From NCBI GenBank assembly GCA_016218805.1, contig JACRCW010000142.1:1-36071 (forward strand): a stretch of DNA of 36,071 nucleotides. Reading direction: 5' to 3'. A program made the position numbers and the translations under genes. How positions within the stretch are numbered: the stretch's first letter is position 1; every line of letters begins with the position of its first letter. The DNA is from Deltaproteobacteria bacterium. GTDB taxonomy: Bacteria > Myxococcota > JACRCW01. The notes beneath the pieces are model-generated. The model made no database searches and had not been told where the DNA came from. It saw nothing but the letters and a program-made list of their open reading frames with translations. Of this stretch, positions 1 to 36,071 are shown piece by piece.

Positions 1-196
1 CCGAAGTTACCCTGCCGCCCTCACCGCCGGAACAACTCCCGTTGCTATAGCCACCACGCGCCTGAGTGAGCGCAAGCAATCCGTACGCCACCGCGGATGT
101 CCGCGGTGCCGTATGCGCGGATCTTCCCGGGAAACAACACCTGTCTCCTGACCGCTTGGGCCACCAAGCGGCTCCTCCCGCCGCTCCCGTTGTTGC

Positions 197-442
197 TCGT
201 AGGTCACGCTTTCGGAGTAATAGACGGTCAACCGGTAATCGAGACCCCACGTCACCGAACGGTAGAAGAAATCCCACGCCACGCCGCCGATGAAGGTGTT
301 GCGTTCCAGCAGCGTGACCTCCGCCTGCAGGCCGAACGAGGCCGCGGGGGGCGTGGGCGCGTCTGCGGCGGGGGACGCTTCCGGTTCCTCCTCTTCCGGG
401 ACGGGGAGCTCCCGCAGCAGCACCGGCGCGGCAAGGCCCGCG
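197..442 (-). pseudogene. Degenerate partial duplicate of the 1280..2017 gene with an internal deletion
   Basis: 197-338 aligns to 1545-1686 and 341-442 aligns to 1833-1941 with scattered substitutions; signal peptide and C-terminal third are missing. Confidence 0.85.
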
Positions 443-449
443 TCACACC

Positions 450-944
450 GTGACGCGTGACGACGGAACCCCCGTCGTGTCCAACACCACGCCTTTCATC
501 GCCCTGGCCCGGATTGGCCGCCTGGACCTGCTGGAGCGCGTGTTCGGTCGCGTGCTCTTGCCCGCCGTCGTGGCGGCCGAGTTGGGAGCCGCCAACAAGT
601 CCGACTTGGTGGTTGACGTGGGCGCGCTTGCATGGGTCACCGTCGTTGACATGGAAACCCCAGACGCCATCGCGGCTCGCCTGGATGCGGGCGAAGCTGC
701 CGCCATTGCGCTGGCCATCCGCGAGAAGGCTTCCGTCGTGCTTCTTGACGAGCAGCGGGCCCGCAAGGTGGCCAAGGCCATGAAGTTGCCGGTGGCCGGT
801 ACGTTCATGGTGCTGCTGCGCGCCAAGTGGGCTGGCCACGTGGTTGCAGTCCGCCCGCTGATAGACCAACTCCTGGCGACCGGTTTTCATGCCAGCCCCA
901 CGCTTGTGGGTGAGATGCTGCGCCGTGCGGGCGAGTCACCCTGA
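450..944 (+). CDS. PIN-domain protein, DUF3368-like putative VapC-type toxin
   Basis: VVSNTTPFIAL..IGRLDLL, LDAGEAAAIALA and LLDEQRARKVA...V.GT motifs; adjacent UPF0175-like gene. Confidence 0.85.
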   Translation: MTRDDGTPVVSNTTPFIALARIGRLDLLERVFGRVLLPAVVAAELGAANKSDLVVDVGALAWVTVVDMETPDAIAARLDAGEAAAIALAIREKASVVLLDEQRARKVAKAMKLPVAGTFMVLLRAKWAGHVVAVRPLIDQLLATGFHASPTLVGEMLRRAGESP

Positions 945-989
945 AGCGCGTGGCGAGCTTCCCGCAAGCACGCTACGCTTTCTACCGCC

Positions 990-1262
990 ATGACCACGCT
1001 CCACCTCACCATCCCGGACGCCCTGGCCGGCCAGTTGAAGGACCCCGCGCCCGTGCTGGAACGCATGGCCCTGGAGGCGTTCCTTGTGCGGCTGTACGCG
1101 CAGGGGCTCGTGTCTTCGGGACAGGCCGGCAAGACGCTGGGGATGGCGCGCGTGGATTTCCTGGACCTGGTGGGCCGCCACGGCGTGACCGTGTTTGACA
1201 GCGACGTGGACTTTGATGCCGAGGCCGCGGTGTTGGACGCCGCTTGCGGTCCCCTCAAGTAG
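990..1262 (+). CDS. UPF0175-family small protein, putative antitoxin
   Basis: LYAQGLVSSGQAGKTLGMARVDFLDLVGRHGV HTH-like motif typical of the family; 90 aa. Confidence 0.85.
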   Translation: MTTLHLTIPDALAGQLKDPAPVLERMALEAFLVRLYAQGLVSSGQAGKTLGMARVDFLDLVGRHGVTVFDSDVDFDAEAAVLDAACGPLK

Positions 1263-1279
1263 ACGACGTGCAACCGCCG

Positions 1280-2017
1280 TCAGAACGGCGTGTACGGGAA
1301 GCGCGCCCGGATCTCTATCCACGCCTCCGGGCGCCAGCGCGGCATCACCAGCGCCAGTTCTTTCACGTCAAAGCCCAGCGGCGAGATGGCCACCGCCACG
1401 TCAATGGGCAGCGGCCGCAGCTCCAGGCTGGCGCCGACGGGGAAGCGCAACCCCGCGGTGACGGGGAGTTCGCGCCGGTAGGCGCGCACCGGTTCAAATG
1501 ATCCCACCCGGACGCCCGCGCCCAGGAAGAACCCCACGCGCGCGTCGTAGGTCACGCTTTCGGCGTAATAGACGGTCAACCGGTAATCCAGACTCCACGT
1601 CACCGAACGGTAGAAGAAGTCCCACGCCACGCCGCCGATGAAGGTGTTGCGGTCCAGCAGCGTGACCTCCGCCTGCAGGCCGAACGGCTGGCCCACCTGC
1701 AAGCCGAACGAACCGCGCAGCCGGTTGAACCCGGACCCGCGCCGGAACGTGGGCGGTGCGGCGGACGGGTCCGGCGCCGCGGCGGCCGGGGTCTCCGCGC
1801 CGCGACTGCTGGCCTCCGCCGCCGCGCCGGACGCCGCGGGGGGCGTGGGCGCCTCCGCGTCTGCGGCGGGGGGAGCCTCCGGTTCTTCCTCCTCCGGGAC
1901 GGGGAGGTCCCGCAGCGGCACCTGCGCGGCAAAGGCCCGCGGTGGCCCCGCCCACGCGGCGGGGCGCTCCGCCAGCGCGAACGCGAGGAGCAGCAGGAGC
2001 GTGCGAGGCATCACCAT
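1280..2017 (-). CDS. Hypothetical exported protein, possible small outer-membrane beta-barrel
   Basis: Hydrophobic N-terminal signal, Pro/Ala/Glu linker, alternating beta-strand-like Gly/aromatic segments, terminal Phe. Confidence 0.65.
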   Translation of the reverse strand: MVMPRTLLLLLAFALAERPAAWAGPPRAFAAQVPLRDLPVPEEEEPEAPPAADAEAPTPPAASGAAAEASSRGAETPAAAAPDPSAAPPTFRRGSGFNRLRGSFGLQVGQPFGLQAEVTLLDRNTFIGGVAWDFFYRSVTWSLDYRLTVYYAESVTYDARVGFFLGAGVRVGSFEPVRAYRRELPVTAGLRFPVGASLELRPLPIDVAVAISPLGFDVKELALVMPRWRPEAWIEIRARFPYTPF

Positions 2018-2187
2018 GGCGGCGGGGACCTAGAGCACACCGGGGCGGGCGTCGTCATCCGCCTCCCCGGGTTGCCCGCGGTGGAGGCCGTGCGTATGTT
2101 TGGCACACGCGGTCTCCGCCGTGAGCGGGCGGTCGTGTCTAACGTTCCACCACGGTCTCGCGCCGGAAAACGAAAAGGTCGGACACC

Positions 2188-4605
2188 ATGTCATCCAAGA
2201 AGAAGGACCCCAAGACTGAGATGAAGGCGACCGACCTGCCGTCGGAGTTGCCCATTCTCCCCCTGCGCAACAGCGTGTTCTTCCCCGGCGCGGTGATGCC
2301 GCTGACCATCGGGCGGGCCAAGACCATCCGCCTCATTGAGGAGGTCACCCGGGAGAACAGCCTGCTGGGCATTGTCACGCAGAAGGCGCCCGAGATTGAC
2401 GACCCCACGCCCGAAGACATGTTCCGCGTGGGCACGGCGGCGCGCATCATCAAGCTGGCGCGCACCGGCAAGGACGGCTTCAACATCGTGGTGCAGGGCA
2501 TTGCGCGGTTCCGCGTGGACGGGTTTGGGCAGGAGGAGCCGTTCTTCATTTCGCGCATCACGCCGCTGATGGACGCGGGCCTGGGGGATGTGGAGGCGGA
2601 CGCGCTGGCGCTGACCCTCAAGAGCACGGCGCGTGAGGTCATTGACCTGCTCCCTGAGATTCCCGTGATGGCCAAGCAGCTGCTGGAGTCCATCACCGAG
2701 CCGGGTCACCTGGCGGACATCATCACCGCCAACATTGACGCCACCATTGAGGAGAAGCAGGAGGTGCTTGAAGCGGTGCACCTGCGTGACCGCCTCAAGA
2801 AGGTGTTGGAACTCATCAGCCGGCAGTTGGAGGTGCTCAAGCTGTCCAACAAGATCAACACCCAGGTGAAGGGTGAGATGAGCAAGACGCAGCGCGAGTA
2901 CTACCTGCGCCAGCAGCTCAAGGCCATCAAGGAGGAACTGGGCGAGCGCGAGGAGGACGAGAACGGCCTGGAGGAGCTGGAGAAGCGCCTGAAGAAGGCG
3001 GCGCTGGCCCCGGAGGCGGAGAAGGCCGCGCAGAAGGAACTGCGGCGCATGCGCAACATGCAGCCCAGCCAGGCGGAATACACCGTTGCGCGCACCTACC
3101 TGGAGTGGATGGCGGACCTGCCGTGGTCCAAGAGCTCCGACGACAACCTGGACCTGGACAACGCGAAGAACAAGCTGGACGGGGACCACTACGGGCTGGA
3201 CAAGATCAAGAAGCGCATCATTGAGTACTTGGCCGTCCGCAAGCTGAAGAACGACATGAAGGGCCCGATCCTGTGTTTCGTGGGCCCGCCCGGCGTGGGC
3301 AAGACGTCGCTGGGGCGCTCCATTGCGGACGCGCTGGGGCGCAAGTTTGTGCGCATCAGCCTGGGCGGCGTGCGTGACGAGGCGGAAATCCGCGGGCACC
3401 GGCGCACGTACATTGGCGCGCTCCCGGGCCGCATCATCCAGGGCATGAAGAAGGCGGCCACCAACAATCCGGTGTTCCTGCTGGACGAGGTCGACAAGCT
3501 GGGCCACGACTTCCGCGGTGACCCGGCGGCGGCGCTGCTGGAGGTGCTGGACCCCGAGCAGAACAACACGTTCAGCGACCACTACCTGGACGTCCCGTTT
3601 GACCTGTCCAAGGTGCTGTTCATTGCCACCGCCAACCAGATGGACCCCGTGCCCCCCGCGCTGAAGGACCGCATGGAGGTGCTGGAACTCCCCGGCTACA
3701 CGCGCGAGGAGAAGCTGCAGATTGCCCACCGCCACCTGGTCCCCAAGCAGCTGCGGGAGCACGGGATTGACACCAAGTACCTGGACCTGGGTGACAAGGC
3801 CGTGGAACTCATCATCAGCGGCTACACGCGTGAAGCCGGCGTCCGCAACCTGGAGCGCGAGATTGCCGGCGTGTGCCGCTGGGCCGCGGTGAAGGTGGCC
3901 AAGGGGCAGGCGGAGAAGAACACCGTCACCGACGAGGTGATTGCCGAGGTGTTGGGGCCCATCAAGTTTGAGAGCGAGGTGGCGGACCGCACGGGCATGC
4001 CGGGCGTGGCCACGGGACTGGTGTGGACGCCGTACGGCGGCGAAATCACGTTTGTGGAGATGACCAAGATGGCCGGCAAGGGCACCCTCACCCTCACCGG
4101 CAAGCTGGGTGACGTGCTCAAGGAGTCCGCGCAGGCCGCGCTCTCCTACGTGCGCGCGCGCGGCAATGAGCTGGGCATCTCCAAGACGGCGGACGAGCAC
4201 TTTCTGGAGAAGCAGGACATCCACATCCACCTGCCCGAGGGCGCCATGCCCAAGGATGGCCCGTCCGCCGGCGTCACCATGGTGACCGCGCTGGTGAGCC
4301 TGCTGACCGGCCGCAAGTGCCGCCCCGACGTGGCAATGACCGGCGAGGTCACGCTGCGCGGCCTTGTGCTGCCGGTGGGTGGCGTCAAGGAGAAGGTGCT
4401 GGCCGCGCACCGCGCGGGCATCAAGCGGGTCATCCTGCCCGCGCGCAACGAGAAGGACATCATTGACATCCCGGAGCAGGTGCGGCGCGAGGTGGAGTTT
4501 GTGTTTGCCAAGCGCGTGGACGAGGTGCTGGCCGCCGCGCTGGAGGGCGGTCACCCCACCAAGGCGGACGTCCCGCTGATCACCCAGCAGGCGGGTCAGG
4601 CCTGA
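2188..4605 (+). CDS. lon: ATP-dependent Lon protease (endopeptidase La)
   Basis: N-domain [14 protein letters not shown], Walker A GPPGVGKT, Walker B LLDEVDK, catalytic PKDGPSAG and GGVKEK; 805 aa. Confidence 0.98.
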
Positions 4606-5440
4606 TTCCCGCGCTGTCCGCGCCCAGTTCCAGCCAGAAGTGCCACCGCGCGTCCTCCTTGGGGGGCGGCGGTGCGCGTTTCACTTCGTCCGCAAATGCG
4701 CGCGCCCAGCGCGGGCTCGCCCGCACGGCGCGGGCCAGCAGCGCCAGGCCACCCGCCTGGTCACCGCGCTCAAACTGCGTGTCACCGAGCGCCTTGTAGG
4801 CCATGCAGTTGTTCTCATTGGGCGGCGCCGGGGTCCCGTCATCCGCGGGGCCCGGGTCACCCGGCCACAACGCCAGCGAACGCCGCAGCAGCGTCTCCGC
4901 AATGGCCCCGCCCAGGACGGGTTCCGCCTGCGCGTTGAGATGAGCCACCAGCAGGCCCCGCGCGCTGCCCGTCCCCGTTTCCTCCACCCGCAGCGCGCCG
5001 CCGTCCGGCACCAGCGTCACGCGGTGCGGGAGTTGCTGGCCGGGATGCGCCAGGTTGTGCTGCCACTGCGAGGCGACGAGTGGGTGCGCCCCGCGCGCAT
5101 CCACGATCTCCTGCAGCAACTGCCCGGCGAGCCAGTCCAGGTCCGCGGGGACCCCGGCCAGGACGAGCGACGGCACGCCGGCGACCACATCGGCCGCGGA
5201 GCGCACCACGAGCGTCCCATCGGGTGCCGGGGTCGCGTTCACGTTGAGCCACTCGCGCGGGTGGGCGGTGCGTTGGCGCACCCGCCGCATGCGGTGCGCG
5301 GGATAGGCCCCGCCTGCCAACGCCACGGCAAGCCCCAGCGCCCACGCTGGCACCAGCGACTGTCCGGACCACGCCAGCCAGCCCACGCCGGCGCCCGCGG
5401 CGGCGGCAACCACAACAAGGACGCTCCACGGCTGCTTCAC
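4580..5440 (-). CDS. Hypothetical membrane protein with C-terminal TPR-like helices
   Basis: GTG start overlaps upstream TGA (GTGA at 5437-5440); two N-terminal hydrophobic segments; AYKALGD...GLALLARAVRASP resembles a TPR. Confidence 0.6.
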   Translation of the reverse strand: MKQPWSVLVVVAAAAGAGVGWLAWSGQSLVPAWALGLAVALAGGAYPAHRMRRVRQRTAHPREWLNVNATPAPDGTLVVRSAADVVAGVPSLVLAGVPADLDWLAGQLLQEIVDARGAHPLVASQWQHNLAHPGQQLPHRVTLVPDGGALRVEETGTGSARGLLVAHLNAQAEPVLGGAIAETLLRRSLALWPGDPGPADDGTPAPPNENNCMAYKALGDTQFERGDQAGGLALLARAVRASPRWARAFADEVKRAPPPPKEDARWHFWLELGADSAGIRPDPPAG

Positions 5441-8064
5441 GGCCCGCTCCACGTTGTTCCAGGCAGCACCCGCAACCGCCCGCCTGCCCGCACCCACACC
5501 TCCGGGGCCCCATCTCCGTCAAGGTCCCCGGCCCCCGCCAGCAACGCGCCTTCCGGCAGCGGCAGCGCGCCCGGCCGGGCCGGCGAGAACAGCGTCTGCG
5601 CGCGTCGCAGCAGCGGGTCCATCGTTCCGTCGTCGTCCGCGTCCGCCCAGACGACCTGGTCGACGTTGGACAGCTCGCCCACCGTGGCCACGGACCCGGG
5701 GTGGAACTCCAGGACGGCGAGAGCACGCGCAGCAGGTTCATGCACAACGACGCGCTGCTGCCACGCGCGGACGTCCGCATCCGCCGAGAGGAGGCGTCCA
5801 CTGAGGCCGCGCGCCGCCCAGCGGAGCACGCCGTCCGGCGCGTCCAGGACGTCCAACCGGCCATCCCCGTCCGCATCCACCAGCCACGAGCTCGGCGGCA
5901 CCGCTCCCCCCTCCCACGTGAACAGGCCATCGCGGCCAAACGTGACGCCGTTGAACCCGCCGCGGCCGGGCACCACCAGGTCCGGGCGACCATCACCGGT
6001 GGCGTCCAACGGCCATGCGCCGGGGGCGTCTCCCAGGCCCCCCGCCTGCGCACCACCGCGCGCGCTCCACCGCCACGCCGTCCCGCCGGCGCGCAGCACT
6101 CCGTCCACCGCCCCGTCTCCGTCAACGTCGGCGGTCACCAGTTCCGTTGGCGCGGCGGGGGTGTACCCGGCCGCCCAGACCCGCGCGCCGCCCGGGCGCC
6201 AGGCCTCCAACCGTTCCGCACCCGCCACCACAATGTCCGTGCGCCCGTCATCATCCGCGTCCCAGGCCGCGGAGACTCCGGTGACGCCGAGCGACGCCGC
6301 CCGCACGGCCCCCGGGCAGCGCGCGACCCCGTCGACGGGGACCACGGCGACAGACGCCCCGCCGCTCACCGCCACCGCCAGTTGCACGCCGCCGTCCTCC
6401 TGGAAGGCCGCCGTGCGGCGGGGGGACGCAGCGACGGCAACGCTGGCGGCCGGCTGGAACGTCCCGTCCCCCGCACCGGTCAGCAGGCTCACCACGCCCT
6501 GCCGGTCGCTGGTCACCACGATGTCCATGCGGCCATCCCCGTCCGCATCCAACACCAGCGCATGCACCGCGTGGGTGGGGCCCGGCACGGGTGCCGCCGC
6601 CGCCAGGCCGCCATCACCCTGGTTCCGCAGCACGGAGATTCCCAGGAAGTGGCTCACCACCAGGTCAACGTCGCCGTCGTCATCCAGGTCCGCAGCAGTG
6701 ACCGCCTCCGGTGCAAGACCCGCCGGAAGGTGCGCCGCGGACCCCAGCCCTCCCCGGCCGTCCCCTTGCCGCACCCAGACCCCGTCGTCACCCCACGCCA
6801 CCACGACGACGTCCAGGTGCCCGTCCCCGTCCAGGTCGGCCAGCGCCACGTCGCGCGGGCGGGCTCCGGCGGGGGATTCGGCCAGCGCCAGCAGTCCGCC
6901 GCGCCCGTCATTGACCAGCACCGTCGCCGTGTCGGCGCCTTCGTTGGCGGTGACCGCGTCCGGGCGGCCATCCTCATCCAGGTCCCCCACCGCCACCGCA
7001 TATGGGTTCACGCCGGCCTGGGTGCGGCGCTCATCCATGAACGTGGCGGCGCCCACGCCGCCAAAGAACACGCTGACCGTGTCCTCGTCATGGTTGCTCA
7101 CCACGGCGTCCAGCAGACCGTCCCCGTCCATGTCCGCCAGCACCACGCGCTCCGGGCCCAGCCCTGCCGGCCGTTCGCGCGGCGGCGCAAACCCTCCGCC
7201 GGTGCGCCCCTCCAGCCAGGTGAGCGTTGCGGCGCCGTGGCTTGTGGTCACCAGGTCTGCAACGCCCTCACCGGTCACGTCCCCCACCGCCACACCCGTG
7301 GGGCCGCGGCCCGCGGGCAGCACGCGCGGTTGGGCCAGACGGGGCGGCGGGATGGCGATGACGTCCACGGACAACTCCGTGGGCGGCCCGGCCACGCCGG
7401 CCAGGACCGGTAAGACACGCAAAGTCACCGCGCCAGGCGCGGCGCCATCCGCCACCGGGTCCCAGGAGAGCACCGTGGTCCTCCCGGCGGCGGATGCGGG
7501 ACGCGCCCGGGGTCCCATCCCCAGCTCGCCCAGGCGCGCGCGGGTCCACCGCCCGTCCTGGGCGGCGCGCCAGGCAACGTGCATGTCCGTGCGCCGACCC
7601 TGGTCCTGCACCAGGCCCAACCCCACCAGCAGGCACCCCGGGCCGTCACTCACCTGCACGCCGGTGACGCGCGGCGGCGTCACCAACTCCCACGGCACCC
7701 GGGACACCACGGCGTCAGCCACGCGCGCCGTGAGGTAGACGGGCCCTGGCGGCGCATCCGCCGGCGCGGTGATGGACCCGTTCCACGCCTCCCAACCGCC
7801 GGCGGTGACCCTGTGGTCCGCGGGCCCGCCGCCGCCCATGCGCGCGCCGTCCAGCGCCTCCAGCACCAGCTCCAGCCGGACGACGACGTCATCCGCCCGC
7901 GGGTTCTCCACCAGGACGTGAACCATGCAGTCCGCCCCGGCGACCGCCACCGGCGCGCGGGGAACCAGGCGCACCTGCAGCGGCAGCGTGCCAGGCACGT
8001 CGCCTCCCGGTGCGCAGGCGAGCCCCGGCACCAGCGCCGCAATGGCCTTCCATCTGCCCGTCAT
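5437..8064 (-). CDS. FG-GAP/VCBS repeat beta-propeller protein, probable lipoprotein
   Basis: Many DxDGDGxxD repeats ([26 protein letters not shown]); N-terminal LAC lipobox-like motif; ATG at 8064 chosen over GTG 8079. Confidence 0.85.
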
Positions 8065-8165
8065 CCTTGACTTCCCCACGACCGGCCCTTATTTGCCCGC
8101 CCACTTTCAGCCGGACCCACGGGACACCCCGTCCCGTGTACCTCCCGCTGGGGCAGGAACGCACC

Positions 8166-8387
8166 ATGAAGCCCGACATCCATCCGGTCTATCCCTTCGC
8201 CACCATCCAGTGCGCCTGCGGCGCAGCGTATGAGATGCGCTCCACGCGCGGCGCGTACCACATTGAAATCTGCTCGGCGTGCCACCCGTTCTTCACCGGC
8301 AAGCAGAAGCTGTTGGACACTGAGGGCCGCGTGGACCGCTTCAACCGGAAGTACAAGCGCGCCCCCGCCGCCGCACCCAAGGCCTGA
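8166..8387 (+). CDS. rpmE: 50S ribosomal protein L31, zinc-binding type
   Basis: MKPDIHP...CACG...[30 protein letters not shown]. Confidence 0.97.
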
Positions 8388-8401
8388 TTCCCGTCGGCGC
8401 C

Positions 8402-10099
8402 ATGGGCCCGATGGACCTGTTGCACCGCGTTGCGCCGGGTCGCCCCGCAGCCCTGGCGCTGCTGTTGGCCGCGCACGCGGCCGGTTGCGCCACCTACCAG
8501 GACCACATGCGCGCGGGGCGCTATGCCACGGCGTGCGCCATGGTCCGGGACACCCCGGACGAATCCCTGTTCCGCACCTGGGTCCAGGAACACTGGACCA
8601 CGCACGTGGCGCGGGTCCCGCGTGAACAGGTGGAACAGATGCTGGGCGGCCCGGTGGCCGGCTACGGCGTGGGCCTGGCGCTGTACGAAGTGACGTCGGA
8701 AATCCCCGGCGGCCGGGTCAGCCTGCAGCCGCCTGCCGGCGCGCTGCGGCCGCATGAACTCATTGCCCTCATGCAGCCCCTGGTGCTCCCGGACGAGCCG
8801 GTGCTGCCGCCCGGCCCCCTGGACGTGGCGGACTTCCAGCCCGCCGCACCGCCCGCGCGCGAGGAGGCGCGCAGCTCGTCGGGGTCGGGGCTGATGGAGG
8901 CGGCGGGCTCGCTGCTGGGGGCGTTCTTTGACGTGGGGCGGGTGGTGGGTGCGGTGGCCATGCTGCCCGCGGCGCTGACGGTGGGCATCACCGTGGGAAG
9001 CATGGAGGTGTTTGTCCACGGGTTGGGCGGCGTGCAGAAGTGGACCGGCGCGCTGGGCGGGACCTACGTGCCGCCGCCACCGGCCTCCAGCCCCGTGTTT
9101 GACGTGCCGGTGTTCCGGACGCGGTCTCCCAAGCCGCAGGGCCGCGCGGACGCGCTGCTCACCGCGGAGGAATACGAAGCGCTGGTGGCGACCCGGCGCG
9201 CAGCCTGGGAGGAGCGCAGCGCCGCCGTGGAGGCGGAGCGCCAGCGGCGGTTGGAGTTGGGCAACCGCCTGGGCGGGCTGGTGTCCTGCCGCGTGGACGG
9301 ACCGTGCCGGCTGGTGGCGGTACCCGGCAAGCACACGGTGGACGCCAGCACGTCCCACGTCCAGGGCGACGATTGGTGCGAGACCTACGGGTTGACGCGC
9401 GAACTGGATTTTCCGCCGGTGGCGGAGCCCGGCCCACCGTGGCCGGCCCCGCGCGGCGAACCGGCGATGGTGCTGGAGGACGCATCCGCGCCGGCGTGGG
9501 CGCAACTGGAGGCGGTGACCACGGACCTGCCCTGGCCCACGGCGACGGCGGCGCTTGGGGCGGAGGGCCTGCTGTGCCAGGTGAGCCTGCGCAAGGCGGC
9601 CTGGGAGCGCGGCACGCCGCCGGCGCTCACGGTGCGCGTGACAACGGGGAGGGAAACGCCGCGGGTGCAGCGCTGGCACCTGGGCACGGTCCGCAAGACC
9701 ACGTCGTTTGTGGTGCCGGCCGCGCACCTGCAAGCGGGCGAGCGGTTGCGCCTGGGCTTTGCGGACCCGGTCACCCAGCGCGGCCTGGGCGGTGGGATGG
9801 TGGAGATGACGGGGGCGCTGCCGCTGGTGGTGGCGAGCCCGGCGGTGGAGGCGCGCTGCACGGCGCTGCCGGCCGACGCGCTGGCGGCGGCAATCACGGC
9901 GCGGGGCGCGCGGATGGACGCCGCGTTGGACGCGCTGGACGCTGCGCTGCAGGCCAGGGACCCCGACCGCGTGGCCCGGTCACGCGCCGCGGCGCGCCGG
10001 GCGCTGGTGGACCTGGCGCAGCACAGCGGGTGGGTGGCGCCGGCGCTGGCGGAGCGGTGGGCGCGGTTCACGCGCGTGGACCCGGCGGAGCGGCGCTGA
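8402..10099 (+). CDS. Hypothetical lipoprotein
   Basis: Long ORF directly after rpmE with host-like codon usage; hydrophobic stretch followed by AAGC lipobox-like motif. Confidence 0.65.
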   Translation: MGPMDLLHRVAPGRPAALALLLAAHAAGCATYQDHMRAGRYATACAMVRDTPDESLFRTWVQEHWTTHVARVPREQVEQMLGGPVAGYGVGLALYEVTSEIPGGRVSLQPPAGALRPHELIALMQPLVLPDEPVLPPGPLDVADFQPAAPPAREEARSSSGSGLMEAAGSLLGAFFDVGRVVGAVAMLPAALTVGITVGSMEVFVHGLGGVQKWTGALGGTYVPPPPASSPVFDVPVFRTRSPKPQGRADALLTAEEYEALVATRRAAWEERSAAVEAERQRRLELGNRLGGLVSCRVDGPCRLVAVPGKHTVDASTSHVQGDDWCETYGLTRELDFPPVAEPGPPWPAPRGEPAMVLEDASAPAWAQLEAVTTDLPWPTATAALGAEGLLCQVSLRKAAWERGTPPALTVRVTTGRETPRVQRWHLGTVRKTTSFVVPAAHLQAGERLRLGFADPVTQRGLGGGMVEMTGALPLVVASPAVEARCTALPADALAAAITARGARMDAALDALDAALQARDPDRVARSRAAARRALVDLAQHSGWVAPALAERWARFTRVDPAERR

Positions 10100-10105
10100 A
10101 GCGCC

Positions 10106-10324
10106 TCAGGCGTGCGGCGGGGCCAGGTGTTCGGTGTAGCCCGGATTGCGGTGGTTCTGCCCCGGGTTGTGGGCGTCCCAGCAGGAATCCGAGCAGAAGT
10201 AGAGCTGGAAGCGCTTGCGGTTGCAGGTGGACACCACGCACTTGAGGTAGGCCCCGCCATACGGAATGGGCTTCTTGCACACGCTGCACTTGCTCCAGGC
10301 GGTGGTGGGGTCGGGCGCGGTCAT
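10106..10324 (-). CDS. Small Cys/His-rich protein resembling a stand-alone ZZ-type zinc finger
   Basis: CxxC..I....Y.KC.4.C.....FCxxxC...H....H spacing; GAGG upstream of ATG; fills the gap between two plus-strand genes. Confidence 0.75.
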   Translation of the reverse strand: MTAPDPTTAWSKCSVCKKPIPYGGAYLKCVVSTCNRKRFQLYFCSDSCWDAHNPGQNHRNPGYTEHLAPPHA

Positions 10325-10443
10325 GCGTGGGCCTCAATGAGGTGTGGGAGGCTACCACGCGCGGGGAAGTGAGCCAGGTCCGGTGTTCCCTCTGGTAGAA
10401 CGCTGCACAGGAACCGTTGCGTGCCGCGGCACGTGGAGGATGC

Positions 10444-11622
10444 ATGGGCCGACTGCATTGGCTCGCGGGGTGCGCGCTGCCCGGGGTGCTGCTGGCGTGT
10501 GACGCGCTGCTGGACGTGGAGATGTGCGGCAAGCACTGCTCCACCGCGTCCGACTGCGGCGGGTCCTACGCGTGCACGGACGGTGTCTGCGCCGGGGAGC
10601 CCTGTGGCAGCGGCGTGACGGACCCCGCGGGTACGGGGAGCAGTTCCGGCGGACAGGTGGGCACTTCGTCAGGCGGCGCCACCTCCGGGGCCAGCTCCCA
10701 CGGCAGCGGCCATTCGTCGTCGGCGCCGGCCAGCTCGGCGGCCGTGGTGTCCTGCATGAACGGCTCCACCCCGCGGCCCGGCGGCACCGCCTGCGGCACG
10801 GGGCAGGTGTGTGATGGCCAGGGGAGTTGTCGGAGTGGCTGCTGGATCGGCGGGCAGCTGGTGTCGCCGGGGCCGGCACCCGGCGCGCCGTGCCGCGCGT
10901 GTGTTCCCACCACGGACACCACGGACTGGTCCAACGCGCCGGCGGGTTCGCCGTGCACGGACCAGGACGCGTGCACCACGGACGCATGCAACGGCAACGG
11001 GCAGTGTGCGTCCCAGCCCAAATGCACCGGCAGCACACCCACGTGCATCCCGGCCACCGGCGCCTGCCGCTGCTCCAACAACCCCAACAGCTGCAGCACG
11101 GACCCCGCGGGCAGCGTCTGCCGCGCCATGAGCGGGCAGTGCGGCTGTTTTGATTCGGGTGACTGCCCCGCCGGGACGGCGTGTGACCTGACCACGCGCA
11201 CCTGCGGGCCGTGCAACACGCCAGACGCCTGCGGTGACGCGTGCGACGCGTGCCGCAACGCGGCCGGGATGACGCTCAACGAAGGCTCCTACTGGACCTG
11301 CACCAGCACCAGCCTGCCAGCGGACCAGGCGTGCCAGCCGGTGGCGTGCGACGCCACGCGCGCCAACTGCAACGGCGATGACAGCGACCAGTGCGAGGTC
11401 AACCTCGCCGACGACCCGGACCACTGCGGTGCGTGCGCGCTGCAGTGTGATTCGGGCAGTTGCGTCCAGCGGCAGTGCACCTGCCCGTCCGGGGACTGGC
11501 AGTGCCCCATGAACCAGGGTTGCGGCGGCAGTGGCGCGGGGCGGTGCCGTTGCGGGGGTGACAACGAGTGCCCCGGCCCGTTGTACACGTGCAACAACAG
11601 CACCCGGATCTGCGAGCGGTGA
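10444..11622 (+). CDS. Cysteine-rich repeat lipoprotein, myxobacterial type
   Basis: GGAGGA RBS, LLAC lipobox, Gly/Ser linker, repeats such as CTDQDACTTDAC and CEVNLADDPDHCGAC. Confidence 0.8.
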   Translation: MGRLHWLAGCALPGVLLACDALLDVEMCGKHCSTASDCGGSYACTDGVCAGEPCGSGVTDPAGTGSSSGGQVGTSSGGATSGASSHGSGHSSSAPASSAAVVSCMNGSTPRPGGTACGTGQVCDGQGSCRSGCWIGGQLVSPGPAPGAPCRACVPTTDTTDWSNAPAGSPCTDQDACTTDACNGNGQCASQPKCTGSTPTCIPATGACRCSNNPNSCSTDPAGSVCRAMSGQCGCFDSGDCPAGTACDLTTRTCGPCNTPDACGDACDACRNAAGMTLNEGSYWTCTSTSLPADQACQPVACDATRANCNGDDSDQCEVNLADDPDHCGACALQCDSGSCVQRQCTCPSGDWQCPMNQGCGGSGAGRCRCGGDNECPGPLYTCNNSTRICER

Positions 11623-11632
11623 CGGGGTGGCC

Positions 11633-12394
11633 ATGGTGACGTTCGCCTGGATGCTGGTGCTGGCCGCGGCCGTGACGCCGCCGGAGCCCGCCGGGGAGTT
11701 CAGCCCGGACATGGTGGACGCGCTGCGGCGCGCGCAGGGCCACCTGGACGAGTTGGAGGACCAGAAGGCGCTGGATGCGCTGGAACCGCTGGCGGCGCGG
11801 ACGGACCTGGTGAGCGCGGAGGTGGCGCAGGTCCAACTGTGGCGCGGCGCCGCGCTGATGGGGCTCAACCGCGAAGGGGAAGCCCGCGAGGCGTTTGCCG
11901 TCTCCCGCGGGTGTGACCCGGGCCTGGCGCCGCCCGCCCGGCTGAGCCCCAAGATTGCCAAGGCGCTGGCGTCTTCCAAGCCGGGCTTCTGCACCGCGGT
12001 GGCATTTGCCGCCTGGGATCCCGCACAGGCCGGACCGCGCCCGCCCGCCTATGACCCACCGCCGCCGCCCGTGACGGCGTCCGCGCGGGGCCGCGGGGGC
12101 CCTCCGGTGCTGGCAATTGTGGGCGGAGGCGTGGTGGCAGCCGGCGGGGTGGTGCTGCTGGCCGGTGGCCTGGGAGCCGTCCTGGCCATGAGCGCGCTGG
12201 CCGGTTCTTTCCCGGTTCACGACGCCGCGGTGGCCAACACCGAGGCACGCCAGGCCCGGCAGCAGGCCATTATTGCGCTCTCTCTGAGGCTCGGCGCAGC
12301 CGCGGGATTGGCCGTGGCGGGCCTGGCCGGATTGGTCGGACTGGGCACCCTGCTCGGCGGTGTCGGCGCGGCCACGGTGGGCGTCCTGCGCTGA
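11633..12394 (+). CDS. Hypothetical TPR-like exported protein with C-terminal membrane helices
   Basis: Signal-like N-terminus, helical LWRGAALMGLNREGEAREAF, Pro linker, two Gly-rich hydrophobic segments. Confidence 0.7.
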   Translation: MVTFAWMLVLAAAVTPPEPAGEFSPDMVDALRRAQGHLDELEDQKALDALEPLAARTDLVSAEVAQVQLWRGAALMGLNREGEAREAFAVSRGCDPGLAPPARLSPKIAKALASSKPGFCTAVAFAAWDPAQAGPRPPAYDPPPPPVTASARGRGGPPVLAIVGGGVVAAGGVVLLAGGLGAVLAMSALAGSFPVHDAAVANTEARQARQQAIIALSLRLGAAAGLAVAGLAGLVGLGTLLGGVGAATVGVLR

Positions 12395-12537
12395 AACGCC
12401 CCTCCATTCCAAGAGTTCAAGGTGCCTTCGGCGGGACGGCGGAGGCTGCCCGGACACCCGCTTGACCGCCCAGGTGCGCTGATGTAGGTGCACGGCGTGA
12501 CTCATGAGTGAGTTACGTCAGCCACCCGAGGGCGACC

Positions 12538-14061
12538 ATGCGCATCTACATCAACGTTCTTACAGTTCTTTTCTCGCTCATTCTCCTGGGATGCGGGGGC
12601 GAAGGACCGGCCGTTCCGGTGGCGATGGCGGGGTTTGGGGCGGAGCCGGCGCTGGGGGCCCAGGATGAGGCAGACCGGGCCTGCAGGGTGGTGCTGCGCG
12701 ATGTGATGCGGCTGCCGGGCGGGGAGGATTTCGCCACGCGGTGCCAGGGCGGCGCGTGCCAGTACGTGTGGACGGGCCGCGTGGACGTGTCGCGTGATGC
12801 GTATCCGTCCCGGGCGGAGGTGGGCGTGCTGTACCGCGGTGCTGACGGTGCCTGGCGCGAGGTGGCGGCCGGCCCGGTGCAGGGCGGGCGCGTGGGGTTC
12901 TTCGGGTACAGCTTTGAGATGAGCGACGGCCTGTTTGGGCCGGAGGCGGGGCAGTACCCCGAGGGCCAGCGCATTGAGCTGGTGCCGTTCATCCGCCGCG
13001 CCGACGGGACGCGCCTGTTTGATCACAACCGGCACCCCGGTGACGGTGACAACCACGTGCTGGACGCAACCAACGGCTACGGTTGGGGCGGCGACGACGC
13101 GTGCGCGCCGGTGGCGGGCACCGTGACGTTCTCCGAAGACTGGAGCGAACACGTCAGCGGGACGCTGCACGCCGGCGGCTGGATGTCCCTCTGGTACGAC
13201 CTGGACCGCCTGTCCTCCTGCCGCGCCACGCACAACGGCTACCCGGCCTGGGACCTGGTGGCGTACGCGTACTTCCTCCCCGTGGGCGAACTTGCCACCG
13301 GCAGCGTGCGGTCCATGCTGACCATCAACGGGTCACCCACCAACGACGCCGTGGAGCAGCCGCTGGAACTGCGGATCCCGCGCGGCGCCACGTCGGTGGA
13401 GGTCTGGTTCCAGAACTACTCGGGCGCGGGCAACAACTGCCAGAACTGGGACTCTGACTTTGGGGCCAACTACCGGTTTGAGATCCTCCCCCCGGTGGAT
13501 GATGCGCGCTGCCAGGACGTGGAGCGCTGGAACCGCATCTACGGCGGTGAAGCCTCCTGTATCCGCACCATGCCGGAGCAGCAGTACGACGCGACGAACT
13601 GCGAGTTCACCGTGACCGGGTTCGGGCACGGCTATGAGGGGCACTACGGCATCCCGGTGGAGTGGCTGGAGGCGTATCTCCACGTCGGCGCGGTGGACGG
13701 TGAGCCGCTGGAGGTGGGCATGCTCACGCGCTTCACGGACACGGGTAACGGCGTGCCGGGCGAGACGTTCTCACTGGGCACACCCATGGGTGATGGGACG
13801 TGGAAGACGGGGTTCACCTTCCACGCGGAGGCGCCGCAGGGGCGGCGGTGGAACTACCGCGTGGACCAGGTGGCGTTCTTCCTGGACGTGCGGCGCCCGT
13901 CAGGCAGCGTGGTGCGCCTGTGGCAGAGCCGGCGCGGAGCCAACTACTCCTGGGATGATGCGTTTGGCGCGGGCGTCACGCGCGTGTCCATTCCATACGG
14001 CAACGTGCAGTGGGCCAACGACGGGGCGGGTGTCTTCGACAGCCGGCGGGCCTGCCAGTAG
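12538..14061 (+). CDS. DUF6209-like lipoprotein
   Basis: LLGC lipobox; YDLDRL..CR.THNGYPAW and WF.N......C..WDSDFGANY motifs recalled from this family. Confidence 0.7.
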   Translation: MRIYINVLTVLFSLILLGCGGEGPAVPVAMAGFGAEPALGAQDEADRACRVVLRDVMRLPGGEDFATRCQGGACQYVWTGRVDVSRDAYPSRAEVGVLYRGADGAWREVAAGPVQGGRVGFFGYSFEMSDGLFGPEAGQYPEGQRIELVPFIRRADGTRLFDHNRHPGDGDNHVLDATNGYGWGGDDACAPVAGTVTFSEDWSEHVSGTLHAGGWMSLWYDLDRLSSCRATHNGYPAWDLVAYAYFLPVGELATGSVRSMLTINGSPTNDAVEQPLELRIPRGATSVEVWFQNYSGAGNNCQNWDSDFGANYRFEILPPVDDARCQDVERWNRIYGGEASCIRTMPEQQYDATNCEFTVTGFGHGYEGHYGIPVEWLEAYLHVGAVDGEPLEVGMLTRFTDTGNGVPGETFSLGTPMGDGTWKTGFTFHAEAPQGRRWNYRVDQVAFFLDVRRPSGSVVRLWQSRRGANYSWDDAFGAGVTRVSIPYGNVQWANDGAGVFDSRRACQ

Positions 14062-14072
14062 TTTCCCCGCGC

Positions 14073-14882
14073 ATGCCTGACCTGGTGGTCTCCGCGCTGG
14101 AACAGCTGGGCTTCACGGCGACGGACGCCAAGGTCTACCTGGGGCTGGTCCAGGCCCACCCCGCCACGGGCTACGAACTCTCCAAGCGCACGGGGGTGCC
14201 GCGCTCCGCCATGTACGCGGTGCTGGCGCGGCTGGAGCGCGAGGGCCTGGTGCGTGCGGTGCAGGCCAGCCCCGCCCGTTACGAGCCGCTGCCACCGCAG
14301 CAACTGGTGGCGCGGCTGAAGGACCGGCACCAGCGTTCGCTGGATGACCTGCAGCACGCGCTGGAACGGCTGGACAACCTGCCGCCGCCGCCCGTGTTGT
14401 GGGCGACGACGGGTTACGAGGCGATCCTTGCCGAGGCGGAGGGGCAGATCCGCGGCAGCCGGCAGGTGGTTGCGGCGTCATTGTGGCAACGCGAAGCGCT
14501 GCGGCTGGCCCCGGCGTTGGAGGACGCGCGCGCGCGCGGCGTGGCGGTGGTGTTGTTCTCCTTCACGCCGCTGCCGCTGCAGGGGCCACGCGTGTACAGC
14601 TACGGCATCACGGAGACGGAACTGGAGCGCTACTGGCCGCACAAGCTCATTGTGGTGGCGGACCGGCGGCGCGTGCTGGTGGGCGGCGCTGAACCCGGCC
14701 AGGCCACGCGTGCCACCGTCACCGACGAGTCCGCGCTGGTGGAGATGGCGCTGTCCACCGTGGTGCTGGACCTCACGCTGCTGGGGCAGCGGCTGGGCGT
14801 GGACACCTCCGGCGCGGTGGGGCTGCTCACCGAGCACCTGGCGCCGCTGGACACGCTGCTGCCACCGCCGCGGCGGACGTGA
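14073..14882 (+). CDS. TrmB-family transcriptional regulator
   Basis: LEQLGFT..DAKVYLGL....PATGYELSKRTGVPRS.MY.VL.RL wHTH plus C-terminal effector domain. Confidence 0.9.
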   Translation: MPDLVVSALEQLGFTATDAKVYLGLVQAHPATGYELSKRTGVPRSAMYAVLARLEREGLVRAVQASPARYEPLPPQQLVARLKDRHQRSLDDLQHALERLDNLPPPPVLWATTGYEAILAEAEGQIRGSRQVVAASLWQREALRLAPALEDARARGVAVVLFSFTPLPLQGPRVYSYGITETELERYWPHKLIVVADRRRVLVGGAEPGQATRATVTDESALVEMALSTVVLDLTLLGQRLGVDTSGAVGLLTEHLAPLDTLLPPPRRT

Positions 14883-14993
14883 GCAACGCGGTTGCTGTGG
14901 CGAGCACCGGGTTCCATGCTCCGGCCGCCCGCACAGCGGGCTCACGACCGGTGGCTTGCCCGTCACGTCGGGCCGCGGGCATAGTCGCGCGCT

Positions 14994-15857
14994 GTGAACC
15001 TTTCGTCGCCACCGCTCCCTGACCAGGTGCAGCGCGCACTGGGTGCGCTGCGCCTGTTCCGCGAGTTTGCCGATCCCCTGTTCCTGGGCGCGGAGAACAT
15101 CCCGGCGCACCGCCCGCTGGTGTTTGTGGGCAACCACACCACCTACGGACTGTTTGACACCATGTTCCTGTTTGAGTGGCTGTACCACGCGCACGGCATC
15201 TTCCTGCGCAGCATGGGTGACCACGTGCACTTCAAGGTGCCGCTGTGGCGGGACGTGCTGTCCGGCTTTGGCGTGGTGGAGGGTGACCGGGAAACCGCCT
15301 CCACGCTGCTGTCCACGCGCGAGTCCATCCTGGTGTTCCCCGGCGGCGCGCGCGAGGTGGCGCGGCGCAAGAACGAGAAATACCCGGTCATCTGGAAGGA
15401 CCGCACCGGGTTCGCGCGGCTGGCCATCCGGCACGGTTGCGACATCATCCCGTTCGCGGCCATCGGGATCGACGACGCGTGGGACGTGGTGTACGACGCC
15501 GAGGACGCGTTCCACAGCCGGCTGGGTCCGGTGCTCAAGGTGCTGGGGGTGCGGCCCGAAGCGACGATGCCGGTGGTGAAGGGACTGGGCGGCACGCCGC
15601 TGCCGCGCCCGGAGCGCGTGTACTTCCGCATCCTGCCGCCGGTGTCCACGCGCGCGGTGCAGGGACGCCAGGATGACGATGCGGTGGTGATGGAGGTGCG
15701 GGAGCGCGCGCGCACCGCGGTGCAGCGGGGCATCACTGAGTTGCTGCGCTTCCGCGAACTGGACCCGGACCGCAACGTGTTCCTCCACGCCGGGCGGCGC
15801 GTGGTGGAGAAGCTGCTGGAGCCGGCCGCGCGCGCGCGCACCAAGCCCGGGCCGTGA
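14994..15857 (+). CDS. Lysophospholipid/DGAT-like acyltransferase
   Basis: FVGNH....FD, LVFPGGARE and GFARLA motifs. Confidence 0.88.
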   Translation: MNLSSPPLPDQVQRALGALRLFREFADPLFLGAENIPAHRPLVFVGNHTTYGLFDTMFLFEWLYHAHGIFLRSMGDHVHFKVPLWRDVLSGFGVVEGDRETASTLLSTRESILVFPGGAREVARRKNEKYPVIWKDRTGFARLAIRHGCDIIPFAAIGIDDAWDVVYDAEDAFHSRLGPVLKVLGVRPEATMPVVKGLGGTPLPRPERVYFRILPPVSTRAVQGRQDDDAVVMEVRERARTAVQRGITELLRFRELDPDRNVFLHAGRRVVEKLLEPAARARTKPGP

Positions 15858-16554
15858 ACGCGCCCACGCGGACCGTGCTGTGCCAGGACGCGCTGCTCTG
15901 GCTGGCGGAGCAGCCGGTGCTGGCGGGCGCGTCGTTCTTCTCGTCATTGCCGGATGTTTCTGAGCTGGGCGGGATGCCGCTGCCGGACTGGCGCACCTGG
16001 TTCATCCGCGCCGTTGAGCTCATGATGTCCCGCTGCCCTGACGACGGTGTGGTGATTCTCTACCAGACGGACATCCGCCAGCAGCGCCGCTGGATAGACA
16101 AGGGGCACCTGTGCCAGGTGGCCGCGGACGGCGCGGGCCTGGCGCAACTGTGGCACCGCATTGTCTGCCGCGTCCCACCGGGCACTGCCACCACGGGGCG
16201 GCCCGCCTACGCGCACCTGCTGTGCTTTTCCCGCGCGCTGCTGCCGGACCTGTCCCGCCCCGCGCCGGACGTGCTGCCCGCGCTGGGCACCATGACGTGG
16301 ACGCGCGCCATGGGCATGGCCGCGGTCCGCCACGCGGTGGACTTCATCCGCACGCAGACCCGCAGCCACACCGTGGTGGACCCGTTCTGCGGCGTGGGCA
16401 CCGCGCTGGCCGCCGCCAACGCCGCGAGCTCCACGCCGTGGGCGTGGAACTGTCCCGGAAACGCGCGCGCCGCGCGCGCGCACTGGTGCTCCCCCCGGAG
16501 GAGATCCCGCGCGGCTGGCCGGGGGTTGCCTCCCGCCCGCCCGGCCCGTATTGA
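15854..16554 (+). pseudogene. SAM-dependent methyltransferase resembling beta-class N4/N6 DNA MTases, frameshifted near 16421-16428
   Basis: SSLPD near N-terminus and VVDPFCGVGT motif I; expected continuation LHAVGVELSRKRARRA lies in the frame of ORF 16111..16554. Confidence 0.75.
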
Positions 16555-16615
16555 CTCTCACGTCAACCGCGGTCCCCGCCCCTGGCAGAGGCCGCTTCAC
16601 GACGAGGAGGCAGGG

Positions 16616-17779
16616 ATGAGGGAAGCCGTGATTGTGGACGCCATCCGGACGGCGCGGGGCAAACGCAAAGGCGGGTTTGCCGCCACCCACCCCATGGACC
16701 TGGCCAGCCACCTGCTGAAGTCAATGGTGAAGCGCAACCCCGCGCTGCCGGTGGACCGCGTGGATGACGTGATCCTGGGCTGCGTGACGCCCGTGGGCGA
16801 GCAGGGGTTCAACATTGCACGCGGCAGCGCGTTGGCCTCCGGGCTGCCCATCAGCGTGCCGGGTACAACGATCAACCGCTTCTGCGGGTCGGGCCAGCAG
16901 GCGGTGCACTTCGCGGCGCAGGCCATCATGAGCGGCGAGATGGACATTGTGCTGGCCGGTGGCGTGGAGCACATGACGCGCGTGCCCATGGGGTCTGACG
17001 GCGTGGGCGGGGATGGCCCCATGAGCCGCGAGCTGCTCACGCGTTTCCCCGGCCTGGTGCCGCAGGGCCTGTCCGCGGAAATGGTGGCGGAGAAGTACGG
17101 CTACAAGCGGGACGCGGTGGACCGCTTTGCGCTGCTCAGCCAGCAGCGCGCGGCGGCGGCCATTGAGGCGGGCCGGTTCAAGAATGAGATCGTCCCCATG
17201 GAGGTGACGGACCTGGAGGGCAACAAGCGCGTGGTGGACACGGACGAGCACCCGCGCCCCGGCACCACGCTGGAGGCGCTGGGCGCGCTCAAGAAGGCCT
17301 TCAAGGAGGACGGCGTCATTTCCGCGGGCAACAGCAGCGGCATTGTGGACGGCGCGTCCCTGTTGCTGGTGATGGAGAAGCAGAAGGCCCGCGAGCTGGG
17401 CCTGAAGCCGCGCGCCGCCATCCGCCACATGGCGGTGGCCGGGTCTGACCCGGTGATCATGCTGCTGGGGCCCATCCCGTCCACGCACAAGACGCTGCAG
17501 CGGTCCGGGCTCAAGATGTCCGATATTGACTTGGTGGAGATCAATGAGGCGTTTGCGCCCGTGCCCATGGCGGTGATGCAGGAGCTGCACATGGACCCGG
17601 AGCGGGTGAACGTGAACGGCGGCGCCATTGCGCTGGGCCACCCGCTGGGCGCCACCGGCGGGATCCTGTTGGCCACGCTGCTCAACGAACTGGAACGGCG
17701 CGACAAACGCTACGGGATGAGCACCATGTGCATTGGCTACGGCATGGGCATCACCTGCGTGCTGGACCGCCGCGTCTGA
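16616..17779 (+). CDS. Thiolase (acetyl-CoA C-acyltransferase)
   Basis: GAGGAGG RBS before ATG 16616; NRFCGSG, NEAFA, GHPLGATG and MCIG catalytic motifs. Confidence 0.95.
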   Translation: MREAVIVDAIRTARGKRKGGFAATHPMDLASHLLKSMVKRNPALPVDRVDDVILGCVTPVGEQGFNIARGSALASGLPISVPGTTINRFCGSGQQAVHFAAQAIMSGEMDIVLAGGVEHMTRVPMGSDGVGGDGPMSRELLTRFPGLVPQGLSAEMVAEKYGYKRDAVDRFALLSQQRAAAAIEAGRFKNEIVPMEVTDLEGNKRVVDTDEHPRPGTTLEALGALKKAFKEDGVISAGNSSGIVDGASLLLVMEKQKARELGLKPRAAIRHMAVAGSDPVIMLLGPIPSTHKTLQRSGLKMSDIDLVEINEAFAPVPMAVMQELHMDPERVNVNGGAIALGHPLGATGGILLATLLNELERRDKRYGMSTMCIGYGMGITCVLDRRV

Positions 17780-17879
17780 ACCTGCGCAAGCCACGCCACG
17801 GCGTGCGGTTGCCGCCGGGGACCCCCGGAGGGATGCTGCCGGCGCGGCGGGTGGGGTCCCTCCGCACGAGGTCCAACAG

Positions 17880-19583
17880 GTGGGCGCACGCATCCTGCTG
17901 GTGGACGACGAGCCGGTGATCCTCCGCAGCCTGGAGCGCCTGCTGACCAACCACGGACACCAGGTGGTGGTGGCCGCTGACGGCGAGGAAGCGCTGCGCG
18001 TGGCCCGGCAGAGCATTCCGGACCTCATCCTCAGTGACGTCCGCATGCCCAACATGGACGGCCATGAACTCCTGGCCGCCCTGCAGGGTGACGCCACGCT
18101 GGCGCGCATCCCGTTCATCTTTCTTACCGCCCATTCGGAGCCGGATTCCGTGCGGCTGGGGATGGGCCTGGGCGCGGATGACTTCCTGTCCAAGCCGGTG
18201 CTGCCCAATGACCTGCTGGCCGCGGTGAACACGCGCCTGGAGAAGGCCGCGCGCGCGCATGATGAGGCCCGCCGGCTGGAGCAGCACGCGCGCTTCCTGG
18301 AGCACCATGACCCGCTGACCGGGCTCTCCAACCGCGCGCTGCTGCTCTACCAGGTGGAGCTGCTGATGCGCGGCGAACGCGGCACGCGCGACGGCGTGGT
18401 CATTGTCTGCGTGGGCCTGGACCGGTTCACGCACATCAATGACACCTTTGGCGGGCGCGCCGGTGACGACGTGCTGTGCCAGGCGGCGCGGCGGCTGCTG
18501 GAGTTGGTTGCGGGTGACCAGGGCGCGGGGCCTGAGCTGGTGGCGCGCCTTGGGAATGACCTGTTTGCGGTGGCCATGCCGGCCCGGGGCGGGGTCACCG
18601 CATGCGTGGAGCGGTCCCGCGCCGCGCTGGCCCGGCCCTACCGCGTGGGCACGCAGGAGACGTTTGTGTCCGCGTGCGTGGGCGCGGCCGTGTTCCCGGC
18701 GGACGCCACCCGCGCGGACGCGCTGTTGCTGTGCGCGGAGACCGCGTTGCGCAGCGCCAAGACGGAAGGCCCCGGGCACGCGGCGTACTTTTCGCCCGTG
18801 CTCAATGCGGATGCCTCGCGCCGCGTCCGCCTGCGTGATGACCTGCGCCGCGCGCTGGGAACACCGCAGTTGGAGCTGCATTACCAGCCGCAGATTGACA
18901 TCTCCTCCGGGAGGATGGTGGGCGCGGAGGCGCTGCTGCGCTGGACGCACCCGGCCGAAGGCCCGCAGCCACCCGGCGAGTTCATCCCCCGCTGCGAGGA
19001 CGACGGCCTCATCCTGCCGGTGGGCGAGTGGGTGGTGGGTGCCGGGTGCATCCAGGCCAAGCAGTGGCTGGACGCCGGGACCCCGCTGCGCGTGTCCGTC
19101 AACGTGTCCCCGCGCCAGCTGTGGGACCAGGACGTGGTGGCGGTGGTCAGGCAGGCGCTGGAAAAGACCGGGCTGCCCGCCCAGTGGCTGGAGCTGGAAA
19201 TCACTGAGACGGCCACCGTGCGCGGGATGGAACGCATCATGCCGCAGCTGCTGCGCCTGCGGGAGATGGGCGTGCTGCTGTCCCTGGATGACTTTGGGAC
19301 GGGGTATTCCAGCCTCAATCACCTGCGGCGCCTGCCCGTCACGGGCGTGAAGGTGGACCAGGGGTTTGTCCGCGGCATGCTGACGGACGCGGGGGACGCC
19401 GCCATTGCCCGCGCGGTGGTTGAACTGGGCAAGAGCTTCCACCTGGGCGTGGTGGCTGAAGGCGTGGAGACGGCCGAGCAAGCCGCGGCGATGCGCGCCC
19501 TGGGCTGCGAAGTCATGCAGGGCTACTTCTACGGCCGCCCCGTCCCGGCGCGGGAACTGCGCCCGCCCAGGCGCGCCGTGTGA
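17880..19583 (+). CDS. Response regulator with degenerate GGDEF and intact EAL domain, probable c-di-GMP phosphodiesterase
   Basis: REC (ILLVDD, DVRMP, SKP); HDPLTGLSNR with LGNDLF in place of GGDEF; EALLRW, DDFGTGYSS, VVAEGVET; GTG 17880 start inferred from GAGG. Confidence 0.9.
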   Translation: MGARILLVDDEPVILRSLERLLTNHGHQVVVAADGEEALRVARQSIPDLILSDVRMPNMDGHELLAALQGDATLARIPFIFLTAHSEPDSVRLGMGLGADDFLSKPVLPNDLLAAVNTRLEKAARAHDEARRLEQHARFLEHHDPLTGLSNRALLLYQVELLMRGERGTRDGVVIVCVGLDRFTHINDTFGGRAGDDVLCQAARRLLELVAGDQGAGPELVARLGNDLFAVAMPARGGVTACVERSRAALARPYRVGTQETFVSACVGAAVFPADATRADALLLCAETALRSAKTEGPGHAAYFSPVLNADASRRVRLRDDLRRALGTPQLELHYQPQIDISSGRMVGAEALLRWTHPAEGPQPPGEFIPRCEDDGLILPVGEWVVGAGCIQAKQWLDAGTPLRVSVNVSPRQLWDQDVVAVVRQALEKTGLPAQWLELEITETATVRGMERIMPQLLRLREMGVLLSLDDFGTGYSSLNHLRRLPVTGVKVDQGFVRGMLTDAGDAAIARAVVELGKSFHLGVVAEGVETAEQAAAMRALGCEVMQGYFYGRPVPARELRPPRRAV

Positions 19584-19655
19584 ACCCAATCAGAACGGCA
19601 CGCGGCGGGTGGACCGGAGCCGCACCCAGGACGCCTCAGCGCAGGAGAACCCGGC

Positions 19656-20441
19656 ATGGCAGGCCAACAATCAGCGCTCCGGAAACCGCGGACGCCGCAA
19701 GCGGTCATCTCAGAGTTGCAGCAGCGCGCTGCCCAGGGGCGCTCCTTGGCCTCACGCGCCAACCGGCGTAGCTCGCTGTATGCGAGCGCGGTGGACCTGT
19801 TCGGGAACTGGGGAAGCGCGGTCGCGGCCGCCGGTTTGCTCACCCCCGCTGCGCCCGCCACCGGTGACATCATCACGGGGCTCCGCGAACTGCTCGCGGG
19901 GAAGGATCCCCTTGACCTGGCGGCCGCCCTTGCCGCGGACCCCCACCGGGTGTTCGCTGCCCAGAAGCGGTTCGGTGGCTGGCAGGCCGCGCTGGACGCG
20001 GCGGGACTGTTGCCGCTGCCGCCGCCGCCGCGCGGCTCCTGGGTCTGTCGTGTCGGCTCCGTCGGGTTTGCTGAGTTGTGGGCCGTGGTGACCCACCTGT
20101 GCACCGATCGGACAGCGGTCATCCTGGCGCGCCGGTTCCTTGAGGGCATGCTGTTGCAGGAGATCGGCCGGAGCGAAGGCGTGACGCGGTCGCGCATCGA
20201 ACAGATCGTCAGCCGCCACCTGGACGGTTTGGAGCCCGCGTTCGGAGACGTGGCGCGCGCACTGATGCAGCAGCTTGACGGTGTGCTGGCTCAGCTTCCC
20301 GCCGGCCTCAGCGTCGGAGAGCTCCACCTGGTGGGTGCGCGGCGCTTGGGCGAGATTGCCCTGGCGGCTGCGCTCGCCGGACGCGCCGCCCCCGACGTTC
20401 TGGAAGACCGCATCTCGGCCCGCAGACCATCCCGGTCCTGA
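19656..20441 (+). CDS. Hypothetical DNA-binding protein: two FGxW..A..AAGL repeats plus sigma-70 region-4-like HTH
   Basis: AGGAG RBS; LFGNWGSAVAAAGL and RFGGWQAALDAAGL; RF..GMLLQEIGRSEGVTRSRIEQI. Confidence 0.7.
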   Translation: MAGQQSALRKPRTPQAVISELQQRAAQGRSLASRANRRSSLYASAVDLFGNWGSAVAAAGLLTPAAPATGDIITGLRELLAGKDPLDLAAALAADPHRVFAAQKRFGGWQAALDAAGLLPLPPPPRGSWVCRVGSVGFAELWAVVTHLCTDRTAVILARRFLEGMLLQEIGRSEGVTRSRIEQIVSRHLDGLEPAFGDVARALMQQLDGVLAQLPAGLSVGELHLVGARRLGEIALAAALAGRAAPDVLEDRISARRPSRS

Positions 20442-20530
20442 AGATGGCGCGGCGGGTGTGCAGCCGTTGACCACAGCCCATGCACCCGTGTGGCCAGCGC
20501 GTTAGGTGGCACACGAAGGAGGGGTGCCAA

Positions 20531-21190
20531 ATGTCTTTGCGCATCGGAGATGAAGCGCCAAACTTCACCGCGCACACCACCGAGGGCCCGATCGAGTTCC
20601 ACACCTGGATTGGAAACAAATGGGCGATCCTGTTCTCGCATCCCAAGGACTTCACCCCGGTGTGCACCACCGAGCTTGGCTACATGGCGCGCATCAAGGC
20701 CGAGTTCGACAAACGGAACACGAAGGTCATCGGCCTCAGCGCGGATTCGGTGGAGGACCACAAGCGGTGGGCCCAGGACATCCAGCGCACGCAGGGCGCG
20801 GCGCCCAACTACCCCATCATTGCGGACTCGGACTTCAAGGTCGCCAAGCTCTACGGCATGCTCCCCGCGGGCGTCAGCGGCGACGCGAAGCTGCGCACGC
20901 CGGCGGAGAACGCCACCGTGCGGGCCGTGTTCGCCATTGGGCCGGACAAGAAGGTCAAGATGATCCTCATGTCCCCTATGACCACCGGCCGCAACTTTGA
21001 CGAGGTCCTGCGCGTGCTGGACTCCATCCAGCTCACCACGCGGTACAAGGTGGCCACGCCGGCCAACTGGAAGCAGGGGGATGACGTCATCATTGCCGGA
21101 TCAGTGAGTGACGAAGAGGCGAGAAAGCAGTTCCCCGGCGGCTGGCAGGCGCCCACGCCGTACCTGCGCATTGTCCACCCGCCGGCGTAG
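20531..21190 (+). CDS. 1-Cys peroxiredoxin (Prx6 family)
   Basis: LFSHPKDFTPVCTTELG, TGRNFDEVLR, VATPANW; AAGGAGG RBS. Confidence 0.95.
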   Translation: MSLRIGDEAPNFTAHTTEGPIEFHTWIGNKWAILFSHPKDFTPVCTTELGYMARIKAEFDKRNTKVIGLSADSVEDHKRWAQDIQRTQGAAPNYPIIADSDFKVAKLYGMLPAGVSGDAKLRTPAENATVRAVFAIGPDKKVKMILMSPMTTGRNFDEVLRVLDSIQLTTRYKVATPANWKQGDDVIIAGSVSDEEARKQFPGGWQAPTPYLRIVHPPA

Positions 21191-21193
21191 GGC

Positions 21194-21514
21194 CTAGAAC
21201 GGCACGTCGTCGCTCGGAATATCGCGACGCGCCAACCACGCTCCATCCAGTTCCACCAGCTGCCTCGGCGCGACACCGAGCGTCCTGACGGCCTGCCCGC
21301 TGGGCTGGTTCGCGTCCACGTAGGTCATCACCAGGCAGCCATCGGGGCCCACTTCGGCAAACCACTCCTCGCATACCGCCCATGCGCGCTCCCGCACGCC
21401 CTTGGTCATGTGCGGCGCCGTATATACGCCCGGTGCGACCTCGAGCATGCAGGACGCGAGGAACCCGCGGAAACGCTCGGGCACGTTGCGCGTGACCACC
21501 ACCGTCATGCTCAT
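21194..21514 (-). CDS. cas2: Type I-E Cas2
   Basis: MTVVVTRNVPERFRGFLASCMLEVAPGVY...VELDG; ATGA overlap with cas1 stop. Confidence 0.93.
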   Translation of the reverse strand: MSMTVVVTRNVPERFRGFLASCMLEVAPGVYTAPHMTKGVRERAWAVCEEWFAEVGPDGCLVMTYVDANQPSGQAVRTLGVAPRQLVELDGAWLARRDIPSDDVPF

Positions 21515-22380
21515 GGCGCCTGCGCCTCCAGTAGCGCCTTGATCCGGTCGATCATTGCCGGAACCACCGCTTCGTCGCGGAGCATCCGGCCCGCGGCCCG
21601 CCGGGCGGTGCGCTCCAGCGGTTCGCGAGCATCCGACTGGTGCTGTTTCACGGCCCGGAACGCCGCGGGCAGCGCCACGGTCTCGCGAAAGAGGTCGGCG
21701 ATGTCCAGGCAGAAGCTGTTGGCGGAATCCTCGTGGATGAAGCCCAACTGCGGAATCGTGGATGTCGCCGCAACAGCAATCATCGCTGCGGACTTGATGG
21801 CGGTGGACGCGTGGTTGAGCGCCTGGTTCACCTTGTCTGCGGCCTCCGGATCTTCGCGGTCGTAGGCGCGACGCGTCCAGTCCACCCCGTGCTCCTGGGC
21901 GAGGCGCTTGTACATCGTCTTCACGCGCGCGCCTTCGATGCCGCGGAGCACCGCAATGTCGGTGGAAGGAAGGACTTCTCCGAGGCGCCACGCGTACATC
22001 CGCCGCGCCAGGGTCACCCGTCTCTCCTTGTCCGCCCACGCCTCCACCTGCCTGCGGGCGAGAGCGGACTCGTCTGAACCGAAGGGCATGGATGCGTAGA
22101 ACCGGACGCCGTCATCGCCAGTGGCCACCAGCCCCGTGCCATGCCGCGCCATCAGGCGGAGTGCGTCGTGACTGACCGTAGTACCCGGGCCCATCAGGAA
22201 ATTGGTGATTGTCTGGAACGGCAACGCGTAGTCACCTGACGGGAGTTGGCCGCCACCCGGCGTCTTGAAGCGGAGGGTGCCGTCTTCCACGTAGAGGTTG
22301 CCGTGGGTCAGCCAGATGCAGCCGTGGCGGTCCGAGTGCGGAATGCGGGCCGTTTCAATCCCCAGCCGCCCCTTCAGCAA
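21511..22380 (-). CDS. cas1: Type I-E Cas1
   Basis: GPGTTVSHDALRL, LRGIEGARVK, NQALNHA, LGFIH....FCLDIADL; TTG start. Confidence 0.95.
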   Translation of the reverse strand: MLKGRLGIETARIPHSDRHGCIWLTHGNLYVEDGTLRFKTPGGGQLPSGDYALPFQTITNFLMGPGTTVSHDALRLMARHGTGLVATGDDGVRFYASMPFGSDESALARRQVEAWADKERRVTLARRMYAWRLGEVLPSTDIAVLRGIEGARVKTMYKRLAQEHGVDWTRRAYDREDPEAADKVNQALNHASTAIKSAAMIAVAATSTIPQLGFIHEDSANSFCLDIADLFRETVALPAAFRAVKQHQSDAREPLERTARRAAGRMLRDEAVVPAMIDRIKALLEAQAP

Positions 22381-23195
22381 GACATCCTCGGGGGAACCGG
22401 CACCAGCATTCCGAACCCGAACGCGCGGTGGCGCCCGACGCCGCGCGTCAGCAACGCACGGAACGCGGCAGAGTCCTTCACCTCAAGCACACCTTCCATG
22501 TGGACGTCCGGCCGCTCCAACCGGTGACCGGGGCGGTTGCCCGCCTTGTCCGGCAACTCGCGCCGGTACAGGCGTTCACCCAGGATGCCGGTCAACTTGA
22601 ATGCCCTGACCGCCACCCCGTCGTGCCAGGGCTCGCGCGCCTGGCCTGGCCTGCTGCCAAGCTGCAACTCGAACCACTTCCGGTACACGTCGTCCTTGGA
22701 GGGGACGGGCTTGCCCATCTCGGTGGCGCGCAGGCGTGCGTGCAGCCAGGCGTCCATCTCGCGGCTGACCTCACGCTCGCGGCCGGTCTTCTTGCTCTTG
22801 TGCGGGGGCCGCGGGTTCTTCCCCTTCATCACGCTCCGCACAATCGGGCACGCGCGCAGCTCGAAGCCAACCAGGTCACCCACCTCAAACGCAGGCACCG
22901 GGCGGGACTTCAACTCGCCCAGGTCAACGAGGTCCACTGTGTCGGGGTTGGCGTACTTGGACGCATGCTCCCGGAGCGAGTCATCCGGCAGCGGACTGTA
23001 CGCCCATACTTCAAGGTGAGACGTGGAGCGCGCCCTCGGGTTCACGCGAAACGGCACCGGCGCGTGGTCCTGCCACACCGCGGCAAGCGCGCCGTGCACG
23101 GCGTACCCGGTGTCCACGTCGCGGCCCTGGCGCTTGGCCAGGGACATCAGGAGGTCCTTGCGGACGCCGAGACGAACCAGGTTGAGCGGCGTCAT
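22374..23195 (-). CDS. cas6e: Type I-E Cas6e (Cse3/CasE)
   Basis: GY.VH N-terminal motif, FELRACP, C-terminal G-loop GVGRHRAFGFGML. Confidence 0.93.
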   Translation of the reverse strand: MTPLNLVRLGVRKDLLMSLAKRQGRDVDTGYAVHGALAAVWQDHAPVPFRVNPRARSTSHLEVWAYSPLPDDSLREHASKYANPDTVDLVDLGELKSRPVPAFEVGDLVGFELRACPIVRSVMKGKNPRPPHKSKKTGREREVSREMDAWLHARLRATEMGKPVPSKDDVYRKWFELQLGSRPGQAREPWHDGVAVRAFKLTGILGERLYRRELPDKAGNRPGHRLERPDVHMEGVLEVKDSAAFRALLTRGVGRHRAFGFGMLVPVPPRMSC

Positions 23196-23485
23196 GGGGC
23201 GCTCCGATGGGTCACGATGCCGCGTGCGCGCAATCCGTCCGCGCAGAACTCGAGGACATCGCCCCAGTTCAGCGAACGCCCTCCGGCTCCAACTGTCGCG
23301 CTCGCGAAGAACTCCGGGGAGGACAGACGCTGGCCGAGGCCACCGATGGCAATGACGGGTTTGAAATCCACGATGACATGGACGCCGTCATCGTAGTCGA
23401 TTCCAACGGTCAGCTCGGCGCCATGGAGTTGCATCGACCTGATGCGGGTGTTCATGGCCGGGAGAGCGATGTTGGATGCACACAT
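23192..23485 (-). CDS. DUF2442-like small protein inside the cas operon
   Basis: YDDG...VDF..VI..GG....L..PEFF....V..GGRSLNWGD.LEFCADGL pattern; own GGAG RBS; stop overlaps cas6e ATG. Confidence 0.78.
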   Translation of the reverse strand: MCASNIALPAMNTRIRSMQLHGAELTVGIDYDDGVHVIVDFKPVIAIGGLGQRLSSPEFFASATVGAGGRSLNWGDVLEFCADGLRARGIVTHRSAP

Positions 23486-23497
23486 GGTCTATCTCCC

Positions 23498-24211
23498 TCA
23501 CGAAGCCGCGGGCTGTTTCAACATCCCGTGTCGCATCATGCGCCGCCCCACGTGGACATGGTTGCGCCAATCGCGCTCGTCAGTGACCGGCACGATCTCG
23601 TTGGGTTCCGGGGCGCCCTCTGCGCCGTCAAACCACCATGCTGGCACGGGCCACCCTGCCCCCGAGCGTTTTGGCATGGGGACCGACGCAAGAGCAGCCA
23701 GGAGGTGGCCGGTAGCCTTGCCGACAATAATTGGCCCGCCGGGCAGGCAGCACTTTCGACCAAGGAACAGAGGGCGCGCCGGGTAGCGGATCGCGTCAGC
23801 GACTTCCGGCGTCGATGGACCACCACCGCCGGTCAGGGTCAGGGCCACCGTGTGCACGGAATCGGCCCAGTAGTCGCGGAACCGCTCGGCCGTCTCGTGC
23901 CTCTTGTCGCGCACCACCGGTCGCCCCCAGGTGGTCCAAGCTTCGGACATGAAGTCCTGTGCCAGGTTCGCGGTCTGGTAATCCGTGATGCGCGTGCCCA
24001 ACACGTCCGCCCTCGATGCGTACTGGATGCGCTCCTGCAGCGCGTCGAGCCGCCCGAACTCGCGGTGGTCCCAGCCCAGCGCGTTGGCGAGCAACCCTGT
24101 CAACATGGAGAGCGCTGGAAACGGCTGGATCACGCCGAACTGGTCGACGGTCGGCGCACCGAAGCTCACCAGGGGCGCGTCAAATCTGAGCAGCAGCACG
24201 TTCCCCATCAT
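23498..24211 (-). CDS. cas5: Type I-E Cas5 (CasD)
   Basis: LLLRFDAPLVSFG, FP..S.LTGLLANALG, DYQT, LFLGRKCC; ATGA overlap with cas7 stop. Confidence 0.94.
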   Translation of the reverse strand: MMGNVLLLRFDAPLVSFGAPTVDQFGVIQPFPALSMLTGLLANALGWDHREFGRLDALQERIQYASRADVLGTRITDYQTANLAQDFMSEAWTTWGRPVVRDKRHETAERFRDYWADSVHTVALTLTGGGGPSTPEVADAIRYPARPLFLGRKCCLPGGPIIVGKATGHLLAALASVPMPKRSGAGWPVPAWWFDGAEGAPEPNEIVPVTDERDWRNHVHVGRRMMRHGMLKQPAAS

Positions 24212-25692
24212 CCATTCCCGGCTTCGCAGGTGACCTGCGCCGCCACCCAATTGGCAAGTTCCCCCATCCCGTGTGCGTTGCCCTTCGGGACGCTGAGACT
24301 GGTCGCAAGGTCACTTGAACGCCGGACCATGAGCGCGCGGCCGCGCGGGGGCTCGAAGTTCGCATCGGAGTCCAGGACCTCCTCCCTCAGCGCCTTGTAT
24401 GTCCGCTCGAGCAGCTCGCCCGCCTTCTCGTCGGGGCGAACGGGCGACAGGAACGCATTGGCAAACGTCCTCGGCTGGGCGTCACCGGCTTCGGCCATCA
24501 GCAAGTGGGCCGCGGCATGTGGCGCCGTGGAGCCGAGCTTGGCACCGGGGGTTACGGTCGCCAGCATGTGAGTGAGGTTGTGCAACACCCGCCCCGCGAG
24601 CGCAGCGTCGCCGCTGAGGTTGTCCACGAGCAGGCGAACGTCCACCGCCACGTACGAATAGAACAGGCCGCTGGTCAGCTCCTGCGCGTTGATGTGATCG
24701 CTCCCGGCGTCGCCGTGTTCGAGGTTGCTCATGGCGCTGAAGTAGTCGCTCTCCGCCTGTTCTCCGTGCACGGTGAACGCGTGCGCGACGTGAATGGCGG
24801 CGTCCCCGCGTGCGAAGAGATCGCCGGTGACCATGCGGCCGAACAGCGCGGCGCTGAGGCCCATGTTGGCATGCGATGACTGCCGGAGGCCCTTCTTGCG
24901 CCTGTCCTCTTGGCCGGGGGCCTTCATCGCCTCCAAGTTCTTGGCGTTATTCTTGTCTTTGAGCCAGCCCAGAAGGCGGTCGGCGGTCTTCTCGGCAGGC
25001 GGCCACTCAGCGGGCTTCTCCTTCCCCCCCTGCGCGAGCTCGCGCGCCAAGCTAAGCAGGAACGTCACTTCGGCGCGCCCCAGGACGACGACCTCGGCGG
25101 TCTTGATTTCGCCGGGGGGCTCGCTCTCGGCCACCACCGGCGCTACGGCCGCCCTTGGCTTTCCACTTGTGCGGGCGGGTTTGTCCGCCACCGACGCTTC
25201 CGGCCCATCCTCAGGCGCTTGTTCCGGGTCGACCTGATAGTCCTCCTTCGTCTCTTCGGGCTCGTCCTTCCCCGTCAGGAGCTTCTGCGCCCGCTTGGTG
25301 CGCTTGTCCGCCCCCTTCTTGGCCGTGTCCGTCCCGACCAAGAGCAACGCCGCAACGTGCGCTGCCGCGTGGCGTGCGTTCTCCAGCGGCGCGCCCTCCG
25401 CGACAAGCGGGTCGACGATCTTCTGCTGGAAGATGAGTCGCGAGCGCAGCGAATCATGCTCGGGCACGGTGTCCGCGTTCGTTCCCTTCAGGCCCTCCAC
25501 GCGCCACAACGAGTGCTCGTCGGCATAGGTCCGCCAGTGCTTCTTCAGGCACTGGGAAGAGATCCTGGTCCGCATCACGCCGCCGAACGGCATCCGCTTG
25601 GCGAAGCCGGCATCGTCGCGGTTCAAGAGGCTCGCCGGGTACGACGTCAGCACGTGGAACTGGATGAAACGCGCCTGCTGGTTCTCGGTCAT
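24208..25692 (-). CDS. cas7: Type I-E Cas7 (Cse4/CasC) with a long charged insertion
   Basis: LLNRDDAG.AKRMPFGG..RTRISSQCLK, ALFGRMV, VAHAFTVH....ESDYF; 494 aa from ATG 25692. Confidence 0.95.
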   Translation of the reverse strand: MTENQQARFIQFHVLTSYPASLLNRDDAGFAKRMPFGGVMRTRISSQCLKKHWRTYADEHSLWRVEGLKGTNADTVPEHDSLRSRLIFQQKIVDPLVAEGAPLENARHAAAHVAALLLVGTDTAKKGADKRTKRAQKLLTGKDEPEETKEDYQVDPEQAPEDGPEASVADKPARTSGKPRAAVAPVVAESEPPGEIKTAEVVVLGRAEVTFLLSLARELAQGGKEKPAEWPPAEKTADRLLGWLKDKNNAKNLEAMKAPGQEDRRKKGLRQSSHANMGLSAALFGRMVTGDLFARGDAAIHVAHAFTVHGEQAESDYFSAMSNLEHGDAGSDHINAQELTSGLFYSYVAVDVRLLVDNLSGDAALAGRVLHNLTHMLATVTPGAKLGSTAPHAAAHLLMAEAGDAQPRTFANAFLSPVRPDEKAGELLERTYKALREEVLDSDANFEPPRGRALMVRRSSDLATSLSVPKGNAHGMGELANWVAAQVTCEAGNG

Positions 25693-26207
25693 CGGGTCCG
25701 CCTCTCCCGAGCCGGCCGCGCCGGCTCCGTATCCAGATTCAAAACCGTTCGGGGCCACGCCACGCCCTCTTGCAGGACCGCCCTCACCGAGCGCGCAGAG
25801 GGGTCAAGATGGACCCCGCCGCTGGCCAACCAGTGAAACGGACCATGCGAATGCGGCCGCCGGGTCAGCGCGTCAAGTTCCGGCGCATCTTTCAGGAGCC
25901 ACGCCTTCAGCCAGCGCACCTTCTGCAGGATCTCGGCGGCATTCGAGGTGCCGGCCGGGTGAACCTCGACCCAGACGGCAACCTCCTTCCGCCCGTCGGC
26001 CACGTAGCCGAACCCGTAGTCCCAGCGTGCCGCGTTGGGCCTGGCCTCCCGCGTCGCGCGATCCAAGTCCAGGCTACCCGTGATCCGTCTCCGTCCGGTG
26101 CGAACGTGGGCGCTGTCCGGCCCGAGCGCCCGCAACCCCGGCTTGGTGCGGTCTCTCACCGAAGGCGTCGCATCCACGGCTTGGACGAACTCGGACGCCA
26201 CGCTCAC
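25689..26207 (-). CDS. Hypothetical ATPase partner, putative PD-(D/E)XK-like nuclease (RWDY...EVH variant)
   Basis: GTGA overlap with ATPase stop and ATGA overlap with cas7 start; SLDLD...RWDYGFGY.....VWVEVHPA...KVRWLK. Confidence 0.65.
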   Translation of the reverse strand: MSVASEFVQAVDATPSVRDRTKPGLRALGPDSAHVRTGRRRITGSLDLDRATREARPNAARWDYGFGYVADGRKEVAVWVEVHPAGTSNAAEILQKVRWLKAWLLKDAPELDALTRRPHSHGPFHWLASGGVHLDPSARSVRAVLQEGVAWPRTVLNLDTEPARPARERRTR

Positions 26208-27349
26208 GCCCCCTGCCGCCACGCGCGGGCCGCCACGCGGGAAACCACATCGCTGGTGCTGGAGGCGAACCCAGTCAGGCCGCCCCAGGTGCCCTCCCGT
26301 TCGTCGATGGCACCGGGGTCCAGCGCTGAGATGTCCTGGACGTGTCCATCCTGACCGAAGTGGTGAACGCGGATGTCCAGTTCCAGCATGCGCTGGGCGG
26401 CCGGCGTCATTCCGGCCGCGGCGGGTTCATCAAACAACGCCAGCACGTCCCTCGCCACGCCACCCTTCTGACGAAACACGTGTACCGCCCAGAGGAGGTC
26501 CACCACCGTCGACGAATGGGTGGAAAGACAAACGCGGTACCCGCGGTTCAACAACTCAAGCAGCAGCACCAGGCAGGTCGTGATGCCCCTCGGGTGCAAG
26601 CCCGCCTCCAACTCCTCGAGCACCACCCAGCTCACGTCATCCAGACGGCGCTTCTTCTTGCTGGGCAGCAACTCCAGGAGCGCGAGCAGCATCGGAACAA
26701 ACTCGCGCTGCCCAGTGGACCAAGCCGTCACGGGCAACCCGGGCGCCCCGGCGCGCCCAAGCATCAGGCGCTTGCGGCCATTGCGCTCCACGTTCAGCGA
26801 AAAGCCGCCAAAGATCTCCCGCGACAGCGCCTTCCTCACCGGCTCCTTGAGGCGCTGCTCCCGCGGGAACAGGACATCCCCGGCACGCGCGAGTTGCTCC
26901 GCCACCACCCGCACGCGCTCGCTGAACTCGCGCAGCACGTACGGATCACCCGCGCTGAACTCGCCGAACGGCTTAGGCCAGCCCTGCGTCAGTGACAGGA
27001 CCCGCTGCGCTGGGACGTAATAGACGGACGCTGCTTCGCTACCCTTTCGACGCCGCGCCAGGCTGCGCGGACCGTGCTTGCGCCCATCCCAGCCCACGCG
27101 GGTCGCCCGGGTGAAGAGTTGGTGCATGCCCTCGCCGAAGTAGAGGTCCATCAGGCCGGGACCCGCAGCGTCCCACTCGAACCCGTAGCGACCGAGCATT
27201 TGCTGGACGGCCCCCGTGTCGACGAGAAGCTTCATCAACTGCAGCGTCACGCTCTTCCCCGTGGCCTGTGGCCCCACGAACACCGTGAGGTCACCAAAGC
27301 GGATGTCCGCCTGCTTCACCGGGCCGAAGTTGCGGAGTGCGAATCTCAT
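26204..27349 (-). CDS. Soluble ABC-family ATPase (AAA_15/AAA_21-like, defence type)
   Basis: LRNFGPV, Walker A GPQATGKS, YVPAQR, signature STGQRE, Walker B LEELEAGLHP, STHS. Confidence 0.9.
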   Translation of the reverse strand: MRFALRNFGPVKQADIRFGDLTVFVGPQATGKSVTLQLMKLLVDTGAVQQMLGRYGFEWDAAGPGLMDLYFGEGMHQLFTRATRVGWDGRKHGPRSLARRRKGSEAASVYYVPAQRVLSLTQGWPKPFGEFSAGDPYVLREFSERVRVVAEQLARAGDVLFPREQRLKEPVRKALSREIFGGFSLNVERNGRKRLMLGRAGAPGLPVTAWSTGQREFVPMLLALLELLPSKKKRRLDDVSWVVLEELEAGLHPRGITTCLVLLLELLNRGYRVCLSTHSSTVVDLLWAVHVFRQKGGVARDVLALFDEPAAAGMTPAAQRMLELDIRVHHFGQDGHVQDISALDPGAIDEREGTWGGLTGFASSTSDVVSRVAARAWRQGA

Positions 27350-27861
27350 GACACCTTCTTCTCCGGCTTGCTGAAATAGCCGCGCGCCAGCGCCCGGCGC
27401 ACGCCGTCCGCTCCCTCCGTGTCCGCGGTGAGGATGAGGGAAGCGGCCCAACTCCAGTCCACCGCCTGCCCCTTGACCTTGAGATACCGCGCAAGCCGGG
27501 GCAGCTCATCCAGCAACTGGTCCCGGTTCATGCGCATCAACCGGACGAACCGCGCCTCCGAGTAGCGCACCTCCGCGAGCACCCGCCCAAGCCCGGCGCC
27601 TCGCCGATGAAGACTGCGCAAGTGCGCCAGCCCGGCAAGGATCGCCGCCCAGCGCTCTTCGTGGTCCGTGCGCGCTGGGTCAGAGGATGGAAGCAGGTCG
27701 TCCAGGTACAGCGCCACCGCCTTGAAGAACGCGGGACCGGGTGCAGCTTTCGCACGCATCCGTCTCAACTCCGCCAACTCGCCCGGCCCGAAGGGGCCGT
27801 GCTGCCCCATCGCAGCTCCGAGTCGGTGCACCGCGGTTGTGGACGCTGATTCGCCGCTCAT
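27346..27861 (-). CDS. cse2: Type I-E small subunit Cas11 (Cse2/CasB)
   Basis: PGELAELRRM, LGRVL....YSEARFVRL, VDW, ALARGYF; directly after cas8e. Confidence 0.88.
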   Translation of the reverse strand: MSGESASTTAVHRLGAAMGQHGPFGPGELAELRRMRAKAAPGPAFFKAVALYLDDLLPSSDPARTDHEERWAAILAGLAHLRSLHRRGAGLGRVLAEVRYSEARFVRLMRMNRDQLLDELPRLARYLKVKGQAVDWSWAASLILTADTEGADGVRRALARGYFSKPEKKVS

Positions 27862-29387
27862 GGGTGCACCTCCTCGAAAGCGCTGTTTCGCTTCTCGCGT
27901 TCAGCGAAGTAGTCCTTCAGCTTGGCCTGCGCGCGCGACTCGAAAACGCCGCGCGCCTTTGCCGCCGCCCTGAGACGGCGGGCGTCTGGTATTGGCATTC
28001 CGTGCTCGGCGGCATCGAGAATGGCCTCGGCGAGGTGATAGAGGCGCTTCTGCCAGGCGACGTTTCGTTCCCGCTCAGGAAGTTCAAACTCCTGCCAGAG
28101 CGCCTCGAAGAAGATGGGATCCACCGCGCGGTCCAGCCCCTGGTAATACGTGTCCGGGACGGACCCGCCGCATGCGAGTGCCTTCAGCGCGGGCCGCAGG
28201 ACGTCCTTCGACACCAGGTCCACCAACTTGATCCTCTTGTTGGCCGTCTCCGACAGCGACTCGCGCTGCTCCGCGAACAGCCGGCGTTTGCGGGCGTCCA
28301 ACCGAATCCGACGCTCGTGGAGTCCTTCAGTCCTCCCATCGCCGCGGGTCAAGGCTGCCCCCAACCAGATCATTTCGGGGGCGTCCCATGGCTGGACGGT
28401 CGCGGCCGCTGACGGAACCCAATCCGAACCCCACAACAAGGCCGAAGTCATCTGGTAAGTGAATCCTTTGTAGGCGATGCACAGTGCCTTTCCGTCCTTC
28501 CGCGCCACGGGGATCCACGGGTCACCGACGTTCCCCTTGGCAGCGTTCGCATCGAGGCGCTTCGCTGCGGTCGGAGTGAACCGCACGACCAAACCTCCGT
28601 CCCAGGCGACCCGAACACGTCGGCACACCTCAAGAAAGTGCGGCGCGCACTCCGACAGGTTGCTGCTGTGCTCCCCGTCCCAGGGTTCCAGCCAGAGCAG
28701 GCGTGTCCCCATCATCGCCATTCGCGCCTGACGTGCCAGGTCATCGAAACCCGCCAGCATCACGCGCACATCGCGCACGAAGAAGTCAGATGGGCTTGGG
28801 CCGGGCGCCATCGCGACCCGCGGCCGGTTGGCGGAACCCCCATTCATTCTTGCGATGCCATAGAGCCTGGAACCGGAGTAGCCCTGCATCGTCTGCAACG
28901 TCATCAGTGCAAGGACCCACGCCTCGATTTCGCCCGGAGCCACCGTCCCTTCCTTGAGATCATGGCCCTTGGCCGAAACCAGCATGTCCAGCTCGTCGGG
29001 CGTCAGCTTCTGTTCGAACCCGGTCAGGCTCCCTTCCAACACCGGCGGCTGCAGGAACGCCGGCTTCGTCAGGTCATCCACCACCAGGCACCACGGCTCC
29101 ACCGCGCCGTCCGTCAGTCCGATGATGAGGTCGCGCCATGCTCCCTCAACCTGCTTGACGTCCGTCTTCCCCGCCTTCTGAAGCGCCAGCGCCGCCAACT
29201 GCGCGAGGAACATGCACCACGGGTGGTACTGGTGCGCGCGAACCTTCGGAAAGTCGACGACGTCGCCCGCCCCCAGTGCGGCGAGCAGCCCCGGCATGGT
29301 CGCTGCGTGACGGACGCGGGCGCCGTCCCGCCAATGGAGCAGTGGTTCATCGAGAAGGTTGAACCGGCACCGGTCAGGCGTCGCCAT
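27858..29387 (-). CDS. cse1: Type I-E large subunit Cas8e (Cse1/CasA)
   Basis: FNLLDEP N-terminus, RAHQ, PAFLQPP, YGIARMNGG, DPW; 509 aa; position in operon. Confidence 0.88.
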   Translation of the reverse strand: MATPDRCRFNLLDEPLLHWRDGARVRHAATMPGLLAALGAGDVVDFPKVRAHQYHPWCMFLAQLAALALQKAGKTDVKQVEGAWRDLIIGLTDGAVEPWCLVVDDLTKPAFLQPPVLEGSLTGFEQKLTPDELDMLVSAKGHDLKEGTVAPGEIEAWVLALMTLQTMQGYSGSRLYGIARMNGGSANRPRVAMAPGPSPSDFFVRDVRVMLAGFDDLARQARMAMMGTRLLWLEPWDGEHSSNLSECAPHFLEVCRRVRVAWDGGLVVRFTPTAAKRLDANAAKGNVGDPWIPVARKDGKALCIAYKGFTYQMTSALLWGSDWVPSAAATVQPWDAPEMIWLGAALTRGDGRTEGLHERRIRLDARKRRLFAEQRESLSETANKRIKLVDLVSKDVLRPALKALACGGSVPDTYYQGLDRAVDPIFFEALWQEFELPERERNVAWQKRLYHLAEAILDAAEHGMPIPDARRLRAAAKARGVFESRAQAKLKDYFAEREKRNSAFEEVHP

Positions 29388-30012
29388 CGGGCAAATCCTT
29401 GTTGGGTGTCATGCCGGCGCTCCAAAGGAGCGCCCGGAAGGACTGCTCAAGGCGGTTGCGGTCGGCGTTGCTGAACTGTGCGGCGGCGCGGGTCACTTCG
29501 CGCCCGCCGACAACGTCGACCTTGACGGTCGGCTCGCTCCTGCTCCGCATCCGGGAGAACAGCGCCACCTGGACGACGGCGTGCTCCTTTGCCGGCATCA
29601 CCTCCAGCACGTCGTCTCCATCCCGCCATTGGTCGTGGTGGGTGTCACCGTGCGCGGGTTTCCCGCCCGCACGCCCGTATGGATGAAAGTGCCTAATCAT
29701 AGAGTCGAGTTGTTCCTCGGCGTCTCGAGCCTTGCCTTTCTTCCCCTTTCTTGGATCATCCGTGCCCTTCAACTCCACAAACACGACGTGGCTGACGCCA
29801 TCCAACTCACCGATGAGAACGCTCTCCGGGACCCGGACTCCGGGGCCCCACTTCACATGTTTCGCGTCGTCCAGCTGATACGCCACGAGGGGCTCGTCGT
29901 GCGTGACCACGAGAACCTGCTCGGTCCGGCCCCCGCGCACTTCCACGGCATACCTCGCCCTCGTCCGGGTTCGGCCGGGCTGGGGCCTCCTGAGTTCCGC
30001 CAGCCTATCCAT
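29374..30012 (-). CDS. Hypothetical ATPase partner, putative PD-(D/E)XK nuclease
   Basis: PES...VVFVELKG......A.EQL fits a PE...ExK core with downstream Q helix; overlaps both neighbouring genes. Confidence 0.65.
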   Translation of the reverse strand: MDRLAELRRPQPGRTRTRARYAVEVRGGRTEQVLVVTHDEPLVAYQLDDAKHVKWGPGVRVPESVLIGELDGVSHVVFVELKGTDDPRKGKKGKARDAEEQLDSMIRHFHPYGRAGGKPAHGDTHHDQWRDGDDVLEVMPAKEHAVVQVALFSRMRSRSEPTVKVDVVGGREVTRAAAQFSNADRNRLEQSFRALLWSAGMTPNKDLPDGDA

Positions 30013-31258
30013 GTCGCCTCCGAGCGCGCCGCGCCCGCGTCACGCCGATCAGGTTGAGGGCCCCTGAGAGTTCGTCTGAAACCCTTCCCAGCTCCGTCTC
30101 ATCAAGGAACCAGGTTCCTTCCTGGACGAGCGAGCGCGGCGGCGCACCTTCTTCATCAAACGCATAGACGGCCAGCTTCTGCCCTGGCACGCGTACCCAC
30201 GGGTCAGGCACTCCTTCAATGCTGTCCGCGCCCAATTCCGCCGCCTGCACCAAGTTGTTCACCGCGTAAAGGATCGTCAGGGAGTGGGTCGTCATTACCA
30301 CCCGGAACCCGTGACGGACGAGGAACGCGAGAATCTCCACCATGGCCACTTGGGCCGATGGATGCAGATGGATCTCCGGCTCTTCGACGAAGACTGTGAA
30401 ACGTTTGGAAATCGCCTTTTGCTGCCGCAGAAGGAACAGTGCCTGCGCAATGTGTGCAATCGGCCAGTTCGCGCGCTGGCCGGAGGACGCCATGTCGATA
30501 TCGAATTGCCGGCGTGTTGGGCCACCGAACGTCCACTTCCATTGTGAGCCATACTTGGCCGCAGCGCCCCGAAGGGCGGTTTCGGCGCGATCAGCGACCC
30601 ACTGGGATTCCGCGGGAAGCCCACCGGCGGCAGCGGTGCTCAGCGCCGCAGCAGAGGTGTCCAGCCAATCTGAAAACAGCCCATAGGTCAGCGGGAGGTT
30701 CAACAGCTTTCCCGCTGCCGCGCGCTTCAACTGCGAGACAATCAGACGCTCGGTGGGGATGAACACCGCGTGCCTGCGGGGCTCCCGGGGCATGGCGACC
30801 GCGGCATTCACCAACTCACGAAGCGCCTTGGCCGGCAAGATCTGTCTGGTGGCGGACTGAGCGTTGAACCGCAATGCCTTGTCCTGAGGGATGTCCGGAC
30901 GGTCAAAGGGCCTGCCTCGCCTCCATTCGATGGTCGCGGAAGGGTTTGCGAAAGTTCCGAATGCGCGGTCGCTGCTTCGAAGGCGATCCAACAAATACCT
31001 GACAATCACGTTGGCCCCACGCCCGTCGGATTCTTCTTGTGCTCCCGCCGCAAAAGCAGAGAGGTAGGGCAGTTCTTCAAAGAAGTAGAGACTCTGGGCG
31101 ACCAAAGACTTTCCAGTGCCCTGCGGACCCACGAGAATGGTGAACGGCTTTATGTGCAGAGTGCACGGTGCGACCACTGGCCCCAGCGCACCTTTCGCGA
31201 TGCGAAACACGTCGGTGTCGCGCCCAACCTCACCGCCGTTCTTCAGCACTGATGGCAT
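30005..31258 (-). CDS. Second soluble ABC-family ATPase (AAA_15/AAA_21-like)
   Basis: LGPV, Walker A GPQGTGKS, FIPTER, signature ASSGQR, Walker B VEEPEIHLHP..Q, TTHS; AAGGAG RBS. Confidence 0.9.
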   Translation of the reverse strand: MPSVLKNGGEVGRDTDVFRIAKGALGPVVAPCTLHIKPFTILVGPQGTGKSLVAQSLYFFEELPYLSAFAAGAQEESDGRGANVIVRYLLDRLRSSDRAFGTFANPSATIEWRRGRPFDRPDIPQDKALRFNAQSATRQILPAKALRELVNAAVAMPREPRRHAVFIPTERLIVSQLKRAAAGKLLNLPLTYGLFSDWLDTSAAALSTAAAGGLPAESQWVADRAETALRGAAAKYGSQWKWTFGGPTRRQFDIDMASSGQRANWPIAHIAQALFLLRQQKAISKRFTVFVEEPEIHLHPSAQVAMVEILAFLVRHGFRVVMTTHSLTILYAVNNLVQAAELGADSIEGVPDPWVRVPGQKLAVYAFDEEGAPPRSLVQEGTWFLDETELGRVSDELSGALNLIGVTRARRARRRHG

Positions 31259-31339
31259 TGCGGACTCCTTTGGCGGTGGTATTTGAAGCGGGCGGGGTCG
31301 CCGACTCTGTGCTCATTTTCACGATGGAACCGGCTCGGA

Positions 31340-34018
31340 TCAGACTTGGTCATCGTCCACCTCCCCGCGGCCACTCCGTTCCTTCCGCAAGCCCCAGCGG
31401 TCATACACGAACCTCGTCCCCCCAAACGAGAACAACAGCCGGTCCGGTCCGGCCGCGACGTCCTCGGCGCGGCAGTCGTCGGGGTCTGCATCCGCGCACC
31501 AGTGTGCGCGAACGGTAAACTCCTCTACCAGCCCGCCAAGCGGACTCCGCCACGGCTCCGACAACTCCACCCTTCGGTCCATCAGCCCCAACCGGCTGCG
31601 AACTTTCTTGTCGCCACCCGAAGGAAACCCCGTCTCGGCGTAACTCGTTGACCAGTCCACCAGGTTCAACTCGGCAACGCGCGCTTCGGCCGCGTAGACG
31701 CCTTCCACTTTCGCGCCGTGGGCCTGCCATTCCCCGCCCAGCGCGGCAGCCAGTTCGCGGAGGCGCGCCTCATCCACGCATGCCTCCACCAGCCCGCGGC
31801 ACATCTGCGGGATGCGCCACACCGGGTCCCGCTCCACCGCCCTCCAGGTCGCCTCCAGGACGCGGAGGTCTTCGTAGACCTCGCCGCCGAGGCCATGGTG
31901 ATAGGTCGCCGCATGGTCCGACCTGATGAACCGCCCGAGATCGCGCTCGGCAGGCACGACGACCGTCGCAGCGGGACGCGAGAATGGGGGCGCGCGGTCC
32001 GTCCGCGCGTGCCGGTGCAGGCGCCCGAGTCGTTGGAGCAAGACGTCGACCGGGGACAGGTCCGTGAGCATAAAATCCGCGTCCAGATCCAGGCTCTGCT
32101 GGATGGTCTGGGTCGCCACCGCGACCCGACCCGCAGCCTTCCGACCTTTGCCGAACTGCGCCTCCAGCGCCTGGTCCAACAGGACGCGGTCCGACCTGGC
32201 GTAGCGACCGTGGTGTAGCGCTGGCGCCCCGCCGCAGCGGAACAACACGTCCGCGCAGGCCGTCTCCGCGGCCAGTGCTTCCAGCGCGCGTTGGGTCTCC
32301 ACCGCCTCGGCCACTGAGTTCCGGACGACAAGGACAGCCGCCCCGTCCCTCGCTGCTTGGAGCGCCGCGCCTGCCACGGCAGCCGGGTCCTCCAGCCACG
32401 GGGCGGTCGACAATGACAGTTCTCTCTGTGAGACCCCATGGTCCTGCTCGACGGTCTCGACCCGAACGGATGCCCCACGGTGCACCACCACCGGGTAGTC
32501 GGCAGCTTCTGGCGGAAGCGCGCCGGCCACCGCATCCGGCCACAACAGCGCGTTCCAGGTCCGTTGGCCCAGCGTCGCGCTCATCAGCAACGCGTGGCCT
32601 CCTGCCGCGGCGTGGTGCGCGAGCACGCAACGCAACACGTTGGTCATGTACGCATCCGAGGCGTGCACTTCGTCCACCACCAGGAGGTGACGAAGGAGCG
32701 CCGTGGCGCGCAGGTGCGCGTGCGGCACCGTCAGCCCCGCCAGCAGTGCCTGGTCCACCGTGCCCACCACGATGGTGCCGGCCATGTAGCGCTTGCTGTT
32801 CTCGACGGCCCAGCCGCGATGCCGGGTCGTTCGCGAGGACGCGGCGAGGTCGTCCGGCCACAACACGCCGAAGTCCGGCAATCGGCGTGCGTCCTTATCG
32901 TCGACGCGCAGGTACCCGGGGACTGCCAAGACCACCGGCGGAGCCGGTCCCGTGCTGAACGCGCGCTGAACAGCATCGCGGACGCGTTGATGCATCTGCG
33001 TGGCCGACGTGCGGGTGGGCAGCGCGAAGTACAGGCCGTCCACCTCGCGCGCGGCGAACAGCGCCATGAAATGCGCCAACGCGCCTTCGGTCTTCCCGGA
33101 CCCGGTCTCGGCTTCCAAGATGGTGATGCTGGGGCCGCCGCTTGCGGGAATTCGCAGCATCGCCTCTTGGGCCGGCCGCGGGGGGTGCATGCAGATGGCC
33201 TCAAAGGGGCGCCGCTGAGCCGCTTCGCCGCGCCACGCTTCCGCGTCCAACCCGTTGAGGCGCAGGGATTCCTGCGCCGCACGCACGCTCGTCAACCAGC
33301 GCTGCTGCGCATCAGGGGACTCGCTGAACGGAAAGCAACCCGGCTCGCGGTTGCTCCCGAGCCAGTCCGCCAGCATCACCAGGCCGGCGAACGCGTGCTC
33401 CAGCGCCGTCGACTGCGGAAGCGGTTCCGCCTCGGCCGAGAACGCCCGGGGCAACCACTGGCGGAGGCTGGCCGCCAGGCGGCGCACGCCCTCCCAAGCC
33501 GTCCGGCGGTAGGGGCCCTGGTCGTCCCATTCGTGAAACGCCGCTGCCGGGAGACCGCTGAGATTCGTCGGCTGACCGTGGTGCCCAATCGCAGCGATCA
33601 GCAGACGCGCGGCAGCGTCGGCCTCGCCGTCCGACGCGCCGAACCTCTCGATGTCCTTCCACGCGACCGCGTCGGAGAGCCGGCGGGTGAGGTCGGGCGA
33701 ACGGAACAGTCCGAGTGCCTCTTTCACATGCCCCGCAGTCCGCTCGAAGGGGGGAATGCCCTTCCGCTGGAACCCGTGGTTGTACTTCCCCAGGTCATGC
33801 AGCGCGGCCAACACCGCCAGCCGGTCGCAGTGGACCTCTGTCAGGTCACTCCATCCGCACAGCCGGGCGAGCCGCTTGCGCCAGATTGGCAGCGCCAACA
33901 GCGCCCGCGTGACGGCCGCCACATCACCGCAGTGGTGCTCCAACGGGTGCCACGCGGTGACCCGCCCCTGGTCATCCTTCTCAAGCTTGGCCCACCAATC
34001 GGTTGGCGTTCCCTGCAT
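31340..34018 (-). CDS. cas3: Cas3 HD nuclease-helicase
   Basis: WAK, LEHH..DV, LHDLGK, GHHG, ADWLGS; ETGSGKTE, DEVH, MSAT, QRLGRLHRH. Confidence 0.97.
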   Translation of the reverse strand: MQGTPTDWWAKLEKDDQGRVTAWHPLEHHCGDVAAVTRALLALPIWRKRLARLCGWSDLTEVHCDRLAVLAALHDLGKYNHGFQRKGIPPFERTAGHVKEALGLFRSPDLTRRLSDAVAWKDIERFGASDGEADAAARLLIAAIGHHGQPTNLSGLPAAAFHEWDDQGPYRRTAWEGVRRLAASLRQWLPRAFSAEAEPLPQSTALEHAFAGLVMLADWLGSNREPGCFPFSESPDAQQRWLTSVRAAQESLRLNGLDAEAWRGEAAQRRPFEAICMHPPRPAQEAMLRIPASGGPSITILEAETGSGKTEGALAHFMALFAAREVDGLYFALPTRTSATQMHQRVRDAVQRAFSTGPAPPVVLAVPGYLRVDDKDARRLPDFGVLWPDDLAASSRTTRHRGWAVENSKRYMAGTIVVGTVDQALLAGLTVPHAHLRATALLRHLLVVDEVHASDAYMTNVLRCVLAHHAAAGGHALLMSATLGQRTWNALLWPDAVAGALPPEAADYPVVVHRGASVRVETVEQDHGVSQRELSLSTAPWLEDPAAVAGAALQAARDGAAVLVVRNSVAEAVETQRALEALAAETACADVLFRCGGAPALHHGRYARSDRVLLDQALEAQFGKGRKAAGRVAVATQTIQQSLDLDADFMLTDLSPVDVLLQRLGRLHRHARTDRAPPFSRPAATVVVPAERDLGRFIRSDHAATYHHGLGGEVYEDLRVLEATWRAVERDPVWRIPQMCRGLVEACVDEARLRELAAALGGEWQAHGAKVEGVYAAEARVAELNLVDWSTSYAETGFPSGGDKKVRSRLGLMDRRVELSEPWRSPLGGLVEEFTVRAHWCADADPDDCRAEDVAAGPDRLLFSFGGTRFVYDRWGLRKERSGRGEVDDDQV

Positions 34019-34085
34019 GTCCCCGCCCCATAAGGCTTTTCCCGGTTACCGCCTCCCAGCACCTCTGCTTCGCGGCGCACACCTA

Positions 34086-34400
34086 CTCCGTGTCCAGGGC
34101 GCGGGCAACCCGTCCAAAACCCGCGGTCCACGCATGTCCTGCGGCATGAGTGACGGTGGGAAAGGCGCTGGGAACACGTGTCCTGCAGGCTTGAGTGTCC
34201 ACCGAAACTGTCAGGTCACGCGCGCCCCGCGGGTTCAGGCGCGTCACAACACCCGCGGGACGCGCACGTCCTGCGGGTCTGTGCGCGCCTGGAAGGCCGC
34301 CCTCCACGCGCGCCCGAGGAGTTTCTGCACGTCACTCAACGCGTTGGGTGCGCGTGTCCCGCGGCATTCTGCAGCCGCAGACCGCCACCCGGCGCGCACC
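34086..34400. repeat. Degenerate tandem array with 44-bp period, about 7 units, with internal dyad symmetry
   Basis: Core rCGCryG(T/C)CCyGCGG recurs with G(T/C)CC at 34092, 34136, 34180, 34224, 34268, 34312 and 34356; units 4 and 6 match at 28 of 44 positions by hand alignment. Confidence 0.75.
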
Positions 34401-34439
34401 TGCGCTGGGCCTTTGCCGGCTGCCTGATTGCCAACCGGT

Positions 34440-35132
34440 TCAAGCCGGCTGGGTCTCCGGCGTGGTGGTGACGGTGGTGCCTTCCGCGGCGTCCGTGCCC
34501 CCACCGCCGCGCCGCTTCTGAACGCGGAAAAACGTGTTGGCCCAGTCCCTGGGCAGACCGCGCTCCACCGCCCGGGTGACCAGCATGGCGTGCAGGCCGT
34601 CGCGCTCACGGGTGAGGTTGTCCACCAGTTCCTCTTCCGCAATGGCGGCCTCGCCGCGCACGTTGGCGGTGGACTTGGTCTGGGTGAGTGCGGCGTCCCC
34701 GGCCTTGGCCCACTTGAGCGTCTCGTCCTTGTGCGGGGCGAACAACGCCTCGGAGGCGCCCGCCCAGGCCAGGACCGTGTCCACCTGGGTGCGCAGCGCC
34801 TGCTTGCAGAATGACGTGATGGTGTGGGTGCCAAAGAACAGCTTCCAGCGCGCGGACTTGCGGTCCTTGAGGGCCAGGTCCAACTCAAGGCCGAACCTGT
34901 TGCACGCCGTGTCCAGCCGGGAGTTGGCAACGGCCCGGAGTGCATCACACTTGGAGGCAACTTCCCGCGCCCGCCGTTGCGCCGCCGCCACCGCGTCGAT
35001 GCTTGCAATCCAGCGGTCGGTGTGGGGCAACAGATCTGCGGAATCCGGGTCCGCCTCGAGCGCGGAGCGGGTGAAGAAGACCTCCTCCTCAAGCTCCGCA
35101 TGGGTGGCTGTCACTGTCAGCTTGCGCGGCAC
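34440..35132 (-). CDS. Hypothetical predominantly alpha-helical protein, 230 aa
   Basis: AGGAGG RBS before GTG; amphipathic helices, C-terminal ERGLPRDWANTFF motif and disordered tail; co-oriented with cas3. Confidence 0.8.
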   Translation of the reverse strand: MPRKLTVTATHAELEEEVFFTRSALEADPDSADLLPHTDRWIASIDAVAAAQRRAREVASKCDALRAVANSRLDTACNRFGLELDLALKDRKSARWKLFFGTHTITSFCKQALRTQVDTVLAWAGASEALFAPHKDETLKWAKAGDAALTQTKSTANVRGEAAIAEEELVDNLTRERDGLHAMLVTRAVERGLPRDWANTFFRVQKRRGGGGTDAAEGTTVTTTPETQPA

Positions 35133-35144
35133 GGCGTTCCTCCT

Positions 35145-35308
35145 GTGCGAAATGTTCGCGCCCCGCTAGTCCTGCGCCAGCGAGGCTGTCAAGCGGCTTT
35201 TACGGGCAGCGTGAAGCTGGTAGGGGGCAACTTCAGCGCCTGGATGGTGAACAGGTAGCCGTTGTTAGTTGTTCCCTTGTTGCCGAGGCTGCTCCATTTC
35301 GGCACAGA
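35145..35308. promoter_or_regulatory. CRISPR leader and divergent promoter region
   Basis: Non-coding, lower GC, abuts an intact first repeat; minus-strand TTGACA at 35192-35187 with only a weak -10; short inverted repeats at 35212-35236 and 35281-35304. Confidence 0.6.
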
Positions 35309-36069
35309 GGCTCCCCCGCGCACGCGGGGATGGACCCGTCGCCGGCGACCACGCCCGCCCACGCGGCCTGGCTCCCCCGCGCACGCGGGGATGGACCCTG
35401 GCACGCCTGGCGCCGGCCGCGGGTTTAGTTGGCTCCCCCGCGCACGCGGGGATGGACCCTGTGGGTGCGCGAGACACACTGCCCGCGATATGGCTCCCCC
35501 GCGCACGCGGGGATGGACCCAGGCGCCCGGCAGAAAAAGCTGAGCTCCGGGCGGCTCCCCCGCGCACGCGGGGATGGACCCTTCAAGCTGCGCGTCACGT
35601 GGGCGGCGTCACTGGCTCCCCCGCGCACGCGGGGATGGACCCCGGGGCGCGGCCCCGCCCCCGCCTGCCATCCGGGCTCCCCCGCGCACGCGGGGATGGA
35701 CCCCACGGGGGAGGTGGACATAGCGCGCAATGCGCGGCTCCCCCGCGCACGCGGGGATGGACCCTTATCTCAGATATCGTCAAAGAAGCAGAAACAGGCT
35801 CCCCCGCGCACGCGGGGATGGACCCTGCGCCATTGGCGTGACAGCGGAGGACCAGCAGGCTCCCCCGCGCACGCGGGGATGGACCCCCTGACTCTGACCG
35901 TCGTCGTCATGCTCGCACGGCTCCCCCGCGCACGCGGGGATGGACCCTGACAAGCGCCGCGCTCTGGCCTGCCACGTCGGGCTCCCCCGCGCACGCGGGG
36001 ATGGACCCCTGTCCACCACATCGCCAGGGCTGCTTGAGCCGGCTCCCCCGCGCACGCGGGGATGGACCC
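35309..36069 (+). CRISPR. Type I-E CRISPR array: 13 identical 29-nt repeats GGCTCCCCCGCGCACGCGGGGATGGACCC, 12 complete 32-nt spacers, truncated by window end
   Basis: Exact 61-nt period from 35309 to 36041; CCCCGC/GCGGGG hairpin; orientation by analogy to I-E repeats ending ATAAACCG. Confidence 0.99.
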
Positions 36070-36071
36070 GA

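Follow-up and report, generated by a model that had tools for sequence, protein, structure and literature searches.

A degenerate 44-bp palindromic array beside a type I-E cas operon, and its apparent pairing with a gene for a helical protein

The window, i.e., the whole stretch of 36,071 nucleotides analyzed here, contains a complete type I-E CRISPR-Cas system (Table 1). Between its CRISPR array and cas3 lie a gene for a helical protein and a degenerate repeat array, the latter in the interval from the stop of the 230-codon ORF to the start of cas3 (34019-34439). The cas operon (21194-34018) is broken three times by non-Cas modules. Its Cas7 gene (24208-25758) is long and encodes about 490 residues; a low-complexity insertion precedes the main Pfam match, which starts at ORF residue 214. 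Elsewhere in the window, the sequence outside the array that comes closest to the CRISPR repeat (22/29, positions 7751-7779) is located near the start of an FG-GAP repeat ORF and is probably due to chance. Two neighboring ORFs on the minus strand (252-890 and 1280-2017), for which no Pfam or NCBIfam family was found, have one segment of 142 bp (96% identity) and another of 91 bp (85%) in common (197-439 and 1545-1937). A contig from public DNA runs (four runs, one study) was identical over 29000-35334, possibly because it represents the source sample, and hence is not independent; the contigs of the four runs contained no joint that removes the gene and its array.

Table 1. Features in and around the interval between the CRISPR array and cas3.
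Feature	Position	Strand	Description
Degenerate palindromic array	34086..34410	.	Period 44 bp; seven units and trace of an eighth
Best unit with both linkers	34234..34294	.	61-bp near-perfect inverted repeat
Partner gene	34440..35132	-	230-aa all-helical protein of an unnamed family; conserved R/K and W/F
Ribosome binding site AGGAGG (35144-35139) and -35-like hexamer TTGACA (35192-35187)	35139..35192	-	Upstream of partner gene
cas3 (HD and helicase)	31340..34018	-	Starts about 70 bp past the array; not in the putative cassette
Rest of type I-E operon: cas8e, cse2, cas7, cas5, cas6e, cas1, cas2	21194..31258	-	Neighbor
Type I-E CRISPR array	35309..36069	+	Window includes 13 repeats (29 bp) and 12 spacers (32 bp); divergently oriented to partner gene
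AAA-ATPase and unknown gene pair	29374-31258		Inside cas operon
PDC-M56A/B pair	25689-27451		Inside cas operon; PADLOC E 1e-125 and 3e-40
Weak DUF2442-like ORF	23192-23485		Inside cas operon

A preliminary description of the locus, made from the sequence alone, had claimed about seven units at an exact spacing of 44 nt, and this periodicity is real. The autocorrelation of positions 34086-34400 was 0.47 at lag 44, 0.54 at lag 88 and 0.49 at lag 132, against a mean of 0.289 (sd 0.027) for dinucleotide shuffles (z 6.9). None of 2000 such shuffles matched the array at any lag between 20 and 99. The units start at 34119, 34163, 34207, 34251, 34295 and 34339, followed by a weak seventh near 34383, and a trace of a further unit is found near 34086-34102. 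Pairwise identity among the units is merely 34-64%, which is why standard repeat finders overlook the array; both Tandem Repeats Finder and an ungapped repeat finder left it undetected. None of the ORFs that cross the array resembles its flanking genes in codon G+C pattern, in agreement with the earlier statement that no credible ORF covers it, and an Rfam scan of 33500-36071 gave no match over the array.

Dyad axes occur each 22 bp, from 34132.5 to 34330.5. The array is therefore palindromic as first described, but most of its units are not good hairpins. The 12-bp stem reported at 34251-34278 (loop CGCA, one G:T pair) and its extension to 34234-34294 are both present, with folding z values of -5.3 and -8.2, respectively, whereas five other units folded singly were no better than shuffles (z -0.45 to +0.93). 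With one unit in six folding well, the array is not a series of hairpins. The core of the best unit contains three YGCR tetramers at a spacing of 9 bp, which amount to YGCR-N5-YGCR in two overlapping copies, and the long stem is explained by this arrangement of tetramers in the window units. The 61-bp inverted repeat far outfolds the neighboring units, to an extent that independent drift of half-sites fails to explain; correction by template switching, or a cruciform, could underlie its near-perfect symmetry.

The array occupies a site between cas3 and the CRISPR leader, and defense modules are embedded in the operon; we therefore considered a crRNA-like mini-array of the CreR/CreA type that is processed by Cas6e and represses a cas or toxin promoter. 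The 8-mer CGCGCACG is indeed common to the array center (34261) and the center of the CRISPR repeat hairpin, as had been pointed out, but it is a common sequence, with 3039 copies in the genome and 0.16 expected per 330 bp. The best match of the array to the 29-bp CRISPR repeat (16/29) is at background level, with 299 positions of the window scoring 16 and 148 scoring higher. The proposed comparison of the variable segments with nearby promoters also spoke against guide sequences. No exact match of at least 8 nt was found to 31259-31339 or 34019-34074, and the longest match between array and leader is a G+C-rich 10-mer that lies in the conserved core instead of a linker and has no flanking AAG, the PAM of type I-E systems. 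A search by exact matches found no spacer in the array that matches a promoter, and no crRNA-like mini-array controlling the modules embedded in the cas operon was found.

Arrays of this kind also occur away from Cas genes. When the Cas proteins of the window (type I-E queries) were compared with 35 loci encoding homologues of the 230-residue protein, with flanks of 0.7-12.7 kb, none of the loci gave a match, and conversely eight other cas3 loci (L034-L041) had no 42-44-bp array in their 1.5-kb flanks. We therefore regard the mini-array as scarcely credible, and Cas-linked readings in general are not supported. The comparisons indicate that the array is not CRISPR-derived and that its position in the cas leader resembles a site of insertion rather than the reason why the array exists. 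More generally, repeats found in a cas leader do not by themselves identify a crRNA-like mini-array.

The gene next to the array encodes a protein for which Pfam, NCBIfam and PADLOC gave no family and the PDB no sequence match. Its AlphaFold model (pLDDT 88, pTM 0.71) is all-helical, with helices of 48 and 59 residues, a disordered tail and no strands. Fold searches of the PDB and BFVD gave no match at E <= 0.001. VIA-align returned generic helical bundles, the best being the McpS ligand-binding domain (Z 9.3, rmsd 3.5, 181 aligned residues), with BAR domains at about 8, scores that fall inside the range that the tool calls a common arrangement; Nop, ParB and HTH proteins were not among the fold matches listed. 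Across 136 protein sequences, basic residues are conserved at R3, R53, R91, R95, K110, R159, R177, R195 and R203, as are several W/F positions, and the net charge of the protein is -1. No catalytic motif was seen. The Atlas placed a DUF6261-bearing cluster at a feature score of 0.87 to the protein, which is a lead only, and the DUF6261 profile (PF19775) matched neither the protein nor 60 relatives.

Relatives of the protein are numerous. A word-indexed search gave 15 at 44-51% identity and the full search 604 representatives at E <= 0.001, and the named hosts are mostly Myxococcota. No relative was found in viral contigs (single-protein query) or in plasmid and phage collections. A consensus scan ahead of the gene gave no full promoter site, and no terminator-like site was found between the gene and the array.

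To examine whether similar arrays occur at homologous loci, 35 loci were used, 32 from genome and metagenome contigs and three more from one genome; two weak or partial matches (L050, L054) were excluded. An array was called when a chain of units 42-44 bp apart scored at least 27, exceeded all 12 shuffles and lay within 480 bp of the gene. By this definition, 26 of the 35 loci had an array on exactly one flank (24 of 33 after merging two duplicate pairs), 21 downstream and five upstream of the gene, and the opposite flank passed in none of them. The nine remaining loci comprise five that lack a flank and four with both flanks (L025, L030, L032, L053). One locus (L008) has two further arrays, of periods 47 and 46 (1520-2020 and 9900-10420), in addition to a 43-bp array. 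In the window genome itself, five of six other profile hits adjoin a 42-43-bp array; two of these five paralogues are firm and three weak (hhalign 100, 97, 67, 58 and 20%). The upstream or downstream position does not cluster on the protein tree, with four changes against a shuffled mean of 4.7.

The surroundings of these loci were surveyed in 70 neighbor ORFs from 24 loci, selected from about 97 candidates by dropping short and array-overlapping ORFs. None belonged to a Cas, ParA, ParB or Y1 family. A defense- or toxin-antitoxin-type neighbor was present in 8 of the 24 loci as a raw count (Uma2, Abi_alpha, AbiEii, AHH, AAA_21, DUF433, PDDEXK_3 and HicB). Cassette ends, a target duplication or a mobilizing enzyme were not found.

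The same set of loci allowed us to compare two forms in which the palindromes might act, as RNA stems or as DNA sites. One possibility is that gene and array are co-transcribed and that the helical protein binds the array as a structured RNA, i.e., an RNA antitoxin or guide array comparable to type III toxin-antitoxin or TIGR systems. The lack of a terminator-like site between gene and array fits such a transcript, as does the folding of 34020-34440, which is better than that of shuffles (z -3.45) and includes one very stable 61-nt hairpin. Folding is about equal on both strands, however (z -5.9 and -6.7 for the window), as for any array of palindromes, and five of the six units are no better hairpins than shuffles. 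Covariation was examined in 18 of 26 aligned arrays (111 of 129 units), leaving out three near-duplicates and five arrays with weak dyads. Among 461 consensus pairs of dyad-related positions, 20 were compensatory, against 19.4 +/- 4.6 when arms were shuffled among units, and on the gene's strand G:T and A:C pairs were equally frequent (34 each). Because there is neither a compensatory excess nor a G:U bias, the half-sites appear to drift independently. The fixed orientation of array to gene that is expected of an RNA was also absent, with the same orientation in 10 and the opposite in 7 of the 17 clearly oriented pairs (among 253). We consider an RNA array distinctly unlikely, and the structured or processed noncoding RNA of the preliminary description is thereby disfavored. 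The palindromes behave like double-stranded DNA sites, of the inverted type expected for dimers.

Further evidence concerns inheritance and conservation. Likeness of array profiles correlated with protein identity over 23 loci (Mantel rho 0.39, p 0.0005), kin not being independent in this test; the correlation points to co-inheritance, not to binding. In close pairs, the homologous stretch includes the gene and extends through the complete array, with units matching by position, and it ends in the flanks. Array identity above chance was 0.42-0.75, compared with 0.01-0.47 at four-fold sites of the partner gene, and was higher in all five pairs; these are the five of eight pairs that aligned over at least 235 bp, the other three aligning only over 30-153 bp, and local alignment favors the array. 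Selection thus appears to act on the array. A tandem duplication in neutral decay would explain why the units are only 34-64% identical, but it is very improbable and largely refuted by a period kept at 42-44 bp across proteins of about 45% identity, as well as by array conservation above that of synonymous sites.

A common core was also apparent. The motif YGCR-N5-YGCR, picked after viewing the alignments, occurred 53 times in 23 arrays against 10.1 expected and seven times in the window against 0.5, whereas the spacing controls N4 (19 against 10.8) and N6 (13 against 10.9) were closer to expectation. The window array is an outlier in this set, with a period of 44 where its relatives have 42-43, and its whole-unit profile was not significantly like that of any of 22 relatives (best z 2.9). 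We also tried the idea of an autoregulatory half-site in the gene's own promoter, for which the 8-mer GTCCTGCG at about 35169 was the candidate. Over the 19 loci with a downstream array, the own core scored no better on the own promoter than on other promoters (mean rank 0.59), and the idea was rejected.

Taken together, the one-flank arrays in 26 of 35 homologue loci and the co-inheritance suggest that the array belongs to the adjacent helical gene and not to the CRISPR system. The link to the 230-residue protein and the phased sites for a dimeric protein, both among the options first put forward, thus gain in plausibility: pairing, the lack of an RNA-stem signature, free orientation, co-inheritance and conservation all favor putative protein-binding sites.

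The binder need not be the partner protein, since the genome contains many more arrays. Of its 49 non-triplet arrays, 39 have a period of 22, 43 or 44; they measure about 250-300 bp each, are mostly intergenic, belong to many sequence families and mostly have no gene of the helical family alongside. A shared host factor could therefore be the binder. A host nucleoid protein might then serve all 22-, 43- and 44-bp arrays, with the helical gene being regulated by the array or a mere co-traveler, and the absence of a known DNA-binding fold in the helical protein would fit this explanation. On the other hand, a private partner is the better fit to the presence of a single array per gene, which may be on either side of it, and to the tracking of protein likeness by array likeness, and the window array has no sister in the genome (score 110; next best 27.6). 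We judge a host factor unlikely.

Some of the other arrays do have sisters on separate contigs, with 87% identity over 262 bp for C93/C135 and 95% over 190 bp for C133/C78, and further sister sets are C137/C145, C108/C163/C128/C162 and C20/C64. Such copies at separate sites would be expected of REPIN-like miniature mobile elements that are spread in trans by a Y1 (RAYT-like) transposase, with the helical gene as cargo. At C54:78293-80079, three features follow each other on one strand: a DUF6261-like gene whose profile match is below cut-off, a 43-bp array whose core is palindromic, and a gene for Y1_Tnp (RAYT-like). This arrangement also fits mobile elements. Nevertheless, the isolation of the window array and the lack of Y1_Tnp among the 70 neighbor ORFs argue against this explanation, and an amplifying element would not need the unit-by-unit conservation seen in orthologues. 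A mobile element is in our view quite improbable.

The explanation that we favor, and hold to be on balance probable from sequence comparison, is a movable cassette of promoter, gene and array that is independent of Cas and recurs in myxobacteria-like genomes, and whose protein likely binds phased palindromic sites in double-stranded DNA. Dimers of the helical protein would bind palindromes spaced by four helical turns, all on the same face of the DNA, and bound dimers might join to form a protein-DNA platform of about 300 bp. We infer that it is the partner protein that binds, rather than a host factor, and that promoter, gene and array move together. The cassette would most likely have an architectural role, i.e., DNA holding, bridging or insulating; this is preferred over a promoter operator because arrays occur both upstream and downstream of their genes and the gene's promoter was not found to carry a cognate site. 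A point that counts against this explanation is that the candidate binder, judged from its sequence and model, has no recognizable DNA-binding fold and about neutral charge.

In the window, the cassette would have come to lie between the CRISPR leader and cas3 of an operon that already carried defense modules. The partner gene has a -35-like box in front of it and no terminator-like site behind it, so that transcription could plausibly continue through the array and into cas3. The bound array could then act as a roadblock 70 bp before cas3 and dampen its expression, which would be a local side effect and not the origin of the array.

A more far-reaching version is speculative, and we regard it as possible rather than probable. 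A long-helix protein would measure DNA by four turns and assemble on a co-evolving 300-bp array into a nucleosome-sized particle. Widespread, undescribed cassettes of this type would move between defense islands, set the expression of what follows (here the CRISPR-Cas operon) and serve solo arrays in trans, and their product would be the missing protein of the constant-length repeats discussed below. If the favored explanation is true, the protein represents a DNA-binding architecture without a recognizable DNA-binding fold. Because matched protein-array pairs of differing sequence are available, cognate versus non-cognate binding and phase dependence are directly testable, and the candidate partner is small and looks soluble.

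In type III toxin-antitoxin loci, the gene for an endoribonuclease toxin is preceded by near-identical repeats, which are followed by a terminator. Such a locus was rejected here in view of the divergent units, their downstream position in 21 of 26 loci, the lack of a terminator-like site and the lack of a match to a toxin family. The remaining comparisons draw on the accessible parts of the papers cited. CreR/CreA mini-arrays consist of a repeat-like (psiR) sequence and a spacer that matches a promoter beside a PAM (PMC12737573; bioRxiv 10.1101/2024.10.29.618823), the spacer matching a cas or toxin promoter at 9 or more PAM-proximal positions; exact matching found no such spacer in the window array. 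The resemblance is one of position, upstream of the cas genes within a type I CRISPR-Cas locus, whereas the array described here has no CRISPR-repeat-like sequence and its relatives occur without Cas. In TIGR-Tas systems, array units yield 36-nt RNAs with box C/D motifs that are bound by a Nop domain (PMC12045711). These systems also combine a small helical protein gene with a degenerate array of fixed period, but the arrays studied here differ by their period of 42-44, their palindromic cores, the absence of a common C/D-like motif (26 consensus lines, inspected by eye) and the absence of an RNA-type signature. A Nop domain was not detected in the 230-residue protein by Pfam.

REPIN/RAYT systems comprise palindromic extragenic repeats that are tied to a particular gene and are also found alone in the genome (PMC3116915). 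The gene-linked palindromic repeats and the similar solo arrays of the window genome resemble them, whereas the partner is no tyrosine transposase and the units are phased at four turns instead of forming hairpin doublets. Identity with REPIN/RAYT was rejected, as no Y1 transposase was found at the locus or the 24 loci surveyed and the window array has no near-identical copies.

The closest layout is that of sopC of the F plasmid, which has 12 direct repeats of 43 bp with an inverted-repeat core bound by SopB, encoded by the adjacent gene (PMC3177203). Repeats of about 43 bp with an inverted-repeat core next to a protein gene are found in both cases. The arrays described here differ in having 6-9 degenerate units, no ParB domain, no ParA partner and no relatives in plasmid or phage collections. 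A sopC/parS centromere (type Ia ParABS) was rejected on the basis of the missing Pfam or NCBIfam family, the strandless model and the lack of ParA and ParB in the 70 neighbor ORFs. A search of the genome (92% complete, 170 contigs) for ParB_N (PF02195) gave no match, which may reflect an assembly gap.

In the literature, thinly covered for subscription journals, no description of such a gene-array pairing was found, and the repeat tables of PMC8161180 and PMC6749651 could list arrays of this kind. The locus thus appears to represent an undescribed gene-plus-array element with a putative mechanism. Its nearest conceptual relatives are the intergenic repeats of constant length and variable sequence described by Subirana and Messeguer, of 20-21 and 52 nt in Bacillus, for which these authors propose a protein that polymerizes on DNA at a constant repeat size, 20-21 nt corresponding to two helical turns; the accessible portions of the two papers name no partner protein (PMC8161180; PMC6749651). 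The window genome is alike in having intergenic arrays of fixed length and variable sequence, with several families per genome. In contrast, the arrays described here have a period of 42-44, are more degenerate and palindromic, and are each paired with one specific gene. The helical protein can therefore be offered as a candidate protein for bacterial constant-length repeats, which were described without a function or binder in the accessible part of that work (PMC8161180).
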